DNA of 64,000 nucleotides. Origin: a virus. How positions within the stretch are numbered: position 1 is the first letter of the stretch; every line of letters starts with the position of its first letter. The translations under genes and the position numbers were made by a program. Below are positions 1 through 64,000 of the stretch, in pieces. The notes under the pieces were generated by a model. The model did not search any database. It worked only from the letters and a program-made list of their open reading frames with translations, and had not been told where the DNA came from. Where the stretch lies: positions 64,001-128,000 of IMG/VR virus record IMGVR_UViG_3300026445_000027. One strand, 5' to 3'.

Positions 1-346
1 TAGTGATCTTGACCTCGTGAGCATCAGACCGTGAGAACTGTTGGAGGATCTTGCGGATCAACACATCGTTATCAGCGAAAGCCTTAGACAACAAGTTACC
101 AGCCCCACCTAGTACGTTGGCAAAGGCACTAACGGTTTTACCGCCTACCCAACCAACAGTAGTAAGTAGACCACCACCCAAACTACCCATGCCATTTACC
201 AGGGTCCCCAATACTTCTGTCAGAGCCTCATTACCGGTTACTGCTTCGTGGACAGCCACGTGTAGCTTTTGCAGACCGTTATTGAACTCTAGCAGCTCCA
301 AATGGGTTTCCATGCCCTGGATGTAAAGTTGCTTTAACTCACTCAT
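1..346 (-). CDS. Partial virion head/inner-body protein (3' end outside window)
   Basis: ATG at 346 with GGAGG RBS at 351-355; open to the window edge (MSELKQLYIQGMETHLE...TGNEAL); G-x-E maturation-type motifs; not in the ORF track. Confidence 0.7.
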   Translation of the reverse strand, partial: MSELKQLYIQGMETHLELLEFNNGLQKLHVAVHEAVTGNEALTEVLGTLVNGMGSLGGGLLTTVGWVGGKTVSAFANVLGGAGNLLSKAFADNDVLIRKILQQFSRSDAHEVKIT

Positions 347-354
347 GTAACCTC

Positions 355-1662
355 CTAGTCGGAAAGGTTAGCGGTGATGGAAGTGTTGCAGATTTCGATG
401 AGTCCGTTGAACACCAGGACCAGGTAGTTGTTTACCGCCGCACGGTTAGTGAGCAGGTCTACTTGGTTCTTACGTACCAGCGAGGCAAATGCGGTCTGTA
501 CCTTGTCTTTCATTTCGTCAGACATCGGCGACTCGTAGATACCCCGCATGACGTCGTTGAACTCCGAGTCATCCACTTTGTAGCGGTCGATCAGGTCAGC
601 AGCTTTACGCCAGCTAACCAAAGTACCGCGCAGGGATTTGACCAGACTGCGAATAGTGTCACTCGACAGGGTCTTGATCTCGGTGCCGATTTTCGGGTAT
701 TCAACTGGAGAACTGTTGAAGAACTCCACACCATCCAGGTCGATCAATGCATGGACGTAGCCCACCACCTGTTCCACGTTAGTGGGGTTGGTGTTCTTAC
801 GTTCATTACGCTTGTCCAAGAAGTAAGCACCGCCCATCAACTCGACGGACTGCTTAGCCACCACGTTACCAGTGGTGAACTCCTTATTGGGATACGAGCA
901 CTCTTTGAAGCGATTCGACGGCACAGCTTTAGGCAGCAAGAGGAAACGCTGCACAGCCTGGTCATCGTTGTCGTCAGCAAAGCCACCGAAATAGCGCACA
1001 GTGTTGTTCAACGCCGTGTTGCTAGCCAGGTAGTAGTTGTTGCTCAGCGCATTGATAGTCGCATTCAGCTTGGTGACACTACCGATCCAGTCCTCGTTTA
1101 CCTTACCGCCAATCTTGAACAGATTGAACAGGCGGGTGCCCAGGAGGATGGTGTCAGTACCAGCCTTAAACGTACCGGCGGACTCGACGTCTTTTTCCAG
1201 CAGGTCCAGCAAAGCATTCAGGGAGTCTACCGACTGAGTAAACAGCAGGTAAGACTCCTGGAAGCCAATACTGATGTGCGCAGTGATTTCCTTAGCCTTA
1301 CGGTAGAAGTCACCCAGGAACGATTCACAGCCCTGCATACGCGTTTTACGGAATACCGCTGGCGACAGACTGCGACCAAGGCATTCGAAGCCCTGGACGT
1401 CTCCCAGATCGTCTGCGGGGATGTCTACATCGGACCGGGTCAGCTGGTTGTCGATTTGCTTGGCCAGGGTAAGGTTAATACCGTGGTCATTCAACGACAC
1501 CAATACCTTCTTGGCTACTGTTACCCGGTCTTTGTCTCCATCCAGCTTTTCTTGCAGCTGCTGGAGTTGGGCAGTGTCCTTGGCTTTCTCTACTAACTCA
1601 GCAGATTTAACCGTGGAGATCACCGCCATTTCAGCAGCTAGTTGCAGATCACTGTTCGACAT
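355..1662 (-). CDS. Virion head/inner-body protein (phiKZ gp92/93-region family)
   Basis: 435 aa; helical N-terminal propeptide-like region followed by GFE/GCE motifs; lies in the head-protein operon. Confidence 0.6.
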   Translation of the reverse strand: MSNSDLQLAAEMAVISTVKSAELVEKAKDTAQLQQLQEKLDGDKDRVTVAKKVLVSLNDHGINLTLAKQIDNQLTRSDVDIPADDLGDVQGFECLGRSLSPAVFRKTRMQGCESFLGDFYRKAKEITAHISIGFQESYLLFTQSVDSLNALLDLLEKDVESAGTFKAGTDTILLGTRLFNLFKIGGKVNEDWIGSVTKLNATINALSNNYYLASNTALNNTVRYFGGFADDNDDQAVQRFLLLPKAVPSNRFKECSYPNKEFTTGNVVAKQSVELMGGAYFLDKRNERKNTNPTNVEQVVGYVHALIDLDGVEFFNSSPVEYPKIGTEIKTLSSDTIRSLVKSLRGTLVSWRKAADLIDRYKVDDSEFNDVMRGIYESPMSDEMKDKVQTAFASLVRKNQVDLLTNRAAVNNYLVLVFNGLIEICNTSITANLSD

Positions 1663-2161
1663 AGTAGGTGCCTCCGCCCAAGAGCAGGAAGATCCTGGCT
1701 ACTTCCAAGGTACCGACACCTGCCATCAAGCGGTAGAGGTCGAAGTGGTACAGTTGCAGGCCTTGCTTGATCAGTGGGTCGATCGAGCTGCTGCCGTGAC
1801 TGGTGGTAACGTAAACAGCGTCGTGGTAATGGTTGGCATTACGCAGCCGTTCTTCGTGCATGGTGATCGCTGTACGCAGAGACATGTGCCCGATCTTACC
1901 GTTGAGGTAGTTCAGGATATCCCGCACCAGGCCAGACAATGGACCTTCAGCGTTAACACGCATCCAGTCAGCAAAGTCATCACCAGTCAGACGACGTACC
2001 GCGCGAATAACTTCGATCGCAGTGTAGCCTTTCAGCAGCACGTTGAAATCGACGTAAGCATCACGACGCAAGGCCACGAAATTACGGAAGAGACCTGTGG
2101 CTTCCGCATCTGTAACCTGGTCGTTGAAGAACCCGTTGGTTCCCATACGGAAGCTGGTCAT
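1649..2161 (-). CDS. Hypothetical phage protein
   Basis: 170 aa, coupled or overlapping with both neighbours. Confidence 0.65.
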   Translation of the reverse strand: MTSFRMGTNGFFNDQVTDAEATGLFRNFVALRRDAYVDFNVLLKGYTAIEVIRAVRRLTGDDFADWMRVNAEGPLSGLVRDILNYLNGKIGHMSLRTAITMHEERLRNANHYHDAVYVTTSHGSSSIDPLIKQGLQLYHFDLYRLMAGVGTLEVARIFLLLGGGTYYVEQ

Positions 2162-3048
2162 CAGTCGTAACTCCGGATGATTTGCTCGATGGCGTGTTCG
2201 TTCTTGATGATTTTCTCTTGATAGATCTCAATGGTGCGATCGATCTGAGGATCATTGGTGCCATCACGCCGGTTGATAGCCTGGGAGATTTTCATGGCGT
2301 GCTGTTGGTTTTTAGCACGCATGTTGTCGATCCGAGCCAGGTTGATGTTTTTCATACCCAGGCCGATCCAGAACAGTGGGTTCAGGTTGTGGATACCAAA
2401 ACCTTTACCGACCATATCGGTGGCGCTCTTACCGGTGGTGGACTCGAGCACGTCGATCGACACTTCGGAGATCTCTGCGTCTGGAACTTTCTCCAGGGTG
2501 GAGATCATCATCTTGCTGCCTTTCAGGAGCTCGACGGTGAAGTGCTTGTAGAACTCCTGGGTGCCGTTCAACCATTTCTGGTCGTGGCCGCTCAGGTACT
2601 TGGCTGGGTCTACCTTGTTCAGCTGAATGGTCAGCAGGACATCGAGGATCTTGCTGGTGTACTCACCCCAGAAATAGAAGTGTTCTACCAGGTTGAGGAT
2701 GTTAGCCTGCTTGAGGGTAACCAGCTTGCCATCCCACACCTTGGTGTTGTAATGACGAACCATTTTCTCAACCGCCATCACCCCGATCTTGATAGCCGAC
2801 AGACCGAACTCCAGGTTGTGCAGGAACGATGAACCACGGAAACCCTTGTCCTGGGTGTAGCGGTGGATAGCCTTGGTCAGGTACCACTCGTCGGCGATAC
2901 CGTTGATCACGCCATCCATGTTGTTGGCTTTGAGCTGGTCGATGTTGCCGAGCAGATCGTTTACGCTTACGCTGATAGCGGCCAGCAGACCGTACAGTTC
3001 CGACTCGGTGAAGGTTTTCACCTTACCAGTGTAAGACAGAATATCCAT
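2161..3048 (-). CDS. Virion structural protein (phiKZ gp90-like by synteny)
   Basis: 295 aa, helical, coupled to neighbours. Confidence 0.6.
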   Translation of the reverse strand: MDILSYTGKVKTFTESELYGLLAAISVSVNDLLGNIDQLKANNMDGVINGIADEWYLTKAIHRYTQDKGFRGSSFLHNLEFGLSAIKIGVMAVEKMVRHYNTKVWDGKLVTLKQANILNLVEHFYFWGEYTSKILDVLLTIQLNKVDPAKYLSGHDQKWLNGTQEFYKHFTVELLKGSKMMISTLEKVPDAEISEVSIDVLESTTGKSATDMVGKGFGIHNLNPLFWIGLGMKNINLARIDNMRAKNQQHAMKISQAINRRDGTNDPQIDRTIEIYQEKIIKNEHAIEQIIRSYD

Positions 3049-4157
3049 TACATACCCCCGTTCAGCAGCTTGACGAGATCAGCGAAGCTGCTCGAGCCCA
3101 TATCTTTTTTGCTCTTCAGCGCGATGTCCTTGCGGGTGTAAACCTCAGGACGCGACTGACCGTGCGTGTAGAAAGTGAAAATGCCGCGGTCTTCGTTGCA
3201 CACTACGATGGTGTTGGCTTTGACGGCCTTGAAGATTTCATTACGCGAGTTCGCATCGGAGAACCGGCGACCAATGGACAGTTCCAGTTGGTTGGCAGTG
3301 TCCTGCGAGAAAATGAACGAGTTGGCCAACGAGTTAACCGAGATCACACCGGTACGCACGGCTTCCATACGGTTGCCTGCTTCGTTTTTCATGGCCTCGC
3401 GGTAATACCCGGACATGTCCTCGTTCTTGATCTTGAAGCGCTCTTTGATAATGTCCTTACCAGAGAGCAGATCAGGAATGGTGATCTCCTTGGTTTCTAC
3501 CATGGTGAAGCGACCCCAGAAGGAATCGTCATTTTTGGCAGAGGAGAAAATACGAGTCAGGTCACTGGAGTTCACCGGTACCGGGATCTGACGGAAGGTC
3601 AGTGGGAACTCGATGTCCTTACCACTAGCGGTAGGCAGGGTAGCGATTACCGTACGACCAACAGCCAGCGGAGTGTACTCACTCAGGTCGGGCATGTTCT
3701 TACCGTTGACCGAGATAGTAGGAACGAAGTTTTTCTCTTCCTCTTCCTTCTGCTCTTTGGTCTTGATATTTTTGTCGTACGCTTCAATACCGGCCAATGC
3801 CATGAGACCAGCACGCTTAGGGTTTACCGAACCGATGAGGTTGGAAACCTTGACACCCATGGCTACCGAAGACTCCAGCGACAGGTGGGTCAGGGTAGCG
3901 ACGATGTCGCGCAGGTTAACGATCTGGATGAGATCGTTCATGTATTCTTGGTGGATGCTAGCGGCCTCAATTACCACCATAGGGGCGATAATTGCACGGT
4001 TTGCGCTCTCGTGTACCGAGCGCGTACTTACCACATTGTATGCTTGTCTGGCTTGACCAGTAGCCTCTACTACGGCCCCGATATCTTTGTTGTCGGGGTA
4101 GATTCTGGAAGCCAGGCCCAGAAACATCGATCCCAGGTTCAACGCTGCGGAGATCAT
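3048..4157 (-). CDS. Virion structural/inner head protein (phiKZ gp89-like by synteny)
   Basis: 369 aa; GAGG RBS; AGIE motif. Confidence 0.6.
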   Translation of the reverse strand: MISAALNLGSMFLGLASRIYPDNKDIGAVVEATGQARQAYNVVSTRSVHESANRAIIAPMVVIEAASIHQEYMNDLIQIVNLRDIVATLTHLSLESSVAMGVKVSNLIGSVNPKRAGLMALAGIEAYDKNIKTKEQKEEEEKNFVPTISVNGKNMPDLSEYTPLAVGRTVIATLPTASGKDIEFPLTFRQIPVPVNSSDLTRIFSSAKNDDSFWGRFTMVETKEITIPDLLSGKDIIKERFKIKNEDMSGYYREAMKNEAGNRMEAVRTGVISVNSLANSFIFSQDTANQLELSIGRRFSDANSRNEIFKAVKANTIVVCNEDRGIFTFYTHGQSRPEVYTRKDIALKSKKDMGSSSFADLVKLLNGGM

Positions 4158-4189
4158 TGGGTTTACCTCTATTTTTAAGAGAATCGTTT

Positions 4190-5257
4190 ATGGCAGATAA
4201 TCCAACGAGTGGTTGGTTTGACGGAACACCAGGTAACGCAAAACCTGCCAGTAATTTAACTCCACAGTCTTTCGAAGACTACATGGACTTTGCACTGCGA
4301 GAGAACGGAGGGCCTGGTTATCGGTCAGTCCTCGTTAACTTGTTGCGCGGAGCTAGGATTTTGGGCCCTGGGAACCAACAGGCCCCCATCCCCGACGACA
4401 CCATAGGATTAGTCTTCATGAACCGTCCGTGCTTGAATTTATCGGACAGTAACATCGAAGAACACCCGCAATTACTGTCTTATATCAGCCCGCCACAAAA
4501 CAGTCTCAACTCGTACATTAAAGGCTTGTTGGATCCTAACTGGGCTAAGGGCAACAGTGGTCTGGTGGAGTGGCTTGACCCACTTTATCCATGGATCGCT
4601 CCAGTTAGTAATTTGGTTAAAGTGTGCAGTGGCTTCCCAGACGTTAGTCTTAACGTAGCTCGTAGCACGCCAGGTATTCGTAAAGAGGTCTACCAATACG
4701 TCGACGGCATCTTAGCTGTCAACGGTGACTTCGATATGTCGTTGTCGTTCTATCCATTAAAGCATAACCTGCTGGCTACTATCTTCGATGTGTGGAACCA
4801 CTACATTGATGGTGTGTCTACAGGTGACACTGGGATGGAGCCTTACTCGGAAGCACTGATTCAGAACTACCGAGATTACGACTGTACTATCTTTACCGTT
4901 ATCATGAATAAAAACATGCGTAACGTTGAGGGCATTTATAACAACTTCTATTGCTGGCCTAACACTTTCCCGAGTGGGGCATTCAGTGCGGTAGACCGTA
5001 CCCAAGACACCTTGCGTGGTCAGGGGCAGGACGAACTCGAGATCCGGTTCCCTAGTGTTGGGTTCCGGTATAACAACCTTAAAGTAGTGGACCGGTTCAA
5101 CCGTATTACTCTGGCGTTCAATCCTAACATGAGTCCCGACCTGCGGGAGCAGAACTACAAGAAGTTAGATGTGGCCGAGTACTTTGCGGGCGGTTACCAC
5201 GCCTATCCATGGATCAACCCACTGAACATGGAAATGGAATACTGGAGCGCTAAATAA
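4190..5257 (+). CDS. Virion structural protein, probably baseplate/tube-like
   Basis: Start reassigned to ATG 4190 (MADNP); coupled (TAATG) to the 978-aa gene. Confidence 0.55.
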   Translation: MADNPTSGWFDGTPGNAKPASNLTPQSFEDYMDFALRENGGPGYRSVLVNLLRGARILGPGNQQAPIPDDTIGLVFMNRPCLNLSDSNIEEHPQLLSYISPPQNSLNSYIKGLLDPNWAKGNSGLVEWLDPLYPWIAPVSNLVKVCSGFPDVSLNVARSTPGIRKEVYQYVDGILAVNGDFDMSLSFYPLKHNLLATIFDVWNHYIDGVSTGDTGMEPYSEALIQNYRDYDCTIFTVIMNKNMRNVEGIYNNFYCWPNTFPSGAFSAVDRTQDTLRGQGQDELEIRFPSVGFRYNNLKVVDRFNRITLAFNPNMSPDLREQNYKKLDVAEYFAGGYHAYPWINPLNMEMEYWSAK

Positions 5258-8193
5258 TGCCGATCACCCAAGACCAGTTAACCGCGTTAGCGGATAACCC
5301 CGAACGTGGTATTGACATCCTGATCAACGATGTCGAGAACAACTTCTTTAACAAGCGTGTCCAGCTGAACAGCAAGACCCACCCGGCTATTCTGGCATAC
5401 GACTTGATCCTCGGTACCACCCACGGTGTGCTGAACCGTATCGACGATTCGATCAGCAAGTCTTTCCCCGACCATGCGCGGAATATCTCCGAGCTGGCCA
5501 AGCACATGGGTGACGAGGAAAAGATTGGTCTGTTTGGTATGCCTAGTAGTTGTACGCTGCTACTGGGTATTCAGATTGATGCCTTTAATAAGCTAGCAAA
5601 AGAAGAAACCGTAACGGTAGGGAAAATCACCAACAAGTACCGTGTGCTGTTGTTCCCAAAAGACACCGAGGTTTACTTCAACGGTATTCCTTTTGCTATC
5701 GAGAACGGTATCGAGATTCGTTTCCGTGACTCGTCAGGCTACCAGGTGGTTTACGACGAGAAGGTCCCTAACCCACAAGCGCCTGTTCAACAGAATATCT
5801 TGCAACGGGATTTCAAGACCGAGAACGGTGTTAACTTCCTGACTATCCAAGTGCCTGCTCGTCAGCTGGCTTGTAACCCAACTGAAGGTCTGACCTCCAA
5901 CGCCTCGTCTGGTTGCCGTGGGCAGATCACCTACTCCGATAACTTGTATAACGTACGTGCGTTTATCCAACGTGCCAACAGTAACGTTAAGCAAGAGATC
6001 AAGGTAGTGTTCGACCAAGACGTGTTCGACCAGAACAGTATCACGCTGGCGTTGAACATTGACACTACTAATAAGACCTTCAACTACGAGATCCCGGACG
6101 TTTACATCCAGGATGGTAGTGGTGTTGGTACTATCAGTATTTACACTTACACCACGCTGGGGGAACTGAACAAAGACTACCGCTCGATCCCATTGAAGGA
6201 AGTCAAGGTTAACTACCAAGACTACCGTTATGGCGCTGGTCGTCTGGGCGAGTACTCGGAAGGTATCCGTAACTCTGGTGCGATTGCCTGGGGTGCAATG
6301 ACTCCTACCCGCGGTGGTACTACACCTCCTCCATTCCTGGAGATCAAGCGTAGTTTCCTGTTGGGTCGCCGCCTGCGTACGTTGCCGATCACCAACAATA
6401 ACCTGGAAGGTACCGTAGAAGCTTCTGGCTATAACTCGGTTAAGGTAATCGACTACCTCACCGGTCGTCAGTACTCGATTACTAAAGAGTTGCCTATCCA
6501 GGAGAACAAAAGTTTCTACAGTGCCATGTCTTGCTTTGTTGGTAGCCACTTGGCTTCGGCTAACCAACTGGTGAACAGTGGTGTGGTACTGGACAACGGT
6601 AAGCGTATCACCATTCCACACAACGTGCTGTTTGACGTGACCGACTACACTACACAGCTGGTAACCAGTGTGGTCAAGAACCGTTACCTGGGTCTTACCA
6701 ACGAGGAACTGGTAGAACTCATTGCTAACCGTACGTTGGTGTACACCCCGTTCTACTACGTGATGGACCTTACCAACAACCAAGCGGTGCTGCGTACTTA
6801 CCACCTGGATGAACCAAAGCTTAACTACCAGACCTTCGTATCTGAGAACGAAGCGTTGGGTATCGAGGTCGGTGTAGGTTCTATTGATATCGAACACCAG
6901 GATGATGGCTACCTCATTACCCTGGTTACTCAGTCCAGTCAGTCGTACAAACAACTGGAGAACGACTCGGTCGGAATCCAGCTGTGCACGAATATCACTG
7001 ACTCGATCTCGTTGGCTAGTGTGCGTGGTACATTCTTCGGGTTGAATGAGAACGACGAACGTATTTGGCAATTCAAGCTGGATACCAACTACGACGTTGA
7101 TGTTAACGACGTAATCTATTTCACCAACCTGTGGATGTTTGGTCAGAAGCAGTACAGTGTAGGTACTCCACTGGATCTGAACATGTCGTTCATTTTCACA
7201 ATGGATGGCGACCCTGCTAGTACTGACACGCCTAGCGACCGAAAAATCGAACAGCCAATGTTTGAAGACCTGCAGCTGGCTATCATTGAGACCTCCTACT
7301 CGGTAACCCTGGGTAAACGTTTGGGTAACCTGTACAGCCGTATCCGGCCACTGGTTGGTGAGGGTCAGTACAAACGCTATGAGACCGATATCCCACAGCG
7401 TTATGAAGTCGATGAGCTTAAGCGCGACCCAGAAACTGGTAACTTGGTGTTTGACTCCCAGGGCAAAGTGATTATCCTGCATCGTGCAGGTGACATCGAA
7501 TACGCTCCTAACGGTCAGCCACGTCTGAAGTACCTGAAGAACGATATCGTCATGGACGAGAACGGTAACCCAGTTCCACTGGCTCCTCGTGATCTCCTAT
7601 ACCACTTCGACTTCATTGGTTTCGATGGTGCTTACTACTTCAGTCGTGATGATTACGATAAGGAGTTCGCCCAAGAGACCAAGGACCACTTCATCAACGT
7701 CATTAACGTCGACATGCAGTATTTCGACACACTGATGTTGGACCGTACCGGCCTGTTCTATCAACCACGTAGCAAGATCGGATCGCAGGAGGTCGTTGTT
7801 AACAGTAACTACCAGATGGCGCTCAAGCAAGACCTTAGCTTCGTGTTGGTGTACTACCTTTCGGAGACTGGCTACAAGAACCAGAACCTCAAAGAGTCCT
7901 TACTGGCTGCAAGCCCGCGCTTGATTAACCAGACACTTGCTGGGGCTACTCAGATCTCGACTGCTGAGCTTACTACTATTCTGTTGGCGGATGCGCCAGA
8001 AGACGTACGTGGTCTCAAACTGTCGGCACTGGCTGGTGACTCCACGATTGACATCATCAGTAACGAAGACGCGCTTACCGGTTTCGGTGTGCGTAAAGTC
8101 TTGCGTCTTACTAGTGACCAGTTGATCTCGGTACAAGAAGCGGTAGATGTAACGTTCATGCCTCACGACGTAAATATGGTAACAATCAAATAG
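5257..8193 (+). CDS. Large virion protein, putative baseplate wedge (T4 gp6-like)
   Basis: 978 aa, beta-rich; GGTTPPPFLEIKR resembles the GG-x(n)-E-I-R/K segment of gp6/J wedge proteins (inference). Confidence 0.5.
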   Translation: MPITQDQLTALADNPERGIDILINDVENNFFNKRVQLNSKTHPAILAYDLILGTTHGVLNRIDDSISKSFPDHARNISELAKHMGDEEKIGLFGMPSSCTLLLGIQIDAFNKLAKEETVTVGKITNKYRVLLFPKDTEVYFNGIPFAIENGIEIRFRDSSGYQVVYDEKVPNPQAPVQQNILQRDFKTENGVNFLTIQVPARQLACNPTEGLTSNASSGCRGQITYSDNLYNVRAFIQRANSNVKQEIKVVFDQDVFDQNSITLALNIDTTNKTFNYEIPDVYIQDGSGVGTISIYTYTTLGELNKDYRSIPLKEVKVNYQDYRYGAGRLGEYSEGIRNSGAIAWGAMTPTRGGTTPPPFLEIKRSFLLGRRLRTLPITNNNLEGTVEASGYNSVKVIDYLTGRQYSITKELPIQENKSFYSAMSCFVGSHLASANQLVNSGVVLDNGKRITIPHNVLFDVTDYTTQLVTSVVKNRYLGLTNEELVELIANRTLVYTPFYYVMDLTNNQAVLRTYHLDEPKLNYQTFVSENEALGIEVGVGSIDIEHQDDGYLITLVTQSSQSYKQLENDSVGIQLCTNITDSISLASVRGTFFGLNENDERIWQFKLDTNYDVDVNDVIYFTNLWMFGQKQYSVGTPLDLNMSFIFTMDGDPASTDTPSDRKIEQPMFEDLQLAIIETSYSVTLGKRLGNLYSRIRPLVGEGQYKRYETDIPQRYEVDELKRDPETGNLVFDSQGKVIILHRAGDIEYAPNGQPRLKYLKNDIVMDENGNPVPLAPRDLLYHFDFIGFDGAYYFSRDDYDKEFAQETKDHFINVINVDMQYFDTLMLDRTGLFYQPRSKIGSQEVVVNSNYQMALKQDLSFVLVYYLSETGYKNQNLKESLLAASPRLINQTLAGATQISTAELTTILLADAPEDVRGLKLSALAGDSTIDIISNEDALTGFGVRKVLRLTSDQLISVQEAVDVTFMPHDVNMVTIK

Positions 8194-8202
8194 CAACCCC
8201 TA

Positions 8203-8234
8203 CTACCCCTACTCCCGCAAGGGAGTAGGGGTAG
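8203..8234. terminator. 14-bp hairpin between convergent genes
   Basis: ctacccctactccc-GCAA-gggagtaggggtag. Confidence 0.75.
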
Positions 8235-8241
8235 GTAAGGA

Positions 8242-8985
8242 TTACATTTCCAACACGATTTCCAGCTTGACTACGAGCTCGTTCAAATACTCAGCAAACA
8301 GCTGGGTAATGTTAAGCTCTGCCAGGTAACGGTCAGCTTCCCACTTCACGCCGTGCAGACTGGTGTAGTCATCGGTGTAATGCACGTCCTTGTTGCGACG
8401 TTCCAGGAAGCGATTATGAGCTGCTTTGAGATCGGTATCGAACTCAGTCAGCATCAGGTAGTCGCCGTCTTCAATACACTGGGAATTGACAATGTAGTCT
8501 TTCCAGGTAGGGGTCTCGGCTACTTCTTCAACACTAAGCTCGAACGAGCAATACTTAACGCCTTCAATGTAAGTGAGTACGTTTTTACGGAACTCATTCA
8601 CAGCATCCAGACCGATTGGGTCATTGATGTCGAATTGGTTAAGCTTGGCCAACACCACGCCTACGGTGCGCTCGATATACTCGTGCGCTTCCAGTACGTA
8701 CTCCACAGCGGGTTTCATATCGCCGAGCAGGTTAGCCACTGCATAAGGCGGCAGCGGTGCGTACATGATGGTGTTGGAGTTCTCGCGGGGGAAGTTAACT
8801 ACCAGGCGCGCCAGTAACTTCTTGGCATCGCTAGACTCGCCCCAGATGGTCTTGATAATGGTGCGAGCAATGGGCATGCTTACACCACGGCCTAACTCTT
8901 CTTTGATCATGCCCATTGATTCTTGAGCTTCACGAATACGAGTGTCGGCAATACCTTTCTTGGTACTCAAGGTATCCCAGATCAT
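8242..8985 (-). CDS. Hypothetical/virion protein
   Basis: Likely ATG 8985 overlapping the upstream stop (ATGA). Confidence 0.65.
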   Translation of the reverse strand: MIWDTLSTKKGIADTRIREAQESMGMIKEELGRGVSMPIARTIIKTIWGESSDAKKLLARLVVNFPRENSNTIMYAPLPPYAVANLLGDMKPAVEYVLEAHEYIERTVGVVLAKLNQFDINDPIGLDAVNEFRKNVLTYIEGVKYCSFELSVEEVAETPTWKDYIVNSQCIEDGDYLMLTEFDTDLKAAHNRFLERRNKDVHYTDDYTSLHGVKWEADRYLAELNITQLFAEYLNELVVKLEIVLEM

Positions 8986-10529
8986 GCTTTTCTCCATCCG
9001 ACCTGACGGGCGAAGTTGTTGTAGGTTTCTTTGAGTTCCTTCAGGTTGGGCTCAATCACTGCATGCAGTGTACCGCTAGCCCGTTCCATGAAGGTTTTAG
9101 CATCCGCATCCTTGATAAACATCAAAGGCTGTGGACGACCCTTCTTATCCAGCAACGGCTTGTGCCCGTGTGCCTTGGCATCAGCAACTGCGGCCATCAT
9201 GATGTCCAGGTCACCGATTACCCCACCCATGTAGTAAGCATAGGTACGGTTGTGCCATTCCACCAGGTTGATGATCTGCTTCTGCACCACGTTCAGCGAC
9301 TGCGACACACTGTAGCAGAACTGGGTAAAGTTCCGCACTTCCATGGTCATACGCTGGTACTCAGCAGTAAGCTGGTGCTGCTTAGGCAGTTTGGTGTAAC
9401 CGTAGAAACTGTTCATGTCTTCGATTTTGTCTGCATCAGACTTGTCGATCAACTCACCCAGTTCTTTCCAATTGATACCGCTGAGGTCCAACTGTTTGTC
9501 GGAGATCTCTTGGTAGCGCTTGTTGAGTGCCTGGATGTTAACGAACAGTTGTGGGATATCCTGCGGAGCCAACTGAATGGTTTGCGTGTGGATATCCTGC
9601 TTGAGCTTAGCACGGACTTTGTCAAACCCTTCGGTCAGTTCTTCATTAGTGAAGCTGACTTTGTAGAGTTCTTCGTAGACCTTACCGACTACGACAGTAA
9701 TAGGCTGGACGTCCAGGCTAGCCTTGACTTCCTCGATGCCTTTAACTACACGCACGGCTTCAGGGGAATCCCCCATGCTCAGTTGCTCACCACGGCTACG
9801 ACGCGCCACAAACTGTTTGTGCTCTTCTTTCAAGGTCTTCTTGAATCGACGAGCAGCCTGGTCGGCTTTGTTGCTAGCCTGATTCAGTTTGGACACGGCA
9901 TCCTTGAGCAAAGGCAGTGCGGTGTGCAGGCCCTTGATCGAGTCCATATCCTTTTCCATTTTGGATTTAAGGATGTGGAGCTGGGTGACCGGAGACTTGC
10001 CTGGAGCCATCTCGCCCAGATAAGCCTCTACGTTGTACGTAGCCGCAGGGAAGCCCAGACCTTTGAGAGTCTCAGCAAACTGTTGTTTCAGATCATCCAA
10101 GGAGTCATCGATCTCCTTATTGATACGCGCAGACTTACGGAAACCGAAGAAGGTCTTGACGATGTCCACTACCCAGTCAATAGCCATACGGATATAACGG
10201 ATAACAGCTGCAACACCTTCCTTGAATTTCTCAGCTACGTAGCCAAAGAACCCTTCTGCACCGGTACGAGCGTTACGCTCCGATGGGAAAGGATCATAGC
10301 GGTTAGCACCATCGAGGTCTAACTGCTTAGCGATATCGCGGGACAACTTACCCATAGACAACTGCTCGAAGCCCTGCATCATTACAGTGCCTTCTTGCTG
10401 GTTGGTCTCTTTGAAGTATTCGTCCAGGTCGACTCGCTGTTTACCCGAACCTGGCTGATATGAATCAGTGGGGCTCGAGTTACCTACCTGCTTGTAGGAA
10501 TCGATTTGTTCCCCAGCTTCATCACTCAT
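8982..10529 (-). CDS. Virion head protein
   Basis: 515 aa; acidic N-terminus then GFE and TGAEGFF motifs; coiled-coil rich. Confidence 0.6.
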   Translation of the reverse strand: MSDEAGEQIDSYKQVGNSSPTDSYQPGSGKQRVDLDEYFKETNQQEGTVMMQGFEQLSMGKLSRDIAKQLDLDGANRYDPFPSERNARTGAEGFFGYVAEKFKEGVAAVIRYIRMAIDWVVDIVKTFFGFRKSARINKEIDDSLDDLKQQFAETLKGLGFPAATYNVEAYLGEMAPGKSPVTQLHILKSKMEKDMDSIKGLHTALPLLKDAVSKLNQASNKADQAARRFKKTLKEEHKQFVARRSRGEQLSMGDSPEAVRVVKGIEEVKASLDVQPITVVVGKVYEELYKVSFTNEELTEGFDKVRAKLKQDIHTQTIQLAPQDIPQLFVNIQALNKRYQEISDKQLDLSGINWKELGELIDKSDADKIEDMNSFYGYTKLPKQHQLTAEYQRMTMEVRNFTQFCYSVSQSLNVVQKQIINLVEWHNRTYAYYMGGVIGDLDIMMAAVADAKAHGHKPLLDKKGRPQPLMFIKDADAKTFMERASGTLHAVIEPNLKELKETYNNFARQVGWRKA

Positions 10530-10932
10530 TGCCGTGCTCCAGTTCTTTGGACAGGTACTGTACCAGTTCGTTGAAACCAGGTGCTTCGGCGACGTTCACT
10601 TCCAAGCCTTCTTCTTGCGGCCAGGTATTGAACTGCTTGGCGCAAGGCAGAGTACCCGAAGTAGCCAGGGCGCCAGCAATCAGGTTGGTACGGCTGAACA
10701 CCGAGTTGTGGATGTAGGGAGCGTTAACTGGCGACACGCGGTTCCAGCATTCCAGCTGCTTCCACAGCTTGGCTTTGAACGCTTCTACGTTATGACCTGG
10801 GTGGCTGTAGTTGACCATCAGCGCTGCGCGGATGTAAGCCTCGTTGAGCAGGTGGGACTGCTCCATTGGGCAGAGCACACCTTTCTCGGTCAGGAAGTTC
10901 TTGATAGGCAATACGTGGACGAGATGCGACAT
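10522..10932 (-). CDS. Hypothetical/virion protein
   Basis: 136 aa, AGGAG RBS. Confidence 0.65.
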   Translation of the reverse strand: MSHLVHVLPIKNFLTEKGVLCPMEQSHLLNEAYIRAALMVNYSHPGHNVEAFKAKLWKQLECWNRVSPVNAPYIHNSVFSRTNLIAGALATSGTLPCAKQFNTWPQEEGLEVNVAEAPGFNELVQYLSKELEHGNE

Positions 10933-10944
10933 AGGGTTAACTCC

Positions 10945-12306
10945 TTATGCGAGGGTTTTTAGACGCTCAGCGAAGACCGTCATTTCGTTATTGACAAGTG
11001 CTTGAGTAAAGTGCTCGTGTTCGGACTTCTTGAAATCAGAACCTTTCAGCAACCAGCCAAGCATGCGCTTAAGGGCAGTACCCTCGTACCATGGCTTGAT
11101 GGTCTTGTTGATCTCGAGGAGTTTCTCGATATCTTTGAGCAATTCGGCTTTATCGGCAACTGGCATTTCTACTTCTTTCAGCTTGGCGATCAATTGTCGC
11201 ACAGCGTCTTCGAAGCGACGATGGTTGGAGTTGTACACCCCATGGAAGCCAGGCATGAAATACCCGATAACCGTGGCTACCAGGAAAATAAGCAACCCAC
11301 CTGCTGCCAGTACACTGAGTGGCACACCGGCCAATGCTAAGGTCAGCAGAGACCCGGCAAACAGCATAGCACTGATCAGGGTATAGACAATGCCGAACAT
11401 CATTGCGTTCATCACAGTCATGATGCAACCGTGGTCTACCAATGCGCCGATTGCTGCTACTACAGCCTTACCGCAACCCATACGGATGGCATAGACGTCA
11501 GCGATGACCTCACTAGACATCTCTTCTACACCGAGCGACAATGCCCGGGAGGTATTACGTTGCGCTACCAGCTTGTTGAAGAACAACAGCATAGCAGCGT
11601 CGCTTTCGTCTTGAGCGATCTCCTGGAGTTCTTGCTGCTTAGGTGCAGGTAGCTCCAGGAGCTGCGCTGTGTCTTTCAGCACAGTAATACGTTCTTCACG
11701 AGACTGACCCCCACGATAGTGGTTCAGTGCAGCACGAGCGATAACGTTGTCTGCGGCCATGGTAGCCATCAGCGCACAACCACCGTAGCAGTGACCCATC
11801 TCGTGTGTGATAGCACCGCTCAGTACTTCGTGCATCGGCACTTCGTACTTTTCGATTTTATCACTAGGGAAAGTTAGCTTGAGGTTGACGTTAATTTTCA
11901 TGGTAATAGGCAGGTCCTGGAAACTACCAGTGACCCGACCAGTACGGAAATCAACACCACCTTCAAAGACTTTCTCTTTGTTCTTTACGAACCACTTGTA
12001 AAGAGTGGTTTCCGCAGGCTTTAGGAACTCGTCCAGCCCTTTGGAGTTGAGTACGTGTTTGGGAGAAAAGTAGCCGACGTTGACCGAGAGGTTGCCATCT
12101 TCCACGAGTTCTATCTTGATATTACGAAAACCAATATACTCTTTGATAATGTCTTTGATGCCTTGGTAAGCATCCTTGGACAAAACCAGTTGCCCGTTTA
12201 TCATCTCTGCCAAATGGCTAGATAATTTTCTGTGAAAATCATCGCTTTGAAAATCGATGAATTCCAGACCTCCCCGTTGCATGGTCAGGAACGACATGGA
12301 AAGCAT
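10945..12306 (-). CDS. Zn-metallopeptidase-like virion protein with membrane segments
   Basis: HEMGH (HExxH) plus downstream EVIAD (ExxAD); about 50-residue hydrophobic stretch; start reassigned to 12306. Confidence 0.65.
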   Translation of the reverse strand: MLSMSFLTMQRGGLEFIDFQSDDFHRKLSSHLAEMINGQLVLSKDAYQGIKDIIKEYIGFRNIKIELVEDGNLSVNVGYFSPKHVLNSKGLDEFLKPAETTLYKWFVKNKEKVFEGGVDFRTGRVTGSFQDLPITMKINVNLKLTFPSDKIEKYEVPMHEVLSGAITHEMGHCYGGCALMATMAADNVIARAALNHYRGGQSREERITVLKDTAQLLELPAPKQQELQEIAQDESDAAMLLFFNKLVAQRNTSRALSLGVEEMSSEVIADVYAIRMGCGKAVVAAIGALVDHGCIMTVMNAMMFGIVYTLISAMLFAGSLLTLALAGVPLSVLAAGGLLIFLVATVIGYFMPGFHGVYNSNHRRFEDAVRQLIAKLKEVEMPVADKAELLKDIEKLLEINKTIKPWYEGTALKRMLGWLLKGSDFKKSEHEHFTQALVNNEMTVFAERLKTLA

Positions 12307-12380
12307 GGCTACCACCCCTATATTTTTAACTGAGTCGCTATGGATATAGCGCAAAATCGGCATAAAATGCAGGCCAAATA

Positions 12381-14183
12381 ATGACCACTACGAATTCACC
12401 AATTGTAGCTAGAGTTTGTAAAAGTGCTGGCTATAGTCTGCATCAAAGCGACCGTAGTCAAGACTTGTTGTGTGCAAAGATCACCAACATCCACGAAGAC
12501 GGTAGCCGTACCAATTCTTTCATTGCAATCAAGAACTACAAACAACCGTTCTGGATTGTAAAAGATGTACACCGTAAGTTCGAGCAACACAAGGATTACA
12601 TCAAAGAAACAATGGTTCGCGAGTACCGGTCACCACGGTGCCGTATCCCGTTTGAGGTCAAGAAACAGCTTTATGGAGCGGCAGACTATAAAGCTAGTAT
12701 GCGTGATGTTAAGTCTGAACAGTTTGTATTTGGTTTAGACCAGACCCCGCCAGTACACTTCAAGCGTCGGTTCTTTGAGAAATACGGGGAGATCCAAGAG
12801 AAAGAACCTTACACCTTAGCAGCGTTCGACGTCGAAGCCGACATGGATAAGCCGGACCAGCCGATTATCTGTGCTTCGGTCACCATGAAGGACAAGGCAT
12901 ATTTCGCTGGGGTGCGTAGCTGGTATAAAGAGGATAGTGATGAGACTATTCTCAGTAAACTTAAAGCGGCTGAAGACAAGTACGTTAAGGAACACGTTGA
13001 GCGTCGTAAGTGCAAGATTGTTTACGAACTGTTCGACACACCTGGTCAAGTAGTAGCGGCTTGTATCGGTAAGTTCCACGAGTGGGAACCAGACTGGGTA
13101 GCTAGCTGGAACGCAGCTTACGATATGGAAGCTTGCGAGAAGGCGCTTATCAAGGAAGGGTACAACCTAGCCGATATCTACTGCGACCCACGTGTACCTA
13201 AAGAGTTCCGCTCGTACGAGTACAACCCTGGTCGTACCCACAAGGTTAAAGAGAACGGTGATCGCACACCACTCGAGCCACAAGAGAAATTCCCAAGTGT
13301 CAGATGTCAGGCTACTTGGAAGTGGGCAGATGCCATGTCGGTATACGCCATTAAACGCTTCCCGTTCGGTAAGTTGGAATCGTACTCACTGGAAGCGATT
13401 GCTACTCGTGAGGAAGTGCCTGGTAAACTGTACACCGAGGAAGGCCGCGGGTGGGGTAACGGATCGCCACAGTGGCACCGGAACATGCAGCGTCAGCAGA
13501 AGTACCTGTACTCGATCTACAACATTGCCGATAACTGGCCGATTGAAGAGATCAACGAGAAGACGTTCGACTTCACACTGTCGTTACCGATGCTGTTAAG
13601 GTACTCTGAGTACTTCAACTTTGTGTCACAACCGACACTGATCTCGGATACCTTGTCGTTCGTGGCTAAAGAGCACGGTTATGTATGGGGTAGTACACCA
13701 CCTCGTCGTGATGACTTCTTTACTTCGCGTCTGCCTACACTGGGTGACTGGATTGCTCTGCTTGACACCGAGAAAAACTCGAGTCAGGGTAGCTTCCTGT
13801 TTGCTGGTCTGGAAGACGTACAGTCTCAAGGTCGTGCTGCTACATCTGACTTGGACGTGGAGGGTGCATACCCAACTGGTACACTGACTGGTAACGTGTC
13901 TAACACTACTACCATGATGGAAGTATATCGTATCCAAGGTGCTGACTCGATGCAGCTGCGTGAGATTGCTGTTAACTACGCAAGTAGTCCAGCGGCTAAC
14001 GCAATCAGTCTGGCTAACAAACTGTATGGCTTCCCACGTATCTCCGAACTCAAAGATGTGTTCGAGCGTTGCCTGGGTGAGCGCGGTATGGAAGCACAGC
14101 TGTACACGCTGCAGAATGCTAAACCGAAACCTGCTCCTGTTGTTGACGAAACCCTTAACCCAGACCTGCCAATGGCAGCATAA
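12381..14183 (+). CDS. Family-B DNA polymerase N-terminal/3'-5' exonuclease subunit (phiKZ gp82-like)
   Basis: Exo I FDVEAD, Exo II WNAAYD, Exo III YNIAD; motif-A-like DVEGAYP near the C-terminus. Confidence 0.75.
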   Translation: MTTTNSPIVARVCKSAGYSLHQSDRSQDLLCAKITNIHEDGSRTNSFIAIKNYKQPFWIVKDVHRKFEQHKDYIKETMVREYRSPRCRIPFEVKKQLYGAADYKASMRDVKSEQFVFGLDQTPPVHFKRRFFEKYGEIQEKEPYTLAAFDVEADMDKPDQPIICASVTMKDKAYFAGVRSWYKEDSDETILSKLKAAEDKYVKEHVERRKCKIVYELFDTPGQVVAACIGKFHEWEPDWVASWNAAYDMEACEKALIKEGYNLADIYCDPRVPKEFRSYEYNPGRTHKVKENGDRTPLEPQEKFPSVRCQATWKWADAMSVYAIKRFPFGKLESYSLEAIATREEVPGKLYTEEGRGWGNGSPQWHRNMQRQQKYLYSIYNIADNWPIEEINEKTFDFTLSLPMLLRYSEYFNFVSQPTLISDTLSFVAKEHGYVWGSTPPRRDDFFTSRLPTLGDWIALLDTEKNSSQGSFLFAGLEDVQSQGRAATSDLDVEGAYPTGTLTGNVSNTTTMMEVYRIQGADSMQLREIAVNYASSPAANAISLANKLYGFPRISELKDVFERCLGERGMEAQLYTLQNAKPKPAPVVDETLNPDLPMAA

Positions 14184-14192
14184 CAGACATAA

Positions 14193-14226
14193 CCCTACCC
14201 TAGCCCTTAGCGGGGCTAGGGTAGGG
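14193..14226. terminator. 14-bp hairpin between convergent genes
   Basis: ccctaccctagccc-ttagcg-gggctagggtaggg. Confidence 0.75.
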
Positions 14227-14239
14227 ACTATGCACGCAA

Positions 14240-15325
14240 TTAGATCGCGTAGATCTTGATCAGTGCCACGTGTGCTGCACGCAGACGCACGTTGGAGATC
14301 TCGATCAGCTTGGCTACTTTGATAGCCTGGTTCATTACCACACGCAGAGTGCCCAACAGCAACTTGAGACGCTCTTTGTCTTTACCTTCTTTGGCTTCCT
14401 TCATTTGCTTCTCAGTATCGTTGAAGATCGACTGCATCTTCGACTTCTTCTGATTGAAGGATTCACCCAGGGTTTTCATCGCATCGACGTTGGCCTGGAT
14501 AGCACGGCCGAAGGCTACTACTTTGCCTACAGTGTCCAGCTCCATTGCTTTATCAAGCATGGGGATGAAGGTGCGGTCTTTGACGATAACCTTGTTTACT
14601 TCAGCTTCGATATCGATCAATACATCCACAGCAGCATGGTTGGATTGCATGAGACGATCGTTGGCTTCAGAGTACTTGCGGTTTTTCTCGTCGGTAACGA
14701 TCTTGTTGAAACCGTTTTTGGCGGTAACAGCAGCTTTGATCGCCTCGGCGGCCTTGAGTTTGGCTTTCTTGTTAAGCTTGTGGATCTTTTTCAGAGCCAC
14801 CTTAACAGCCGCTTTGACTTCCTGAGGTGTGCGCGCAGCACGGAGCTCATCTGCCAGGGCCTGGTCACCGTTTTCCGCTGCGACGCTAGCCATGGCACTG
14901 GCTTGCTTCTTGGCGTCCTCGTCAGACTGGGTCCCGTTCTCGGCAGCAGTAGCGTCCTTGTTCTGCTCGTCGATCTCTTTCTTGGTCTTATCCGCTTCCT
15001 CAGCGTTGTCACGACCAAAGAAGAAACCCCACACCGACTTGAACATGTCGCACAGCCATTTCCAGGCAGCAGCAAAGCCGTTGCCAATGGCAGAGAACAC
15101 ACCACCTTCTTCGTTACCGGCCAGCTGGCTGTGACTGATCACACCGTTGGCGAACAGCACGCCAGCAAAGTAACGCTGGTTAGCAGTAAGGCTGATGGAC
15201 TCACCGCCAGCCACTGCATCCATTTGATCCACGGAGTCTTCCAGGGCATCCAACATTACGTTGACTTCTGGGAGGTCCGGTACAGCTTGTACGTAGTCCG
15301 TACTGTACTCGTCGGTGTTATCCAT
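14240..15325 (-). CDS. Internal head protein-like
   Basis: 361 aa; acidic propeptide, AGNEEG motif, amphipathic WKWLCDMFKSVWGFF helix, Lys/Ala-rich helices. Confidence 0.6.
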   Translation of the reverse strand: MDNTDEYSTDYVQAVPDLPEVNVMLDALEDSVDQMDAVAGGESISLTANQRYFAGVLFANGVISHSQLAGNEEGGVFSAIGNGFAAAWKWLCDMFKSVWGFFFGRDNAEEADKTKKEIDEQNKDATAAENGTQSDEDAKKQASAMASVAAENGDQALADELRAARTPQEVKAAVKVALKKIHKLNKKAKLKAAEAIKAAVTAKNGFNKIVTDEKNRKYSEANDRLMQSNHAAVDVLIDIEAEVNKVIVKDRTFIPMLDKAMELDTVGKVVAFGRAIQANVDAMKTLGESFNQKKSKMQSIFNDTEKQMKEAKEGKDKERLKLLLGTLRVVMNQAIKVAKLIEISNVRLRAAHVALIKIYAI

Positions 15326-15333
15326 GACGGTCC

Positions 15334-16116
15334 TTAGCGAGCCGCTACCAGTGTGTTGAAATACATGGTAACGTTTTGTTTACCGACTTCACGGAGATCT
15401 GCGATCACGGTAGCGATATCAGTTTGCTGACGCAGCCGCGCGCGGTTGGTCCAGTTCACTGCGATCTTGGTGAGGAAGGTCACGTAATCGGTGTAACGGT
15501 TGATGGACTGCTGGGAGTAGTGCCCCTGCAGGTTCTTGAGGAAGCGCAGCGCTTCGCCGGAACGGAACAGTTCCTTGTTGTCCACAATCATGCGGATCAG
15601 GGCATCTGTAACGATCTTGAATTTCTCGAAGTCCAGGCTGGTGGACTCACCGACGGTTTCGATGAAGCTCACTTGTTCCAGACGCTGTTCTTCGATACTG
15701 GCAAAGCCCACTTCACCTTTCAGGTGGCGCAGGTGCTTCTCGATGCGACGCAGCATGATGTTGGTAACAGCGCTGCCGCCATCTGCTACCATTTCAGGAC
15801 CAGGCACGACGTTTGGTACTTCGTCCAGGCTAGCTTCGCCCTTTTCCACTTCCAGGCTTACGTCGGGACCTGGTGCTGGTTCGGTGGGTTCGGTTGGATC
15901 TGGAGTAACTGGTTGTTCGGTCACTGGGCCTACCTCGTCGATTACTGGGGGAGTCCAGTCCGGTTCTGGTTCTGGTTCGGGCTCAACTGCGTCGATCGGA
16001 GTGATCGGTTCGCCTTTGAGGATTACATCACCTTCTTTTGGAGCTGCGGTTGCTGCTGCCACAGCAGCGGCCACTGCGGTAGTAGTAGCGGTAGGAGTCT
16101 TATCTTCCTTTGCCAT
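15334..16116 (-). CDS. Hypothetical protein with Pro/Glu/Thr low-complexity N-terminus
   Basis: Start reassigned to ATG 16116 (GAGG RBS); PEPEPEP and PTEPTEP repeats. Confidence 0.65.
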   Translation of the reverse strand: MAKEDKTPTATTTAVAAAVAAATAAPKEGDVILKGEPITPIDAVEPEPEPEPDWTPPVIDEVGPVTEQPVTPDPTEPTEPAPGPDVSLEVEKGEASLDEVPNVVPGPEMVADGGSAVTNIMLRRIEKHLRHLKGEVGFASIEEQRLEQVSFIETVGESTSLDFEKFKIVTDALIRMIVDNKELFRSGEALRFLKNLQGHYSQQSINRYTDYVTFLTKIAVNWTNRARLRQQTDIATVIADLREVGKQNVTMYFNTLVAAR

Positions 16117-16166
16117 GTCACAAACCTCTATTTCGAAATAGAATAAGCTGTTGCTGATCAGCATAA

Positions 16167-16200
16167 AATACCCCCTAGCCCGTTAAGGCTAGGGGGTATT
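16167..16200. terminator. 14-bp intergenic hairpin
   Basis: aataccccctagcc-cgttaa-ggctagggggtatt. Confidence 0.7.
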
Positions 16201-16205
16201 AAACG

Positions 16206-16673
16206 CTAACGGGGTTTTACTAATCGTGGATCAAAGCCAGCTTTACGGAGATCTTCCTGTTGCTCTTTCGGTAACCCTTGTCGCTGTTCTTCTGCTTTAC
16301 GACGGGCTTCTTCAGCCTTATCGCGTTTGTTGAGGCCTTTACTAACAGCCTCTAGAAACTCATCCACTACAGCAGACGGCATTTCCAGGTAGTCCTTAGG
16401 AGTCATTAACTCACCTAGCTTATGGTATCCGAAGTACTCACCTACCTGTTCCGTCGACCATGGGTGGAAGAAAGCGTTCTCAGCAGGGTTGTAGGCGATC
16501 GAGGAGTAAGGTGTACGTGTTTTAGGATCATAGCGCTCGAAGTTGATGTCTACCATCATTTTCTCATTGAGCAGCAAGGTCTCCGGTAGCATCTGTTTGA
16601 CAGACTTGCCCAACAGGCTACGAGTGATACCTTCATGAACCGTATTAAACGTTACCTTACCCCCCGGTCCCAC
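16206..16673 (-). CDS. Downstream (-1 frame) ORF of a probable frameshift pair
   Basis: GTG start with poorly spaced RBS; the frame is open back to the T7 run at 16754-16760. Confidence 0.6.
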   Translation of the reverse strand: MGPGGKVTFNTVHEGITRSLLGKSVKQMLPETLLLNEKMMVDINFERYDPKTRTPYSSIAYNPAENAFFHPWSTEQVGEYFGYHKLGELMTPKDYLEMPSAVVDEFLEAVSKGLNKRDKAEEARRKAEEQRQGLPKEQQEDLRKAGFDPRLVKPR

Positions 16674-16678
16674 TTTAC

Positions 16679-18370
16679 CTATTCGGAGAGGGCTTCTGCC
16701 CGTACGTCGTGGTTTTCCGCGGCGCTCTGAATCATCAGCAACTGGATGTGGGTAAAAAAAGCCATGATCGGATCGATCGGGGTGTAGCCCAGCTTACGCA
16801 GCTTGATGTTGTCCGGATCTTCCAGATGACCTTGGTTGGTCTTGCACTTCGGACAGTCGAAGTTCTGCAGGCCGACGAAGGTCTTCGACAGGAACGGTAC
16901 CTTGTTGATGATATCTCGGGTCAGCGCACGGTTGAGCCATGGGCTGTCCTTGATAACCTCCAATAGGCCGCCGTTGAAGTCGTTCATGTCTTTGGCATTC
17001 TGCCGATCCAGGATGTGGTCCTTGTCATCGGAGTCAGGTGCTGCCACAGCCACGAACTTCGAGATCCAGTGGATGTATTCGGTGGCGCCCAGGTCAGTGT
17101 ACAGCATATTGCGCTGGGTGTCGTACTCTTCCGGATCGATGATGCTGGTACGCAGTTCAGCCAGCTTAGGCGAGATCCGACCGGCGTAGTAGTCGAAGGT
17201 CATGAACGCATCGGCCAACGACGGCGAAGCCAGCTCCAGGTACAGCGACTGGTCTTCGTTGTACACCTTGTTGGTGTCCAAGCCGAAGTGTGCGGCATTG
17301 ATCAGCGCCAGGGTTTCTTCGCTGGTGTAGGTGACCTTATGGTTGAAGAGGTTGGCGTAGATAGCAGCCTCTTCATCCGTGGTGTGGTAGTCACGGTGGT
17401 GTACCAGGAGTTCAGGGTCTACCAGCTGGAAGTCCTTCCAATCGCAACCAGGCTTGGAGCAGATCAGTTGCATGCCAACACCTTTGCTGGTGTAAGCGCG
17501 CAGCAGAGCCATGGTCAGTGCATCGATATCCGACCAACGAATGATCGAGGCCAGCTGACGGTAGTCACCGATGTCGCTGATACTGGAATAGGTCAGACGC
17601 TCGGCAATGAAGTTCCAGATAACGCGAGCAGCAGCCACACGGGCCAGTACTACGCTATTGTTGTTCACTTGACGCACGTAGCCTTTGATCGACGCTTTGA
17701 TGTCGTTGATCAGCTGACCCATGTCCATCTTGGACGGACGAGCCATTACCAGCTTGGTGAACGAGTTGCGCAGCTCGATGTCGAACATCAAGCGGCCGTC
17801 TTCGGCCTTCAGGGAACGACGACGCATGATCTCAGAGTCTTTCAGACCCTTACCGCCGTTACCAGGCTTACGACCGGAGATATCTGGAGTTACCAGACCG
17901 CCACGGTCGGAGACGTTGGAGATTCCGAGTTCACGGATCGCATTGGACCGACTACGGACGTCGTCCAGGTATTCGGTGTAGAACGCCACCATGCGCTGTG
18001 CTTTGTCTTCGGCTTCTTCCAGAGTCAGGTCTGGATAGTTGTCTTCGACGAAGCGAGCCCAGTCTTGGTTCTGCTTTTCAGCAGCCAGGGCATAACGTTG
18101 TGGGTCTTCCTGCGCATAGCGCTCGACGGTAAGCTTCTGGATGTACGGAGACATCAGCTTAGCATCGTGGTCACGGCTTTCTTTACTGTTTCCAAGAAAT
18201 ACCGTGATGAAGCCCTGTGCCCGCTCGTCTTCAGTAAGCTGACGGATAAAGCTGTTCTTTGGCTCTACCCGGGTATTCATGGTGGTGTTGCCAGCCTCGT
18301 GCACCTGGCTATAGCTAGCCTTCGGGCGCTCTGGTACTGGTTGTCCTTCGTTCAGTTCGTCATTAGACAT
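16679..18370 (-). CDS. Putative tail/baseplate-hub assembly chaperone with Zn ribbon
   Basis: 563 aa; CSKPGC...CPKC; DPIMAFF encoded over a slippery T7 run. Confidence 0.5.
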   Translation of the reverse strand: MSNDELNEGQPVPERPKASYSQVHEAGNTTMNTRVEPKNSFIRQLTEDERAQGFITVFLGNSKESRDHDAKLMSPYIQKLTVERYAQEDPQRYALAAEKQNQDWARFVEDNYPDLTLEEAEDKAQRMVAFYTEYLDDVRSRSNAIRELGISNVSDRGGLVTPDISGRKPGNGGKGLKDSEIMRRRSLKAEDGRLMFDIELRNSFTKLVMARPSKMDMGQLINDIKASIKGYVRQVNNNSVVLARVAAARVIWNFIAERLTYSSISDIGDYRQLASIIRWSDIDALTMALLRAYTSKGVGMQLICSKPGCDWKDFQLVDPELLVHHRDYHTTDEEAAIYANLFNHKVTYTSEETLALINAAHFGLDTNKVYNEDQSLYLELASPSLADAFMTFDYYAGRISPKLAELRTSIIDPEEYDTQRNMLYTDLGATEYIHWISKFVAVAAPDSDDKDHILDRQNAKDMNDFNGGLLEVIKDSPWLNRALTRDIINKVPFLSKTFVGLQNFDCPKCKTNQGHLEDPDNIKLRKLGYTPIDPIMAFFTHIQLLMIQSAAENHDVRAEALSE

Positions 18371-18381
18371 AAAACAAACCC

Positions 18382-19149
18382 TTAGTTGATATCTTTGATC
18401 ACGCGAGGCTCGTCACCCATCGGGGTGAGTTCAGCCATGGAGATGTCACCAGCTTCGATGAACTCGGCGGGAAGGTCGTCTTCTTCATCGGCAGGCGACT
18501 CAGGTACTTCTACCTGGGCGATAGTACGATACAGGTGTTGAATACGGGCGATACGCTGGTCGTGCAACTCGAACGCGTAGTTCATGTCGGTAGTACCAGG
18601 TTCTTTGTGTTCTTTGGTGTACTCTTCGATCATTGCCTGGTTAGGCTTCAGCAGTTCTTCGAATACCGGACGGGCGTGGAAGTGCATGCACTCGGTCACG
18701 TTGTCGAACAGGTGGACGTAGATCTCGACGAAGTCGTCCATGGTCTGGCCTTCATCCATCAGGATGCGGATCGCAGTCATGTCTTCGGCGATTTGCACGA
18801 TCAGACGGTCGAAGTTGTCTACCAGTTCCTGAATAGCTGGCGTGAACTCGATCTTGCCCTCGTTCTTGAGGATCTCGGCAACTTCCACAGCGGAGTGGAT
18901 AGGTGCGAACATTTCCACGATGCCCAGGATCTGTTTAGTGACCTCCAGGTTATCCGGCAGTTTCTTGCCTTGCTTCTTGTCGACCAGAAGATCCTTGTAC
19001 TTTCCGACGGTAGCCATGATACCCTTGCTGGCCAGTTCGAACTGGAGCTTGGAATTGGAAACCCGACGGACTTCAGTCTTCTTGCCACCTTTACGCTTCT
19101 TAGCGCGTTGTTGACGTTTTGCTGCCATGGCTTGATTTTTAGTGCCCAT
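18382..19149 (-). CDS. Hypothetical protein with basic N-terminal arm and acidic tail
   Basis: 255 aa; AKRQQRAKKRKGGKK. Confidence 0.7.
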   Translation of the reverse strand: MGTKNQAMAAKRQQRAKKRKGGKKTEVRRVSNSKLQFELASKGIMATVGKYKDLLVDKKQGKKLPDNLEVTKQILGIVEMFAPIHSAVEVAEILKNEGKIEFTPAIQELVDNFDRLIVQIAEDMTAIRILMDEGQTMDDFVEIYVHLFDNVTECMHFHARPVFEELLKPNQAMIEEYTKEHKEPGTTDMNYAFELHDQRIARIQHLYRTIAQVEVPESPADEEDDLPAEFIEAGDISMAELTPMGDEPRVIKDIN

Positions 19150-19187
19150 GAATGCTATGTTCCCTTTGACCTGGTCGTGGAGTTTAT

Positions 19188-20144
19188 ATGTTAATCAATG
19201 CTGAAGAAGCCATTTTGCTAGCTGACGATGAAGACCTAGCGGCAAATGTCATCGGCGGCCCATGGTTGCTGTTTAAGCAAACCATCCCTGAGGCACAGGC
19301 TAAAATATTGGTCAATGCGTTTAATTTAATTCTGCTGACTGATGGCGCGACCAGTGAACCCGAAGAGATCGATGAAGACTCGATCATGGGACGTACCGGA
19401 TCACTCCTACCAGTCATGGTGCAGAACCTGTTAGTGGATGAGGCGGTGTCCACCCCTAACAAGAAAGCGCATATGTACGAGTTCATGATTGACAATACAA
19501 TGTCTTTATTACAAGGCATTGGTATCACCCTAGATGAGAAGTACACCACAGCAGAAATGCTGCCGTTCATCTGTAAGATAGGGTACTTCTTCTATGAGAT
19601 GCAGGGCTACCAAGACCTGATTGGTTTAGCTTCTTCGTTGGAGTCATATGACGTAGCCCCAGTAGATCGTTTCCTGCTGGTGATGCAACGTTATTTGGGT
19701 GAAGAAACCGACATGACCAACTACGAACTACTGGTGTCGGACGTCTCGGAAGTAACACTCAAAGCTATCAAAGACGGGTTGGAAGGTGACGACCCATCAG
19801 TAGGGCTCCCAGAGTCTCTGATCAAGCGTGTGAAGGCGAACATCCCTTCACTCGAAGGTACGATAGCCTACACGCACATTCGCTCCAATGGGCAGCTTGG
19901 GGGCTCTGTAGAGAGCTTCTTGAACTTCTTCCAACAAGAGCTTCGTCCACTGGTAGATAACCTTACTGGTGACAACGTCTTGCCATACCTCAAAGAACTG
20001 ATTGGTTTCTATCTGATCAGTGAGGTTAATGACCACGCCATCCGTAACCACCTGAACAAGGCAGTGTATGATCTGGTGGATGACATGGTTATTCTTAACA
20101 AGGCAGAAGCACTGATCAATAAGCTGGTACTCGCTAATGACTAA
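19188..20144 (+). CDS. Conserved protein upstream of the vRNAP subunit (phiKZ gp79-like by synteny)
   Basis: 318 aa, GGAG RBS, overlaps the next gene. Confidence 0.55.
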   Translation: MLINAEEAILLADDEDLAANVIGGPWLLFKQTIPEAQAKILVNAFNLILLTDGATSEPEEIDEDSIMGRTGSLLPVMVQNLLVDEAVSTPNKKAHMYEFMIDNTMSLLQGIGITLDEKYTTAEMLPFICKIGYFFYEMQGYQDLIGLASSLESYDVAPVDRFLLVMQRYLGEETDMTNYELLVSDVSEVTLKAIKDGLEGDDPSVGLPESLIKRVKANIPSLEGTIAYTHIRSNGQLGGSVESFLNFFQQELRPLVDNLTGDNVLPYLKELIGFYLISEVNDHAIRNHLNKAVYDLVDDMVILNKAEALINKLVLAND

Positions 20145-21432
20145 ATTAGAATTCCTAAAGATCTGGTTAGCTAACCAGGGCTATGCTGAGAAGGCTGCTG
20201 TACAGTCAGTGATCTCGATTCAGTTCGAAGACGAGGACTCTGCTGGTGCTTTCCGTAAAGTCCCTTGGGCTGTCTGGGTTGAAGGCGGTGTGTATAAATG
20301 CCACATTGATGGTTCGGATGTAACCATTGATGGTAAGGTAGATCGTCCGTTGTTTGTTAACGACGATTACATCGATCTGCCTGGCGACTTCCATCCGGTA
20401 CTACGTGGAGCTAAGACCGACACTACCTTCGGTCTGTTGCTGTTCAACATCATCCTGTTCTGGGAAGTGTTCGGTACCAAGGTGCCTTACGTTAACGAGG
20501 AGTTTACTCCTAAGCTTATCCAAGGGTTTTTGTCTGACCTGATGGTAGACAACCCCAAGGAAGGTGAGCAGGTGCCTGAGGGTAAAGCCTCGGTAGATGA
20601 CTGCATGAAGTTTACCCGCCACTGTAACTTCCTGGAAGGTCTGGGTACCTACTTCGTGAGGCCTGGTGGGATTGAGATGCTCACCATCAGTCCTGCTATC
20701 CTCAAGCGTAAAGACGAGCTGATGGCTAAGCTGAAAGCCGACGGCAAAATGAACGACCCAGTAGCTGTAACTAAGGCTATTGATGAGCTCGTCAAAATGG
20801 ACCGTGAGGAGATCATGAACGGTCCTGGGGCTACGTTTATCATTAACGATGGCTTCATCAGTAACGCCCGTAAACGTATGTTCATCGCCTTTGGTATTGA
20901 ACCTAAAGGTGACGGTTGGGTGTTCCTCAACATGTCCCTGGATGAGGGCATGGATCCAGATGAGATCGTGGCGTATATCAACACAGCTATTGCTGGTTCG
21001 TATAGCCGTTCGAAATCTACTGGTGAAGGCGGTGCACAGGTTAAAGAGGTACTGAAACTCGTAGGTCGCCGTAAGGTAGATCTGGCTGACTGCGGCACTA
21101 CTGTTGGTGAGCCAATCCAGATGCATGAACTTACTGCTCAGAAATGGGCTGGTAGCTTCTACATTGTTAATGGTAAGACCGAACAGTTAACCAAAGAGGT
21201 GGCACTGGCTAGCTTCGGCAAACGTCTGGTTATTCGTACCCCTAATGGTTGCCGTAACCCTGAGGGTAACTACTGCGCTACTTGCTGTGGTACTGGCTTG
21301 GGTAAACTGGCCACTCGTCTGTCTGCTGAGGTCGTACGTATCCCTACCAACATGATGCTGGGGCGCATGAAAGCTGCTCACGTGGCTGGTGGTAAGACTA
21401 CTCGGCTAAACCTGGCTACTGCGATCAAATAA
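20137..21432 (+). CDS. Virion RNA polymerase beta'-like subunit (phiKZ gp80-like)
   Basis: Bridge-helix-like SRSKSTGEGG, DCGT, and C...CATCCG Zn site of the beta' C-terminal region. Confidence 0.75.
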   Translation: MTKLEFLKIWLANQGYAEKAAVQSVISIQFEDEDSAGAFRKVPWAVWVEGGVYKCHIDGSDVTIDGKVDRPLFVNDDYIDLPGDFHPVLRGAKTDTTFGLLLFNIILFWEVFGTKVPYVNEEFTPKLIQGFLSDLMVDNPKEGEQVPEGKASVDDCMKFTRHCNFLEGLGTYFVRPGGIEMLTISPAILKRKDELMAKLKADGKMNDPVAVTKAIDELVKMDREEIMNGPGATFIINDGFISNARKRMFIAFGIEPKGDGWVFLNMSLDEGMDPDEIVAYINTAIAGSYSRSKSTGEGGAQVKEVLKLVGRRKVDLADCGTTVGEPIQMHELTAQKWAGSFYIVNGKTEQLTKEVALASFGKRLVIRTPNGCRNPEGNYCATCCGTGLGKLATRLSAEVVRIPTNMMLGRMKAAHVAGGKTTRLNLATAIK

Positions 21433-21449
21433 CAAAAAATAAACCTTAC

Positions 21450-21481
21450 CTACTCCTAGTCCCTTGCGGGACTAGGAGTAG
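21450..21481 (-). terminator. 14-bp hairpin with minus-strand U-tract
   Basis: ctactcctagtccc-ttgc-gggactaggagtag preceded by aaaaaataaa. Confidence 0.75.
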
Positions 21482-21489
21482 TGCAGGAA

Positions 21490-22092
21490 TTAACTACGCT
21501 GATTGAACAAAGCGTTCTGGAACGACAGCTTGCTCGGGTCAAACAATGCCTTGAGTTCTGCAACTCCAGGATCTTGGTCAAATATCAAATCAGCCAAACT
21601 GACTGGTCTGGTATCTGGGATGTCCTTAGGCATAACACAAAACGCGATACGGTCAGGCAAATGGAGTGCATTAAAACGGAACCCCTTTGCTATCTGTGGA
21701 TCTTGGAATACTTCATCCAGCGAATGAATCTCACCAGGATCGTTAAACTCTTCAATGGAGATAATCGCGATACCTAGTTTGTCTGCGATCTGTTCGTGGG
21801 CGTCGGAGTTGAACCCGTACTCTTTCTCGTCGAGGAAGATCCCACATTCTTCATTGAGTTGCTTATTGATATCCAGCAGATAATCAATGGACAAATCATA
21901 CTGACAGACGTCATCGGGTTGTTCGAGGTCACAATCATCCATGGTCTCGAACGTACCTATTTTGCCTACCCGCAAGACTGACAGTATGGAATAGATCGCC
22001 TCCAACACCAGGAAGCCCATAAAGGACTCACTGGCATCGGAATAGAGCTCGTCCCTAGTCTCTGGATCCAGGCGTATTATGAAGTTGTGCAT
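21490..22092 (-). CDS. Acidic hypothetical protein
   Basis: 200 aa, operonic. Confidence 0.6.
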   Translation of the reverse strand: MHNFIIRLDPETRDELYSDASESFMGFLVLEAIYSILSVLRVGKIGTFETMDDCDLEQPDDVCQYDLSIDYLLDINKQLNEECGIFLDEKEYGFNSDAHEQIADKLGIAIISIEEFNDPGEIHSLDEVFQDPQIAKGFRFNALHLPDRIAFCVMPKDIPDTRPVSLADLIFDQDPGVAELKALFDPSKLSFQNALFNQRS

Positions 22093-22095
22093 TCA

Positions 22096-22500
22096 TCATG
22101 ATCCTTCACTCAATGTGATGATCAGTTGCAGACCCATGTTGGTCAGACCATTGATCGTGAACGGTTTACCCTTGTACGGCACCAGGGTGTGCAAAGCTTC
22201 CTGGAACTTAGGGGTCTGTTCATACATGGCAAACGAGTTGTACAACTCTTGGGCTTCCAGCGAGTAGAAGTTGTTGAGCTGGTCAACAGTCTGCATGGTG
22301 ATCGGTGGAGTGATATACTGCTCTACCAGGGTACGTGCGATGTTGTCAAACGGAATCCCGGTCATCATGGAGCGCACACGGTGCTCCAAGAGTTTCTGGA
22401 CGAGGAAATAGTTGCGGAGTTCCTCGATACCTGGAGTGGCAATGAACAGGGTACCGTATTCCGGAATAATGGAGCGGGCGATAGGGCTGGTGGTGGTCAT
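22096..22500 (-). CDS. Hypothetical protein
   Basis: 134 aa, GAGG RBS, ATGA coupling. Confidence 0.65.
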   Translation of the reverse strand: MTTTSPIARSIIPEYGTLFIATPGIEELRNYFLVQKLLEHRVRSMMTGIPFDNIARTLVEQYITPPITMQTVDQLNNFYSLEAQELYNSFAMYEQTPKFQEALHTLVPYKGKPFTINGLTNMGLQLIITLSEGS

Positions 22501-22967
22501 GCTTGTAATCCTCGGATAGCCACGGCAATGTGGGTTGCGTGTATTTGAACAGTGACACTCTTTATGACAACTGCTTCATATAGAGCGTCGATAGCCTCCC
22601 TGTTTAACGTCACTACTTCCTCAAAGAACGTCCCGATAGCCTCACAGAGTAAAGCTATCGTTCGATCAGGATCGTGTTGGTACCGTTCCAGATCTGCACG
22701 CCCGGCGCTGCCCATAATGAAGGGCATTTGTTCTAGCTCGTAGATGTAATCCTTGAGCTTGGTGTAATACCAGGTATCGTCATTGGCTTCATCCGGATCA
22801 GCGTAAGCTAATATGAACGACTCCAGACTGTCCGTGAGTGTTTGTAATACAAGGTCGCTATAACCGCTTAATCCTTCCGGCGTTGGCAGGATAAGGCTAA
22901 ACGACCCTTCTGGATTTAGTAGACTAGGCATGATCAACCTATTCTTTTTCCATTGTTCGTCGCTCAT
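22497..22967 (-). CDS. Hypothetical protein
   Basis: 156 aa, operonic after the helicase. Confidence 0.65.
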   Translation of the reverse strand: MSDEQWKKNRLIMPSLLNPEGSFSLILPTPEGLSGYSDLVLQTLTDSLESFILAYADPDEANDDTWYYTKLKDYIYELEQMPFIMGSAGRADLERYQHDPDRTIALLCEAIGTFFEEVVTLNREAIDALYEAVVIKSVTVQIHATHIAVAIRGLQA

Positions 22968-22997
22968 GACAGAGCCTTAATAAGGTACAACGCGCTA

Positions 22998-24533
22998 CTA
23001 TTGCAGCGCGAGACCCGATGTAATTGTTTTCCACGACTTCTGCTTGGGAGCAAAAGCCAGCTTACGTTTATGGTAGCAATCGCCATGCTTAGCGATATCC
23101 ACACATACGGGGAATATGAAACGTGGAGTGATCCGACCACCGAACTTACCTAACAGGTTACGCAGGCGGCCAATCATTTGTTTGTTACGTTGTATAGAGA
23201 ACACAGTGTGGAAAGATATACAAGTAATAGCACCAGGGATATCTTTACCAGTACCGCAACTACCTGGAGTGGTTACCAGGTTCTCGTGCTCTAAATACTT
23301 CTTAGGTGTTTTCTTGTCCAGGGTACCCAAGAACGTATCAAAGTCTGCACCAGGATACTTTTCCCTGAACTTTTCCTTCATTACTAAGCACATCTCGATC
23401 AGAGTAAAGAAGAAGATACATTTAGTTCCCTCCTCCTTAGCGTCGAGGTAGTAGCGTTGATAAATGTCATCTGCCAACTGGAAGTAGAAGTCTGTTGCCT
23501 CCTTACTTCGCAAGATGGACTTTTCCAATGCAATGTCGTTGTAAGTACCGCCCTGCATTGTCTGGATTTTGTACTTACGTATATCCATTTGGTAGAGATA
23601 CGCAAAGATGTCGATGTAGTTCTCAGGCTCTGCCTCTTTAAGCCTGGTCTCTTTAGGCGCCATCGCCTGATACATTTTGTTGAGGAACGGATCGTCCCCT
23701 TTCATAGTAGCAGACAGCATGAACGTCTTGGCCACGTTGCCGTAGAACATCGACAATGTAACTTCGTGGAACGACTCGTGTGCTTCGTCGATAATACGCA
23801 ACCCAGGGTTGATATTAGCGATGATCTCGTCCAGGCAAGGTAAGTTACCATTCTTGCGACGGGAACGCATATACGTGCTTATACGAGTCGTAGGGAGGAT
23901 AATGATCTTAGGATCGATCTTACCTTCCTTACAGAGCTCACCCAACCTAGGCAGGTCAGTGTACTCCCAAACCAATACATCTTTCGGCGAGATATTGAAC
24001 ATCTCTGCCAAGTCTTTCTGCCAGATGGGAATGTAACGTGGTTGGATAGTAATGATCGTCCGCTTCTGCATCAACATCATGCAGTACAGAGCCATGTACG
24101 TCTTACCTAGACCCGTGGAGGCTTCGTTTACTTTGAGGGCCCCAGGACCCATTTTGTATTCGATCCACTCCTTCTGGTTTTCGCGTGGTGTGTTGTATTT
24201 CTCCTTAATACTAAATTCAGCATGCGCTCCTTCAATGACTGGTTCGTCTTTGACTTGGATACGAGCACGGTTGAAGCCCTGCGACGCAGCTAAGCGTAAC
24301 AGGGGCTCCAATACCGACTTAGGCATGCGGTACTCAGAACGGTCATTGCTAGTGCGGGCAAACACATGTGTGGGCACCCAGCGTTTCTTGCGTGTACCAG
24401 GGATTGGTTCTTGACCGTACTTCGTTAACTCCATTTTGCAGTACTTACGCAGTACTAAGTTCTCGAAACCATCTCCGAAATCAAATATGCGTATGTAGTT
24501 ATTAGCGACGCTTATCGTAGCAACGGAACGCAT
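22998..24533 (-). CDS. SF2 (UvsW-like) helicase (phiKZ gp75-like)
   Basis: ASTGLGKT, DEAH, SAT and QMIGRLR motifs. Confidence 0.85.
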   Translation of the reverse strand: MRSVATISVANNYIRIFDFGDGFENLVLRKYCKMELTKYGQEPIPGTRKKRWVPTHVFARTSNDRSEYRMPKSVLEPLLRLAASQGFNRARIQVKDEPVIEGAHAEFSIKEKYNTPRENQKEWIEYKMGPGALKVNEASTGLGKTYMALYCMMLMQKRTIITIQPRYIPIWQKDLAEMFNISPKDVLVWEYTDLPRLGELCKEGKIDPKIIILPTTRISTYMRSRRKNGNLPCLDEIIANINPGLRIIDEAHESFHEVTLSMFYGNVAKTFMLSATMKGDDPFLNKMYQAMAPKETRLKEAEPENYIDIFAYLYQMDIRKYKIQTMQGGTYNDIALEKSILRSKEATDFYFQLADDIYQRYYLDAKEEGTKCIFFFTLIEMCLVMKEKFREKYPGADFDTFLGTLDKKTPKKYLEHENLVTTPGSCGTGKDIPGAITCISFHTVFSIQRNKQMIGRLRNLLGKFGGRITPRFIFPVCVDIAKHGDCYHKRKLAFAPKQKSWKTITSGLALQ

Positions 24534-24550
24534 CTAATACCTCTAATACG

Positions 24551-24576
24551 GTAGGGGAGGGGTGACCCTCCCTTAC
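24551..24576. terminator. Intergenic hairpin
   Basis: gtaggggaggg-gtga-ccctcccttac. Confidence 0.5.
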
Positions 24577-24589
24577 GGGAGGTACCCTT

Positions 24590-26602
24590 TTACGACACCG
24601 CGTGTTGGAAGTAGGTCTCCAGCGGACTTGGTTGCCTGTCTTTAACCAGGAAGGTTTTGATGTTGGACAATACCCCTTGTTGGCCTTCCGCGATCATCAG
24701 ACCGCCTGCGCCTCGGTTCTTGACACACACCATAAAGTTCTCAAAGTACTTAGGACCACTACCCAAGGCTAACTTATACGACAAGTTAGCAGGGTCTTTA
24801 CACAGCAACGATGCGAGCATAGACTCCGCATGTACGATGTTGATACCCTTGGTTTCTTGGTTGATCAGGGTCCAGAATTCACCGAGTACCTCGCCAAAGA
24901 TCTTCGGTGTAACTGGTTGTGACTTCCAGGCACTGTTACGTTTATTGAACGTCATGAAGTTCTCTACACGCCCACGGTGGGCATCCAGGGATTCACGAGT
25001 AAACGGCAGTACAAAGATTGCGTCTTCCCAGTTCCAGTCTTTGAGGTCCACTGCGATATGCTTCTTGTCCATGATCTCCCAGCCTTTCTCCAAGAGGTAC
25101 TGGAGGAAGCCCAAAGAGAACCTGGATGTACGCGACGCTACCGAGGTTTGCGCCGAGTGCTGCTGAATGGTCTTACCACCGACCATCACGTCTTCGATCT
25201 CATACTGGAAGGTTACGTCAGTCAAGTACGGAAGTTTATCCATACTGACCTCATCCAATACGTCCAGCGACCGTAGGTCAGACAGATCCCGTTGGATCGA
25301 CGACTTCAGGATCAGACGAGTACCGTCAACACACATCTCTGGCTTCAAGAAGATCTCGTTGCCGTTCGAGGTAAAGATCTGACGGTCACGTGCTGCCACA
25401 TCAAAGCGACGGGTTACAGCGTTACGGATAAAGTGCTTGGTCGACAGCATTTTCTGACCAAGCGGGTTACAGATGGTAGTTGCAGCGAACATACCAATGT
25501 TGGCATCACGTCGCATCATTGCGTTGTAAGGGATCGAAGCTTTCATGGCTCCGTAGCACTTACCACACACCATACCGTCTTGACCGGCGTTACAGAATGC
25601 AATACTGCGGAATGCAACTGTCTCACCAGCCTTGATTTTCTTGACGGTCTTGTGGTCGATCAGCTCCAGTGTGCCGTCATCCAACATCCGGTGCTTACCG
25701 AGCAACGCTACAGCCATCTCGGTTGTAGACACACGGATCTCTGCCAGGTCTTGCGACCCACAGTCATACGTGTGCAGGATACCTTGCAGTACCGCTGTTG
25801 CCAGGTGAGTCTTACGGTGGAACCACTCGGAGTCTTTCAGGCCACGACCGTTAGAGATCAACGACATGCCCGAGGACTTACCGTCACCAAGCACGTCTAC
25901 CTGGTTAGTGATGCCTTCCCCGTAGTTGGAGTAGATGACGTTAGGCAGGATGACGTTGGGTAGGTCAAATACCGCACCACGTGCAATCGCCAGCTGATAA
26001 GCCTGGTTGATCGACACCCCACCGGTACGCGCCATCAGCGCCACGATATTTTCTTTCAGCGAGTCGTCGTTCCGTACGTAATGACTGAACAGTTCCTCGC
26101 CTTCGTCCACTGTTACTTCATTCGCGTGGACTTTCCGACGAATCTCACAAATACCTGGGTTAAGCATGAACTCATCAACAGACTCTGCCGTCGCAGAGAT
26201 AATCGACCGTTCCGACATCACGGTGATCATGTTGTTGAGCTTAGCTTGCCACGAGTGGATCAACCGCTTGATTGCATCCATCTCGAGTGGATCATCGATC
26301 AATGGACCGATAATACCCAGGATATGATCCAGAGGGATTTTCAACACCTTGTCATTATAGACAATGTTGCGGTGCTTCTCCTCACGAATCGACGGGATCA
26401 GTTCGTCGACTGTGTAAGGAATCTCTGGATACCGACGGTGGACGTTCATCCCTTGCCACGACAGCATCATTGCATATGCGTCGGACTTTACCGTTTTGCC
26501 ATTGTCATCAGTTACATCGATAGCTTTACGGTGATTCCTGAAACGAAGTACATCCATCTCAGTAAGGTTGGCGAAATCCCGTAGATTAACATGCATTCCC
26601 AT
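24590..26602 (-). CDS. Non-virion RNAP beta'-like C-terminal subunit (gp74-like)
   Basis: Bridge helix KDSEWFHRK, DCGS, VCGKCYG Zn site, trigger loop LGQKMLSTKH. Confidence 0.85.
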   Translation of the reverse strand: MGMHVNLRDFANLTEMDVLRFRNHRKAIDVTDDNGKTVKSDAYAMMLSWQGMNVHRRYPEIPYTVDELIPSIREEKHRNIVYNDKVLKIPLDHILGIIGPLIDDPLEMDAIKRLIHSWQAKLNNMITVMSERSIISATAESVDEFMLNPGICEIRRKVHANEVTVDEGEELFSHYVRNDDSLKENIVALMARTGGVSINQAYQLAIARGAVFDLPNVILPNVIYSNYGEGITNQVDVLGDGKSSGMSLISNGRGLKDSEWFHRKTHLATAVLQGILHTYDCGSQDLAEIRVSTTEMAVALLGKHRMLDDGTLELIDHKTVKKIKAGETVAFRSIAFCNAGQDGMVCGKCYGAMKASIPYNAMMRRDANIGMFAATTICNPLGQKMLSTKHFIRNAVTRRFDVAARDRQIFTSNGNEIFLKPEMCVDGTRLILKSSIQRDLSDLRSLDVLDEVSMDKLPYLTDVTFQYEIEDVMVGGKTIQQHSAQTSVASRTSRFSLGFLQYLLEKGWEIMDKKHIAVDLKDWNWEDAIFVLPFTRESLDAHRGRVENFMTFNKRNSAWKSQPVTPKIFGEVLGEFWTLINQETKGINIVHAESMLASLLCKDPANLSYKLALGSGPKYFENFMVCVKNRGAGGLMIAEGQQGVLSNIKTFLVKDRQPSPLETYFQHAVS

Positions 26603-26613
26603 ACGGGGGCTCC

Positions 26614-28821
26614 TTAAGTGTTAGGTTGTTCGTCGGCACGTTGGAGCATTTCTTCCAGTACCTGATCCTTGATCATGTTACTCGCATTAACGTCGAAGAC
26701 ATCCAGCGAACGGTCAGAAGCCAGTTCTTCACGCAGTGCATAACCAGAGTCAGACATCATACTCGCTGACATCTGTACCGCCACGTTCATATCGTACTCA
26801 TCCGGCTTGACGATGTAATCAATGTCAAACGGATCATCTGCCCGCAAGATACGACGGGTAGCACGAGTACGCAACTCCGGAGAGTTTGCCAACGCCAGGT
26901 TCTTGTTGATCTCTTGCGGACCAGACTGGCTGTTGGTCAGACGCGCTTCGGTTTCACCTTTGTTACGGTTCGGCTTGTTCTGCAGGATATCCGAATACTT
27001 GTGCATGTCATTCGGCTTAGTCGGCATACCGTAGATGTTCGACAACGGTAGAGACTGTGCAGACATATCAGTACCAAACTTATCCAGCAACATGAAGTGC
27101 TGGTTGGTAATGAGTACCGGTTGGTCAGACATCACTTCCTCATTGAGTGAGTCTGTAAAGATAATGCGTTCTGGTTTGTAGCTATATACCTCGCGCAATG
27201 CGCGGATGATCGCTACGCCATACAGTTTAGTGTCGGATACTACTTCAACACTGATCTGTGTCTTGCAGACGTGGTCAACGAACTCTTCGATGACCGCCGG
27301 GTCAATGATTGCATCCCGTACCAGGTCCCCGAACTCTGGGAAACCTGTGTCGAAGAACTCTTGCAGCTTGAGGAATGCTTCGCCGTAGTTACCAACTTTA
27401 CGCAGCTTGATGACATCTTGCTGCAGGCGCATGCTGATAAAGTTGACCGACTGCTCCAGCAACATCGAGAAAATCTGACGACGGAATGCTGGGATGTTGT
27501 TTACCACGATGTCGGCAATGGTCCCGTCTGCATAACGAGGCGCCATATGACGTGGGATGATCCGAACGATTACCCCTTTGTCACCGTTCATACCGGTCAT
27601 CTTGAACTTGACACGACCTGGAACCATTTCACGCAAGGTGATGTTGATATTCCAGTCTTTCAGTTTAACGCGCTTGTACCCACGGAACAGTGGGTTGATT
27701 TTACCCATGACACTACGGGTATAGTTGGCAAATGCAAAGCGCACGAAAGTGTCAAGTGTGTTGGACACCGGAATGTCTACACCGGCGTTAGTCGACAGCT
27801 TATTATGGTACCAACGGATTACCGCGTTCCACATGTCGTTCTGACGGCGCTCATACCGATCCAACTGTTTGGTATGAGTCTGCTCGATGTAATCAGTAGA
27901 CCGATTGTTACTACGGTCTTTCATACGCTCACTGATTACTTCTACCGCCATTACTTCCGAGTTAATCGGTGCGCGGAACAGAACGTCGTGGTTAAGGTCT
28001 GGCGTACGCAGTGCCTTCTTGGTCAACGTGGTAAGTGCGGTCTTGCTATTGCGCTTACGGAAGCCCATCACGATGCCGTCAGGACGGATACGCTCACCAG
28101 ACTCTGGCAGCACCTTCGGGTTCTCGTCAGTACCGTTCAACAGCAGCGGTACGTACTCGTCCTCATTATAACTGAAGCCACGAGTGTGCTTGAACATGCA
28201 CTTGAGCTTTTCAGTTGCAGCCCAGTCGGTGATCGCAATACCGTCCTCCTCGTTGTAGTGGAAGCTACCAGCACAAACCTTGAGGTTCATACCGAACATC
28301 CACTCACCGGTCTTACTGACCCGAGGTGACTGACCGAAAATAGTACCCTTGGCAAATCGTGCACCTTTCTCGATCCGTGCCATTACCGCTGGATCGTAAA
28401 CGTACTCGAAGCCGATATAAGTGTTCTGTGTGTTGTACTTAGGCAACTCCAGAATGTCATAAGCGTTAAGCTCATCGTTCTTAAACAGCAACCACATCGA
28501 ACTCCACTTGTCAGTGATCTCCCCACCTGGGTTAGGACTATGTACGTAGAAAACTTCTTCTACGATCATGTTAGATGGCGCTTCAATGCGACGAGCGCCT
28601 TCCGAGTAATTGTACTCAGCCCCCGAAATCAGTGCGCGCTCACTACGACCGTTGGTATCCACCGACTTCGGAATCATGTTACCGACCATGTACATACGAG
28701 TCGGAGAAGATACCCACGGGAACACTACCAGGTTAATACCAACCCCTTGTAACTCGGGGATCATTTCGTTTTCACGCCAAAGGTATTGATACTTAGCCTG
28801 GCTTAGATCTATCTTACCCAT
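26614..28821 (-). CDS. Non-virion RNAP beta-like C-terminal subunit (gp71-73-like)
   Basis: YNEEDG and KMTGMNGDKGVI (equivalent to GDK..GRHGNKGV). Confidence 0.85.
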   Translation of the reverse strand: MGKIDLSQAKYQYLWRENEMIPELQGVGINLVVFPWVSSPTRMYMVGNMIPKSVDTNGRSERALISGAEYNYSEGARRIEAPSNMIVEEVFYVHSPNPGGEITDKWSSMWLLFKNDELNAYDILELPKYNTQNTYIGFEYVYDPAVMARIEKGARFAKGTIFGQSPRVSKTGEWMFGMNLKVCAGSFHYNEEDGIAITDWAATEKLKCMFKHTRGFSYNEDEYVPLLLNGTDENPKVLPESGERIRPDGIVMGFRKRNSKTALTTLTKKALRTPDLNHDVLFRAPINSEVMAVEVISERMKDRSNNRSTDYIEQTHTKQLDRYERRQNDMWNAVIRWYHNKLSTNAGVDIPVSNTLDTFVRFAFANYTRSVMGKINPLFRGYKRVKLKDWNINITLREMVPGRVKFKMTGMNGDKGVIVRIIPRHMAPRYADGTIADIVVNNIPAFRRQIFSMLLEQSVNFISMRLQQDVIKLRKVGNYGEAFLKLQEFFDTGFPEFGDLVRDAIIDPAVIEEFVDHVCKTQISVEVVSDTKLYGVAIIRALREVYSYKPERIIFTDSLNEEVMSDQPVLITNQHFMLLDKFGTDMSAQSLPLSNIYGMPTKPNDMHKYSDILQNKPNRNKGETEARLTNSQSGPQEINKNLALANSPELRTRATRRILRADDPFDIDYIVKPDEYDMNVAVQMSASMMSDSGYALREELASDRSLDVFDVNASNMIKDQVLEEMLQRADEQPNT

Positions 28822-28857
28822 CAGTTTACTCCAATTACTATTACCATCTACATTCAG

Positions 28858-28874
28858 ATGATATAGGTTCGAGA
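28858..28874 (-). promoter_or_regulatory. Putative early (vRNAP) promoter
   Basis: TCTCGAACCTATATCAT, a variant of the TATATTAC-type motif. Confidence 0.5.
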
Positions 28875-28909
28875 TTATTTATCACCCCTTCGCACAAGAG
28901 GTATGTTCC

Positions 28910-29239
28910 ATGCCCATTGGTGGTCTTAACGTTAACGCAACCAAGGATATCTTTTACACCGACAGATACAAAATCATGGTGCGTTCCTTGAAAGAAGTCT
29001 TGCTAAAACAAGCACAGGCTTTACCAATCCCCAACCCGAATGATCGTTATGCATATCGGTATGACTTTTATCGACTGCTACGTGAACTCGGGGTTGAATC
29101 CCATCTGCATTGGACCGTCGCGTTCCTAAACGACGTGACCGACCCATTTGCTGATAATAGTAAAAAGATAGAAATACTGAACATCAATGAATCAGTAATT
29201 CTCTCCGCAATATCCCGAAGTAATACGCGTCGAGGTTAA
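28910..29239 (+). CDS. Small LysM-like/T4 gp53-like baseplate protein
   Basis: YRYDFYRLL...HWTVAFLNDVTDP pattern; GAGG RBS. Confidence 0.5.
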   Translation: MPIGGLNVNATKDIFYTDRYKIMVRSLKEVLLKQAQALPIPNPNDRYAYRYDFYRLLRELGVESHLHWTVAFLNDVTDPFADNSKKIEILNINESVILSAISRSNTRRG

Positions 29240-29253
29240 AAAATAACTGTAAG

Positions 29254-29285
29254 CTAGTACCTCCGGCGTTAGCCGGAGGTACTAG
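29254..29285. terminator. 14-bp hairpin between convergent genes
   Basis: ctagtacctccggc-gtta-gccggaggtactag. Confidence 0.75.
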
Positions 29286-29298
29286 TATTACGGGGCTT

Positions 29299-30786
29299 TT
29301 ACCAGGTGAAGTTAGCGTTGTTGTTATCTACGACAACGCTCGACTGACCGGCAGTTGTTGCTACAGTTGGAACCTGGATACCAGACATTGCTGCCAGCGC
29401 CGGGTTCATCTGCATCATGGCCAGCATAGCTGGGTTCATCATTGCAGACATCGGGTTACCCAGTGCTGCCAACGCGCCCATGCCTGGAGTAGGCATGCCC
29501 GGAATACCGCCCGGGAAGGCACCTTGGTTTTCCACACGCTGCAAGAACGTACCAGACTTGGTGCAGTAGTAGATCACTGCTGCGTTGGTCAGGGTGTTGA
29601 TTGCATGGTGGATCACTTGGTTGGAACCGAAGTCGATCTCGTATTTCAGCCAACGGTCACCACTCGCCATTGGTGGCGGAGTTACGTTGAATCCAGCGAG
29701 CACAGTACCAGCCATTGGCTGAGCGATCTGCGATTGCTGGATCAGCTGCGCTTGTTGGTTTTGTGGCAGTACCGCTACCTGTTGACCAGCACCAGAAGAG
29801 TTCACCGACAGAATACCACCGAGAGCACCCAGGTTCGAGTTAGCAGCAGACTCGTCTTGGGTGTTGTTGGTGTTGTAATCCATCGCCGGTACTTGTCGAT
29901 AGATGTCAGGCAGCTCTTCCAGTTGTTCGGTCCAGCTGAGATCGATCGCGTAGATGCCGAGCTTGTTGAAGTCCGCGCGGAACAAGTTCTGGATGCGGTT
30001 CATCTGTTCGGCTACTTGCTCGTAGCAACCACAGAAGGCAATCAGACGCGAAGCTACCGAAGTAGTGGACTCGCTGCTGATGCTATCAGGATCTACCACA
30101 CCAGGGATGATCGAACGGAACAGATGCGCCATCAGCTTGAGCGCTGCACGCGAGATCGAACGACCATTGAGCTCTACAGACTGGTTATCGGATTCACCTT
30201 CCGACTGTGCCAGACGCTTGACGATCTCGTTGTAGATCGGGAACGACGGTTTGGCCTTGTAGTACACGCGCTCGCCGCTACCGCTGGACGACCGACCCTG
30301 AGCACGCGACACCTTGATGTGGATGAAACGGTTGTCGTGGCCCTTGTCATCAACTTCCACCTGGAAGCGTTCCATCAGATCCTTGATCTCTTGGATCACG
30401 GTCTTCTTGACACCGCGCAGTGGCTCGATGATATCCAGGGTGTTCTGTTTCCAGCTGGATTTCTCTTTACCAGTACCAGCGACACCCAACAGTACGATCG
30501 GGTATTTCTTGAACAGTTCCAGCAGGTGGATCACTGCCATACGACGAATGATCTTGAAGACTTCAGTCTCCTTGCTGACGATGTTCTCACACGCTGGGTG
30601 GAAGAACACTTTGTCCATGGTGTCCTTGGAGTCCAGGACTTCCGACACCGGCAGGTAAACGGACATGTCATCGATCTTAACGTCGATTTCCTTATCACCC
30701 AGCTTAAGCACAATACGACTGTCAGGCTTGATGACACAGCCCCACGAGCACAGCATTGCTTTATACAGTTTGTTCAGATCGTTCAT
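29299..30786 (-). CDS. Conserved nucleus-block protein (phiKZ gp70-like) with low-complexity tail
   Basis: 495 aa; syntenic position; Q/M/P/G-rich C-terminus. Confidence 0.6.
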   Translation of the reverse strand: MNDLNKLYKAMLCSWGCVIKPDSRIVLKLGDKEIDVKIDDMSVYLPVSEVLDSKDTMDKVFFHPACENIVSKETEVFKIIRRMAVIHLLELFKKYPIVLLGVAGTGKEKSSWKQNTLDIIEPLRGVKKTVIQEIKDLMERFQVEVDDKGHDNRFIHIKVSRAQGRSSSGSGERVYYKAKPSFPIYNEIVKRLAQSEGESDNQSVELNGRSISRAALKLMAHLFRSIIPGVVDPDSISSESTTSVASRLIAFCGCYEQVAEQMNRIQNLFRADFNKLGIYAIDLSWTEQLEELPDIYRQVPAMDYNTNNTQDESAANSNLGALGGILSVNSSGAGQQVAVLPQNQQAQLIQQSQIAQPMAGTVLAGFNVTPPPMASGDRWLKYEIDFGSNQVIHHAINTLTNAAVIYYCTKSGTFLQRVENQGAFPGGIPGMPTPGMGALAALGNPMSAMMNPAMLAMMQMNPALAAMSGIQVPTVATTAGQSSVVVDNNNANFTW

Positions 30787-30799
30787 ATTGGTCTCTCGC

Positions 30800-32245
30800 T
30801 TACTTCTGCTCGATGAAGTATTCGCGCAGGTTATTCAGGAAATTGACGGACTCGGTTACACCGTTTTCGTTACTGGCGATGTTGGTGCTGGTACGAGCCA
30901 AGTAATACGTAGCATTCACGTAGCGCTCTTTAGCTTCGGTTTCACCATTGAAGTACACTTCGACGGAGGTTTCACCGAACAGCGAGCAGTTAACTACGAT
31001 GTTAACCACGGTGCACAGGTGTGCGTAGGCGTTGTTGTACTTGGTGTAGAACTTGTCTTTGAACAGCTGCTTGAAGCGTTCCAGACGGTTGATAGAGTTC
31101 TGATCTTGGTCGGTGATAGACATCCACTCACCAACTACCATTTCCACACCACCGTTGTCACTGAGCCCGCCGAACTCGTGTACGTTGTTGGATGCTGCAA
31201 ACACGATGTGAGTCAGACCAGTACGGATCAACAGGTCGGTAGTCAGCATAGCGATCTCTTGTGCCGTGGTTTCGACCATATTGGACGCACCATAAGCACT
31301 GGAGTTAGCTATCTCATCACGCATCGGGAACCGCGCTTCGTCCAGCATGCTCAAGTCGAGCACGTCCGGCAGGGCAGGGAACACGTCACAGATCTCACCC
31401 AAGGTATAACCCTGGAAACCATTCCAGCTGTAATGGCCAGCACCAATTGCCATTGCCTTGAAGAACGGGTTCTGCGAGATAATCGTTTCCTTCATGCTGC
31501 TGCTGTACAGGCTACCAGCAACCGAGTCCTGCAACGACATGTTGAAGTCTTGGTCATGCAGCACGTTACCAGCAATTTTCAGCAACTGCTTGGCATGGAA
31601 CGTGGAGTCCAGGTTCTGCGTCTTGGATACCAGGGTATGCTTGCCGAGGCTAGCGCCAACGTTACCGTGGTAGTGATCCTGACGGTTCTCCTGCTCAGTG
31701 GACATGTAACCCAATACTTCGTTGGCCATGTCCTCAGGACGTACGGCGCGGAGCTGACGCTGTTGAGTAGGGTCACCCAACAGGAACTGGTCAGAAGCAC
31801 TTACTGCTTGCTTGACCATCGGCATGCCGTCGTACAGATTGGTGATCGACTCTTTGGCTACAGTGTAGCTACGGATTGGTACCAGCATAGTAGCTGGGTC
31901 AATACCACCATCTTCCATCAGACCGCCGCCTGCGCAGTAGAAGAGTACGGTCAGTTCCTCCTCTTTCAGCGCGTCCATCATTACCGAGAACTTGAGCATC
32001 GCCAGACCACAACGTTGGTTGTAAGTCTCTTCGATGTTTACCTGACCGCGTGGGTTGACAGTGAGACCACCAGACTGACCGGCGATGTTGTTGAGCATGG
32101 ACTCGACGATACCGCCTTGTGCTGTGGCCATCAGCATTTGGTCGATGTTTTGCGATTCCAGGTTAAGCTTATTGTGGCGGTGTACGTGCGGATGCACCGG
32201 GTTGCCCATGCCGATACGCGCCATGGTCATCATAATGTCTGCCAT
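30800..32245 (-). CDS. picA: Phage-nucleus protein import factor PicA/Imp1 (gp69-like)
   Basis: 481 aa, directly after the gp68-like gene; assigned mainly by synteny and size. Confidence 0.6.
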   Translation of the reverse strand: MADIMMTMARIGMGNPVHPHVHRHNKLNLESQNIDQMLMATAQGGIVESMLNNIAGQSGGLTVNPRGQVNIEETYNQRCGLAMLKFSVMMDALKEEELTVLFYCAGGGLMEDGGIDPATMLVPIRSYTVAKESITNLYDGMPMVKQAVSASDQFLLGDPTQQRQLRAVRPEDMANEVLGYMSTEQENRQDHYHGNVGASLGKHTLVSKTQNLDSTFHAKQLLKIAGNVLHDQDFNMSLQDSVAGSLYSSSMKETIISQNPFFKAMAIGAGHYSWNGFQGYTLGEICDVFPALPDVLDLSMLDEARFPMRDEIANSSAYGASNMVETTAQEIAMLTTDLLIRTGLTHIVFAASNNVHEFGGLSDNGGVEMVVGEWMSITDQDQNSINRLERFKQLFKDKFYTKYNNAYAHLCTVVNIVVNCSLFGETSVEVYFNGETEAKERYVNATYYLARTSTNIASNENGVTESVNFLNNLREYFIEQK

Positions 32246-32267
32246 TTCTAACCCCTTACTACTTTAA

Positions 32268-33824
32268 TTAACTATTTACTTGTTTGACCAGAGCCATGAA
32301 TTCATTCCGGATATCGTTCTCGATATCGATTGGGAACAAATCACCAGCGGAGACTCGATCGTAGATTACCAGGTCATCCAGTACCCCGTACTCGAGGTTG
32401 GACTGCCAGGTGCCATTACCAAACTGAGTAAGGAAGTCATCTGCGGCTAACAGTGCTTCATTATAACCTCGGTTCTCACTATTGCGTGACTGTACGTCAC
32501 AAATCGATGCCAAATAGTTCTTGTCATCGTCGCTCAGCTTAAGCCCCTCGGCCAAACTGCGCACGCCATTCGGATCGTGGATTGCACCCAAGACCGATGG
32601 TAGGTACTTATATCCTTGTTCGCTCAGTTTAACTTGAGCGAGGGCGATAGCGGCCATCAACTGTGTATAGTTACAAGCTTCCCAGATGAACGAACTAACT
32701 ACGTTCATATAAACCAGTTCCAGCAGTCGCAGGATATGGTTGTGGGTATCGAAGTCCCAGTTGATCGGCAGGTTGTCATAAACCTTCTCGACTAACTGTT
32801 CGTTCTTGATCTCCAATGCAATGCACTGGTATTTGAACCGATCTTTGTAACGTGGTGCATCGGTTTCGTCGAACAAGCCAAAGCTAAAGAACTCTGCTTC
32901 GGATTCCTGGTCGGACTCTTTGACGTCTTCGGTGATACCGTATTTGTCAAAGTTAGAACGCTTGTCTTCCTCGTCTACTCCTGGACGGTCTTCCTTGGGT
33001 TTGAATGTGGCGCTGGTCTCATGCTGCTTAACCGCACCGTTGATACTGTTGGCGATGTTCTTGTCGTATTCGGTTTCAGGGATTACCGCACAGCACAGTC
33101 GATTGAAGATTGCGCTATACAGTACCTTGTCGATGAAAGTGTCGCCACTACCACCGCCGTCGATCTGCGTAGGTACGTCACGCTTGTTGAACGAGAACTG
33201 GAAGTAACTGTTGAGTTTCTCCCAACCAGGCATTTGTGTGATCTGCAAGTTGTCCTTGAGCAACTCGCCTGCTACGATCTCACTGAACCCTGCGCCCATC
33301 CGGCCTTCGAAGCGTTGCAGCACACCAAAGATGATCGGATATACACAACGTACTACGAACAGGAATTTCACCATGTTGACGTAGTCGATGTCAGTGATCG
33401 TCGTCTGAGCTGGGTAATCACCCTTGCTAGCTGCCTCACTCAGGTTCTTTGGAATCTTGAGGTACTTGGAGTTCTCGATGAACGCGCAGTACTTCTTGAT
33501 ATTGATCAGATCCCACACACCGTCACAGATTGGCTTGAGCCTGGCGATCTCGGTATTGTAGTCGAGGAACTTGCCGTGCTCTACGATTGAGTGCGCCCGA
33601 TCGAAAAGTTTGAACAATTCGATTTTCTGTTCAGTGGTCAGTACCGCATCAACGTACTCGTTCATGCAACTGAACAAATTGTTCTCGACGTCAGACTTGT
33701 CCTTGAGTACTTTCTCCAACTGTACCTTAGCACGTCCATGGAACTTTAACGTTTGTTCATTAAGAGATACTTCGATCGCCTTAATGCCCTTTTTACCCGT
33801 ACGCTTGATGTCAATAGAGAACAT
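32268..33824 (-). CDS. nvRNAP sigma-like specificity subunit (gp68-like)
   Basis: About 520 aa, helical; syntenic between the ChmC-like and PicA-like genes; start reassigned to ATG 33824. Confidence 0.65.
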   Translation of the reverse strand: MFSIDIKRTGKKGIKAIEVSLNEQTLKFHGRAKVQLEKVLKDKSDVENNLFSCMNEYVDAVLTTEQKIELFKLFDRAHSIVEHGKFLDYNTEIARLKPICDGVWDLINIKKYCAFIENSKYLKIPKNLSEAASKGDYPAQTTITDIDYVNMVKFLFVVRCVYPIIFGVLQRFEGRMGAGFSEIVAGELLKDNLQITQMPGWEKLNSYFQFSFNKRDVPTQIDGGGSGDTFIDKVLYSAIFNRLCCAVIPETEYDKNIANSINGAVKQHETSATFKPKEDRPGVDEEDKRSNFDKYGITEDVKESDQESEAEFFSFGLFDETDAPRYKDRFKYQCIALEIKNEQLVEKVYDNLPINWDFDTHNHILRLLELVYMNVVSSFIWEACNYTQLMAAIALAQVKLSEQGYKYLPSVLGAIHDPNGVRSLAEGLKLSDDDKNYLASICDVQSRNSENRGYNEALLAADDFLTQFGNGTWQSNLEYGVLDDLVIYDRVSAGDLFPIDIENDIRNEFMALVKQVNS

Positions 33825-33855
33825 ATTTTTAATACCTTGGCTACTCACTACCCTG

Positions 33856-33872
33856 ATAATTTAGGTCTGAAA
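33856..33872 (-). promoter_or_regulatory. Putative early promoter
   Basis: TTTCAGACCTAAATTAT. Confidence 0.45.
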
Positions 33873-33894
33873 TTATCTTAGACAGCTATAATTT

Positions 33895-33925
33895 AAACCT
33901 AGGAGGGGATCACCCTCCTAGGTTT
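33895..33925. terminator. 13-bp hairpin after chmC
   Basis: aaacctaggaggg-gatca-ccctcctaggttt. Confidence 0.7.
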
Positions 33926-33951
33926 TGTAGTCCATTACAGTTAATCAGTCC

Positions 33952-34713
33952 TTAGAACGGAATGTCATCTTCGAAGTCGTCGAAGTTGCTGTTCGACTGG
34001 TTCGGGTTACCGCCGCCATTGCCACCCTGTTGAGTGCCCTGACGGTAGCCACCACCACCACCGCTACCGCCGCCGTTGAAGTCACCCTTCGGCTTCGGTG
34101 GCTCCCAACCATCACGTTCCATGCGGTCCAGGACTTCCTTGTGGAAGTTGACCCACGAACGGGTGTACATGCGCGACATGAAGCCGCTATCTTCCACGAT
34201 CTCGCCGGCGTCGTTGCGTACCATGACCACCGAGGAGTTCGGGCCTTTGAAGCGGGTCTTGACTTTGTAGTCGCCTTTGGTGTAGACCAGGTTGATCACA
34301 CCTTTCTCGTCACGCGAGATCGAGAACATGACCTTGGTGATCGGTTGTTCCGACAGACGCGACTGACCGCCGACACGAACGAAGTCGTGCTTCTTAACGT
34401 AGAACTGACGAGCCGGGAACTCGATCGACATGTTCGAAGCTTCCAGCAGAGCTTCGAAGAGAATGTTGCGGTCGTAGCCGGACATCTCCACTTCTTTGTG
34501 CGGAGATTTCGCACCTTCTTTGAAAATGCCGTCGGAGATCTTCAGAACGATCTTGCCGGCGTTGGTAACTTCCCACATGAACTGTGCAGGGTACTTGCCA
34601 CCTTCCAGCGGTGCATCCGTTGCAGGGTGAGGCTGACGCCAGTCGTTCAGGAAGCTCTTCTTGCGAGGAGTGCCTTGTGGACGACCGCCATTGTTGTTTT
34701 GCTGGTAGCTCAT
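33952..34713 (-). CDS. chmC: ChmC-like nucleic-acid-binding protein (gp67-like)
   Basis: 253 aa; folded core with G/N/Q-rich disordered tails; immediately upstream of the gp68-like gene. Confidence 0.65.
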   Translation of the reverse strand: MSYQQNNNGGRPQGTPRKKSFLNDWRQPHPATDAPLEGGKYPAQFMWEVTNAGKIVLKISDGIFKEGAKSPHKEVEMSGYDRNILFEALLEASNMSIEFPARQFYVKKHDFVRVGGQSRLSEQPITKVMFSISRDEKGVINLVYTKGDYKVKTRFKGPNSSVVMVRNDAGEIVEDSGFMSRMYTRSWVNFHKEVLDRMERDGWEPPKPKGDFNGGGSGGGGGYRQGTQQGGNGGGNPNQSNSNFDDFEDDIPF

Positions 34714-34776
34714 TATTAAATCCTTGAAAAAATGGATACGCCTGGTATAGATTGGATCTACGGTGAGATTACATTG

Positions 34777-35061
34777 CTACTTAGCTTTGTACTCAGGCAT
34801 GGGTTTACCGGTGAAGTGGTTCTCAATGGCTTCTTCCAACCACTGTCTATGTCCAGACTCACCGTGTGCGATTTTGCTAAACAATTCGGGGATCAGTTTG
34901 ATCACCTCTGCGGCCAGCCGGAAATCCCCAGTGGGGATGTCATGACCTTCAGCCGTATTGGTCATATCTTCCAAACCCACACCTAACGCGTGTAGCTTCT
35001 CTTTAAGAGTTGCGTTATCTGCCGGTGGGTACAGGCACTTGCCTTGGAAGTCAAGAGTCAT
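34777..35061 (-). CDS. Small accessory protein
   Basis: 94 aa, AGGAG RBS. Confidence 0.65.
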   Translation of the reverse strand: MTLDFQGKCLYPPADNATLKEKLHALGVGLEDMTNTAEGHDIPTGDFRLAAEVIKLIPELFSKIAHGESGHRQWLEEAIENHFTGKPMPEYKAK

Positions 35062-35070
35062 AAAGGCTCC

Positions 35071-35868
35071 TTAAAGCATGGAGATCAATCCAGCCCGCTC
35101 TACCCCTTGGGGTAGGTTCATGATTGTAGACCGAACCCGAGCGGTACTAGTAGCTGTTGTCCAGTTGGATTCATCGGCGATGCGTTTTACTACCTCGCGG
35201 ATCCCAGCGATACTAGCTTGGAAGTCCGTAGACTTATCACCAAATACCTGAATAGTAAGCCTGTTCAACGGAATGTTGTACAGTTTACTACCGCCTGTCA
35301 GTTTTGTGTTCCAATCAGGATAAGCCTTCAACACCCCCGTATAAGACTCTAATAGTTTTAGCCGCGTAGTGCCATTGGTTTCGCACAGATCCACTGGGTG
35401 GTGTGTCAATACAATACCGTTACCACTAAACACTGGCATACCTACGTCGGTTTCTACTATAAGCTTTTGGTATTTCTCAAAGACCCGATCACACGTGGCT
35501 TTGATTGTCTTTGCAATGGCCTGCTGTTTAGCAGTCCCCTTAGTATGATCTTTGATATCAGCCTTAGGGTACTTACTAGACAGGCTCTTGTAAGACGGGT
35601 AATAGATGACAAACTTCACGGGTTTGCCATTACGATGAGTTTCAACGTATTTGGCTAAGTAGGCAATATCTTCTGCTACTTCCTTAGCCAACACGCTTGG
35701 ATCATGATACTCGGAGTCTTCCTTTGTGTAGGACTCTTGAGCATTGCGCACCAAAGTACGCAGATTGAACAGGATAGAGTCGGTGTTTTTAAGCACCGAC
35801 AAAGCCCCTTGTTCCAATGCCAAGGATGTCCCTACCGAGATTCCTAATGTACCGACGGTACGGCTCAT
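35071..35868 (-). CDS. Divergent PIN/FEN-like 5' nuclease-fold protein
   Basis: LFNLRTL, LTHHPVDL, LLESYTG and VFGD pattern. Confidence 0.45.
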   Translation of the reverse strand: MSRTVGTLGISVGTSLALEQGALSVLKNTDSILFNLRTLVRNAQESYTKEDSEYHDPSVLAKEVAEDIAYLAKYVETHRNGKPVKFVIYYPSYKSLSSKYPKADIKDHTKGTAKQQAIAKTIKATCDRVFEKYQKLIVETDVGMPVFSGNGIVLTHHPVDLCETNGTTRLKLLESYTGVLKAYPDWNTKLTGGSKLYNIPLNRLTIQVFGDKSTDFQASIAGIREVVKRIADESNWTTATSTARVRSTIMNLPQGVERAGLISML

Positions 35869-36992
35869 GAGAATTCCTCCAGTACGGCCATTGCTTCGGC
35901 GTTTGATATGTTGTGTTTGGCCAAGTTGTCTTTGAACGACTGATCAGCTGCCAGTGACTTAGGCAGCGACTCTTTGGTCAACGATGTACCAGTGTAAACC
36001 TTGGTGGTAAACAGGTCCTCGTCAATCAACTCATCGTCATTCTTTTCGTTCTTAGCCTTGATGTGGAAGTACGGGTACTCTTTACTGAGCATGCTGATTA
36101 CAGGGTTGACCACCATTGCGCTACCACCCATAACCCGGATCTGGGAGTGGTGTGGTAACTTGCGCTTCTGGATGAAATCGTGCAGGTCTGTAATCAGGTC
36201 GCCAGCGGTGATATCAGGTGACACTTCCATGGTGAGGTAGGGTAAGGCACCTTTATTCTCCCAGAAATTGATATCACACTTACCGGCTTTCAAATCGAAG
36301 TCCACAACCAATCCACCCTTAGGGTGTTCTTCGCCATGCCCACCACGGTCGAAGGAGCCAGACGTCGCTAGCTTACCTCTACGGACGGGGGTGTGGATAT
36401 GGCCAGCCAGGATGCAGTACCGAGTAATGGACTCCCAGCGTTCTAGGTTGTGGCACTTGTGTCGCATTTTGGCAACTAACTGGAACTCAAATGCACCGTG
36501 GAAGTGGATTTGGTCCACCATATCTAGACCGGCGTCTTGCAGTACCTTTAAAGCAAGGTCCCAGACCTCATCAGGAGTTAAGGCTCCCATGTTGTCTGGA
36601 ACGTACATCACTGTCAGACCATCGAGGTGTTCGTAGGTAACGATACTCAGAGTATCGATATAACGCACATCTAGGCCCGGTGGAGCGAGATTAAGGAAAT
36701 GTCGTGGCTGACACCAGTCGTGCGACGAAGTCCCTTCTAACCACACCACAGTGGCTTTAGGATTAACCTTATAAAGATGATGCAGGAAATCCTTAGCCCA
36801 ATCGAATACCACATGGGTATCTTGGTGCGGTAACTCTACCATGCGTTCAAAGAAATCACCACCGAAGGTGATCATGTCCACTTTAGCAAGGTCATGATCT
36901 TTACGCAGAAACGTAGTGAGGTTATTCAGTACGTGTGTGGTCGGCGTATTTTGGTGGAAGGTGTGGTGATCACTGCTCCATAACAAACGCAT
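35865..36992 (-). CDS. SbcD/Mre11-like metallophosphoesterase nuclease
   Basis: SDHH, GGDFF, GTSSHD and GHIH motifs. Confidence 0.8.
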   Translation of the reverse strand: MRLLWSSDHHTFHQNTPTTHVLNNLTTFLRKDHDLAKVDMITFGGDFFERMVELPHQDTHVVFDWAKDFLHHLYKVNPKATVVWLEGTSSHDWCQPRHFLNLAPPGLDVRYIDTLSIVTYEHLDGLTVMYVPDNMGALTPDEVWDLALKVLQDAGLDMVDQIHFHGAFEFQLVAKMRHKCHNLERWESITRYCILAGHIHTPVRRGKLATSGSFDRGGHGEEHPKGGLVVDFDLKAGKCDINFWENKGALPYLTMEVSPDITAGDLITDLHDFIQKRKLPHHSQIRVMGGSAMVVNPVISMLSKEYPYFHIKAKNEKNDDELIDEDLFTTKVYTGTSLTKESLPKSLAADQSFKDNLAKHNISNAEAMAVLEEFS

Positions 36993-37009
36993 TGTAGTTC
37001 CTTATTTAC

Positions 37010-37792
37010 TTAGCACTCCAGCGGGTCGTAATCTTGTTGCGCACCGGGAGTATCATTTACTTTGGTTTCGGATTTAGCCGCACCAGTGCCGAAGTCGATA
37101 TTCCACTGCTCTTTAACCAGCTTGTTGATGAACTCTTTGTCCTCGTTGGACACGTGCTCATTACGGAAAGCAGCATAAAGAATAGGACGAGCACGGGTCA
37201 GCAGCGACTCATCGATCTGTTCGTTGTGAATGTTGTCACGGATGAACCAGATCTGACCTTCTACGTCCGGGATGATGTTGTTTTTGGCGTAGTACCAGTC
37301 AGACACCATGTCGGTGATAGTCCGTGGCTTAACGTTAGCCAGGGAGTTCTCGGAGAGTTCTGCCAACTGCGCCGAAGCCATCGGGTCAGCCGAACGTTGC
37401 GAGTCAGCCGAGATCTGTTTGATCGCCTGCTCGATGTGACGGAACATGCGGTACTGCTCAGGGCCCAAGTTGTTGGAAACCAGCGGGGGAATGATCAGCA
37501 TTGGTTTGTTGTCTTTGTCGATGATCATCACCGATTGCAGACCGTCAGCCGACAGGTCCAGCCACTCTTGGGTGTTGAAGTAGTTGCGACCGTTACGACG
37601 ACCCAGAGCAAACTGGATCAGCCACTTGGCCTTGAACTCGTCTTCGTCCATGACCGTGGAGACGTTGAAGGGCACGGTCTCACCTTTGGCGGTCATCATG
37701 CGCTTGCCGTCTACTTCGGATACGGTGTAATCTTTCAGCCACCCGAAGGACTCTTCGATGATGCGCTGTTTGGTGGTCATTGGTTGAGTCAT
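37010..37792 (-). CDS. Conserved hypothetical protein
   Basis: 260 aa, coupled to the upstream gene. Confidence 0.7.
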   Translation of the reverse strand: MTQPMTTKQRIIEESFGWLKDYTVSEVDGKRMMTAKGETVPFNVSTVMDEDEFKAKWLIQFALGRRNGRNYFNTQEWLDLSADGLQSVMIIDKDNKPMLIIPPLVSNNLGPEQYRMFRHIEQAIKQISADSQRSADPMASAQLAELSENSLANVKPRTITDMVSDWYYAKNNIIPDVEGQIWFIRDNIHNEQIDESLLTRARPILYAAFRNEHVSNEDKEFINKLVKEQWNIDFGTGAAKSETKVNDTPGAQQDYDPLEC

Positions 37793-38196
37793 CGTGCTAA
37801 TCTCTCTTCGTCAAGGATGCGGTATTGTTCACCGGTTTTCTCAATGGTGCGCCCTAAATCATAGACCTTGCCGTCAACAAATACTCTTATGTCCAACTGG
37901 ACAGTGTACAGTGACCTGGACTCTCTGATGTACTTGTAGGTCACAGTTACCTCAGACCCTGGGAACATCTCGTCCATGTAGCTCTTGAGCTCCTGGTTGG
38001 CTTTCTCAACCAGTTTCTCTGGGGTGTTACCGTATTTCATGAACAGGTAAAAGAAACTTGGCACCTGTCCGATTACTTTACCCTGGTTACGGCGACTCTC
38101 TAACCAGTAGGTAAAATGTTTGGCTAACGCAGTCTCTACCGACTGGGTTTCCCAACCAACACTGGAATCCATCGAACCTAAACAAAAAGTAGACAT
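37789..38196 (-). CDS. Small conserved protein, possible T4 gp25-like fold
   Basis: Start reassigned to ATG 38196 because the longer ORF crosses a terminator; helix followed by a three-strand C-terminus. Confidence 0.5.
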   Translation of the reverse strand: MSTFCLGSMDSSVGWETQSVETALAKHFTYWLESRRNQGKVIGQVPSFFYLFMKYGNTPEKLVEKANQELKSYMDEMFPGSEVTVTYKYIRESRSLYTVQLDIRVFVDGKVYDLGRTIEKTGEQYRILDEERLAR

Positions 38197-38230
38197 TACG
38201 CTATACCCGCTAGTGGTTATCGTAAAATCG

Positions 38231-38276
38231 AAAAAAAAATAAACAGTTGGGCTAAGGGGTGTTGCCACCCCCTAGC
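38231..38276 (-). terminator. Intrinsic terminator
   Basis: Hairpin at 38251-38276 followed on the minus strand by a T-rich tract ending in T9. Confidence 0.65.
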
Positions 38277-38284
38277 TTTACAAC

Positions 38285-38902
38285 TTACTGCTCGCTAACT
38301 ACGTCGTCGTCTTCCGACTTAACATTGAACAACCCTTGCGCACGATGGTAGTCAGTTGCCTTCCAGGTGCGGTGGATCGAGTCGAGGTCACTGAACGACA
38401 CCTGAGTACCACCAGTGTCGAAGAAGTGACTGTGCGACAACGTGTGTTTGCCGTCTACTGTTTGCAAGTCCAGGATCCCGTGCATCGCTTTACGATAGAA
38501 CGGGTTGGCAATACCCACACCTTTACAAGTGGCATGAGTGTCTGTCAGACCTTCGATCAACCCATCCAGCTTAGCCTGCATGTGAAGCGGGTTAGCCATG
38601 ATGTAGTTGGCCATCAGTCCCTGAGCTGACATGATGTCGTTTGCGTAACCAATGAAACCGATGTCGAAACGACCAATGTGGGCACGCCCACCCTGCGATA
38701 GCAAGCGACGACCGAATTCCCAGGCACGCGAGTTCAGGAAGTTATTGAAACCATCCAGAATCTTCGTAGCCTGTCCGGCCAGCCAGCCACCAGCAGCTTG
38801 TACAGCGGCGACATTTTGGTTGACGTAAGCAGCATTCTGCGCAATCTGCTGATCGGTAAAGCTACCCGACATCGCATATGCAAATGCATGAGCGCTGTTC
38901 AT
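38285..38902 (-). CDS. Conserved hypothetical protein after the nvRNAP catalytic subunit
   Basis: 205 aa, GGAG RBS. Confidence 0.7.
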   Translation of the reverse strand: MNSAHAFAYAMSGSFTDQQIAQNAAYVNQNVAAVQAAGGWLAGQATKILDGFNNFLNSRAWEFGRRLLSQGGRAHIGRFDIGFIGYANDIMSAQGLMANYIMANPLHMQAKLDGLIEGLTDTHATCKGVGIANPFYRKAMHGILDLQTVDGKHTLSHSHFFDTGGTQVSFSDLDSIHRTWKATDYHRAQGLFNVKSEDDDVVSEQ

Positions 38903-38925
38903 TGCCTAAGCCTCCCTAGTACGGA

Positions 38926-40548
38926 TTAATCAATAATGGCATGCGTATGCATCAGTGTGTTCAAGTTCATCAGGTTGGTAGCCGTTTGCGAGGCATAGTC
39001 ACCTACCTTGAACGGATTGTTCCGATCCAACGTCTGGTGATGACCCCAACCACCATACGCTTTTGCTTTGGATTCGTTATCCACCAATACAACCGCATAG
39101 ATTTGGTCACCATCGAAGTCGGCGTTCTGGATCTTAACACCCAAGATTGGGAGTTTGAACGATTCGTCTTCGAGGTCCCGGTTTACCCCAAACTTAAAGG
39201 TACGGCAACTCAGGTATTCGATCGATGGATTTCGACCTGCCTGAATCAAGCACTTGTTGTTCTCTTCCATGTCGCGGAAGAACTCATCAATCAACGGATC
39301 GATATGATAAGCCGCCTGCTTAATGCGGGCCAGTGCTTGATACGGGGTGTGACCACGACGGTACAGATAGTTCTTGATGTGGATTTCCAACATCGAGATT
39401 GCCATTTTCCACGGCACTATCAGCAAGTCAGGATCAATTACACCAGTTTGCGACGTAATAATAGACCGGCCAGTGAAAGGAACCGATCCAGACGCGCAGT
39501 GTTTCCGGTTTAAGCCATGTTTCTCAAACAGCCCTTTCGGGTTGTTCGTCGACCGGTACTGCTCGGACAACATTACCAGAGTCTTGCCTACCGTCTCGGC
39601 GTTCTTCTGGAGTTCCGCTTCGGTCAGCTGATGGCAGATGTTGGACTTGAGAGAGTCCACCAACGTGACATACATAGCCGCCGTGATTGGCTGATACGAA
39701 TACGAGAACGTATCTTTACCAGATTTCTCCAGGATGGTGCTGTAGCGGTTTGGCACTTTCATGTAATACGGGAAGGCAATGTCTTTATTGCGCTCCCACA
39801 CTTCCATGTAAGCAGGACCCTCTTTGGTATCCTTGAAATACTTACGACCCGGGCCTATCAGGATGTACTCCATCAAGGCATCAGCATTACGGTAGAACGT
39901 GTTGATGTTGAACTCGGAAATACCCAAGGTTTCGAACATGTTGCGCAGAACGATACCGGTCGTGTTGCGGTTCTTGTCGACTTCTCGACGGTAATCCTTA
40001 TCTAGGAAATACCACGGCACACAGACTTTAGGGCTACCTATTGCGATGTTGCTGAAAAACGTTGCCAGAAACCCGAGGTTGACGAAACGGTCTACCCCTT
40101 CTGGTGCTTTCAGCCAGAGTTTGGTTTTATCTCCTTTATTAAGGAATTTCTCTGGTGGATCACCACATCGATCACAGATCTGCGGGCGGTCTTCGCGCAA
40201 GCGGAAGTTACCACGCAAATGTCCACACGAACACTTGGCAATAGTTTCGAAGCTATTACCACTGAACTCCATGCGGGTTAAACGTCCCAGGGTTTCCCGG
40301 TGTTCTTCCAGCTTGAGGTCCAGGTCATTCAGGTAGATCGGCCGCAGCTTGCTGGTGTCGTGCAGGTAGTCGTAGTTCTCGAAGTCCGGATAAAGGGGCT
40401 TGGAGTACCGCGGGTCATCCGTTACGATCCCACCGAAGGGAGCAGCAAACTTATTAAAGAAAGGCATCGGATCGATGCGTTCTTCACTGTAACTTGTCAG
40501 TAACGCAATGGCTTTGGCGTTTGACTCATTAATAGCAGGTAGTTCCAT
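38926..40548 (-). CDS. Non-virion RNAP beta' N-terminal catalytic subunit (gp55-like)
   Basis: NADFDGD, CSCG..CDRC Zn finger, GRSII, RNPSI. Confidence 0.9.
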   Translation of the reverse strand: MELPAINESNAKAIALLTSYSEERIDPMPFFNKFAAPFGGIVTDDPRYSKPLYPDFENYDYLHDTSKLRPIYLNDLDLKLEEHRETLGRLTRMEFSGNSFETIAKCSCGHLRGNFRLREDRPQICDRCGDPPEKFLNKGDKTKLWLKAPEGVDRFVNLGFLATFFSNIAIGSPKVCVPWYFLDKDYRREVDKNRNTTGIVLRNMFETLGISEFNINTFYRNADALMEYILIGPGRKYFKDTKEGPAYMEVWERNKDIAFPYYMKVPNRYSTILEKSGKDTFSYSYQPITAAMYVTLVDSLKSNICHQLTEAELQKNAETVGKTLVMLSEQYRSTNNPKGLFEKHGLNRKHCASGSVPFTGRSIITSQTGVIDPDLLIVPWKMAISMLEIHIKNYLYRRGHTPYQALARIKQAAYHIDPLIDEFFRDMEENNKCLIQAGRNPSIEYLSCRTFKFGVNRDLEDESFKLPILGVKIQNADFDGDQIYAVVLVDNESKAKAYGGWGHHQTLDRNNPFKVGDYASQTATNLMNLNTLMHTHAIID

Positions 40549-40574
40549 GGCGAACCCCTAAAAACTAAAAAGCA

Positions 40575-40616
40575 GAATAGAGGCTAGGGAGGCGCGAACC
40601 CCCCTAGCCTTTATTC
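40575..40616 (-). terminator. Hairpin after chimallin
   Basis: gaatagaggctagggagg...cccccctagcctttattc with an upstream A-run. Confidence 0.65.
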
Positions 40617-40636
40617 AGTTAAAGGCCAAAACCTTA

Positions 40637-42697
40637 TTAGTACAGCGGGGTGAAGAAGTTCACCGACTGACCGGCTTGGACGATCGGGCTGTTGCTACCA
40701 GCAGCCACAGTAGTAGCCAGGCCGATACCAGGCGCGAACGCCAGGCGGTTGGTCTGGAAGCTACCCAGGTTGTTGGCGGCGTTCAGGTTGCCGATACCGT
40801 TCATCGCTTCGGCCATGGCAGCCATGAAGTCCGGAGCGAAGATCGCCGAGTTGCCGAAGGCGTTGATGTGGTTGTGACCGTCGAACAGCGAGGACGATTG
40901 CTCGATCCGCAGTTTCTGCGAACGTTGCTTGAAGTCTTCCTGCTGTGCGTTGCCGTAGACCAGACCCAGGTAGTTCTCGATCGACGCTTTCGCGGCAGCC
41001 GAGTTGCCAGGCTTGGCGTTGCAGATGAACATTTCGTCCACTTCTTGGGTGTTGATGTGACGCTCGCGGTCGTCCTTGCCACCAGGGGTAACGGCCAGAC
41101 CGTTGACAACGATGGAGTTGGACTGGATCAGGATCGGCTTGGTTTGAGCCGGGAACCAGCCGCGATCGGCTGCACGGTTCTTCGCGATGACTTCCGAGAA
41201 GCGCTTGTTGGTCATCGAGTCGATCAGTGCCACAACAACCTTGACAGCCTTGGCGTTGTCCGAACCCACCAGCTTGCGCATGAAGTTGATGATCGGAGCA
41301 TCCGGACCGTTCGAGATCAGGTTGATCTTGAACACCGCGTGGGCCGCCACGTTCTGACGGATCCAGTTGGTGACGAAGTCGGTGTCGTTGATGTTCTTCT
41401 CGTTCAGCGGCGGACGGATCTGAGGGTTCAGGATCTGCGCTGCGCCAGGCATGTTCTGCACCATCATCTGGATCCGGGTCTCCAGACCGGCCAGCGAACC
41501 ACGACCACCTACGTGTTGCTTACGCAGTGCGTCGGCGAAGACGTACTGGTTGTTGGTGGTCATCAGCGCGAACAGGCCGAAGAAGAACGGATACAGACCG
41601 CCGTTACCACGCATCATTTCACCGGCAGTGACGGTGTCGATGGTGATTTCCGGCTGCAGCGGACGGTAGGCACCTGGCCAGATGTTCTGACCCAGAGCGA
41701 ACACGCTGGAACCCATGAAGCTTTGCAGGGCCTGCATGTAGTCGTTGCTTTGAGCGCGGGCCATCATGCGAGCAGCGTATTCTTCGTACGCGGTACCGAT
41801 CAGCGACACGGTTGCGGTAACACGAGCGATCTCGCGGGTGTTGACCGGGTTGTACTGCTGGGTGTTGTTGCCGTTGGCGTTCATGGTAGTCACGATGACT
41901 TCCATGTTGGCTGGCGACAGGGTCTTGCCGTCGGTCAGACGTTCCTGGATGGCTTGTACGCGAGCTTCCGCAGTACGGTCTTTGCCGTAAGGGGAATCAG
42001 GTTCCAGCCATGGGGACGGAATGTCCATGCCCATTTCGACGATTTTCTCAGCACCGTATACCAGCAGGGCCTTCTCCCACTGACGGGCCAGGTACATGGC
42101 CAGGTAGTGCGGTTGGTCCTTGGTTTCGCCGGCTTGTGGATGCTTGAGCATTTCCATGTCGACAACCACCAGGTTGACGATTTCAACGGCGTTGGCGCCC
42201 TTGGTCTTGGCGGCCGAGTCGTAGTGCTCTTTCAGGCGATCAACGAACTGCTTGTTGATCTGTGCCGAAGGAGTGATCGGAATCGAAACGCGTTGCTGCT
42301 GGCCGGCGGCGACGTTGATGGTGATGTGCTCGGTACCGATCGAGTTGTCACGGTCCGAGAACAGCGCCGCCATGATGTACATCACACCTTCGATGACGGT
42401 GTAGAAGCCCAGGCCTGGCAGTTGTGCCGAGATGTTGGTGGTCAGGTGTTCGATGGTTGGTACGATCTGACGTTGCTTGGCGTCAGTGGTGGAAGTGTTA
42501 ATGTTCTTGTAGATGTGGTCGGTCAGGACCTCATATACTTCGGTAACGATCTTGAGGTTCCGGGTGTCCGAAACCAGGGAGTTCATACCGAAGAGTTGAG
42601 CCAGAAGACCGCTCGCATTGTTGGACGGGCCCGATGGCTTGCTACCACCGTTGTTGTCGGCCCAGCCACCGTATTCGTTTTCTTTATCAAGAGCCAT
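40637..42697 (-). CDS. chmA: Chimallin (phage nuclear shell protein)
   Basis: 686 aa; flexible N- and C-terminal segments ending FFTPLY; high-expression codon bias; directly upstream of the gp55-like gene. Confidence 0.75.
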   Translation of the reverse strand: MALDKENEYGGWADNNGGSKPSGPSNNASGLLAQLFGMNSLVSDTRNLKIVTEVYEVLTDHIYKNINTSTTDAKQRQIVPTIEHLTTNISAQLPGLGFYTVIEGVMYIMAALFSDRDNSIGTEHITINVAAGQQQRVSIPITPSAQINKQFVDRLKEHYDSAAKTKGANAVEIVNLVVVDMEMLKHPQAGETKDQPHYLAMYLARQWEKALLVYGAEKIVEMGMDIPSPWLEPDSPYGKDRTAEARVQAIQERLTDGKTLSPANMEVIVTTMNANGNNTQQYNPVNTREIARVTATVSLIGTAYEEYAARMMARAQSNDYMQALQSFMGSSVFALGQNIWPGAYRPLQPEITIDTVTAGEMMRGNGGLYPFFFGLFALMTTNNQYVFADALRKQHVGGRGSLAGLETRIQMMVQNMPGAAQILNPQIRPPLNEKNINDTDFVTNWIRQNVAAHAVFKINLISNGPDAPIINFMRKLVGSDNAKAVKVVVALIDSMTNKRFSEVIAKNRAADRGWFPAQTKPILIQSNSIVVNGLAVTPGGKDDRERHINTQEVDEMFICNAKPGNSAAAKASIENYLGLVYGNAQQEDFKQRSQKLRIEQSSSLFDGHNHINAFGNSAIFAPDFMAAMAEAMNGIGNLNAANNLGSFQTNRLAFAPGIGLATTVAAGSNSPIVQAGQSVNFFTPLY

Positions 42698-42778
42698 GGA
42701 AGTTTTTCCTTTTACTATCTTCGAAGATTTGCTAGCGGTTATATCACATAAAGATAATCTTTACTGTGATTCATTGTA

Positions 42779-42795
42779 GTAATACAGGTTTGAAA
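42779..42795 (-). promoter_or_regulatory. Putative early promoter of chmA
   Basis: TTTCAAACCTGTATTAC. Confidence 0.55.
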
Positions 42796-42934
42796 TATTC
42801 TTGGCCTAAGCAAATGCTATAGGTTTAGACACCAAACTATATCACCAAATTTCCAAACTGCGTGGGGGTCCCTCCTGGAGTTTCCTCCAGGAGTACTTTC
42901 CTATATAATGGAAACACACTGAGATTATACCTAC

Positions 42935-44029
42935 ATGCAAACTCTAACGTTTCCGACTGCAGGTAGTTACATTTACCCAATGAAGCATTACCCTGGGATG
43001 AACAACCTGCGCAGGGTTACTACTTTCAATGAGCGTGCGTTCCGTGGTTACGTTGATCAGAACCCGTTCAACCTGGAGAACCAACACTTGTTGGTGGGGA
43101 TCCTCCAGCAGCTGGCAATCGATCCTGAGTGGGATCTAGACTACGTTGTCAGCTATACGCGGTTCCGTTCTAATAGCTTAGCAACCGTGTTTAAAATTAA
43201 TTCCATCAGTGGTGTAGGCGAACCTATAAAGGACGGCCTGTACCGTGAGGGTACCACTGAGCTGTGGGGTTTACTGGAACACGATAAGGTTTATCCGCAG
43301 ACTATCCGTTTGGAAGACCTGCGACCTGTCGTTCCAGTTTACACCAATATACTGAAACGTGGGTATAAACTTACTGTTGAGCGATCACTCAATCCCACCC
43401 ATCGTGGTTTTGATATGGCCGTCATTGGGTTGAACCTGGTAGAGCTAGCCATTGGCTGGTGGCTGTACATGCGGGAAGACCGTGATCGTGACACGGGGAT
43501 CCATGCGTACCTGTGTAAGTATCCTCTTTATTACGCGCAACTGATGCACAACCAGGGGTTAACGGTAAACTATCTGTACGAGTTCTTTGTCCGTGGGGTT
43601 CCTTTAAAGGACTTGTGGGAGATGGAGCAAGTCAAGTTTACTACGCTGGGTGAGGAGAAGCTATATAAAGAGTATTTCAGTTTCCGAGTGGATTTCCTGA
43701 CTAGCCGTAAGCTGGTGGATATCGGTCATCTGGTAGCCAGTGTGGATAACATATACCATCCGAATTACTTCAACTATGAGGACGGTGGACGCAATAAGTT
43801 GTTATCCCAAACCCGCTGGTTATGGGAACCTAACTCGATCAGGTGGTACAGTATTTACTTTGCCATCTGTAACGCTCTAGGGCATCCTGTGGGCGATGTT
43901 AAGGCTCGATTGAAGCGTACCCTACCGATTGTGCACGAAGGCTTCAATAAGTGCCCTTCCACCTTATGTAGGGAAAGTTTCAAAAGGGAATCCTTGGAAC
44001 TGCACCGCTTAATACTAAAAAACAAATAA
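42935..44029 (+). CDS. Conserved protein divergent from chimallin (probably virion)
   Basis: 364 aa; syntenic position. Confidence 0.6.
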   Translation: MQTLTFPTAGSYIYPMKHYPGMNNLRRVTTFNERAFRGYVDQNPFNLENQHLLVGILQQLAIDPEWDLDYVVSYTRFRSNSLATVFKINSISGVGEPIKDGLYREGTTELWGLLEHDKVYPQTIRLEDLRPVVPVYTNILKRGYKLTVERSLNPTHRGFDMAVIGLNLVELAIGWWLYMREDRDRDTGIHAYLCKYPLYYAQLMHNQGLTVNYLYEFFVRGVPLKDLWEMEQVKFTTLGEEKLYKEYFSFRVDFLTSRKLVDIGHLVASVDNIYHPNYFNYEDGGRNKLLSQTRWLWEPNSIRWYSIYFAICNALGHPVGDVKARLKRTLPIVHEGFNKCPSTLCRESFKRESLELHRLILKNK

Positions 44030-44041
44030 AAAGTTGTTTAA

Positions 44042-44083
44042 TATAACCTACCCTAGCCCCGTCAAGGGCTAGGGTAGGTTATA
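44042..44083. terminator. 18-bp hairpin between convergent genes
   Basis: tataacctaccctagccc-cgtcaa-gggctagggtaggttata. Confidence 0.8.
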
Positions 44084-44091
44084 CCAATTAT

Positions 44092-44295
44092 TCATGCTGC
44101 TACCTTCACAACAGTGCTCAGAGCATTGATCTTTGCAGTCAACTTGTTCATCTCTTTGCACAGCAACCGGTACTCTTTATCCAAGCATACACCTGGACCT
44201 TCTTCCCGGAACCAAGCACTACGTTTAGCATTCAGTGCTTCGCGTTCTTTGATCAGGTTAGCAACAGTGTTTACTTCAAAGTCGAAAATGGACAT
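44092..44295 (-). CDS. Small early protein
   Basis: 67 aa, AGGAG RBS, own promoter-like motif at 44356-44372. Confidence 0.65.
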   Translation of the reverse strand: MSIFDFEVNTVANLIKEREALNAKRSAWFREEGPGVCLDKEYRLLCKEMNKLTAKINALSTVVKVAA

Positions 44296-44390
44296 GGTGA
44301 ACTCCTAGGGTGTTAGTGTAGTGAACCAAATGGTTTACTGACCTTATACACCCTAGTTATATAGACCCAAGACTCCCTAGAAGTTAAACC

Positions 44391-44729
44391 CTAGTAAGTT
44401 CCATCCGACCGGGCCGAACGCTTGTCCTCGAGCATACTCCAATAACGTTCTGGAGTTACCACAATAACTGCACCTAATTTACCGTTTATGAGTTTGAGGA
44501 ATTCCTCGATGTCCTCTTCTCTCTTAAAGTAAAGTTGGTGATCTTGATCACATTCGTAGTACTCCAAGTAAGTTTCCTTGGTTACCTCAAAACCGTATTC
44601 AAGCTTCTCTGCGGAGGGATCAAGAAAATATTCGTTGAGGGCGTCTTCATAATTGAAAGCGCCTTCAGCAGCGAACTCTAGTCCAGACCCCTTATGTTTG
44701 TAGTACGCCAGCGATGGATCAATGTTCAT
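44391..44729 (-). CDS. Accessory acidic protein
   Basis: ATG 44729 overlapping the polymerase stop region; AT-richer than neighbours. Confidence 0.6.
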   Translation of the reverse strand: MNIDPSLAYYKHKGSGLEFAAEGAFNYEDALNEYFLDPSAEKLEYGFEVTKETYLEYYECDQDHQLYFKREEDIEEFLKLINGKLGAVIVVTPERYWSMLEDKRSARSDGTY

Positions 44730-46824
44730 CGGACACCAGTCGTGTAGCTTTGCTGTTAAGGAAGTACAATCCGAGCGACTCAAGGATTGCGTAAATGGAT
44801 TTAAAGTTCTGCTGGATCAACAGACGCGAGTCCACGATAGGTAGTAGCTCTTTCGGTATGCCGCCCATCTCATCGATCATGTCTACTGGGATATAAACCG
44901 ATGTCAACTTAGGACGGGTTTCGATGTAAGCATGGAAGTTCTCTCCCCACACTTTGTCTTCTACCGAATCGAAATACTGTCGCATCTTAGACTTGTTGTG
45001 CAACGCCAAGTTGACCTTGTAAGCCCGGTATGGCAGTTCTGGTGCTTTGCCGTACTTAGGCGCAAACACACTCTCCCACAACTCGTGGTAGTAGTAGATG
45101 CTCGACTCTGGGTTAGAGTAAGCATTCTCAGCTTTGATACCGTTCTTAGTCAGCCAGGTGTAACCACCCTCGTCAATATCTTGGAACAGGGCACGTTCAA
45201 TGTCAGCGATCTCAGCCAACAGTTCAGCAGCATCCAACTGCTTCTTGTTGTAGATAGCATCGAGCACTTTACGCATAAGCGTGTTGGTGAACTCACGTAC
45301 CTTAAGTGCGATCTTAACCCCACGCAAGTGCACGCCTTTGAGCTCTAACTTAGGTTTGGGGTGCAAGATACCTTCCAGCATCAACTGCATTGCATAGTAG
45401 TGCTTGGACATGGAGGTCGTCACGTACGAACTGAACAAGTACTCGTTTTTCATGTTCAATCGGTACATGTACCGATTAGACACGTTCATGTTCTTACTGA
45501 GACGTGCGTGCTGGTCTACTGCGATGCAACGGATGAAATACGTCAGTGCGGCGTTGAAGCAGATACCACCCTGCTCGTCTTCTACGTAGTCGTCGATAAT
45601 CATGTCTACCGAGTAGATCATCGAGTCAGTGTCAGACGTCAGTACGTTCTCACGCACCAGCTCTTTCGCACTGAACACACCACTTGGTGGAATGTCTGCA
45701 CGGAAGAATGCGTTAATGAATGTACTCCACTTCTCTTCCAACGACAAGTGGTGGGTGTTGAGGAACGTCATCTGCTTGCTGTCGGGTTTCTTACCCAACT
45801 TGGTAATACAGAGGATCTCGTAGTCCGAGTTAGCCGGCTTGACACCAGTAGACGGATCGTAGTCCTCTGGCATCTCTGGCAGAGCACACCAATCGTTGAA
45901 GAACCGTTGCATCAGTTCCCGGTTGGTAGTGTACAGACCACGCAAGTCCATGGTGCACAGCAGGATGGTCAGCTCCAGTGGGCTCAGACCTTCCAAGAAC
46001 AACTGGATAGCACCCAAACGAGTCGGGTTCTTCCAGTAGTAACGAGCGCAACGACGAACCATGTCCATGACTTGGTCGACTGTCGCATAATTCATTGAGT
46101 ACTCGTTGATCACACGATGGATCAACTTACGGTCAGCAAACGCCAAAGTACTGAGGAACAGTTCCATTGTTGCGTCGAAGCTAACCAACAAACGGTTACC
46201 GGTAATCAGACGCTCGTTCAGCAAGTTAGCGGTCGAGGTTACAGTCCGGCAAGTACTGGTCAGAGTAGTGTGACCAGATTTGTTGTACAGCGGAGTACCA
46301 GACGAAGACATACCACCCGACTGGGCGTTGTTGAAAATCTTCAGTGCGTTCTGGATCTCGTCGAATGCTTTTGCTGCTTCTTGGTCGTTAACGCCAAGTG
46401 CTTCTTTTTTCTTACCCTTGTACAGACGACGGAATTCAATAAAGGTGTCTGTACCAATGGCGTTTACCGATTGTTCATCATCGGTGTGCTTGTACGCTAC
46501 AAAGGACGGGCTGAGGATCCAGTTATTATGTTCTACTGTCTGGAAGAACTCACTTGCTGGCATGACCGTCGGAACACGATCACCATACTTATTCTTTTTG
46601 AATACACCGAACTTGACTTCCTTGAAGCCGTTCTCGTTCGGGATAAAGACTTTCTCACATAACTCGAGTACTACGTTGTAATCGTACCCGTAAAGCACGC
46701 TAAGGTACATCGCAGCCTGAATGTGATACGACTTGATGATATCACGATTAGGCTTGTACTGCTCAGCCATGAAGGGGTTCTTCACTTCCTTGGCTGGTTT
46801 TAGGTTAGTTACTTGAGCAGTCAT
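44719..46824 (-). CDS. Family-B DNA polymerase palm/thumb subunit (gp50-like)
   Basis: Motif B KIFNNAQSG, motif C SDTDS, KHY, LKGV. Confidence 0.85.
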   Translation of the reverse strand: MTAQVTNLKPAKEVKNPFMAEQYKPNRDIIKSYHIQAAMYLSVLYGYDYNVVLELCEKVFIPNENGFKEVKFGVFKKNKYGDRVPTVMPASEFFQTVEHNNWILSPSFVAYKHTDDEQSVNAIGTDTFIEFRRLYKGKKKEALGVNDQEAAKAFDEIQNALKIFNNAQSGGMSSSGTPLYNKSGHTTLTSTCRTVTSTANLLNERLITGNRLLVSFDATMELFLSTLAFADRKLIHRVINEYSMNYATVDQVMDMVRRCARYYWKNPTRLGAIQLFLEGLSPLELTILLCTMDLRGLYTTNRELMQRFFNDWCALPEMPEDYDPSTGVKPANSDYEILCITKLGKKPDSKQMTFLNTHHLSLEEKWSTFINAFFRADIPPSGVFSAKELVRENVLTSDTDSMIYSVDMIIDDYVEDEQGGICFNAALTYFIRCIAVDQHARLSKNMNVSNRYMYRLNMKNEYLFSSYVTTSMSKHYYAMQLMLEGILHPKPKLELKGVHLRGVKIALKVREFTNTLMRKVLDAIYNKKQLDAAELLAEIADIERALFQDIDEGGYTWLTKNGIKAENAYSNPESSIYYYHELWESVFAPKYGKAPELPYRAYKVNLALHNKSKMRQYFDSVEDKVWGENFHAYIETRPKLTSVYIPVDMIDEMGGIPKELLPIVDSRLLIQQNFKSIYAILESLGLYFLNSKATRLVSDEH

Positions 46825-46860
46825 AAGCGACCTGTTTATGCAATCTAAAAATTAAAGACA

Positions 46861-46912
46861 CAAAAAATAAAAAGGTGGCACCAAGTCCCCTAACTTAATA
46901 GGAGACTTGGTG
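46861..46912 (-). terminator. Intrinsic terminator
   Basis: Hairpin at 46879-46912 plus T-tract on the minus strand. Confidence 0.7.
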
Positions 46913-46921
46913 TTAACTTAA

Positions 46922-47335
46922 CTACTCGTTGGTAAACTTGTTGCTGGTGTAGTTGGCCCCCAGGCTGGTCATGAAGGTCTTCAATGGGGCTTCCCAGGAC
47001 TCTTGCCAGTTGGTGATGTTCACCACGTTGCGCATGGACTGCACGAACTGGAAGGTGGCATCCTTGATCCAAGGAATACCAATCACCTCAGGACGACCAT
47101 CGGCATTGGCCACTACGATGTAACCGTAAGCGGTTGGGTCGTCGATGTTGTTGACTTTGTTCTGGAAATAAGGGTAAAGCATGCGATGCTTCACATTCAA
47201 TTCCGGATCCAGTGAGCGAGCGACGTTGTAGGTTAACTCACCGTCTACCCGCACACCTTGTTTGCCATCACCGATTAAACCGTTGCGCTCGAACTGGAAA
47301 CTTACTACGTCTCCCTTTTTGGGATTGATTGCCAT
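46922..47335 (-). CDS. Conserved small beta-barrel protein (gp49-like)
   Basis: 137 aa, GGAGG RBS. Confidence 0.65.
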   Translation of the reverse strand: MAINPKKGDVVSFQFERNGLIGDGKQGVRVDGELTYNVARSLDPELNVKHRMLYPYFQNKVNNIDDPTAYGYIVVANADGRPEVIGIPWIKDATFQFVQSMRNVVNITNWQESWEAPLKTFMTSLGANYTSNKFTNE

Positions 47336-47655
47336 GGTGTCCTCCGTTGGACCACAATTAACACTAGTGGTATCATCAAAGGATGGCCATCGAAGGTTAC
47401 AACCCGTCCGGGGGTAGACGTGACTACGTAATCAACTACGCTTTCGTCTTCCAGGTCCTCAATCATAATGTCAATCAAACACTGGTCTGCCGCAGTGTCT
47501 GGGTCGTCGCAGGTCATCATTAATTCGACTTCCCGCGCCAGGTAGCTTTGCAGATTATCAAACTCAAAGAACGTTTGATCGTCCGCTACTTCTGGTAATG
47601 ACGCCAGGTAATTGAGCAGCGCATCGTAATCAATGTCTAGGATACGCTTGTACAT
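47305..47655 (-). CDS. Small acidic protein
   Basis: 116 aa, operonic. Confidence 0.6.
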   Translation of the reverse strand: MYKRILDIDYDALLNYLASLPEVADDQTFFEFDNLQSYLAREVELMMTCDDPDTAADQCLIDIMIEDLEDESVVDYVVTSTPGRVVTFDGHPLMIPLVLIVVQRRTPWQSIPKRET

Positions 47656-47660
47656 GAGAA

Positions 47661-47984
47661 CTATTCCAAGTAGTAGAAAGTAAACACCACCGTCTTGCCA
47701 TTAACGGTGAAGTTCTCCAAGTATACGCTGGTATGATCCGTTACTGCTGCCTGGATAGACTCCATGGTGCGGAAGAAGTCTGTTTGCAGGATTTGTTGGC
47801 ACTCAGGGATCGGGTGGCTAAAGCCCTGGGTATTAGTCGGGATCATGTTCATCAGGGTAATGTCTACACCCTGGATCGAGAACAGGTTCTTGTACGCACC
47901 GAGCATTTCGTGGACGTCGGTGTTAGGTGGCAGTTGCACCACGTAGGTAAAGACCTGCTTTTGTTTTGCTTGCTCAGTCATCAA
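47661..47984 (-). CDS. Small protein
   Basis: 107 aa, operonic. Confidence 0.6.
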   Translation of the reverse strand: MMTEQAKQKQVFTYVVQLPPNTDVHEMLGAYKNLFSIQGVDITLMNMIPTNTQGFSHPIPECQQILQTDFFRTMESIQAAVTDHTSVYLENFTVNGKTVVFTFYYLE

Positions 47985-48306
47985 AAAGCTCCAGATAAAT
48001 TACGTGATCTTTAATGCTGAAAGACGAAAGGGTTGCGTCTTTGATAGCACTATGTACCAGAATACCAATTTGTACCAAGTGCGGGATTACTTCCAGCAGT
48101 AGGAGCTGGAACACCGCTGGATCTAGTTTCAGCAACTCGATGGTATCTTTGGTCAGGTCTTCTTGTATGTCTGGCTCGTTTGCCAACCAGATCTGCACCA
48201 GGAAGTTTAACAGGGTGTCGATCTCGGCGACACCCAAACCATGGTTGGTGAAAATGTCTTTTACCATCCCCAGAGGAACGGTTACTACTTTAGTCTTGGG
48301 TTCCAA
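47974..48306 (-). CDS. Small protein
   Basis: 110 aa, TTG start with GGAGGAG RBS. Confidence 0.6.
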   Translation of the reverse strand: MEPKTKVVTVPLGMVKDIFTNHGLGVAEIDTLLNFLVQIWLANEPDIQEDLTKDTIELLKLDPAVFQLLLLEVIPHLVQIGILVHSAIKDATLSSFSIKDHVIYLELFDD

Positions 48307-48757
48307 AGCAAAACTCCTCCAATGGTGATAGCTCGGATGGTATTAAAAAATCTCGTTCATCTATTGCTACCAAGATGTTCATATTGGGCATTAGCTTATA
48401 GCCGCACTTATAATCCAGCACAGACTTAGGTGTTAGATCAATTACCTGTCGATAGATGTGTGCGGCACCATCCTGGATGATATCTTTAATGTCATCCTCT
48501 AACAGGTTCTTGCGACAGATAATCTGGTCGTAGTGCTGTTCGTCAAACCGCACCCCACCAGGGTAACCTTCAAATGCAGCTTCGATGCTTGCTTCCCACA
48601 AACCTTTGGCTAGATCAGGCCAGCGTTTAGGTGGTAGGTTACCCACGATAATTCTGGATGTTTCTTCGCTGATCTTTTCGTACAAACTCTGCGCGTCGAT
48701 TTGATGAAAGCGGAGGGATTGACTGAGCCCTAGCACCATCAGATTTATTGAACTCAT
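48290..48757 (-). CDS. Small protein
   Basis: 155 aa; overlaps the upstream ORF by about 100 nt, start uncertain. Confidence 0.55.
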   Translation of the reverse strand: MSSINLMVLGLSQSLRFHQIDAQSLYEKISEETSRIIVGNLPPKRWPDLAKGLWEASIEAAFEGYPGGVRFDEQHYDQIICRKNLLEDDIKDIIQDGAAHIYRQVIDLTPKSVLDYKCGYKLMPNMNILVAIDERDFLIPSELSPLEEFCFGTQD

Positions 48758-49196
48758 TGATATCGTCCATACTTGGTGTGTCAGTTACCACATCCATGAT
48801 ATCTTCTTCTTCCCGCACTGGAGGAGTGATGTTCCACCCTAGTCGCTCTGCGGTAGCTTCCAGATCCATCACGATAACGGCTGTAGTATATACCACGCCG
48901 ATTACCGAGTAATCCACTTTAACCACCAATCGTGGATCCCAGCCATTACCACGAATCATGCGCTGGATCATTGCTACATACGACGAGAACACTTTATCTG
49001 GTACGGACATACCATAAGTGTCAGCAAAGTCTTCGATATCTTCGGCGATTTTGTTTTTACGCTTACCGCTAGATTCGTTAATGTATTCCACTGCAGCCGT
49101 TACTAACGCTCTGGCAATCTCCAGTCTGACCATCAAGGTAGTGTCGGCTTCCAAGATGAAGTCATTGGCTAATGCCATTATGTCGATCTTAACCAC
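48639..49196 (-). CDS. Hypothetical protein
   Basis: 185 aa, GAGG RBS. Confidence 0.6.
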   Translation of the reverse strand: MVKIDIMALANDFILEADTTLMVRLEIARALVTAAVEYINESSGKRKNKIAEDIEDFADTYGMSVPDKVFSSYVAMIQRMIRGNGWDPRLVVKVDYSVIGVVYTTAVIVMDLEATAERLGWNITPPVREEEDIMDVVTDTPSMDDINEFNKSDGARAQSIPPLSSNRRAEFVRKDQRRNIQNYRG

Positions 49197-49208
49197 AGGG
49201 TACCTCGG

Positions 49209-49505
49209 TTAATATTCCAGTGTTATTAATAGAAAAGCGTTGGCTTTACCATAGGCGCTAATATTGACGTAAGCATCACGAGGTACACCCGCTATCTTTT
49301 CCAATATCCCTTCCCGTAGCCCCTCGAAGTCATGCCCATGCATGCGATGGTAAATACGTTGCTCGTTAAATTCAGTAAACCCTTCATCCATCAAAACGGA
49401 AATAACGTCTGTAACGTCTATTTTGCGTTCTAAGAGCTTTTTGCCGTCGCCGATAGGACGGCCAAGGGTAAACCGTTCAAGGTTAATAGAGAAGCTTCTA
49501 GACAC
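49209..49505 (-). CDS. Small protein
   Basis: 98 aa, GTG start. Confidence 0.6.
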   Translation of the reverse strand: MSRSFSINLERFTLGRPIGDGKKLLERKIDVTDVISVLMDEGFTEFNEQRIYHRMHGHDFEGLREGILEKIAGVPRDAYVNISAYGKANAFLLITLEY

Positions 49506-49573
49506 CTTTACGACCCCTCTCGTTAAACATAGTATCGCATATATATGGTCAACCAGTTAAAAACAACTATAAC

Positions 49574-49607
49574 CCTAAGGGTAGGAGCATTAGCTCCTAC
49601 CCTTAGG
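49574..49607. terminator. 15-bp hairpin after phuZ
   Basis: cctaagggtaggagc-atta-gctcctacccttagg. Confidence 0.75.
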
Positions 49608-49619
49608 TTACATCATAGC

Positions 49620-50615
49620 TTACAGCAAGACGCCGTTGGAATCAGCACCGACGGACATGTCTTTCTGTTGTACGTAGACGCCCTGGTTGGTGGACTTGAC
49701 CTTGGTCAGTTTTTCCAGTTGTTGCTCCAGGTCGGCTACGGATTCACCGTGGTCCAGCAGCATGTGCAGCTGGGTGGTGTCGGCTGGGGTTTGGATGCCC
49801 TTGCCGAAGATGCCGGTGGAACGGATCACAGTGCCGGAGAAAGCAGCAGTGATGTTCTCGGACTTGTCGAACAGGCTGACGGTAGCTACCGGGATTGGGC
49901 CCTTGTAGTTTTCCGGGTTGTCGTAGAAGCTGATGCGCGACAGTGCTGGTGGAACGCCGTAGTGCTTGGAGTAGTCCAGCACGTTGAGCAGGTCTTGGAA
50001 GTCTTGCTCTTCGTTGTCACCGTTGGCGAACAGCGAGAACAGCGAGATCTTCTGAACGACGTCGCGGTCGACTTGGCCGCGGGTCTTACCTGGCTCGTTG
50101 CGGAACTCCATGTAGTTGATCGGAGCGTTGAGCTGGTTCGGTTGGGTTTGAATCGCCATCGACTGCAGAGTCTTGATGGAGTTTTCCATTTCGACCTGGG
50201 AGGTGTGGTCGGTGATGATCGCCAGTACTGCCGAGTGGCCGTTCTGTTTCAGCCAGCGGATCACCAGGGTAGCCAGCAGGGCACCAGAACCACCAGCGCC
50301 GGAGCAGGCAACGATGTTGAACACGCCTGGGGTGTACTTGTTCATGGTGCGGTCAACGAACGGTACAGCCTCGGCGTAGTTGGTAGCTTTGACCTTACCG
50401 GAACCGTTGGCGAGCTTCTTCGGATCACCGCTCAGTGGGACGCGTTCCAGCGGGATGCCCAGTTCTTCTGGCAGGCGGTTGTTACCGGAGGCGTCGAGTG
50501 CCAGGTAAGTTGCCTTGGCCACCTTGTCCGAGTAGGTGCTGGCTTTCAACAGCTTAGCGATGTTGATACCGGCGCCGCCGCAGACGATGATGTTCAGCTC
50601 TGGTTTAGTCGACAT
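49620..50615 (-). CDS. phuZ: PhuZ phage tubulin
   Basis: CGGAGINI, GSGK, SGAGGSG tubulin signature, acidic/hydrophobic C-terminal tail. Confidence 0.9.
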   Translation of the reverse strand: MSTKPELNIIVCGGAGINIAKLLKASTYSDKVAKATYLALDASGNNRLPEELGIPLERVPLSGDPKKLANGSGKVKATNYAEAVPFVDRTMNKYTPGVFNIVACSGAGGSGALLATLVIRWLKQNGHSAVLAIITDHTSQVEMENSIKTLQSMAIQTQPNQLNAPINYMEFRNEPGKTRGQVDRDVVQKISLFSLFANGDNEEQDFQDLLNVLDYSKHYGVPPALSRISFYDNPENYKGPIPVATVSLFDKSENITAAFSGTVIRSTGIFGKGIQTPADTTQLHMLLDHGESVADLEQQLEKLTKVKSTNQGVYVQQKDMSVGADSNGVLL

Positions 50616-50690
50616 AAATTACTCTCTTTACCAAGTGGAAGTGTATTGCGAAATCATTTATGTAAAAGATCTGTAGATCCATACACGTAG

Positions 50691-50708
50691 GTAATATAGG
50701 CTTGTAAA
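50691..50708 (-). promoter_or_regulatory. Early promoter of phuZ
   Basis: TTTACAAGCCTATATTAC, with an exact TATATTAC core. Confidence 0.65.
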
Positions 50709-50899
50709 TTTATTACCCTACATAAAAAGGTTATCCAGTATAAATGCAAAAAAGAAAAGCATTACCTACCAGTACCTAAACCACATGGGCAAGGACTGGT
50801 AGGCTAAGCTTAACTACACTGGGATGCTATCAACTAACTAGGTCGAACCCTACAACGACCAGGTATGTGATTGAGCAATACAATATAAAGTGCAGTTAC

Positions 50900-51225
50900 A
50901 AAAAATAAAGTATAACCCCACCCAATACCCCTAGACCAGGCGACAGTGTCGGCTAGGATCAGGGCATTGAGCAGGGGGAGGTTTTCTTTGGTTGCCTCAA
51001 CAGCACAACCCAACCAGCGAATAACTAGGCAGACGATTACTGGTTGTTGCCTTAGGACCTCCTAACCTTTGGCAGGGGCAGGGGCTACAGCATGGGTCGA
51101 AGATACAAAGGAAGAGTGACGTACCAATTGAGAGGCACACCGGCCAGCAAACCTGACAACGGGTACATCACTCTGACTAGGCAAGCGAGGGCAAGCTTAG
51201 TCTACACGGCCGCTAGGTCCATGTT
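50900..51225 (-). ncRNA. Putative multi-hairpin RNA 3' of tRNA-Gln, ending in a terminator
   Basis: No credible ORF; 13-bp stem AGAGTGATGTACC/GGTACGTCACTCT and others; terminal hairpin plus TTTATTTTTT. Confidence 0.45.
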
Positions 51226-51302
51226 TGGAAGAGGTAGATGGATTCGAACCATCGCATGACAGGATCAAAACCTGTTGCCTTACCGGGCTTGGCTATACCT
51301 CT
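51226..51302 (-). tRNA. tRNA-Gln(UUG)
   Basis: AGAGGTA/TACCTCT acceptor, ACAGG-TT TTG AT-CCTGT anticodon arm, TTCGAAT T-loop, encoded CCA. Confidence 0.9.
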
Positions 51303-51307
51303 GTAAC

Positions 51308-51402
51308 TGGGGTGGTCTACGGGCTTTTACCGTACGTCGTGAGTAACAGGCCGGCCTCCAGACCTGTAACGGCTTTCTCAAAGTGGACCTTGGGAGAACA
51401 CC
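51308..51402 (-). ncRNA. tRNA-flanked structured RNA, copy 1
   Basis: GGTGTTC/GACCACC closing stem plus CCA; TACGG-TAAAAGC-CCGTA arm. Confidence 0.55.
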
Positions 51403-51409
51403 TTTGATT

Positions 51410-51485
51410 TGGCTCCACGTCCTGGATTCGAACCAGGGACCAACAGATTAACAGTCTGCTGCTCTACCGACTGAGCTAACGTGGA
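51410..51485 (-). tRNA. tRNA-Asn(GUU)
   Basis: Canonical 76-nt cloverleaf, CT GTT AA loop, CCA. Confidence 0.95.
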
Positions 51486-51497
51486 AGAAATATTGAC

Positions 51498-51609
51498 GGT
51501 CCATTCGGGCTTTTACCGCACTTACTCATGAGCTTGCGGCTCAAGGGGGCCCGACCGTCCGGGCGCCGAGTGCTTTCTTTACCTACCAGGGTTCCTTGAT
51601 CAATGGTCC
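51498..51609 (-). ncRNA. Structured RNA, copy 2 of the same motif
   Basis: CCATT/AATGG closing stem; AGAAAGC and CGGTAAAAGCCCG shared with copy 1. Confidence 0.5.
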
Positions 51610-51626
51610 TTTGTAGGTTAATATGT

Positions 51627-51758
51627 TGTTCGACCTGGTAAGGGGGAAGGGAGGCTCGTTTTATCCCCCGACTTGGACCCATGCACCGTATGGACTACTG
51701 GGCGGCTCCTTTTAGTGTAGCCCGGCTGTACCCTACCGTCTTTCCACCAGATCAAACA
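51627..51758 (-). ncRNA. Putative structured RNA closed by a 13-bp helix
   Basis: TGTTTGATCTGGT/ACCAGGTCGAACA, with G-U pairs on the minus strand only. Confidence 0.45.
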
Positions 51759-51774
51759 AACTCTTGAATAAAGT

Positions 51775-52063
51775 ATCCGTTCGCCACACCCGCGCTATTC
51801 GCATTCCGCAAGCGCGTCATGTACTTACATTCCCGTTGCCACGGATCACAGCAAAGCGCTCAGCGCGCTAGCACGGGAAAGAGTCCCCCTAGGACTTCTT
51901 GTGTGGGCTGCTTGCGCAATGCAAAGCCGCCCTGCGAGCCAACCTGACCGTCGGCTAAATGCCAGCAACAAGGTACCGTGACGAACCTTGTTGCCGGACT
52001 AGGTGTGTGTTCCTCAGCGCCCTTCGCCGCCCACAGCGCACCACCTTTGCTGAGGGACACACA
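51775..52063 (-). ncRNA. Putative hairpin-array RNA
   Basis: Consecutive long stems, e.g. TGTGTGTcCCTCAGC/GCTGAGGaACACACA and CCGGCAACAAGGT/ACCTTGTTGCTGG. Confidence 0.45.
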
Positions 52064-52065
52064 TT

Positions 52066-52205
52066 TGGTAGAGAGTACACGATTCGAACGTGTGGGCCCA
52101 TAAGTGTCGTTGGCCGACACCCTGAGCACATCCGGTTTCATGTAAGGCCGCCCTAGGGTACGCCCACAATCCTCCAGACTCCTTAAACCACTCGGACAAC
52201 TCTCT
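52066..52205 (-). ncRNA. 140-nt enlarged tRNA-like RNA
   Basis: Perfect acceptor stem, D-arm, T-arm and A-CCA end; about 85-nt central domain with no canonical anticodon arm. Confidence 0.75.
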
Positions 52206-52229
52206 GTTAACTTTGTATAACATAGGAAA

Positions 52230-52375
52230 TCGGGACGGATCCCAGGGTAGAGCCCTGGTCTTACGCCGTAAGTATACGACGCATTCTGGATCGCCCTCCG
52301 TCTTGAGGCTTTTCTTCCCTAAGTCTAGCCAACCCTGACGGCCGTTAGGCTAGAGAGTTAACCGCGACCCGGGTT
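52230..52375 (-). ncRNA. Putative structured RNA between tRNA-Leu and the tRNA mimic
   Basis: Stems GGTCGC/GCGATC, TCTAGCC/GGCTAGA, GCGTCGTA/TACGGCGT, CCAGGG/CCCTGG. Confidence 0.4.
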
Positions 52376-52385
52376 TATCCAAATA

Positions 52386-52471
52386 TGGTGCGAGAGACGG
52401 GCATCGAACCCGTATGGCCAGAAGCCGACAGATTTTAAGTCTGTTGTGTATACCAATTCCACCACACTCGC
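52386..52471 (-). tRNA. tRNA-Leu(UAA)
   Basis: 86 nt, long variable arm, CT TAA AA loop, A73, CCA; one U-U mismatch in the acceptor stem. Confidence 0.9.
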
Positions 52472-52884
52472 AGAACACACCGTTACATATCATAACCATG
52501 TGTAGTAAAAAGATAAGAGGAACTGCTCCAGATTGCGACATCCTTCACAATCCCTCTGTCACCTAGACCTCGGTAATAGTGTTAACCCTTTTACCGCCGT
52601 AAAGGCCCGCCTCATCAAACTCTCTGCTCACAACCATGCTGCCGGCCAGATCGAAATCCCAGGGCGGTCAGCACAGAAGAAGCCCAGTAGGAAAGTTTGG
52701 GTGACTTAGTGGGTTTGACGTTCCACTCATAGGTTCTGCTCAGAAAAGCTTGTCATCGCGATTCGTTGCATCATACAACCACCGGCTCCACCTTAAGGTT
52801 CCGGCTGATCTCCTCAATGGGAGAATTCGGTTTAGGCGTTAACAATCACACCTGTTGTATATAATGGATTATTGCAGTAACAAA

Positions 52885-54075
52885 TTAACCAATCGGACTA
52901 CCAGTGGCAGACTGCATGCCGTTTACTGGGGCCTCACCAGCTCTTATGATCAAATCACCTTTGGACTCAACGATGTATTTATTGGCTTCTTTGAAAGTGT
53001 TGCCCAGGTAGTAGAGACCGGTGCCGTTATAGCCGATGCCGTAGTACTGCATTTCACACTGATCGCTAGACTCAGCAGAGATCATTGCTGTAAGGTGTTC
53101 TTGTGTGATAGCTGAACTAACGTTTTCAACATAGACGGGGTTGGCGTGCTCACTGAACTCAGCAATGAAATTATCATCTACCAAAACAACCAACGTCGAC
53201 AGGCCGTTGATAAGCCACTTGCGATGCGACAGGATGATTACTTTACCTGGGTAGCGATTACCAGTTTTGGTGATCTCTTCACGAATAAGGTTTTTGGTAG
53301 TTTTGCTGAAATTGCCGAAAACTGTGTTATAGTACTTGAGCTGATCCGGGTCATCCAGTACAAAAGGGCGTTTGACGCTAGGGATATCTTCTTCTGGTCC
53401 TGGGTCCCTTGCAGGCTTAGCATTAGCCTTAACATAGTTAGCTTCCAACATCGCCAGTTTGCTTTCTGGTATCAGCCCACCTTCGCGAAGCTCTTTGATC
53501 ATTTCCTTTGTGGCGTAAACGTTGTATTGCTGAATACGTTTGGCGGTTAACGAGTAAGCGTCGAAGAAGCTACCGTCCAGGTACGCACCAACGTTACCAT
53601 GGAAATTAGCCAGGATGGTACCGGAGTCGTACTCTTCTTCTGACTCAGCCACGCCACCTGGGGCCAGGCCTGCTTTAGCCAATGCTTCGCGCAGGTTAGG
53701 GTTAGCACTGAACATAATCTCACGTGCCATTGCCGCGATGCGAACTGGATCAGCGCCGTTCAGCAATGCGGGCAGATCAAAATCTACCGCACCTGGGTCG
53801 TCAGTGAGGGACTCTTTGTAGAGACCACCCATACCAGGGTACTCGAGGTCTTTCTCCGTGATCTTGGAGATAGTGTCCCCGGATGCGTTCATGATGTAAA
53901 CGTTGCCAGTGATCGGATAAGACCGATTCTTACCTGGCAGTGCATGTTGGATTACCAGCCCGTGGTTTCCATTTGGTGGGGTACCTAAGTTGACTTTGAT
54001 GTCAACCGGTTCTTCTACAACCAGCATGCGGAAACTCTTGTTGTCGCGGTCCATCATTTTGATAATGAGGTTCAT
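52885..54075 (-). CDS. Paralogue-array protein D (shared N-terminal domain)
   Basis: 396 aa; YPITGNVYIMNASGDTISKI. Confidence 0.7.
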   Translation of the reverse strand: MNLIIKMMDRDNKSFRMLVVEEPVDIKVNLGTPPNGNHGLVIQHALPGKNRSYPITGNVYIMNASGDTISKITEKDLEYPGMGGLYKESLTDDPGAVDFDLPALLNGADPVRIAAMAREIMFSANPNLREALAKAGLAPGGVAESEEEYDSGTILANFHGNVGAYLDGSFFDAYSLTAKRIQQYNVYATKEMIKELREGGLIPESKLAMLEANYVKANAKPARDPGPEEDIPSVKRPFVLDDPDQLKYYNTVFGNFSKTTKNLIREEITKTGNRYPGKVIILSHRKWLINGLSTLVVLVDDNFIAEFSEHANPVYVENVSSAITQEHLTAMISAESSDQCEMQYYGIGYNGTGLYYLGNTFKEANKYIVESKGDLIIRAGEAPVNGMQSATGSPIG

Positions 54076-54184
54076 GTAAACTACTCGTATTAGTTAGTGG
54101 TTTGTCTTACTGGTATTGCGTACGTGCTATGTTGCCTAAGGTCAGAGCCGCCCCTGACCTTAGTATTGTTTTGCTCGGTGTAAA

Positions 54185-55027
54185 TTAACTAAAGGTAACC
54201 GGTCGGATATCAAAAACTTCATTATCCAAATTGACGGTAAAGGCTTGTTTGTTAAGAAGGCTGTCGACTCTCCAGCCTTTGTCTGGAATATACTCAAGCC
54301 CATGGGACTCTTTTTCTTTGGCCGAAAGTGTATCGACTGTACGGCACCCTAGTTCAGTAACTACGATATGCGGCTGAGATGCACACTCCATGATACCTAA
54401 CGTTTTGTCAAAATGAGGATTTACATACAAAATCCATGGTCCATTAGGTGGCAAATCTATCATCCACTGGAACATTTGGGTAAATGGATCAACATGATCT
54501 GCGCTAATCAATTCGTTCAACTGATCAAGGCTGTTGCTAGGGAGGAATTGCAATTTACCAAGACCCAAGTAAAGAGTCGGTGAAGCTGCACGTAAATCTT
54601 TAGCACTATTCCAAACGGTAGCTGGATCACTCCCCTGGACACTCCCACCTGGATTCAATGGAGGGAACTGCTTAGGTATCTCACTACGCTTATTCAACTC
54701 TTCCCAGTCAATGGGGCGGTCGCCACTCATTGCTTCCCGGATAGGTTGTAATACTGCTTCGGTCTGTTCTTCAATACGCACCGGAGCCATAAGCTTTTCA
54801 TAGCTTACTTCACTTAACACCAACCCGTCAGGATTCATGATGGTGACGTCACCAGTTACCGGAATGACTTCAGAACGGAAGTCACCAAAACCCTCGACTA
54901 CCACCAATGGGGTATTAGACTTGGTCGCAGCAAATACAGTCACACGACCAGCATGTAGCACAGGGATCAAATGGAACCCGACTTTATCCGAGTGCATTAC
55001 CTTGATAATAGTTACTGGTTTAATCAT
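54185..55027 (-). CDS. Paralogue-array protein C
   Basis: 280 aa; IPVTGDVTIMNPDGLVLSEV. Confidence 0.7.
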   Translation of the reverse strand: MIKPVTIIKVMHSDKVGFHLIPVLHAGRVTVFAATKSNTPLVVVEGFGDFRSEVIPVTGDVTIMNPDGLVLSEVSYEKLMAPVRIEEQTEAVLQPIREAMSGDRPIDWEELNKRSEIPKQFPPLNPGGSVQGSDPATVWNSAKDLRAASPTLYLGLGKLQFLPSNSLDQLNELISADHVDPFTQMFQWMIDLPPNGPWILYVNPHFDKTLGIMECASQPHIVVTELGCRTVDTLSAKEKESHGLEYIPDKGWRVDSLLNKQAFTVNLDNEVFDIRPVTFS

Positions 55028-55641
55028 TACGCGGGCTCCCCTATCAATTTCTTAGCTTCTTCTTCAGACAAGTTAAATGTAAAACCGAAATTAGTTGCTA
55101 CTGGTTCGCGAGTCTTTCTGTTCACCCCGATAAATGAGTAAGCTAACTCCGGAGTGGATGGGTCGATAAAGATTTCGTGGTCATGGCACGATGCGTAGAA
55201 AGCCTGATCGGATCCTAGGAGCACTATTGGACTTTCTTCACCCATGTGCGGCTTGGGGATAAATACCGAAATAGGGTTTCCGCAGTAGAGGGTGGCGCGG
55301 GTTCTTACTTTCCAGATGCCATTTGTAGAGACAGTCAGTCGTTTTTCCAACAGCTCCATCCAGAACTCTTTGCTTCCTGGTGCGGTGGGAGTGGGAGGGT
55401 ACACCAGATCGGAAAGTTTCACTAACTGGATCAAGGCACCTGTGTGAGACTTGATCTCTACGTCACCACGCAGTTGGTAAACGGCGGTATTTTCCTCCAA
55501 CACCCCGTCTATTTCAACAACCCCTTTCTGGATAGTCAAGGTAGCATGACCTCGGCCAAACTTCATGACCTCTTGACTACCCACTTGGAGGACAGTACCT
55601 ACTGAACCATAGCTAGTAAACAACGTTACGATAAGACTCAT
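55027..55641 (-). CDS. Paralogue-array protein B
   Basis: 204 aa; YQLRGDVEIKSHTGALIQLV. Confidence 0.7.
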   Translation of the reverse strand: MSLIVTLFTSYGSVGTVLQVGSQEVMKFGRGHATLTIQKGVVEIDGVLEENTAVYQLRGDVEIKSHTGALIQLVKLSDLVYPPTPTAPGSKEFWMELLEKRLTVSTNGIWKVRTRATLYCGNPISVFIPKPHMGEESPIVLLGSDQAFYASCHDHEIFIDPSTPELAYSFIGVNRKTREPVATNFGFTFNLSEEEAKKLIGEPA

Positions 55642-55892
55642 GACGCGCCCTCTACACTATAGGCCGTGACAGTTTGGATTACTTCACCGTTTGCATTACA
55701 GATCTCCACTTCCCCATCAAAGCCGTAGGCGGTAATGCTGTTACTAGATCCATTAACTGAAGGGATACGTACATGTGGATCGGAATTGGTGTACCGACCG
55801 AATTCAATACGCTCGCCAACTTTAACCGTCAGTACGTTTTTCACAACGCCTTTGCTGTTCTTAACGATTACCAACATTGCCAACTGACTCAT
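55638..55892 (-). CDS. Paralogue-array protein A (domain only, 84 aa)
   Basis: Start reassigned to ATG 55892 (GGAG RBS); YGFDGEVEICNANGEVIQTV. Confidence 0.7.
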   Translation of the reverse strand: MSQLAMLVIVKNSKGVVKNVLTVKVGERIEFGRYTNSDPHVRIPSVNGSSNSITAYGFDGEVEICNANGEVIQTVTAYSVEGAS

Positions 55893-55924
55893 ACTTACTC
55901 CAATTATTAAAATGCGTGTATAAA

Positions 55925-55951
55925 CCCTACCTAGCTTATAGCTAGGTAGGG
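55925..55951. terminator. 12-bp hairpin after the protease gene
   Basis: ccctacctagct-tat-agctaggtaggg. Confidence 0.6.
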
Positions 55952-55957
55952 GTACCA

Positions 55958-56608
55958 TTAAACGGCTTCTACTACGATCGGGTCTTCGACTTCTGGCTTC
56001 GGATGGGTGGAAGCTTCACCAGGAGTAGTCTCCGGCTTAACCGCTTCATCCTTGGCGTCCTTCGGATCTTTGATCACCAGGTGGGCAGGCCGTACCGATT
56101 TCACTTCTGGTACTGGCGGGAACACGAATACGTCCACGTCACCACCGGACATCACATCCAGCTTACAGGCAGTTTTAACCGCCTTAGCCGCATTCTGCCC
56201 CACGCACATAGCAGCCAGTGCAAAACGGCTACCGCTACCGCTGGAGTATGGAACGTTTACCGGCAGCAGGAACTGCTCTTCACCACGCTTCTCTTTGTTG
56301 GCGTAGATGCTCCAGGCCAGTACCTCGTGGCGCTCAGTAATGAGGATCGCCTCGAAGTCCAGTTCCTCGTCGTGCGTTACCCGTGTACGGTAGTCGATAC
56401 CCTTACGCAGGTACTCCTTGATGTACTCGATGGCATGTGCCTGGCCACACACGCCGAATGCGATGATGCGTACGCCAGCTGCTTCCCAGTACTCGGTAGC
56501 TGCGTCTGGCTTGTGGATCTTCTTGAAGTTACCTGGCATGGCCATCCAGCCTTTAGTAGCCTGACCATCACTTGCCATCATTCCGTCGCTAACTGCGATA
56601 GTAGTCAT
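55958..56608 (-). CDS. HslV/proteasome-beta-like Ntn protease
   Basis: N-terminal (M)TTIA nucleophile, ASDGQAT, KKI, GSGSRFA, D..SGG. Confidence 0.8.
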   Translation of the reverse strand: MTTIAVSDGMMASDGQATKGWMAMPGNFKKIHKPDAATEYWEAAGVRIIAFGVCGQAHAIEYIKEYLRKGIDYRTRVTHDEELDFEAILITERHEVLAWSIYANKEKRGEEQFLLPVNVPYSSGSGSRFALAAMCVGQNAAKAVKTACKLDVMSGGDVDVFVFPPVPEVKSVRPAHLVIKDPKDAKDEAVKPETTPGEASTHPKPEVEDPIVVEAV

Positions 56609-56716
56609 TTACTATAAACCCCTTAGGTACCAAATAATGATCGTCTGCCTAACTAACCAGTAGTAAGCAATAACATAACACTCTAGCAAATAAATAATCC
56701 GGTGTTACTCATACTG

Positions 56717-56733
56717 GTAATGTAGGTTTAAGT
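56717..56733 (-). promoter_or_regulatory. Putative early promoter of the protease gene
   Basis: ACTTAAACCTACATTAC. Confidence 0.5.
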
Positions 56734-56779
56734 ATTTCTTAGGTAATGCAAATATAACCCTTACCCTACCCTCCCTAAG

Positions 56780-57030
56780 GAAGATAGAAGTATAATAATT
56801 AATATATATTTTTCTAATTTTTGACACATTCTATGTCTATTTAAATTTAGTAATATAGTAAAGGGGGCTGCGCCCCCTTTACTAGTCATCTATGCTAAAG
56901 CATAAAGGCTATGAGTCTCGTCATCTACTAACGTAGATTCCTCGGCCTAAGCATCCTCCCCGGTAAGGCTATTCACTCCGTTCCGTTCGCCGAAGGCTCA
57001 CTTCACTACGTTCATAACCTTACCACCCCT
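56780..57030. other. AT-rich tract plus hairpin cluster, candidate origin or ssDNA signal
   Basis: Very AT-rich 56790-56860 next to several hairpins with cGNAg loops. Confidence 0.35.
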
Positions 57031-57127
57031 CCTTCAAAAATCTGAAATGAGAAAGTGGCAATTAACATAACATACAAACCAGATAAAAATTAAGAGATGC
57101 TATAGACCTACTTAGAGGTAAACAGAC

Positions 57128-57976
57128 ATGAACGCGGTTCAATATGCAATCAATCGATTACACGGAAGTGACATCGATGAGTATTTGCTCAAGCTAGCCT
57201 TTGAGCAAAATCCAAATACCAACTGGTCAGGTAACTGGTACAACACTGTTAATGCCACTACGATAGACCAAGGGGTACTGGAGAAAGTAATCCACCGTAC
57301 GGTATTGCCAGCCTGTAATGCACGGGGTGGTAAGACTGAGTACATCGATATCTCTAGCAGCCGTATCCGTGATTTAGGTAATGGTTGTATTGAGGTCAAC
57401 GTGCCAGACATTATCACCGGTGGTCGGAAGATCATTAGTGTGGCTGAAGTCTACTTGGGTTCCATGACCTCTGCTTCTGGTATGCTGGGTATCGGTATCA
57501 ACGATAACGCACTGTGTGGCCAGGGTGCTATCAGTGACATGACGCAGTCGCTGTTGGACTCGATTACCCCTAGTCGTATGTTCCCGGTTACCTTTACCAA
57601 CATCCACATGACTGGTAACAACAGTTTCGTGATCTTTGGTATGAACTCCGGTACGTTCTCCATGTCAGCCAAAATGACCTTGGAGTACGATGAAGGGTTG
57701 TCCAGTATCAGCTCACGGCACCACGAGCTGTTTGCAGACCTCGTAGAGCTCGCTGTGAAGGCTTATATTTACCGTACCTGCCGTAGACCTACCAGTGACG
57801 CTGTAAAGCGCGCAGGGGTCGCCCTGGACGATATCAAAGACGATATCGCTAACTATCGCTCGGCATGGGATGACTATAAGGAAATGGTCAAGACCACTTG
57901 GACCAATGCCATGGCTTGGAGTGATCGTCTGACTGTACACGAGACTATCAAGTCGGCGATCCCTAGACGAATGTAA
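57128..57976 (+). CDS. Conserved protein, probably virion (neck-like, uncertain)
   Basis: 282 aa, GAGG RBS. Confidence 0.6.
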   Translation: MNAVQYAINRLHGSDIDEYLLKLAFEQNPNTNWSGNWYNTVNATTIDQGVLEKVIHRTVLPACNARGGKTEYIDISSSRIRDLGNGCIEVNVPDIITGGRKIISVAEVYLGSMTSASGMLGIGINDNALCGQGAISDMTQSLLDSITPSRMFPVTFTNIHMTGNNSFVIFGMNSGTFSMSAKMTLEYDEGLSSISSRHHELFADLVELAVKAYIYRTCRRPTSDAVKRAGVALDDIKDDIANYRSAWDDYKEMVKTTWTNAMAWSDRLTVHETIKSAIPRRM

Positions 57977-57985
57977 GGTAACCCT

Positions 57986-59311
57986 ATGACAGCTTTTGTC
58001 CCCTTCAGTTGGTTCGAGCCGCTATCGGAACACGGTATCGGTTGTATTGCTGGGATGGAGGAACTCTTTAGTGATATTAACTACAAGAGTGACCAAGCCA
58101 TCCTGGCCGTGTGTAACAAGTTTGGTGAGTACCTAGACATCACCCCACAATGGGCTATGTCACTGCGACGCTATGTTTATGGTTTCACCACCCGTACAGT
58201 GGGCATGGTCAACTATCTGGACTTCTTCGGTAGCCCTTACCTGGGACTCCAGAAAATTACCTTTACCACTGGGGACCGTAACTTATGGTTCAGCGAGATC
58301 TTCGACGTCGACGAAGAAGAACTCAAAGAGAACCTGCACGAAGTCAAGTCCATTCAGAAAGAGTGGAACGTAGTAGGGGATGTGTTCAACATGACCATCC
58401 CTTATCTGCTGTACCGCACGTACCACTCCAAGCTAGACCCCAAGACGAAACACCAAGCAATGGTGGATATCGTCTGCATGTATCACTACAAGTGCTTCAC
58501 CAGCATCATTCACAACGACTACCCTTACCAAGCACGTAAGGAAGTGGTCCTGGAAACCTACAATCGCTTGTCGAAGAAATACGACATCAAGCAGTACGGT
58601 AGCTGGCGTGCACTGATTGAAGCCCGAGCGAACTTCATCCTGGATCCCAAGACTGGCATCCACTTCGATGCGTTCACCAAAATGGACGACGATAAAAAGA
58701 TCGTCTACATGGTCGGGGATATCCAAAACCGGTTCCGCCGGGTAATCAACGATATCAACAAGGTATTCCACGAAGTAAAGAACAAGACCAACATCGTCTC
58801 CATTGAAGGAGCAAAGGTAAACCTCCAGGACGAGATTACCATCAAGTCGGTGTCCAAGGAAGTTACCCAGAACAACTTGTATATTGACCGGATCCTCACA
58901 GAGGAAACGTCGTTTTACAAGCCCGAGCTGGTTAACTATGCCTCCTCCGTTTTGGAGCACCCCAATACCGAGAAACTCGCTTACTTGGTACAGCAGTTAC
59001 CTGGGGCCTACAAGAACCCCAAAGACAAACATGCTAAGGTGTTTGTCGATGCCGTAATCGAACACATGTGGGAATACCTGCACTCGAACGGCATCAAGAA
59101 GACCAACGTGTCGGAAGTCCTTGTTAGACTGCGTGGTGCATATGGGGCACCCAAGTCCAACAACAACACCGTTAAGGTGGTACGCCAGGAAGGGGAAGAA
59201 GTCGTCCGTAAACTGACGGGTATCAAAACCCCGATGGCGGTACAATCCTTGCGTGCTGGACTCAGTCTGTACATCGTTATCCGAATCCTTTCCAAAGACC
59301 TCTACGACTAA
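57986..59311 (+). CDS. Conserved protein, probably a processed head protein
   Basis: 441 aa; N-terminal AGMEE motif. Confidence 0.6.
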   Translation: MTAFVPFSWFEPLSEHGIGCIAGMEELFSDINYKSDQAILAVCNKFGEYLDITPQWAMSLRRYVYGFTTRTVGMVNYLDFFGSPYLGLQKITFTTGDRNLWFSEIFDVDEEELKENLHEVKSIQKEWNVVGDVFNMTIPYLLYRTYHSKLDPKTKHQAMVDIVCMYHYKCFTSIIHNDYPYQARKEVVLETYNRLSKKYDIKQYGSWRALIEARANFILDPKTGIHFDAFTKMDDDKKIVYMVGDIQNRFRRVINDINKVFHEVKNKTNIVSIEGAKVNLQDEITIKSVSKEVTQNNLYIDRILTEETSFYKPELVNYASSVLEHPNTEKLAYLVQQLPGAYKNPKDKHAKVFVDAVIEHMWEYLHSNGIKKTNVSEVLVRLRGAYGAPKSNNNTVKVVRQEGEEVVRKLTGIKTPMAVQSLRAGLSLYIVIRILSKDLYD

Positions 59312-59320
59312 GGTAAGACC

Positions 59321-59614
59321 ATGACCATCGCCAACGCTAAAATCGAACGCTACAACGAAACCCACATCCTGGGTGTAGCGGAGTTGACCCACTCGAAAGG
59401 CACCGAAGAAGTGCGCTTTGTAGCACCGAAGCCAGTGGAAGGTTTCGACCCGCACGGCAGCCCAGAGCTCGATGCCAGTGCGCGTTATTTCTCCAGCCCA
59501 ATGATCGCGCATACCAACTTCGACGACTTGTCGAATAACGTAGTGCTCACCCCAGCGTTCATCGGTCGCGACCTGGGTGCCATGCAAGCCCATCTGGTCA
59601 AGAACTTTAAGTAA
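59321..59614 (+). CDS. Small hypothetical protein
   Basis: 97 aa, AAGGT RBS. Confidence 0.65.
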   Translation: MTIANAKIERYNETHILGVAELTHSKGTEEVRFVAPKPVEGFDPHGSPELDASARYFSSPMIAHTNFDDLSNNVVLTPAFIGRDLGAMQAHLVKNFK

Positions 59615-59621
59615 GCGATCA

Positions 59622-59656
59622 TATACCCTCCTGGCCGTCAAGGCCAGGAGGGTATA
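59622..59656. terminator. 15-bp hairpin between convergent genes
   Basis: tataccctcctggcc-gtcaa-ggccaggagggtata. Confidence 0.75.
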
Positions 59657-59660
59657 GCCC

Positions 59661-62600
59661 TTATGCTGCAAGTTTACGTTCAAGCATCCGTTTAGCGCGT
59701 TCGATCTTGGCCCCTTCAAGCAGGCTGTCGACAGTAAGCAGCTTCGCGGTTTCTGCTGGGAGCAACTTAGTTAACTTACGGATCTCAGCTTCCAGACGCA
59801 ATGCCAGGATGTTGTCATTGGTTTTCAGCAGTTCTTCAGTAAGCCCGTTGATTTTCAACCTAATGTTGTCAAAGAACGCCACAATACTCGGGTCCATCTT
59901 GGTCTCTTCTTTCTGCTTACCTACGTCCAGTAGGTTTTGCGTGTCAGTAAGAGCCAGTGCAGGCATGATCCCGTAGTACGGTTTGTTACCACCCAACTTG
60001 ATGAACCAGTACGTCAGCAACCAAGCAATTACCAAGTCATCGTGTTGCTTAGAGTCGTGGTCAATGCGATCGCCCTTAGTCCGCAGGTTGATCAACTCAT
60101 CAGCCAGTTTGTCGTAAGCAATGCCATACCCCGTTACAGCAACTGCTTCCTGAATCAAACCATACAGCACCTTACGCGACGACGCCGAAGTGTTGAAGCC
60201 GAACAAGTGTTTGTATTTCAGGTAGAAGTTTTTGTCCCGGTACGAGAACTTGGTGTTCTGCACTGCTTCCAGTTCCTTGGAGTGCAATGCGGGTTCGTGG
60301 TAGACCTGGTTGAATATCCGCTGGAATGGGTCCATCCCTTTGGACGGCAGCAGGATAAGTAAGCTGTCGATCATGTGGTGAGCATAGTTACGCTCGATTA
60401 CCAGCACACTGTTCTGCAACACTTGCAGCATGTCCACGATAATCGCTGTAACGTCGTCCAGCATAGCCAGTGGGTAACGACCTACCCCAACGACCTTGCC
60501 GGTCTTCATCGAGCGGATAATCAGTGTACAGGCGTCCTTGTTGATGGCCGACGACGTATCCACCCCAATGATGAAGTGGTCGTTGTGTTCCTTCTTGGAC
60601 ATTTCCATCAACTGCTCTTGCGTAACAAAGAAGTCTACGAACAGACCACTGTCACGGTATTCCTTACTCCAGAGTTTCTCCCGCTTAACGTTGTTGATGG
60701 CTTCACGAGTCAAGTCATCGAACAGCCGGTTCTCACCGTCCTCCACCCACATTAACAACAAGTCGATCTTGGCCTTAGCAAGACTGAGGTTGAGCTCGTC
60801 GATTGTCCGTTTGACCCAGTCTTTGTTTTTACCCAACTGCATGTAGTTGTAAACCATGGACACCGACGGTGCGGTAGTCTTAGTTGGGCTAGCACGAATC
60901 AAGCGGTCTTTGAGGTGGGACTCACTGTACGAGTCAAAGAACTTCTCACGCCACTCGGTAGCAGACATTAACTTCTCGAACATGAATGCACCACTTGGAT
61001 GCAGGGTCGTGTTCGGAGTAGTGATATATCCAATACCGTATGGCTGGCCGTTCTCCCGACACAGTTCCATCTCAGTAAGTGCAGATGGCATCGCGCCGTT
61101 GATGATCGCCTCAATCCAGGAGATATACCCTGGTTCATCGAGGAACGTGGTGCCTACCGTTAAACCACGACCAACGTCACCCGCGGCATCCTGGCCGATC
61201 TGTGGAACGTTAATCGTTAGTACGTTTACCTTGTCCTCACCAAACGCCCGGTAAGTTAAGTAGGTACCTGCGTCTTTGTCCTTGTACGTCGAGTTAACCA
61301 GGTAGTTCGGAATACAACTCCGCATCCGTTTAACTGCGTCAATGAACTGCGCACGGTTATCCGACTTCAGCGTAATCACATGGGTCTTGTAGCCACGACC
61401 GTTGATATACGTTAACCAGAAGTTAATGACCTGGACCGACACCGTGTTGTGGGTGACGATAAAGTCATCGGTGATATACAGGTGCTGTTCGTTATCCACC
61501 TCAATGCAGGTACACTCTTGATCACCACTAAATTCAATCTTGGTGATGAAAAGCTGGTTGGGTACGTTAGGTTCTTCAGCCTCGTTGAACTTGTAGTACT
61601 TGCAACCTTCTGGCAGAGTGATTACCACACCTTCATCAGTGGCGGTAGCAGTACCACCGAGTCCCCGTGCCAGATATTGGAGTTGATTTACGATTACCCG
61701 GTTAGAGGTCTTATACAGCAAACCCTTTGGGGTAGGGTGGGCTAGATCCAGAAACGCGTGTAACACGTCACTGCGGTCCTCTATACAGCCTTCCAGGTAG
61801 TCCTGTGGCAGACCCTGTGCGTGAGTGATGCTCAGGTCGTTATCATTGGACATGCGCAGGTAGGCACTGTCACCTTGGATCACCAGTTTCAGGTGTTTAG
61901 GCAACTTGTTGCTCAGGTACCAAGTAGCTTTCTGACTGATCTTACCCAGATGGATTAACTTACCATCGTTAGGCGCAGCAAACAGCAGACCCATCACATA
62001 AGGACGGATCATACGTTTCTTTTTGGGTGGTCCTTCTTCAGGCTCGATCAGCGGTAGTTCAATCTTGATACCTTTATTGATACGTCGTTTAATCTGGGAC
62101 GTGGTGTACTCATCCCAGATAGGGTCTACGTTGACCTTACGGTTATGGTCGCCAACCGACCACAGGTGTTCTGCCCCAGCTTCCGTGGTACGTCCATCCG
62201 AGCAGGTAACCAAGTAGGTACGTTTCTTACCTTGTGGGTGTACACCAATGACCGTGGTCTCGTTACCATAGCGGTCAATGATCTCATCACCAACCCGCAG
62301 GTCACCGATATTAACCCAATGGTCTTGCGGACGACCGTAAGCATTTTCTTTACGCTTCTTACGGACTTTCTTGGTATTCGGTTGGTACTTGCCCTGCTGA
62401 CGGGGCATGATCATGTAACTAGTAATGTGGTTCAGGTAGTTCCAGATAAAACTGATGTTACCCCGGTTAGCCTGGAAATAACGATCCGCCCGTACCTTAC
62501 AGACTTCACGTAGGAAATACCAGAAGTTAGCCCGGCACTCCTCCATGATCCACTGACGTTGTTCGTTAGTGAGATCCTCGGCATAAGGGTCCACACCACG

Positions 62601-62930
62601 CAACATTGGGTTGTTCAATTGCAGACAGAAGAAATAGTTCTTGATACCTTGCCGTTTGAAAATCTCGGCAGTACGCAGGAAACTATGGTTCTTAGTCTTG
62701 TTGTCAGGGATTGCACCGTAACGAGGAAAGTCCTTGAGGAACCTCACCGTCTTAATACTGTGCAGACTGTCCTCGTTGAAATGAGCCATTAAGGTCTCAT
62801 CATCAGTACGTGAGTGGCTGTCGATCCGTTTGGCCTGATCGTCGATCAGTTCCTTAGGTAATGTGTGAGCACCCAGGTATTCCTGCAGCTTCTTAGCTGA
62901 CTCGAGGAGCTTGGAATAATCAGAAGACAC
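59661..62930 (-). CDS. terL: Terminase large subunit (intein-containing)
   Basis: Walker A PRQQGK|T split by the intein, Walker B FLDE, TTPN, nuclease GVD...ERN...HDD. Confidence 0.9.
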   Translation of the reverse strand: MSSDYSKLLESAKKLQEYLGAHTLPKELIDDQAKRIDSHSRTDDETLMAHFNEDSLHSIKTVRFLKDFPRYGAIPDNKTKNHSFLRTAEIFKRQGIKNYFFCLQLNNPMLRGVDPYAEDLTNEQRQWIMEECRANFWYFLREVCKVRADRYFQANRGNISFIWNYLNHITSYMIMPRQQGKYQPNTKKVRKKRKENAYGRPQDHWVNIGDLRVGDEIIDRYGNETTVIGVHPQGKKRTYLVTCSDGRTTEAGAEHLWSVGDHNRKVNVDPIWDEYTTSQIKRRINKGIKIELPLIEPEEGPPKKKRMIRPYVMGLLFAAPNDGKLIHLGKISQKATWYLSNKLPKHLKLVIQGDSAYLRMSNDNDLSITHAQGLPQDYLEGCIEDRSDVLHAFLDLAHPTPKGLLYKTSNRVIVNQLQYLARGLGGTATATDEGVVITLPEGCKYYKFNEAEEPNVPNQLFITKIEFSGDQECTCIEVDNEQHLYITDDFIVTHNTVSVQVINFWLTYINGRGYKTHVITLKSDNRAQFIDAVKRMRSCIPNYLVNSTYKDKDAGTYLTYRAFGEDKVNVLTINVPQIGQDAAGDVGRGLTVGTTFLDEPGYISWIEAIINGAMPSALTEMELCRENGQPYGIGYITTPNTTLHPSGAFMFEKLMSATEWREKFFDSYSESHLKDRLIRASPTKTTAPSVSMVYNYMQLGKNKDWVKRTIDELNLSLAKAKIDLLLMWVEDGENRLFDDLTREAINNVKREKLWSKEYRDSGLFVDFFVTQEQLMEMSKKEHNDHFIIGVDTSSAINKDACTLIIRSMKTGKVVGVGRYPLAMLDDVTAIIVDMLQVLQNSVLVIERNYAHHMIDSLLILLPSKGMDPFQRIFNQVYHEPALHSKELEAVQNTKFSYRDKNFYLKYKHLFGFNTSASSRKVLYGLIQEAVAVTGYGIAYDKLADELINLRTKGDRIDHDSKQHDDLVIAWLLTYWFIKLGGNKPYYGIMPALALTDTQNLLDVGKQKEETKMDPSIVAFFDNIRLKINGLTEELLKTNDNILALRLEAEIRKLTKLLPAETAKLLTVDSLLEGAKIERAKRMLERKLAA
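61446..62387 (-). mobile_element. Class-3 intein (314 aa) with degenerate LAGLIDADG endonuclease
   Basis: Starts YQP, block B EHLW, block F CTCIEV, block G VTHN followed by +1 Thr. Confidence 0.85.
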
Positions 62931-62958
62931 TATAAATCCCCCAAGCGGTTTAAAGGAG

Positions 62959-62988
62959 CTAACCTACCGGCTTACGCCGGTAGGTTAG
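62959..62988. terminator. 13-bp intergenic hairpin
   Basis: ctaacctaccggc-ttac-gccggtaggttag. Confidence 0.65.
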
Positions 62989-63002
62989 TAATCACGTAGT
63001 AT

Positions 63003-64000
63003 TTACGCAGTGACGCTGACACCAGTGTTAGCCAATTGGATTTCGTTACCAGCTGAATCCCGTTTGACCCACACCACGAACCAGGTCTTGCCAGTCTGTA
63101 CCGAGATCGGTAGTGCCAAGTCCTTGTTCCAGTCAGACAGTGGGTACATCCACTTACGCCCGTCTTCGTGCATCAAGTAGAAGTGGGTAGGTGTAGGTGC
63201 CTTGTCTTCGTTGAACGAGTCGAAGCTTGGGTAGATACCCCAGTACAGCAGGTTCAGCCAAGCAGACTGCGAAGCCATGGCGTTGGTCAAGCTAACTTTG
63301 GTGTTGGCACCATCGTTGACTTTGATTTTCAGTTCAGCACCCTGGTAGGTCGGTTTGTCGAAGACGAAGCTAACCTCGAACTTACGACCAGCCGTATTGA
63401 GATCGCGCAACAAGGTGATCTCGGTATACTGAATGAACGTTACGGATTCGTAATCAATCGACACATCACGCAGGTTGATGTTGAAAATCATCGACTGTGC
63501 TACGCCGTAAGTAGACGGACGCCATGCCGGGGACTGACTGTTGATCTTGACTTTTGCCGACACGTCAACAAAGGTCTTACGGTCGAGGTCATACAGGAAG
63601 TGCTGCAGACGGTAACCGTTGATCGTCGAATCCCACTGTGGGTAGGTGAACAGACGTGGGCTGTACGCACCTTCCTTGGCCGCTGCTTCGAACGTGTAGA
63701 TAGCCCGCTCGAATTCAGGGTTACCGGGACGGGCAACGTAGAACTGCTCGTTAGCCGCCAGCTTGTACACCAGTACCACTTGCGAAGTCTGACCTGGGTA
63801 GCTAGGGCGGTGTTCCTGCAAGCCCTCGATAGAGAACTTGGTACCGTTGACTGCCAACGGACCAGAGCTGCTACCGTCGCTGTACAGTACTTCCGCACGC
63901 AACTCCAAGGATAGCAAGTTGACGTTGATCGGCACCATAACCTTATCAGGGTTGTTGGCGTTGCTGAACCATGGTGTAAGCAGACGAATCGAGTCGATGT
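63003..64000 (-). CDS. Partial virion structural protein upstream of terL (5' end outside window)
   Basis: Frame stays open beyond 63938 to the window end; beta-rich. Confidence 0.7.
   Translation of the reverse strand, partial: IDSIRLLTPWFSNANNPDKVMVPINVNLLSLELRAEVLYSDGSSSGPLAVNGTKFSIEGLQEHRPSYPGQTSQVVLVYKLAANEQFYVARPGNPEFERAIYTFEAAAKEGAYSPRLFTYPQWDSTINGYRLQHFLYDLDRKTFVDVSAKVKINSQSPAWRPSTYGVAQSMIFNINLRDVSIDYESVTFIQYTEITLLRDLNTAGRKFEVSFVFDKPTYQGAELKIKVNDGANTKVSLTNAMASQSAWLNLLYWGIYPSFDSFNEDKAPTPTHFYLMHEDGRKWMYPLSDWNKDLALPISVQTGKTWFVVWVKRDSAGNEIQLANTGVSVTA

Follow-up and report, generated by a model that had tools for sequence, protein, structure and literature searches.

The RNAs that accompany tRNA genes in phage tRNA islands, among them T4 RNAC and RNAD, GOLLD and ROOL, are enigmatic, and their functions have been open for decades. 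Here we ask what fills a protein-free region of approximately 2.2 kb that lies just upstream of the tubulin gene phuZ and contains three tRNA genes. We analysed it within the window (the whole 64,000-nucleotide stretch of DNA); the features described below, including the flanking genes, are on its minus strand. The source is an uncultured soil jumbo phage of the nucleus-forming (chimallin/PhuZ) kind, as identified by PHROG matches to PhuZ, to the nuclear shell protein and to a divergent family B DNA polymerase. The reading that we favour, and hold with considerable confidence, is that of a non-coding RNA locus conserved within the clade: a tRNA operon in which the "spacers" are conserved structured RNAs.

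The gene-free stretch upstream of phuZ

The gene-free stretch begins at position 52884, right after a 396-aa ORF (52885-54075), and extends to ~50690, just upstream of phuZ (49620-50615); the RNA island analysed spans 50745-52888. It carries tRNA-Leu (UAA; 52386-52471), tRNA-Asn (GUU; 51410-51485) and tRNA-Gln (UUG; 51226-51302), all canonical and with an encoded CCA, which score 54.2, 72.2 and 63.6 bits, respectively, against an Rfam (RF00005) gathering threshold of 29. ARAGORN and Rfam agree on these three genes, which add up to 239 nt, and the whole 142.8-kb record contains no tRNAs beyond them. The original prediction had put the canonical tRNA content at about 240 nt and had described the remainder as GC-rich and devoid of any credible ORF, and our results agree on each point. 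GC content is 0.52-0.59 within the island versus 0.43-0.47 for most of the flanking DNA, and no ORF longer than 93 aa occurs in the gene-free stretch. When the island is compared with its relatives, mismatches lack codon periodicity (p 0.04-0.99) and most indels have lengths not divisible by three (e.g., 9/10, 8/8 and 14/15), while phuZ, used as a control, shows periodicity with p values from 1e-7 to 1e-21 and only indels of 3n. The same holds for the longest module, M1, taken by itself (no periodicity; 41 of 44 indels not 3n). In the homologous gap of 10 relatives, gene callers find no gene except one HNH endonuclease insertion (L023).

All 11 relatives, whose PhuZ proteins are 58-95% identical, keep a gene-free gap of 1.6-2.6 kb upstream of phuZ. 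Among cultured phages, Shewanella phage FishSpeaker and Erwinia phage RisingSun have the closest PhuZ proteins (41% and 39%, respectively), and neither has a homologous island or tRNAs upstream of phuZ; RisingSun has a gene-poor stretch of ~1.3 kb there, without detectable similarity to the island. The fixed site beside phuZ raises the question of how such RNAs are produced within the phage nucleus and afterwards matured by host enzymes of the cytoplasm.

At least eight conserved folded RNA modules surround the three tRNAs, and they match no described RNA family, as had been anticipated. Rfam scans of the window and the 11 relatives at gathering thresholds returned tRNA only, and a cmscan of positions 50600-53000 at E<=10 added just three chance-level matches, with no GOLLD or ROOL. 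tmRNA was absent at the default settings of ARAGORN and Rfam; we discarded "permuted tmRNA" calls made by ARAGORN, which appear only at the 80% threshold and overlap real tRNAs, and an Rfam tmRNA match of 10.2 bits (threshold 47) on the opposite strand. The precedents that had been invoked, all found near phage tRNA islands, are nevertheless apt (PMC3014915; bioRxiv 10.1101/2024.12.08.627333). T4 RNAC and RNAD are small non-coding RNAs located among the phage tRNA genes and transcribed with them, with unknown roles, and what they share with the island is the genomic setting (PMC3014915). The modules are more numerous and much larger (~1.9 kb), and their carrier is a chimallin/PhuZ jumbo phage, not a T4-like one. 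GOLLD and ROOL are borne by phages or prophages, often near tRNA islands, and have an elaborate covarying structure of unknown function; the GOLLD linker sometimes contains tRNAs (bioRxiv 10.1101/2024.12.08.627333). Like them, the island is phage-borne and interleaved with tRNA genes, but it lacks an Rfam match and its modules are separable cassettes rather than one conserved RNA.

Folded modules between the tRNAs

The original prediction was that the tRNAs alternate with discrete folded domains whose G-U pairs favour the tRNA strand, and it proposed covariation with related phages as one check. The spacers do covary, well beyond chance and despite modest single-sequence folding z-scores (-0.4 to -2.7), which discriminate poorly between structured and unstructured sequence or between strands. 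Across the tested modules, 92-97% of cells are paired versus 26-58% with the partners slid, and for M1, M2, M3, M4, M5 and M8a the paired cells, the compensatory pairs and the covariation score each beat 500 of 500 shuffles. The modules are read on the tRNA strand: G.U cells exceed A.C cells (72:11, 45:4, 92:10, 50:3 and 19:1) and consensus folding energies are far lower on that strand (e.g., -85.7 versus -47.9). The locus thus adds, in one place, at least six new structured RNA families, each with covariation support, from alignments of 5-10 related sequences in which the compensatory "events" are not independent.

Four large modules account for much of the island; their structures were obtained by RNAalifold on the same alignments on which they were tested, which inflates the percentages of paired cells given here (92.3, 93.2, 93.4 and 93.8% for M1, M2, M4 and M8a, respectively). 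M1 (52472-52888) is a structured leader module of ~417 nt upstream of tRNA-Leu; an AT-rich block without variation among relatives, ATTATATACAAC, opens it, and a conserved ATGATATGTAAC closes it. Compensatory change affects 32 of its 75 pairs, against 5-11 when slid (alignment A7), and 0 of 500 shuffles match; homologues are present in L014, L015, L017, L018, L019 and L021, and partial ones in L016 and L022. M2 (52207-52385; ~180 nt) is closed by the helix TTTGGAT/ATCCAGA, displays GUCAGGG on an inner hairpin and has a conserved 3' end, TATGTTATACAA. It was found in L015, L018, L020, L021, L022 and L023, with or without a preceding tRNA-Leu, and 15 of its 38 pairs are compensatory (2-6 slid; alignment A10). 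The multi-hairpin module M4 (51748-52061; ~314 nt) contains a strongly conserved hairpin, AGCCGAC-GGUCAG-GUYGGCU, and compensatory change at 27 of 86 pairs (2-4 slid; alignment A8), with homologues in L015, L016, L017 and L019 and parts in L014, L018, L021 and L024.

M8a (50900-51225) is a multi-helix module of ~325 nt, with homologues in L014-L020 and compensatory change at 39 of 84 pairs (6-13 slid; alignment A9). At its 3' end lies T1 (~50978-50900), a predicted intrinsic terminator composed of a 16-bp hairpin and a U-run, whose helix is 99.2% paired with 7 compensatory pairs. T1 is followed by a short unit, M8b (50745-50899), which aligns in L014-L020 and consists of an AT-rich block, a conserved GUCGUUUUAGGGUUCGAC hairpin region and a second predicted terminator, T2 (hairpin ~50803-50764, U-run 50758-50747). 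As read from the alignment, the T2 stem changes among relatives and still pairs, being CCUACCAGU/ACUGGUAGG here and CUGCCCAGU/ACUGGGCAG in L016.

Two related modules, X1 (M6; 51486-51630) and X2 (M7; 51303-51409), lie directly 5' of tRNA-Asn and tRNA-Gln, respectively, and share a 16-nt direct repeat. X1 is the best conserved spacer (94% identical to L014 and 86% to L018). Its 5' part is made of a P1 hairpin, ACCUAC/GUAGGU with a GAUCAAGG loop, followed by AAAGAAAGCAC and variable hairpins, and its 3' part of a hairpin with the 7-nt loop UAAAAGC and then CAAUAUUUC before the tRNA. The shorter X2 has in common with it GAGAAAGC, a long hairpin and a CGGUAAAAGCCCG hairpin, and has relatives in L019 (4183-4285) and L024 (3506-3576). 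In the alignment of the X family, 9 of 19 predicted pairs are compensatory, with such change in P1 and in the 3' hairpin (UAAAAGY). Only these two helices are supported; an acceptor-like closing stem was rejected, as it is not kept in L018b, L019b and L024b. Every X module immediately precedes a tRNA or M3, and ends in a conserved CAAGAUUU leader. In phages 201phi2-1 and PAK_P3, a 5'UTR-derived sRNA is likewise located immediately upstream of a phage tRNA; the likeness is one of position, and those sRNAs are defined by transcript ends, X modules by conservation alone (PMC11512511).

The tRNA sets vary among relatives (1-6 tRNAs) and the spacer modules recur. Thus, L006, a contig 97-99% identical to ours, has neither X2 nor tRNA-Gln, L015 has neither M5, X1 nor tRNA-Asn, and M1 directly abuts M2 in L021. 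Since modules are gained and lost between close relatives, no single one is essential. The nucleotide identity of the modules to their relatives (0.55-0.96) is similar to or slightly above that of phuZ third codon positions (0.54-0.84), so alignability alone is no proof of selection.

A tRNA-Ser-shaped RNA and a two-hairpin RNA

M3 (52066-52205) is a 140-nt RNA shaped like tRNA-Ser and conserved in 10 relatives. Its acceptor stem measures 7 bp, its D arm is of class II and its variable arm is long; the T arm displays a TTCGAAT loop, and A73-CCA is present. The acceptor, D, anticodon and T stems occur in this order and are held by covariation: in alignment A5, 96.7% of the cloverleaf cells are paired (26-51% slid), 13 of 25 pairs are compensatory, and 0 of 500 shuffles do as well. 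The anticodon stem is intact, and its loop holds an inserted hairpin of ~30 nt, 5' of UGAAA, which makes a loop of ~38 nt instead of the canonical 7 nt. U33 is not conserved, the base before UGAAA being A, U or G among relatives. The stems and the insertion site are kept across PhuZ divergence down to 58%. M3 shares with class II tRNA-Ser the 7-bp acceptor, a 3-bp D stem with an 11-nt GAGUGGUUUAA loop, the long variable arm, the UUCGAAU T loop, the encoded CCA and an NGA triplet on the anticodon side, and all of its stems covary; it departs from that class in the anticodon loop and in a variable arm that reaches 37 nt in most members. In our reading, M3 is a giant RNA derived from tRNA-Ser and very probably unable to decode, because the hairpin disrupts the anticodon loop. 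It would be a tRNA "blinded" in its anticodon loop and yet kept throughout the clade.

Neither ARAGORN at default settings nor RF00005 detects M3 in the window or in any relative, and a pattern scan of IMG/VR for M3 found nothing outside the same clade. A "tRNA-His with intron" call, obtained with ARAGORN under intron and low-threshold options, was unconvincing. We also rejected a tRNA interrupted by a group I intron, which would place an insert of >200 nt, carrying a group I core, within the anticodon loop: the insert is ~30 nt, variable in sequence and without an Rfam intron hit. Nor is M3 likely to be a functional tRNA with some other intron, as removal of the insert restores no canonical loop in most relatives (alignment A5).

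M5 (51622-51747) has a core of ~105 nt (51745-51640) with two tandem hairpins, each preceded by GGGUACA(A)G and each with the loop AAAA(G/C)GAGCCNCC. In helices A and B every sequence variant pairs, and alignment A11 gives 92.2% of cells paired and compensatory change at 11 of 21 pairs. Each loop probably cross-pairs with the flank of the other unit, which would form a double pseudoknot; the pseudoknot pair 15-128 is AU in 8 cases, GC in 5 and GU in 3, with zero mismatches. A covariance model (R1) scores 120.7 bits in the window and has 18 distinct matches overall, which include Pseudomonas phages D6, Psa21 and HPP-Temi, Erwinia phage pEa_SNUABM_9, Vibrio phage 1.210.O and a phage contig from a Xylophilus MAG. 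The loops are invariant across the phages of Pseudomonas, Erwinia and Vibrio hosts. M5 is present once per genome and adjoins tRNAs in D6, Psa21, HPP-Temi, pEa_SNUABM_9 and 1.210.O; in L033 it is found away from any tRNA, upstream of a dNMP kinase gene. M5 travels, then, between unrelated phage groups, mostly within tRNA clusters. As these cultured phages (Psa21, D6, HPP-Temi, pEa_SNUABM_9 and Vibrio 1.210.O) are genetically tractable, the role of tRNA-island RNAs becomes directly testable.

A search of 150 other bacterial genomes from the family of its sole MAG carrier did not find M5, nor did blastn find it in PA5oct, and we see no link to the four ncRNAs of that phage. A leader peptide or an SD-plus-ATG element was discarded on account of a frame-shifting 1-nt indel, of compensation at the RNA level and of the Vibrio copy, which reads ACGAG instead of AGGAG. 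M5 has no Rfam match at E<=10 to a known self-cleaving ribozyme or riboswitch; to our knowledge, the relevant classes are all represented in Rfam 15.

Transcription, possible roles and alternative explanations

Because conserved AT-rich blocks lie before tRNA-Leu, before M3 and after T1, and two intrinsic terminators are predicted, the layout suggests several transcription units rather than one polycistron. The blocks could act as promoters in the DNA and not as features of the RNA; a crude promoter motif scan of the window was uninformative on them. Sixteen soil "metatranscriptome" runs contain the stretch within single contigs of 138-243 kb that hold the whole phage genome, of 190-243 kb, at even depth, and for this reason they are uninformative on expression, transcript ends and abundance.

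As we picture it, transcription would proceed from phage promoters, possibly several, with tRNAs and modules presumably co-transcribed, and would stop at T1 and T2. RNase P and 3' processing at each tRNA and at M3 would then yield the tRNAs together with free structured RNAs, which would have to be stable. SerRS recognises the long variable arm and the acceptor stem of its substrates, not the anticodon. With a shape that matches these features, M3 might act in trans as a non-decoding tRNA mimic. A decoy role for the modules is speculation. A broader reading that combines these ideas, which we regard as doubtful, is that of an RNA toolkit directed against the host tRNA and translation machinery: M3 would mimic tRNA-Ser, able to be charged but not to decode, X and M5 would be decoys or scaffolds associated with tRNA clusters, at least one large module would form RNA-only particles like those of ROOL and GOLLD, and M5, shared as it is by cultured phages of Pseudomonas, Erwinia and Vibrio, would be a new and widespread class of double-pseudoknot phage RNA. 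Tentatively, such RNAs might sequester or divert tRNA-targeting defence nucleases, enzymes that modify or aminoacylate tRNAs, or ribosomes.

We observe no coding signal at the locus, and we do observe conservation in the clade, modularity and covarying structure on the tRNA strand; the alternatives to a locus of conserved structured RNAs differ in how they deal with this. The one that survives best, though we think it rather unlikely, is that the spacers are cis-acting parts of tRNA precursors (leaders, trailers or insulators) that guide folding, give the precursor protection against host RNases or set when it is processed, and that are broken down afterwards without giving independent RNA products. 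The fixed position and conserved CAAGAUUU leader of the X modules, the end of M1 just before tRNA-Leu and the 5'UTR-derived sRNA immediately upstream of a tRNA in 201phi2-1 (PMC11512511) all fit such parts. Against them, M1, M2, M4 and M8 persist where the adjacent tRNA differs or is missing, as with the abutting M1 and M2 of L021, M5 occurs without a nearby tRNA in L033, M3 has tRNA-like ends of its own, and ~1.9 kb of elaborate covarying structure far exceeds what leaders need.

It is improbable that the modules, or some of them, belong to a single giant ornate RNA like GOLLD or ROOL, which would have the tRNAs in its linkers and might assemble into an RNA-only complex. The ~1.9 kb of covarying structure around tRNAs would suit it, but there is no GOLLD or ROOL match in Rfam even at E<=10, the modules are independently gained, lost and reordered among relatives, no long-range helix between modules is supported, and the internal T1 and the conserved AT-rich blocks suggest separate units. 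More improbable still is that the spacers are neutral junk and tRNA genes in decay, produced as homing endonucleases drove a rapid turnover of tRNA cassettes. tRNA content does turn over rapidly, HNH endonuclease genes are present in the L023 island and among the clustered tRNAs of Psa21 and HPP-Temi, M3 and the T-loop-like X hairpin look as if they came from tRNAs, and module identity is near that of phuZ third positions. Covariation largely refutes this explanation, as compensatory changes hold the predicted pairs at the level given above, and neither the retention of the M3 stems and insertion site down to 58% PhuZ identity nor the invariance of the M5 loops among phages of three host genera is expected of decay. 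Small proteins overlooked by ORF thresholds can almost be discounted. Both strands do contain ORFs of 30-93 aa, and an annotated CDS covers M5 in pEa_SNUABM_9 and HPP-Temi, but 3-base periodicity is absent, most indels are not 3n, the pEa_SNUABM_9 copy has a 1-nt insertion that changes the frame over invariant M5 nucleotides, and changes in the helices compensate at the RNA level yet alter the putative peptide.

A gene-free tRNA island upstream of phuZ

The parent record, an IMG/VR contig of 142.8 kb, is about 60% complete, and a 243-kb contig of the same genome is present in public runs; the full genome is likely about 243 kb long. Its matches in PHROG and Pfam are those of a nucleus-forming jumbo phage, with minus-strand genes for PhuZ tubulin (49620-50615), the nuclear shell protein chimallin (40637-42697) and a divergent family B DNA polymerase (44719-46824). 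The closest cultured PhuZ proteins, those of Shewanella phage FishSpeaker and Erwinia phage RisingSun, are only 39-41% identical. A terminase large-subunit ORF of 1089 aa (59661-62930, minus) matches the PHROG terminase only at residues 9-333, and the remainder may represent an inserted segment, an intein or a fused protein. A 381-aa ORF antisense to phuZ (49545-50690, plus) has no family match; phuZ has a GC content of 0.56-0.59 vs about 0.45 in the surrounding DNA, and the open antisense frame is probably a chance effect of this local GC-richness. Soil libraries labelled metatranscriptomic (X6, X9, X11 and X15, searched with window 44001-62000) yield contigs of 138-243 kb that span the whole phage genome at a word depth of 27-198, reflecting either carried-over phage DNA or a highly active phage, and these runs therefore carry no evidence on expression.

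Between a 396-aa ORF (52885-54075, minus) and phuZ, the largest ORF is at most 93 aa. The original prediction described this stretch and its coordinates correctly: it contains three minus-strand tRNAs found by both ARAGORN and Rfam, Leu-UAA (52471-52386), Asn-GUU (51485-51410) and Gln-UUG (51302-51226), which total 239 nt where about 240 had been proposed, and its GC is raised (0.52-0.59 vs 0.43-0.47 in the flanks). These are the only tRNAs in the 142.8-kb record. The Rfam check that had been called for, a permissive scan (E<=10) of 50600-53000, returned nothing credible besides them. On the same strand lie the remaining modules: M1 (52888-52472), M2 (52385-52207), M3 (52205-52066), M4 (52061-51748), M5 (51747-51622), X1 (51630-51486), X2 (51409-51303), M8a (51225-50900) and M8b (50899-50745).

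Covariation and transcription units

Single-sequence folding of the island only mildly beats shuffled sequences (z -0.4 to -2.7), and the real evidence for structure is covariation. The pairing figures are somewhat inflated, because the structures of M1, M2, M4 and M8a come from RNAalifold on the very alignments tested, each of 5-8 related sequences; nevertheless, their gap from the controls is large. Paired cells and compensatory pairs were 92.3% and 32/75 for M1 (seven sequences), 93.4% and 27/86 for M4 (five), 93.8% and 39/84 for M8a (eight), and 93.2% and 15/38 for M2 (seven). Controls with shifted partners were 29-48% paired, with 5-11, 2-4, 6-13 and 2-6 compensatory pairs, respectively, and none of 500 shuffles matched the observed pairing, compensatory count or covariation score in any module. 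The claim that G-U pairs favour the tRNA strand holds as well: on this strand G.U cells far outnumber A.C cells (72:11, 45:4, 92:10, 50:3 and 19:1) and consensus folds are stronger than on the opposite strand (for example, -69.0 vs -45.3, -85.7 vs -47.9 and -37.5 vs -21.4 kcal/mol). With alignments this small, and structures partly derived from them, we consider it likely that the island is a conserved structured ncRNA locus. A hairpin motif, AGCC...GUCAGG(G)UU(G/U)GCU, occurs three times on the minus strand, in M2 (52352-52324), M4 (51957-51933, almost invariant among relatives) and M8a (51160-51140), and may serve in all three as a site for protein binding or for a tertiary contact.

M8a ends in terminator 1 (~50978-50900, minus), whose 16-bp hairpin covaries and leads into a U-run, and a second hairpin with a U-run follows at ~50803-50747 (minus). 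Fully conserved AT-rich blocks (ATTATATACAAC, ATGATATGTAAC and TATGTTATACAA) stand on the minus strand at the start of M1 (52864-52853), before tRNA-Leu (52497-52486), before M3 (52226-52215) and in M8b after terminator 1 (~50890). They are candidate phage promoters; in phage 201phi2-1 a middle promoter drives tRNA-Leu (PMC11512511). The island may therefore be transcribed as several units and not as a single polycistron.

In the mechanism that we favour, the tRNAs and the tRNA-shaped M3 would supply processing sites, and the modules between them would be functional structured RNAs of new families. Release of each module as a stable RNA of its own is a tentative proposal, which we rate slightly below even, and a decoy or anti-defence role seems unlikely. 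Less probably, the modules are cis-acting leaders only; against this, M5 in one contig (L033) lies upstream of a dNMP kinase gene and away from any tRNA. In the jumbo phages and a 48-kb Vibrio phage, M5 is located between or beside tRNA genes. Less likely still, they form a single giant RNA similar to GOLLD. GOLLD and ROOL are among the closest parallels, being phage-borne and "often near tRNA islands", and GOLLD sometimes has tRNAs within its linker, just as the island has tRNAs among structured RNA; against this reading, no Rfam model matches any module, and the non-tRNA segments reappear modularly across relatives.

The tRNA-shaped, X and two-hairpin modules

M3, of 140 nt, has the parts of a tRNA-Ser. 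Its 5' AGAGAGU pairs with ACUCUCU, followed by A-CCA; the D arm is of class II (UCC-GAGUGGUUUAA-GGA), the T arm has a UUCGAAU loop, the variable arm is long, and the anticodon stem is UCUGG/CCGGA. The anticodon "loop" spans about 38 nt, with a hairpin of variable sequence between WGGAU and UGAAA. Where a tRNA has its anticodon, M3 has the serine-family triplet NGA, preceded by A, U or G, and most relatives gain no canonical loop when the hairpin is removed. Standard tRNA finders did not detect M3 in the window or in any relative, and within IMG/VR it is found in this clade only. By these features M3 would be a blinded tRNA-Ser: since bacterial SerRS reads the variable arm and acceptor stem and not the anticodon, M3 could be a substrate for processing, and perhaps for charging, that cannot decode. 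Decay of tRNAs is an improbable origin for such spacers; all ten relatives that have M3 share its plan, and the cloverleaf, set by hand and not by alifold, is 96.7% paired with compensatory changes at 13/25 pairs (shifted controls, 26-51% paired).

X1 and X2, which have a 16-nt repeat in common, belong to a family that nine relatives also carry. A 5' hairpin (ACYUAC/GUARGU or CUUAYCAG/CUGGUAAG) presents GAUCAAGG, followed by AAAGAAARCAC, variable hairpins, a 5-bp hairpin with a T-loop-like 7-nt loop (UAAAAGY), GAC...CAAGAUUU and then a tRNA or M3. An acceptor-like closing stem is not conserved and was rejected.

Tandem duplication gave M5, each unit consisting of GGGUACA(A)G, a helix of 6-7 bp, the loop AAAA(G/C)GAGCCNCC and the helix return. 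Apart from tRNAs, the only blastn match of the island to phage genomes was 100 nt of M5 in Pseudomonas phages D6 and Psa21 and Erwinia phage pEa_SNUABM_9, and HPP-Temi and Vibrio phage 1.210.O came from further searches. With pattern scans and a covariance model the total rose to 18 distinct copies, one per genome, including a clade member (L018), IMG/VR phages of ~315 kb and a phage contig from the bin of a Xylophilus MAG; 150 other genomes of that MAG's family had none. All variants seen in helices A and B remain paired, with compensatory changes at 11/21 pairs. Each loop is able to pair with the GGG flank that belongs to the opposite unit. One of these pairs is AU in 8 copies, GC in 5 and GU in 3, with no mismatches, and flank 2 and loop A of the Vibrio copy have each lost one matching base. 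From this thin evidence M5 is a probable double pseudoknot. Its variable linker, with an extra hairpin in three loci (L034, L008 and L033), is typical of structured RNA. A peptide gene was ruled out, as pEa_SNUABM_9 has an insertion of 1 nt that puts invariant nucleotides out of frame.

Coding test and cassette turnover among relatives

PhuZ homologues led to a graded series of contigs, from 95% down to 58% identity (L015-L024 plus L014), and in pairwise alignments with these relatives phuZ served as the coding control. Small ORFs can be dismissed, in agreement with the prediction of no credible ORF: in M1, M2, M4 and M8, which are not coding, mismatches fall evenly over the three phases (p 0.04-0.99) and most indels are not multiples of three (9/10, 8/8 and 14/15, for instance), whereas in phuZ mismatches are strongly concentrated at third positions (p 1e-7 to 1e-21) and all indels are 3n. 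Module identity (0.55-0.96) is similar to that at phuZ third positions (0.54-0.84), and alignability alone is therefore no evidence of selection.

A gap of 1.6-2.6 kb without called genes lies immediately upstream of phuZ in every relative, the sole exception being an HNH insertion in L023, and its tRNA set varies from one tRNA-Leu up to six tRNAs. A near-identical contig (L006, 97-99%) lacks exactly 51229-51407, that is, the X2 spacer and tRNA-Gln, and L015 (PhuZ 95% identical) lacks M5, X1, tRNA-Asn and part of X2 (51332-51740). Judging by such indels, "X plus tRNA" units behave as mobile cassettes. X1 with tRNA-Asn shares 89-94% identity with L014, far more than phuZ does (77%), which suggests that the cassette was exchanged or is under strong constraint. 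HNH (and NUMOD4) homing-endonuclease genes are present within the L023 island (3507-4292) and in the M5-bearing tRNA clusters of Psa21 (L002, 3246-3812) and HPP-Temi (L005, 1909-2316), and are possible drivers of the turnover.

RisingSun has a gene-poor stretch of ~1.3 kb upstream of phuZ (L036, 3168-4495) that has neither tRNAs nor sequence similarity to the island. Two small "hypothetical" CDS on the opposite strand are its only genes, a GTATGTTATAC block and a hairpin resembling a terminator are also present, and the stretch may be an analogous ncRNA region. At the tRNA-Asn position of relatives, L017 carries an ARAGORN tRNA (4212-4288) with a four-base anticodon (attg) and therefore an 8-nt anticodon loop, which could be of frameshift type or defective.

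What the first reader, a model, noticed from the sequence alone, without database searches (positions are those of the whole stretch)
51308..51609. Two copies of an unrecognised T-loop RNA motif flanking tRNA-Asn
51308-51402 and 51498-51609 share, in order, a closing stem, CAAGG, AGAAAGC (51372-78 and 51572-78), a variable helical domain, an identical 13-mer CGGTAAAAGCCCG hairpin (51320-32 and 51506-18) and GACC. Copy 1 has tRNA geometry: a 7-bp acceptor-like stem with one mismatch, a 5-bp arm with a 7-nt loop, and CCA. It fills the Asn-Gln spacer to within 7 and 5 nt. A conserved core with variable inserts points to a real RNA family.
Basis: seen in the sequence. Interest (0 to 1): 0.75.

Follow-up and report, generated by a model that had tools for sequence, protein, structure and literature searches.

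The report
T-arm-like hairpin in phage tRNA leaders
Two spacer RNAs beside the asparagine tRNA gene of an uncultured giant phage share a short hairpin the size of a tRNA arm. That hairpin recurs just upstream of tRNA genes in many unrelated large phages, so it marks an uncatalogued RNA element of unknown function, not two copies of a tRNA mimic.

Summary
The window comes from a phiKZ-like (PhuZ, divergent PolB) jumbo phage. The finding lies on the minus strand of its 2.2-kb tRNA/ncRNA island.

The exact 13-mer and the other listed words are at the stated coordinates. In a pairwise test only a 16-mer (GTRCGGTAAAAGCCCG) exceeds chance.

Copy 2 is a strongly constrained RNA: 95% identical in two other phage lineages, against 79-82% for the adjacent tRNA-Asn. 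It always sits directly 5' of tRNA-Asn. Copy 1 evolves at the background rate (84%) and is absent, together with tRNA-Gln, from a near-identical relative. In the other lineage its acceptor-like stem is lost, while a competing 5' hairpin shows two compensatory pairs. The tRNA-geometry reading is therefore not supported.

The family idea survives in a different form. The hairpin R-CGG-URAAANN-CCG-NA occurs in at least 15 independent IMG/VR contigs, inside tRNA clusters and always on the tRNA strand (P about 1e-8 to 1e-11). It usually ends 12-26 nt 5' of the next tRNA and is often followed at once by the 3' strand of a closing helix. A second box, AAAGAAARCAC, recurs in a subfamily.

There is no Rfam match and no expression data. 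The function is inferred: a tRNA-top-half-like leader module released by tRNA processing. This scan had already noted the same island in a related genome (e1-5380636).

The parts
51486..51625 (-). Copy 2: the whole conserved leader block, from the end of the upstream element to the 5' end of tRNA-Asn
   Evidence: 94-99% identical in L015, L119/L177/L178 and L179/L155. The core is 94.6-95.6% identical, against 79-82% for tRNA-Asn.
51570..51580 (-).
   Evidence: Invariant in three lineages. AAAGAAAACAC/G recurs 34-62 nt 5' of the hairpin in L272, L280 and L264.
51495..51559 (-). 3' module of copy 2: helix GACGGUC/GACCGUC enclosing a 33-nt joiner and the hairpin
   Evidence: RNAalifold and the best adjacent-helix search. 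The lineage C changes give G-U and one extra U-A pair. There is no double compensatory change.
51504..51519 (-). Hairpin motif GCGG-UAAAAGC-CCGAA (copy 2)
   Evidence: Exact 13-mer. The same 16-mer lies in tRNA clusters of L032, L270, L272, L280, L264 and L138.
51410..51485 (-). tRNA-Asn(GUU), 18 nt 3' of the copy 2 hairpin motif
   Evidence: ARAGORN and Rfam, 72 bits.
51303..51409 (-). Copy 1: the whole tRNA-Asn to tRNA-Gln spacer
   Evidence: 84% identical in L179/L155. Absent, with tRNA-Gln, from L015, and absent from lineage B.
51371..51402 (-). Copy 1 hairpin A (GGU.UUCUC...GAGAA.GCC). Its 3' strand holds AGAAAGC and it competes with the proposed acceptor stem.
   Evidence: Same fold in the independent MFE of W and L179. 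The outer pairs U-G/G-C change to G-C/U-A.
51343..51370 (-). Copy 1 hairpin B (GUUACAGG...CCUGUUAC), the variable helical domain
   Evidence: MFE in both lineages. The apical changes are compatible with pairing.
51318..51333 (-). Hairpin motif ACGG-UAAAAGC-CCGUA (copy 1)
   Evidence: Exact 13-mer. The 14-mer ACGGUAAAAGCCCG is the longest invariant block of copy 1 between W and L179.
51308..51316 (-). Conserved tail ACCACCCCA of copy 1 (holds the CCA)
   Evidence: Identical in W and L179. Its pairing partner is unresolved.
51226..51302 (-). tRNA-Gln(UUG), 15 nt 3' of the copy 1 hairpin motif
   Evidence: ARAGORN and Rfam, 63.6 bits. In L179 a D-armless tRNA-like RNA stands here instead.

Best explanation
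Both stretches are non-coding leader/spacer modules of a polycistronic tRNA/ncRNA operon in a nucleus-forming (phiKZ-like) jumbo phage. They are two different RNAs, not two copies of one.

Copy 2, about 125-140 nt, is an almost invariant RNA fixed to the 5' side of tRNA-Asn. Copy 1, about 100 nt, is a faster-evolving and dispensable module made of two hairpins.

What they share is a small, widespread phage motif. It is a hairpin R-CGG-[U-R-A-A-A-N-N]-CCG-N-A with the dimensions of a tRNA T arm, and in a subfamily an upstream AAAGAAARC box. Across large phages this hairpin sits in tRNA clusters on the tRNA strand and ends 12-26 nt before the next tRNA. In compact members it is separated from a 6-8 bp closing helix by a 16-19 nt joiner on the 5' side and by nothing on the 3' side. 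Hairpin and closing helix can therefore stack into a rod of about 12 bp capped by a T-like loop, which resembles the top half of a tRNA without an anticodon arm.

Proposed mechanism (inferred):
- The module is co-transcribed with the tRNAs.
- RNase P cleavage at the downstream tRNA, together with 3' maturation of the upstream tRNA, releases it.
- The tRNA-top-half-like stack gives the released RNA a nuclease-resistant 3' end and/or a handle for a factor that recognises tRNA shape.

Shown: the sequences, their conservation, their strand and position bias, and the absence of any known family. Inferred: transcription, processing, coaxial stacking, the T-loop fold and any trans function.
For: Context:
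- PhuZ lies downstream and a divergent PolB is present.
- There are three tRNAs on the minus strand and no other Rfam family.

Copy 2:
- Its core is 94.6-95.6% identical between lineages, against 79-82% for tRNA-Asn and 71-83% for the rest of the island.
- It is always directly 5' of tRNA-Asn, whatever lies upstream: element X, tRNA-Trp or tRNA-Ser.
- The open frame across it shows about 3 synonymous to 7 non-synonymous changes and a frameshift in one lineage, so it is not coding (read).

Copy 1:
- It is kept in lineage C, with compensatory changes in hairpin A.

Motif family:
- GCGGTAAAAGYCCGAA: 8 of 19 unique IMG/VR hits lie within 400 nt of a same-strand tRNA.
- GCGGTRAAANNCCGAAG: 10 of 90 unique hits do so, and none lies near only opposite-strand tRNAs.
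- The background is 1.07%, giving binomial P of 1e-11 and 5e-8.
- The distance to the next tRNA is 12-26 nt in 11 of 12 cases with a tRNA less than 30 nt away.
- The closing helix starts at offset 0 with a joiner of 16-18 nt in L272, L283, L049 and L332. L019b, which has no called tRNA nearby, has the same layout.
- Adjacent helices are longer in tRNA-cluster members than in other hits (Mann-Whitney P = 0.006).
- The two-box pattern gives 5 independent tRNA-cluster loci against 1 coding hit.
Against: - There is no evidence of transcription or of discrete ends. The 'RNA' runs that hold the stretch carry the whole 243-kb genome as single contigs, so they do not show expression.
- Copy 2 has no double compensatory change for any fold, because it hardly varies.
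- The closing helices of family members were chosen as the best helix, so their pairing is partly by construction. The test on the compact layout is only modestly significant (Fisher P = 0.04).
- Copy 1 has no conserved closing helix.
- Family membership of copy 1 rests on the exact 13-mer and its context. The profile score of 12.5 bits (E = 0.12 for the window) is at noise level.
- MFE z-scores are about 0.
- The GCGG and CCGAA arms were fixed in the search patterns, so the searches could not reveal their variation.
Confidence: 0.5

Rival explanations
1. One reading: both are paralogous tRNA mimics. Each has an acceptor-like stem, a T arm and a CCA, and could be recognised by CCA-adding enzyme or aminoacyl-tRNA synthetases, or could cleave itself.
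For: In the window, copy 1 can form GGUGUUCU/AGACCACC (one mismatch), UACGG-loop-CCGUA and a CCA. Forcing this fold costs only 2.3 kcal/mol. The family layout, with the hairpin directly followed by a closing strand, resembles a tRNA minihelix.
Against: In L179 the stem shrinks to GUG/CAC and the arm to 3 bp, while the mutually exclusive hairpin A has two compensatory pairs. Neither copy 2 nor the eight other members whose 3' flank I read has CCA. ARAGORN and the Rfam tRNA model give nothing at E up to 10. Loop positions 55-56 are R-A instead of the U-C that tRNA uses to bind the D loop.
Confidence: 0.1
2. A trans-acting decoy or sponge. The released tRNA-top-half-like modules titrate a host or phage factor that binds tRNA elbows or acceptor/T stacks. 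Candidates are a tRNA-directed defence nuclease, RNase P, or a modification or repair enzyme.
For: Almost every nucleotide of copy 2 is invariant, although the neighbouring tRNA is free to change its helices by compensation. That suggests sequence-specific contacts rather than shape alone. The motif is spread over unrelated large phages rich in tRNAs. Non-decoding tRNA look-alikes sit in the same island.
Against: No partner has been identified. Three of the four GGA motifs of copy 2 are lost in lineage C, so a CsrA/RsmA sponge is unlikely. The constant position right before a tRNA points to a role in cis.
Confidence: 0.2
3. A DNA-level element: the motif marks cassette boundaries for recombination that shuffles [leader + tRNA] units between phages.
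For: The island is modular. The tRNA content differs between close lineages, and W and L015 differ by a clean 184-nt [copy 1 + tRNA-Gln] indel. The two 13-mers are direct repeats 186 nt apart.
Against: The indel junctions lie at CCAAA at the tRNA 3' ends, not at the motif. No deletion between the two 13-mers was seen. Strict strand bias and hairpin-forming symmetry fit an RNA better.
Confidence: 0.07
4. Decayed tRNA genes or neutral spacers, with the shared 13-16-mer left over from a partial duplication.
For: Copy 1 evolves at about the background rate (84% against 77-83%) and is dispensable in L015. Pairwise similarity outside the 16-mer is at chance level.
Against: Copy 2 evolves four to five times more slowly than its tRNA. 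The motif recurs in unrelated contigs with strong strand and position bias.
Confidence: 0.05
5. A new self-cleaving ribozyme that trims tRNA precursors, analogous to the HDV-like 'theta' ribozymes next to phage tRNAs (my own knowledge).
For: High primary-sequence conservation, and a position adjacent to tRNA ends. The 3' end C-GAA-UGGACC of copy 2 superficially resembles the J4/2-P2 region of HDV ribozymes (by eye).
Against: No P1.1 or L3 equivalent could be drawn. There is no Rfam ribozyme hit at E up to 10. Compact family members of about 47 nt are too simple.
Confidence: 0.05

Closest known systems
Phage T4 RNAC and RNAD (species 1 and 2 stable RNAs)
   Same: Small non-tRNA RNAs encoded inside a phage tRNA region and co-transcribed with tRNAs. 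Their function is still unknown (PMC3014915, PMC9697503).
   Different: I did not compare them with the RNAC/RNAD sequences. The elements here are defined by a specific hairpin placed 12-26 nt 5' of a tRNA and occur in many unrelated large phages. RNase P processing and a CCA end are documented for T4 (my own knowledge) but untested here.
tRNA acceptor/T-arm minihelix (the 'top half' of tRNA)
   Same: A 5-bp arm with a 7-nt loop closed by G-C, with U at loop position 1 and A at position 5. The 3' strand of a 6-8 bp helix follows immediately, giving a stack of about 12 bp.
   Different: Loop positions 2-3 are R-A, not U-C. The fourth stem pair is usually G.A. There is no encoded CCA (except in copy 1), no D arm and no anticodon arm. 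The Rfam tRNA model does not match.
Element X of this island and of cultured jumbo phages (D6, Psa21, HPP-Temi, pEa_SNUABM_9)
   Same: It lies in tRNA clusters and is closed by a long helix. Its 3' hairpin has a loop that starts UAAAAC and is followed directly by the closing strand.
   Different: The X covariance model does not score copy 1 or copy 2, even with filters off. X has a 16-nt loop and 15 covarying pairs.
ROOL and GOLLD ornate RNAs
   Same: Phage and prophage RNAs of unknown function that are often found next to tRNA islands (bioRxiv 10.1101/2024.12.08.627333).
   Different: Those are 500-800 nt and are in Rfam. There is no match here, and these modules are 47-140 nt.
tRNA-punctuated release of non-tRNA RNAs (for example MALAT1/mascRNA, or spacer-derived sRNAs of bacterial tRNA operons; my own knowledge)
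   Same: A non-tRNA RNA whose ends would be set by tRNA-processing enzymes acting on flanking tRNAs or tRNA-like shapes.
   Different: Processing has not been shown here.

Membership tests
tRNA (Rfam RF00005) | Cloverleaf detectable by ARAGORN or the Rfam tRNA model | tested here: not met
   Only Leu, Asn and Gln are found. Nothing is found on either copy at E up to 10.
tRNA-like structure with an acceptor end | Conserved acceptor-like stem ending in NCCA | tested here: not met
   The stem of copy 1 is lost in L179, and the competing hairpin has two compensatory pairs. Copy 2 and the eight other members whose 3' flank I read lack CCA.
T-loop motif | Loop with U at position 1 and A at position 5, purine at position 4, closed by G-C | tested here: met
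   The loops seen are UAAAAGY, UGAAAGU, UGAAACU, UAAAAAU, UGAAAUC and UAAAACG, all closed by G-C. This holds at sequence level only.
T-loop motif | U1-A5 reverse-Hoogsteen pair and an intercalated base in three dimensions | not testable with these tools
   No RNA 3D prediction or probing was available.
T4 RNAC/RNAD-type stable RNAs | Encoded within a phage tRNA cluster on the tRNA strand | tested here: met
T4 RNAC/RNAD-type stable RNAs | Accumulates as a discrete stable RNA after tRNA-type processing | not testable with these tools
   The runs are contigs of the whole genome and give no ends.
One family comprising copy 1 and copy 2 | A profile of one detects the other | tested here: inconclusive
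   R2 (copy 2 only) gives copy 1 no score at E up to 10. R3 (7 family members, copy 1 left out) makes copy 1 the best non-self hit in the window, at 12.5 bits and E = 0.12. Chance hits of 12-18 bits occur in other phage genomes.
Hairpin motif family of phage tRNA clusters (defined here) | R-CGG-URAAANN-CCG-NA on the tRNA strand inside a tRNA cluster | tested here: met
   Both copies meet it. The enrichment has P of 5e-8 to 1e-11.
Element X family (model R1) | Match to the covariance model | tested here: not met
Known self-cleaving ribozymes, T-box, ROOL/GOLLD, tmRNA, Y RNA-like | Rfam covariance model match | tested here: not met

The most novel reading that the evidence does not exclude
The hairpin plus closing helix is a dedicated mimic of the tRNA top half, or elbow. 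Many large phages plant it immediately upstream of their own tRNAs, and it acts as a handle or decoy for a protein that recognises tRNA shape. Examples would be recruiting RNase P or a repair enzyme to phage pre-tRNAs, or soaking up a host nuclease or toxin that targets tRNA. Copy 2 would be an elaborated, sequence-locked version specialised for tRNA-Asn.
Probability: 0.15. Interest if true: 0.8.

Novelty: new variant of a known kind. Interest (0 to 1): 0.55.

Why it matters
Phage tRNA clusters have been known since T4 to carry extra small RNAs whose function has never been explained.

This work extracts from one such island a short, searchable signature: the hairpin R-CGG-URAAANN-CCG-NA, with an optional AAAGAAARC box. 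The signature links at least 15 independent large-phage contigs and has a fixed position relative to the next tRNA.

That turns a vague 'structured spacer' into a defined element. It can be modelled, searched for exhaustively, mutated, and tested for RNase P processing or protein binding.

It also shows that one such element, copy 2, is conserved more tightly than the tRNA it precedes, which argues for a function beyond spacing.

Tried and rejected
- **Expression.** The look-up of sequencing runs listed 16 'metatranscriptome' runs holding the stretch. Read laying showed that they carry the entire 192-243 kb phage genome as single contigs at depth 130-200, so they say nothing about transcription or RNA ends.
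- **BLAST.** The spacers matched nothing among 50,697 GenBank phages except element X.
- **13-mer+NA scan of IMG/VR.** It returned more than 114 hits, mostly chance. The 18-19 nt matches in L023 and L040 lie in coding DNA.
- **Genome-contig scan.** It gave 32 hits, none related to copy 2.
- **Coding.** The one open frame through copy 2 runs into tRNA-Asn, has no conserved start, shows dN/dS of about 1 and is frameshifted in lineage B. I rejected it.
- **CsrA/RsmA sponge (GGA motifs).** Three of the four motifs are lost in lineage C. Rejected.
- **HDV-like or hammerhead/twister ribozyme (by eye).** The defining parts are missing and there is no Rfam hit. Rejected.
- **Resemblance to 16S and 23S rRNA.** By eye I saw likenesses to the 16S 790 region and to the 23S GTPase-centre sequence AAAGAAAGCGUAAUAGC, both recalled from memory. 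By rough estimate, shared words of 9-10 nt are what chance gives, and the Rfam rRNA models gave nothing. Not pursued.
- **Homology of copies 1 and 2 to element X.** Model R1 gives no score.
- **R3 hits in cultured jumbo phages.** They score 11.6-17.7 bits. The best one lies in a CDS of FishSpeaker, so it is noise.
- **L262, L282/L361, L285 and L383-385.** These look like coding DNA and are chance hits.

Full report
**Setting.** The window is part of an IMG/VR virus record. The ORF at 44719-46824 (minus strand) is a divergent family B DNA polymerase (PF20286). The gene just downstream of the island (49620-50615, minus) is PhuZ tubulin, 41% identical to that of Shewanella phage FishSpeaker. The record is therefore a phiKZ-like, nucleus-forming jumbo phage. 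Contigs in public runs put the genome at about 243 kb. All genes here, and the three tRNAs that ARAGORN and Rfam find, lie on the minus strand: Leu 52471-52386, Asn 51485-51410 and Gln 51302-51226. The finding must therefore be read on the minus strand. Rfam 15 reports nothing else between 50000 and 54000, even at E up to 10.

**Observation.** The 13-mer CGGTAAAAGCCCG occurs exactly twice in the window, at the stated places. A local alignment of the two spacers recovers only GT[A/G]CGGTAAAAGCCCG, with a score reached by 2 of 1000 dinucleotide shuffles. The 5' parts share nothing beyond AGAAAGC, whose score is reached by 420 of 1000 shuffles. MFE z-scores are about 0. As a pair, then, the two copies share one significant 16-mer.

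**Relatives.** Three searches found three lineages of this phage: a pattern scan, a search with the PhuZ gene and one metagenome scan.
- Lineage A is the window and L015.
- Lineage B is L119, L177 and L178.
- Lineage C is L179 and L155.

Copy 2 is present in all three and always directly precedes tRNA-Asn. Its upstream neighbour varies: element X in A, tRNA-Trp in B and tRNA-Ser in C. Its 112-nt core is 94.6-95.6% identical between lineages. The adjacent tRNA-Asn is only 79-82% identical, with fully compensated stem changes, and the rest of the island is 71-83% identical. The one open frame across copy 2 runs into the tRNA, has no conserved start, shows about 3 synonymous to 7 non-synonymous changes and is frameshifted in B. 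It is not coding.

Copy 1 is found only in W and lineage C, at 84% identity. L015, otherwise nearly identical to the window, lacks copy 1 and tRNA-Gln. The 184-nt indel is bounded by CCAAA at the two tRNA 3' ends. In L179, copy 1 is followed by a D-armless tRNA-like RNA instead of tRNA-Gln.

**Structure of copy 1.** Independent MFE folds of both sequences give instead the same 5' hairpin A. Its outer pairs change from U-G and G-C to G-C and U-A, which is two double compensatory changes. Both folds also give a second hairpin B with compatible changes. Hairpin A and the acceptor-like stem use the same 5' bases, so the tRNA geometry is not supported. The tail ACCACCCCA is conserved as sequence, but I found no conserved partner for it.

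**Structure of copy 2.** So few positions vary that no fold can be proven. RNAalifold prefers a long-range helix GACGGUC(GGGC)/(GCCC...)GACCGUC, on which 98.6% of cells pair. The C-to-U changes of lineages B and C then become G-U pairs, and the G-to-U change of lineage C adds a U-A pair to the helix. That structure was derived from these same sequences, so this is a leaning, not a proof. The local hairpin GCCCGG/UCGGGC competes for the same bases. Mutually exclusive pairings of this kind would help explain why even helices do not drift.

**Are the two one family?** A covariance model of copy 2 (R2) finds copy 2 in G000 and G001. It finds nothing in phages D6, Psa21 or pEa_SNUABM_9, and it gives copy 1 no score even with filters off. 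A model of the neighbouring element X (R1) scores neither copy.

**The motif is much wider than this phage.**
- A scan of IMG/VR for GCGGTAAAAGYCCGAA gave 19 unique sequences. Eight of them lie inside tRNA clusters on the tRNA strand: L015, L121, L032 (a 517-kb contig), L270, L272, L280, L264 and L138.
- The looser pattern GCGGTRAAANNCCGAAG gave 90 unique hits. Ten lie in tRNA clusters on the tRNA strand and none near only opposite-strand tRNAs. New members are L283, L289/L359, L292, L309, L316 and L332, with the loops UGAAAGU, UGAAACU, UAAAAAU, UGAAAUC and UAAAACG.
- Only 1.07% of strand positions lie within 400 nt of a same-strand tRNA. The binomial probabilities are therefore 1e-11 and 5e-8.
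- L049, L068 and L069, from the first scan, are further members.
- Where a tRNA follows within 30 nt, the motif ends 12-26 nt before it in 11 of 12 cases. The following tRNAs are Asn (four times), Gln, two Pro, Tyr, Gly, His and a CUA-anticodon tRNA. The twelfth case, L069 before tRNA-Arg, ends 3 nt before the tRNA.
- No cultured phage that I could search carries the motif.

**Shared layout.** In compact members the hairpin is followed with no gap by the 3' strand of a 6-8 bp helix, and the 5' strand of that helix lies 16-18 nt upstream of the hairpin. The helices are GGAUAU/GUAUCC, UUGAAGC/GCUUCAA, ACGUGG/CCACGU, GGUGGUCU/GGACUGCC and, in L019b, GACCGGC/GUCGGUC. In copy 2 the corresponding helix is GACGGUC/GACCGUC, with a 33-nt joiner. 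Adjacent helices are longer in tRNA-cluster members than in the other hits (P = 0.006). The strict compact layout is enriched at P = 0.04. Because the helices were selected as the best available, the regular spacing is the informative part.

Stem pair 4 is usually G.A. Where the 3' base differs it becomes A-U, A-U, G-U or G-C, with one A.C exception. This suggests that the helix continues through that position.

The 7-10 nt left between the closing helix and the next tRNA equals the usual tRNA-to-tRNA spacing in these clusters.

**The AGAAAGC box.** It is not significant in the pairwise comparison, but it recurs at family level. L272 and L280 were both fetched through the hairpin alone, and both carry AAAGAAAACAC. 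L264 carries AAAGAAAACAG and copy 2 carries AAAGAAAGCAC, in each case 34-62 nt 5' of the hairpin. A two-box pattern returned five independent tRNA-cluster loci and one coding sequence. A family model built without copy 1 (R3) makes copy 1 the best non-self hit in the window and aligns both boxes, at 12.5 bits and E = 0.12. Scores of 12-18 bits also arise by chance in other jumbo-phage genomes, one of them inside a CDS. Copy 1 is therefore a member by its exact 13-mer and its context, not by profile score.

**Interpretation.** Four things are shown:
- Two distinct conserved spacer RNAs.
- One of them under unusually strong sequence constraint.
- A shared hairpin that belongs to a widespread motif tied to the tRNA strand and to tRNA clusters, with a fixed position 5' of tRNAs.
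- No membership of any Rfam family.

The following is inferred. The modules are co-transcribed with the tRNAs and are freed by RNase P at the downstream tRNA and by 3' maturation of the upstream one. The tRNA-top-half-like stack stabilises the 3' end or serves as a handle for a factor that recognises tRNA shape. A trans role as a decoy is the main rival.

The closest precedent is T4 RNAC/RNAD, small RNAs from the T4 tRNA region whose roles remain unknown (PMC3014915, PMC9697503). ROOL and GOLLD are also found near phage tRNA islands (bioRxiv 10.1101/2024.12.08.627333), but they are unrelated in size and sequence. Earlier notes of this scan describe the same kind of island, including one on a related genome (e1-5380636). 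What is added here is the specific motif and its distribution.

**Verdict.** This is a real, uncatalogued RNA motif family of phage tRNA clusters, not a pair of tRNA mimics. Its function is unknown and no expression data are available.

Noticed in passing
window 51627-51758 (minus): Element X is an RNA of about 135 nt closed by a 14-bp helix. It is conserved at about 80% in the cultured jumbo phages D6, Psa21, HPP-Temi and pEa_SNUABM_9, always inside tRNA clusters and unannotated or miscalled as a small CDS. RNAalifold gives 39 pairs, 15 with compensatory changes, and there is no Rfam match. Because the hosts are cultured, it can be tested experimentally.
   Followed up: partly
window 52066-52205 (minus); L119:4563-4700; L179:1034-1172: A 140-nt tRNA look-alike with perfect acceptor, D and T arms but no normal anticodon arm is conserved in all three lineages. 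The lineage B copy lacks the CCA.
   Followed up: no
L179:1884-1965: A D-armless tRNA-like RNA takes the place of tRNA-Gln after copy 1. It has a 7-bp acceptor stem, a T arm, a long variable hairpin, a CCA and an abnormal 4-6 nt 'anticodon' loop.
   Followed up: no
window 51226-51409 versus L015:4680-4690: There is a clean presence/absence polymorphism of [copy 1 + tRNA-Gln] between near-identical phages. It is bounded by CCAAA at the 3' ends of two tRNAs. The tRNA content of the island differs in every lineage, while the non-tRNA modules stay.
   Followed up: partly
window 47000-57000: Sixteen runs labelled metatranscriptomic RNA-Seq hold the stretch. In the three that I laid, this phage's whole genome (192-243 kb) assembles as a single contig at depth 130-200. 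That points to DNA in the libraries or to mislabelling.
   Followed up: yes
L019:1412-1582 (minus): Two tandem copies of the hairpin motif lie 75 nt apart with different loops (UGAAAUU and UAAAAGC), in a non-coding leader with no canonical tRNA called nearby.
   Followed up: no
window 50900-51225 (minus): The multi-hairpin RNA downstream of tRNA-Gln is conserved at 71-80% in lineages B and C. It ends in a terminator-like hairpin and a U tract at about 50918-50943, which probably marks the end of the operon.
   Followed up: no
window 52701-52888 (minus): The 190-nt stretch upstream of the island, between the 396-aa gene and tRNA-Leu, is 80-83% conserved in both other lineages. It may hold the operon's promoter or leader. 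No sigma-70-like promoter was found on the minus strand.
   Followed up: no

What the first reader, a model, noticed from the sequence alone, without database searches (positions are those of the whole stretch)
52066..52205. 140-nt giant tRNA mimic lacking a normal anticodon arm
It has a perfect AGAGAGT/ACTCTCT acceptor stem, a Leu/Ser-type D-arm (TCCGAGTGGTTTAAGGA), a perfect T-arm (ACACG-TTCGAAT-CGTGT), A73 and CCA. About 85 nt with several small hairpins (GTGTCG/CGACAC, GGG-CGTA-CCC, TACAT/ATGTG) replace the anticodon and variable arms. Intact ends argue against decay, and the insert is too short for a self-splicing intron. Bacterial LeuRS relies on A73 and the elbow rather than the anticodon, so the RNA might be charged. 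Candidate roles are decoy for anticodon nucleases or tRNA-sensing defences, or a ribosome/RelA modulator. It shares GTCTGGAGG with the 51308-51402 RNA.
Basis: partly seen in the sequence, partly recalled or inferred. Interest (0 to 1): 0.8.

Follow-up and report, generated by a model that had tools for sequence, protein, structure and literature searches.

The report
Anticodon-less serine tRNA look-alike of jumbo phage
A nucleus-forming jumbo phage keeps a 140-base RNA gene that is a serine tRNA whose codon-reading loop has been closed into a long rod by a 33-base insertion, so it almost certainly cannot translate; it is built like the long-unexplained 'tRNA-like stable RNA1' of phage T5, and its job is still unknown.

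Summary
On the minus strand (52205->52066) lies a 140-nt class II tRNA body in the tRNA/ncRNA island upstream of phuZ. ARAGORN and Rfam do not call it. I found six distinct versions in four lineages of uncultured chimalliviruses (PhuZ down to 58% identical). They keep the cloverleaf with covariation: 25 pairs 100% paired, 9 with double changes, 0/500 shuffles. The 5' 32 nt are 91-100% identical, more than the neighbouring tRNA-Asn.

The arms are not replaced; they are expanded. A covarying 5-bp anticodon stem encloses a 33-37-nt insertion placed 5' of a relic NGAAA. A true variable arm is enlarged to about 32 nt, but is of normal size in one lineage.

All 67 canonical phage tRNAs sharing its 5' half are tRNA-Ser, none Leu. 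Relic positions 32/33 pair, with covariation, into the inserted hairpin, and the window lineage has A33. The anticodon is therefore buried in a purine-rich internal loop of a rod.

No splicing or RNA-ligase genes were found. T5 RNA1, annotated as a tRNA-like stable RNA, has the same topology.

Verdict: a non-decoding, tRNA-Ser-derived stable RNA. Its function is unknown; a decoy role is only an inference. This scan has noted the same kind of RNA before in other phages.

The parts
52066..52205 (-). Whole 140-nt tRNA-Ser-derived tRNA-like RNA gene (5' end at 52205, CCA at 52068-52066)
   Evidence: Sequence read. Homologues. Model R1 gives 140 bits on the own genome, single copy.
52199..52205 (-). 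Acceptor stem 5' strand AGAGAGU, pairing with 52070-52076 ACUCUCU
   Evidence: 7 of 7 pairs kept in 6 of 6 sequences.
52180..52196 (-). D arm UCC-GAGUGGUUUAA-GGA (3-bp stem, 11-nt loop, Ser type)
   Evidence: Near-invariant in all homologues: only one D-loop base varies (U/G). The same 19-nt 5' half occurs in 67 canonical phage tRNA-Ser genes.
52174..52178 (-). Anticodon stem 5' strand UCUGG, pairing with 52131-52135 CCGGA
   Evidence: Pair 27:43 covaries U-A to G-C. All cells are paired.
52141..52173 (-). 33-nt insertion: 5' linker AGGAU, then a hairpin whose 3' strand ends in relic positions 32/33 (C-A)
   Evidence: Same site and 33-37 nt in all six. Sequence identity is only 51-78% but the topology is the same. 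It is unique in the genome.
52136..52140 (-). UGAAA: relic of anticodon UGA plus A37 A38, now the 3' strand of a 5x5 internal loop opposite AGGAU
   Evidence: NGAAA is kept in all six, as UGA or AGA. Canonical relatives have the loop CUUGAAA.
52096..52127 (-). Enlarged variable arm: GCUCA-GG-GUGUCG-GCCAA-CGACAC-UUA-UGGGC
   Evidence: The basal 5 bp covary, with 4 of 5 pairs showing double changes. The arm is 29-40 nt in five sequences but a normal 10 nt in L029.
52077..52093 (-). T arm ACACG-UUCGAAU-CGUGU
   Evidence: 4 of 5 pairs show compensatory changes and the loop is invariant.
52066..52069 (-). Discriminator A73 and encoded CCA
   Evidence: Not conserved: G73 in L005 and L007, and no encoded CCA in L005, L007 or L029.
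52206..52237 (-). Conserved upstream motif CGUCCCGAUUUCCUAUGUUAUACAAAG..., a possible phage-RNAP promoter or processing signal
   Evidence: The same motif precedes tRNA-Asp in L029, and part of it precedes tRNA-Leu in L011. There is no sigma-70-like promoter on this strand. The promoter function is an inference.

Best explanation
This is a tRNA-Ser(UGA) gene converted into a non-decoding tRNA-like stable RNA. It is transcribed on the minus strand with the phage tRNA/ncRNA island. Because it keeps a perfect acceptor stem, D/T elbow and a purine discriminator, host RNase P, 3' trimming and the CCA enzyme should mature it like a tRNA (inferred).

A 33-37-nt insertion just after the 5' strand of the anticodon stem folds back and pairs with former loop positions 32/33. 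Former positions 34-38 (UGAAA) now lie opposite AGGAU in a purine-rich internal loop. The anticodon arm is thus a closed rod of about 20 bp with no 7-nt loop (shown by comparative folding). The RNA cannot read codons.

The class II body, including the long variable arm on which serine identity mainly rests, is kept under stronger constraint than a real tRNA next to it. The RNA therefore most likely works by being bound as a tRNA-Ser look-alike by some tRNA-recognising factor. Candidates are SerRS, with possible charging, or a host toxin that picks tRNA-Ser by acceptor end and variable arm. In that case it would act as a sponge or decoy without disturbing translation. This last step is inference only.
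For: - Cloverleaf core: 25 pairs are 100% paired in 6 sequences, 9 pairs have double changes, and 0/500 shuffles match. RNAalifold agrees.
- Constraint: the 5' 32 nt are 91-100% identical, against 82-92% for tRNA-Asn and 69-83% for phuZ DNA in comparisons between lineages.
- Serine origin: 67 canonical phage tRNAs with the same 19-nt 5' half are all Ser (UGA or GGA).
- Rod architecture: every lineage has an outer stem, an internal loop [A/U]GGAU / UGAAA and an inner hairpin. Positions 33/32 pair as U-A, G-C in the window lineage and A-U, A-U in L007. In L005 positions 33/32 pair as A-U, C-G, with position 34 as U-A.
- The window lineage has A33 instead of U33.
- No RtcB, Rnl2, T4 Rnl1 or tRNA splicing endonuclease hits in the own record or in a complete relative genome.
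- Sister tRNA-like genes of the same clade (E1) have a 12-bp rod with a triloop, and no deletion restores a shared anticodon.
- T5 RNA1, annotated as a 144-nt 'tRNA-like stable RNA', has the same topology with a relic Leu loop CUUAAAA. It matches model R1 end to end at 34.8 bits.
- tRNA-Ser is picked by the MenT3 toxin through its long variable loop (PMC11162799, PMC11541572).
Against:
- In three of four lineages U33 and a serine anticodon are retained. In L029 an in-silico 35-nt deletion gives a tRNA-Ser(UGA) that ARAGORN accepts. Splicing is therefore not excluded.
- The discriminator flips between A and G in close lineages, which argues against strong selection for serylation.
- The hairpin of the window lineage is thermodynamically weak (z = -0.4 and -1.1).
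- Only six sequences in four lineages are known.
- The decoy role has no direct support.
Confidence: 0.55

Rival explanations
1. It is an intron-bearing tRNA-Ser(UGA) gene. A small, non-self-splicing intron at position 31/32-33/34 is removed by an unknown host or phage endonuclease and ligase, giving a working serine tRNA. This would resemble the 'enigmatic' tRNA introns reported in Lak megaphages.
For: NGAAA with a serine anticodon (UGA or AGA) is kept in all six. U33 is kept in L005, L007 and L029. Deleting 35 nt from L029 gives a tRNA-Ser(UGA) accepted by ARAGORN. The complete relative genome has no other tRNA-Ser. The insert sequence evolves fast, like an intron. Phage tRNA introns of unknown mechanism are reported in PMC6784885.
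Against: The window lineage has A33, paired to a compensating U in the insert. The anticodon is AGA in L005, and an unmodified A34 is unusual in bacteria (my own knowledge, not checked here). The predicted structure is a symmetric internal loop, not a bulge-helix-bulge. No group I intron signal was found and 33 nt is far too short. No RtcB, Rnl or endonuclease genes were found. The T5 analogue is annotated as a full-length stable RNA. Sister RNA E1 cannot be restored by any deletion.
Confidence: 0.2
2. It is purely a processing and stability module. A tRNA-shaped 'punctuation mark' lets RNase P and 3' nucleases cut the long island transcript into the neighbouring structured RNAs, and the RNA has no function of its own.
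For: The island alternates tRNAs, tRNA-likes and other conserved structured RNAs with short spacers. The modules are shuffled between relatives.
Against: Punctuation needs only the acceptor and T arms. Here the D arm, position 26, the anticodon stem and the internal-loop motif are the most conserved parts, at 91-100%. The variable arm also keeps covarying structure. Ordinary tRNAs in the same island could already serve as cutting marks.
Confidence: 0.15
3. It is a decaying tRNA pseudogene disrupted by a hairpin insertion or the footprint of a mobile element.
For: tRNA finders do not call it. The insert sequence is poorly conserved.
Against: It is kept across phages whose PhuZ is only 58% identical. 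It shows 9 compensatory pairs, no broken pair, and a 5' half more conserved than a real tRNA. The insert and variable arm have no other copy in the genome.
Confidence: 0.03

Closest known systems
Phage T5 RNA1 (NC_005859 30501-30644; annotated 'tRNA-like stable RNA with unknown functions') and RNA2
   Same: It lies in the phage tRNA cluster. It has a class II tRNA body, a 5-bp anticodon stem (ACUGC/GCGGU), and an insertion directly after the 5' strand of that stem. The relic 7-nt loop (CUUAAAA) is kept on the 3' side, with positions 32/33 paired into the inserted hairpin and a 5x5 purine-rich internal loop (CGAAU/UAAAA). Size is about 140 nt. Model R1 matches it end to end at 34.8 bits, E 8e-10.
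   Different: T5 RNA1 derives from tRNA-Leu(UAA), not tRNA-Ser, and has a normal-sized variable arm. It comes from an unrelated phage family (Demerecviridae). The two are analogues, not orthologues. The function of T5 RNA1 is also unknown.
Phage T4 species 1 RNA (rnaC, 139 nt) and species 2 RNA (rnaD)
   Same: They are small stable RNAs of similar size encoded at the end of the tRNA cluster. rnaC ends in a tRNA-like acceptor and T arm.
   Different: R1 matches rnaC only weakly (12.7 bits). The rnaC 5' part is a different long hairpin, and there is no conserved anticodon stem with a relic loop.
Canonical phage tRNA-Ser(UGA)/(GGA) genes (e.g. L078, L045)
   Same: The 19-25 nt at the 5' end, the D arm, the T-arm type and the class II variable arm are identical. 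L045 shares its T arm with the L007 version.
   Different: The canonical genes are 83-89 nt with a 7-nt loop CUUGAAA, G1-C72 and G73. The RNA here has A1-U72 (G-U in L029), A or G at 73, a 33-37-nt insertion and usually a doubled variable arm. The four such phages tested (L045, L078, L090, L058) lack PhuZ.
'Enigmatic' tRNA introns of Lak megaphages (Devoto et al. 2019, PMC6784885)
   Same: These are phage tRNA genes with short insertions near the anticodon that bacterial tRNA finders miss. The mechanism is unknown.
   Different: Lak insertions were predicted with eukaryotic tRNAscan settings as introns, and intron-less alleles exist. Here no intron-less allele was found, and positions 32/33 are built into a helix.
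tmRNA tRNA-like domain, YrlA Y-RNA-like RNAs, tRNA-Sec
   Same: These are tRNA mimics with an acceptor and T arm but no decoding anticodon arm (tmRNA, YrlA), or a serylated class II tRNA with unusual arms (tRNA-Sec).
   Different: There was no ARAGORN tmRNA call and no Rfam tmRNA or YrlA match on this RNA. The tRNA-Sec model scores only 22 bits against a threshold of 47 on the L029 copy. The RNA here has a normal 7-bp acceptor stem and a 3-bp D stem.

Membership tests
tRNA (Rfam RF00005), class II tRNA-Ser | Cloverleaf with 7-bp acceptor stem, D arm, T arm with UUCGAAU loop, G18G19, U8 | tested here: met
   all core pairs are present and covary.
tRNA (Rfam RF00005), class II tRNA-Ser | 5-bp anticodon stem closing a 7-nt loop with U33 and a free anticodon | tested here: not met
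   The stem is present, but the 'loop' is 38 nt and folds into a rod. The window lineage has A33. RF00005 and ARAGORN give no call.
tRNA (Rfam RF00005), class II tRNA-Ser | Serine-type body: 3-bp D stem, long variable arm, G2-C71, A3-U70, C11-G24; G73 | tested here: inconclusive
   The body features are met, and the 5' half is shared only with tRNA-Ser genes. G73 is met in 2 of 6 sequences only; the others have A73. Charging is not testable here.
Group I intron in a tRNA anticodon loop | Ribozyme core of about 200 nt or more (P3-P9), matched by Rfam Intron_gpI | tested here: not met
   The insert is 33-37 nt. There was no Rfam hit at E<=10.
Archaeal/eukaryal-type protein-spliced tRNA intron | Bulge-helix-bulge motif at the exon-intron junctions | tested here: not met
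   Predicted structures show a symmetric 4-5 x 4-5 internal loop between two helices in five of the six copies and an asymmetric 2x3 loop in L005. None shows two 3-nt bulges 4 bp apart.
Archaeal/eukaryal-type protein-spliced tRNA intron | Splicing endonuclease and RNA ligase available | tested here: not met
   PF01974, PF01139, PF09414 and PF09511 gave no hit in G000 or in the complete relative G001. Host enzymes were not testable. The PF09511 control rang in no genome, so that search is uninformative.
Phage tRNA-like stable RNAs (T5 RNA1 type) | Located in the tRNA cluster; tRNA acceptor/D/T body; anticodon stem enclosing an insertion that closes the loop into a rod | tested here: met
Phage tRNA-like stable RNAs (T5 RNA1 type) | Accumulates as a stable full-length RNA in infected cells | not testable with these tools
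No cultured relative is known: the closest isolates have about 40% PhuZ identity and lack the RNA.
tmRNA | tRNA-Ala-like domain plus tag reading frame and pseudoknots | tested here: not met
   There was no ARAGORN tmRNA call. Rfam gave no tmRNA match on this RNA. No conserved ORF exists; the GGAGG..GUG mini-frame occurs only in the window lineage.

The most novel reading that the evidence does not exclude
Nucleus-forming jumbo phages deploy a set of non-decoding tRNA mimics. Here the mimic is a tRNA-Ser body with an exaggerated variable arm. Such mimics would act as sponges for host anti-phage toxins that recognise tRNAs by acceptor end and variable arm, for example DUF1814 nucleotidyltransferases of the AbiEii/MenT type or Septu-type variable-loop nucleases. 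Closing the anticodon into a rod would let the decoy accumulate without causing mistranslation. This would also explain T5 RNA1/RNA2 and T4 species 1 RNA.
Probability: 0.15. Interest if true: 0.8.

Novelty: new member of a known kind. Interest (0 to 1): 0.5.

Why it matters
tRNA-shaped stable RNAs without a usable anticodon have been annotated in phages T4 and T5, with their function given as unknown. This RNA shows that the same design arose independently from a serine tRNA in nucleus-forming jumbo phages. The shared design is an insertion right after nucleotide 31, the relic loop built into a rod, and a purine-rich internal loop. The RNA is kept under stronger constraint than a real tRNA.

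Together with similar finds by this scan in other phage groups, it points to a widespread and still unexplained class of phage RNAs. The comparative data give concrete elements to mutate: the internal loop GGAU/UGAAA and the variable-arm GG/UUA motif. The practical point is that standard tRNA finders miss these genes.

Tried and rejected
- Searches for more homologues: four IMG/VR pattern scans, one metagenome scan and one bacterial-genome scan. These gave only six distinct sequences. The other 14 metagenome hits were tandem ordinary tRNAs or an unrelated tRNA-Ser locus.
- Cultured relatives: R1 found nothing in Shewanella phage FishSpeaker or Erwinia phage RisingSun, and only an 89-nt match the length of an ordinary tRNA-Ser (not read out) in Psa21.
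- LeuRS reading: rejected, because the body is Ser-type.
- Kink-turn reading of the internal loop: rejected by hand. Both strands carry equal numbers of unpaired bases, so there is no 3-nt bulge.
- tmRNA-like mini-ORF after GGAGG: rejected. It is present only in the window lineage and the spacing is too short.
- Mobile-element insertion: rejected, because there are no other copies.
- Shared GTCTGGAGG motif with the 51308-51402 RNA: not significant.
- Thermodynamics alone: the unconstrained MFE of the 140-mer is not the cloverleaf (z = -1.1), so the structure rests on comparative evidence.
- Phage-encoded CCA enzyme or SerRS-type synthetase: none found.

Full report
**Context.** The window is bases 64001-128000 of a 142.8-kb IMG/VR virus record, about 60% complete. 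The gene just downstream of the non-coding island is a PhuZ tubulin (phrog_4733, E 2.5e-69). The phage is therefore a nucleus-forming chimallivirus-like jumbo phage. Its closest cultured relatives share only about 40% PhuZ identity. All genes here, and the three tRNAs that ARAGORN and Rfam call, lie on the minus strand. These tRNAs are Gln 51226-51302, Asn 51410-51485 and Leu-UAA 52386-52471.

**The observation.** Read on the minus strand, 52205->52066 is a 140-nt RNA. It has:
- an acceptor stem AGAGAGU/ACUCUCU and U8 G9;
- a 3-bp D stem with an 11-nt loop (UCC-GAGUGGUUUAA-GGA);
- a canonical T arm (ACACG-UUCGAAU-CGUGU);
- A73 and CCA.

Neither ARAGORN (also with introns allowed) nor Rfam reports it. 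The unconstrained MFE is not a cloverleaf. Everything therefore depends on comparative evidence.

**Homologues.** Pattern scans and PhuZ-anchored locus searches gave six distinct versions:
- window (identical to L002);
- L023;
- L011 (identical to L018);
- L005 (identical to L017);
- L007 (identical to L025);
- L029 (identical to L030, the complete 229-kb genome G001).

PhuZ identities to the window are 100, 82, 73 and 58%. On the MAFFT alignment A3 the 25 core pairs are paired in every sequence. Nine pairs show changes on both sides, and no shuffle out of 500 reaches the observed values. Sliding the 3' partner destroys the signal. RNAalifold recovers the same cloverleaf on its own.

The first 32 nt are 91-100% identical between lineages. 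That is more than the bona fide tRNA-Asn of the same contigs (82-92%) or phuZ DNA (69-83%). The insert is only 51-78% identical and the variable arm 23-62%. This is a selected RNA gene, not a pseudogene. It is single-copy in the own record and in G001.

**What the middle is.** The anticodon and variable arms are not replaced.
- A 5-bp anticodon stem (UCUGG/CCGGA) is present, and its first pair covaries U-A to G-C.
- Between its strands lie 33-37 inserted nucleotides followed by NGAAA (UGAAA, or AGAAA in L005).
- After UGU comes a true class II variable arm whose basal 5 bp covary. It is enlarged to 29-40 nt in five sequences, with a recurring GG/UUA irregularity. In L029 it has the ordinary 10-nt size.

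The insertion in the anticodon arm is thus the constant feature, and the giant variable arm is lineage-specific.

**Origin.** A 19-nt probe from the 5' half found 73 IMG/VR loci. Apart from the copies of this RNA and one truncated hit at a locus end, all 67 are canonical 83-89-nt tRNA-Ser genes. Fifty-three have anticodon GGA, 14 have UGA, and none is Leu. Their loop is CUUGAAA. One of them (L045) even shares the T arm of the L007 version. The four of these phages that I tested have no PhuZ. The RNA is therefore a derivative of a phage-type tRNA-Ser(UGA), and NGAAA is the relic of anticodon plus A37 A38.

**Architecture of the new anticodon arm.** Folding each sequence, alone or with the core constrained, gives the same topology in every lineage:
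- an outer stem of 5-6 bp;
- an internal loop 5'-[A/U]GGAU-3' / 5'-UGAAA-3' (shortened to GG/GAA in L005);
- an inner hairpin.

The first pairs of the inner helix use the former loop positions 33 and 32, and they covary. They are U-A, G-C in the window lineage and A-U, A-U in L007. In L005 positions 33/32 pair as A-U, C-G, with position 34 as U-A. The window lineage has A33 instead of the near-universal U33, matched by a U in the insert.

The hairpin is clearly stable in L005, L007 and L029 (z = -2.4 to -3.8) but weak in the window and L011 (z = -0.4 and -1.1). The tip loops are 3-5 nt, so no alternative anticodon loop exists. The former anticodon is buried in a purine-rich internal loop of a rod of about 20 bp. 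From established knowledge of decoding, such an arm cannot enter the ribosomal decoding centre. This last point is an inference.

**Is it an intron?**

*In favour:*
- the serine anticodon is retained;
- U33 is retained in three lineages;
- deleting 35 nt from L029 yields a tRNA-Ser(UGA) that ARAGORN accepts;
- the complete genome G001 has no other tRNA-Ser.

*Against:*
- A33 and the covarying 32/33 pairing;
- AGA in L005;
- no bulge-helix-bulge motif, and no group I signal;
- no RtcB, Rnl2, T4 Rnl1 or splicing-endonuclease domains in G000 or G001, though the Rnl1 control rang nowhere.

The same clade also carries other tRNA-like genes with closed anticodon arms. E1 (L029 5300-5385 and L007 8477-8561) has a 12-bp rod with a triloop, and no deletion restores the same anticodon in both orthologues. 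RNA-seq could not be consulted. I put splicing at about 0.2.

**Known counterparts.**
- The T4 record annotates rnaC (139 nt, species 1 RNA) and rnaD next to its tRNAs. Only the 3' part of rnaC is tRNA-like, and it matches weakly.
- The T5 record annotates RNA1 (144 nt) and RNA2 as 'tRNA-like stable RNA with unknown functions'.
- T5 RNA1 matches my model end to end (34.8 bits, E 8e-10) and has the same design. It has an outer stem ACUGC/GCGGU, a 5x5 loop CGAAU/UAAAA and an inner hairpin. A relic tRNA-Leu(UAA) loop CUUAAAA sits on the 3' side, with positions 32/33 paired into the insert.

The annotated T5 species is the full-length RNA. By analogy, this supports an unspliced stable RNA here. 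The two RNAs derive from different tRNAs in unrelated phages, so they are analogues. Lak megaphage 'enigmatic tRNA introns' (PMC6784885) are the other published parallel. Earlier agents of this scan reported the same kind of anticodon-less tRNA look-alike in several other phage groups. This is one more member of that kind, the first I know of in chimalliviruses and derived from tRNA-Ser.

**Function.**

*Shown:* a conserved, structured, tRNA-Ser-derived RNA with a closed anticodon arm.

*Inferred:*
- tRNA-like maturation;
- no decoding;
- recognition by factors that read the class II body.

Serine identity depends mainly on the variable arm and not on the anticodon (PMC9976931), so serylation is possible. 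However, the discriminator flips between A and G in sister lineages, which weakens that idea. The G15/C48 body is not Leu-type.

The toxin MenT3, of the DUF1814 family that includes the abortive-infection protein AbiEii, selects tRNA-Ser through its long variable loop (PMC11162799, PMC11541572). A Septu system is reported to cut the variable loop of tRNA-Tyr (PMC13096335, abstract seen). A sponge for such toxins is therefore a testable idea, but nothing here supports it directly. A pure punctuation role is less likely, because the D arm, the anticodon stem and the internal-loop motif are the best-conserved parts.

**Verdict.** The 'tRNA mimic' reading is supported. The Leu, anticodon-nuclease and RelA details are not. 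Novelty: a new member of a known but unexplained kind. Interest is moderate (0.5).

Noticed in passing
window 51643-51743 (minus strand); L004 about 1485-1620; L003 about 2140-2290: An element of about 105 nt (GACGGUAGGGUACAGCC...AAAGGAGCCGCCC...GGUGCAUGGGU.CAAGUC.GGGGAUAAAACGAGCC) is about 80% identical to unannotated stretches inside the tRNA clusters of the Pseudomonas jumbo phages Psa21 and D6, and also hits Erwinia phage pEa_SNUABM_9. There is no Rfam match. RNAalifold gives three hairpins but little covariation.
   Followed up: partly
L029 5300-5385 and 5394-5483; L007 8477-8561 (minus); L005 5281-5363: Further tRNA-like genes of this phage clade have lengthened or closed anticodon arms (83-90 nt, type I bodies). 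E1 has two conserved acceptor-stem mismatches and a 12-bp rod with a triloop. ARAGORN calls the L005 one tRNA-Ile(GAU) with an oversized loop.
   Followed up: partly
window 51308-51402 (minus) and L029 about 4480-4560: The 95-nt RNA between tRNA-Asn and tRNA-Gln is conserved in L029 with compensatory changes: ACAGG..CCUGU becomes ACAGA..UCUGU, and UACGG-UAAAAGC-CCGUA becomes UACAG-UAAAAGU-CUGUA. It is absent, together with tRNA-Gln, from the near-identical contig L002, so it behaves as a movable module.
   Followed up: partly
window 50700-52880 versus L005, L007, L011, L023, L029: The RNA modules of the 2.2-kb island are shuffled, gained and lost between relatives. The roughly 290-nt structured RNA lies downstream of the tRNA-Ser mimic in the window but upstream of it in L007 and L029. 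The tRNA sets also differ: Leu/Asn/Gln, against Asp/Trp/Asn, against Leu/Ser-GCU/Asn.
   Followed up: partly
L005 4612-4703: ARAGORN reports a 92-nt 'tRNA-Gly(CCC)' that is really the 3' two-thirds of the tRNA-Ser mimic. It is an example of how these genes get mis-annotated.
   Followed up: yes
L107 (phage T5 30284-33083): The T5 tRNA region is annotated with six stable RNAs of unknown function (RNAI, RNAIII, RNAIV, RNA2H, RNA1, RNA2) interleaved with tRNAs. This is the same mosaic layout as the island here.
   Followed up: partly
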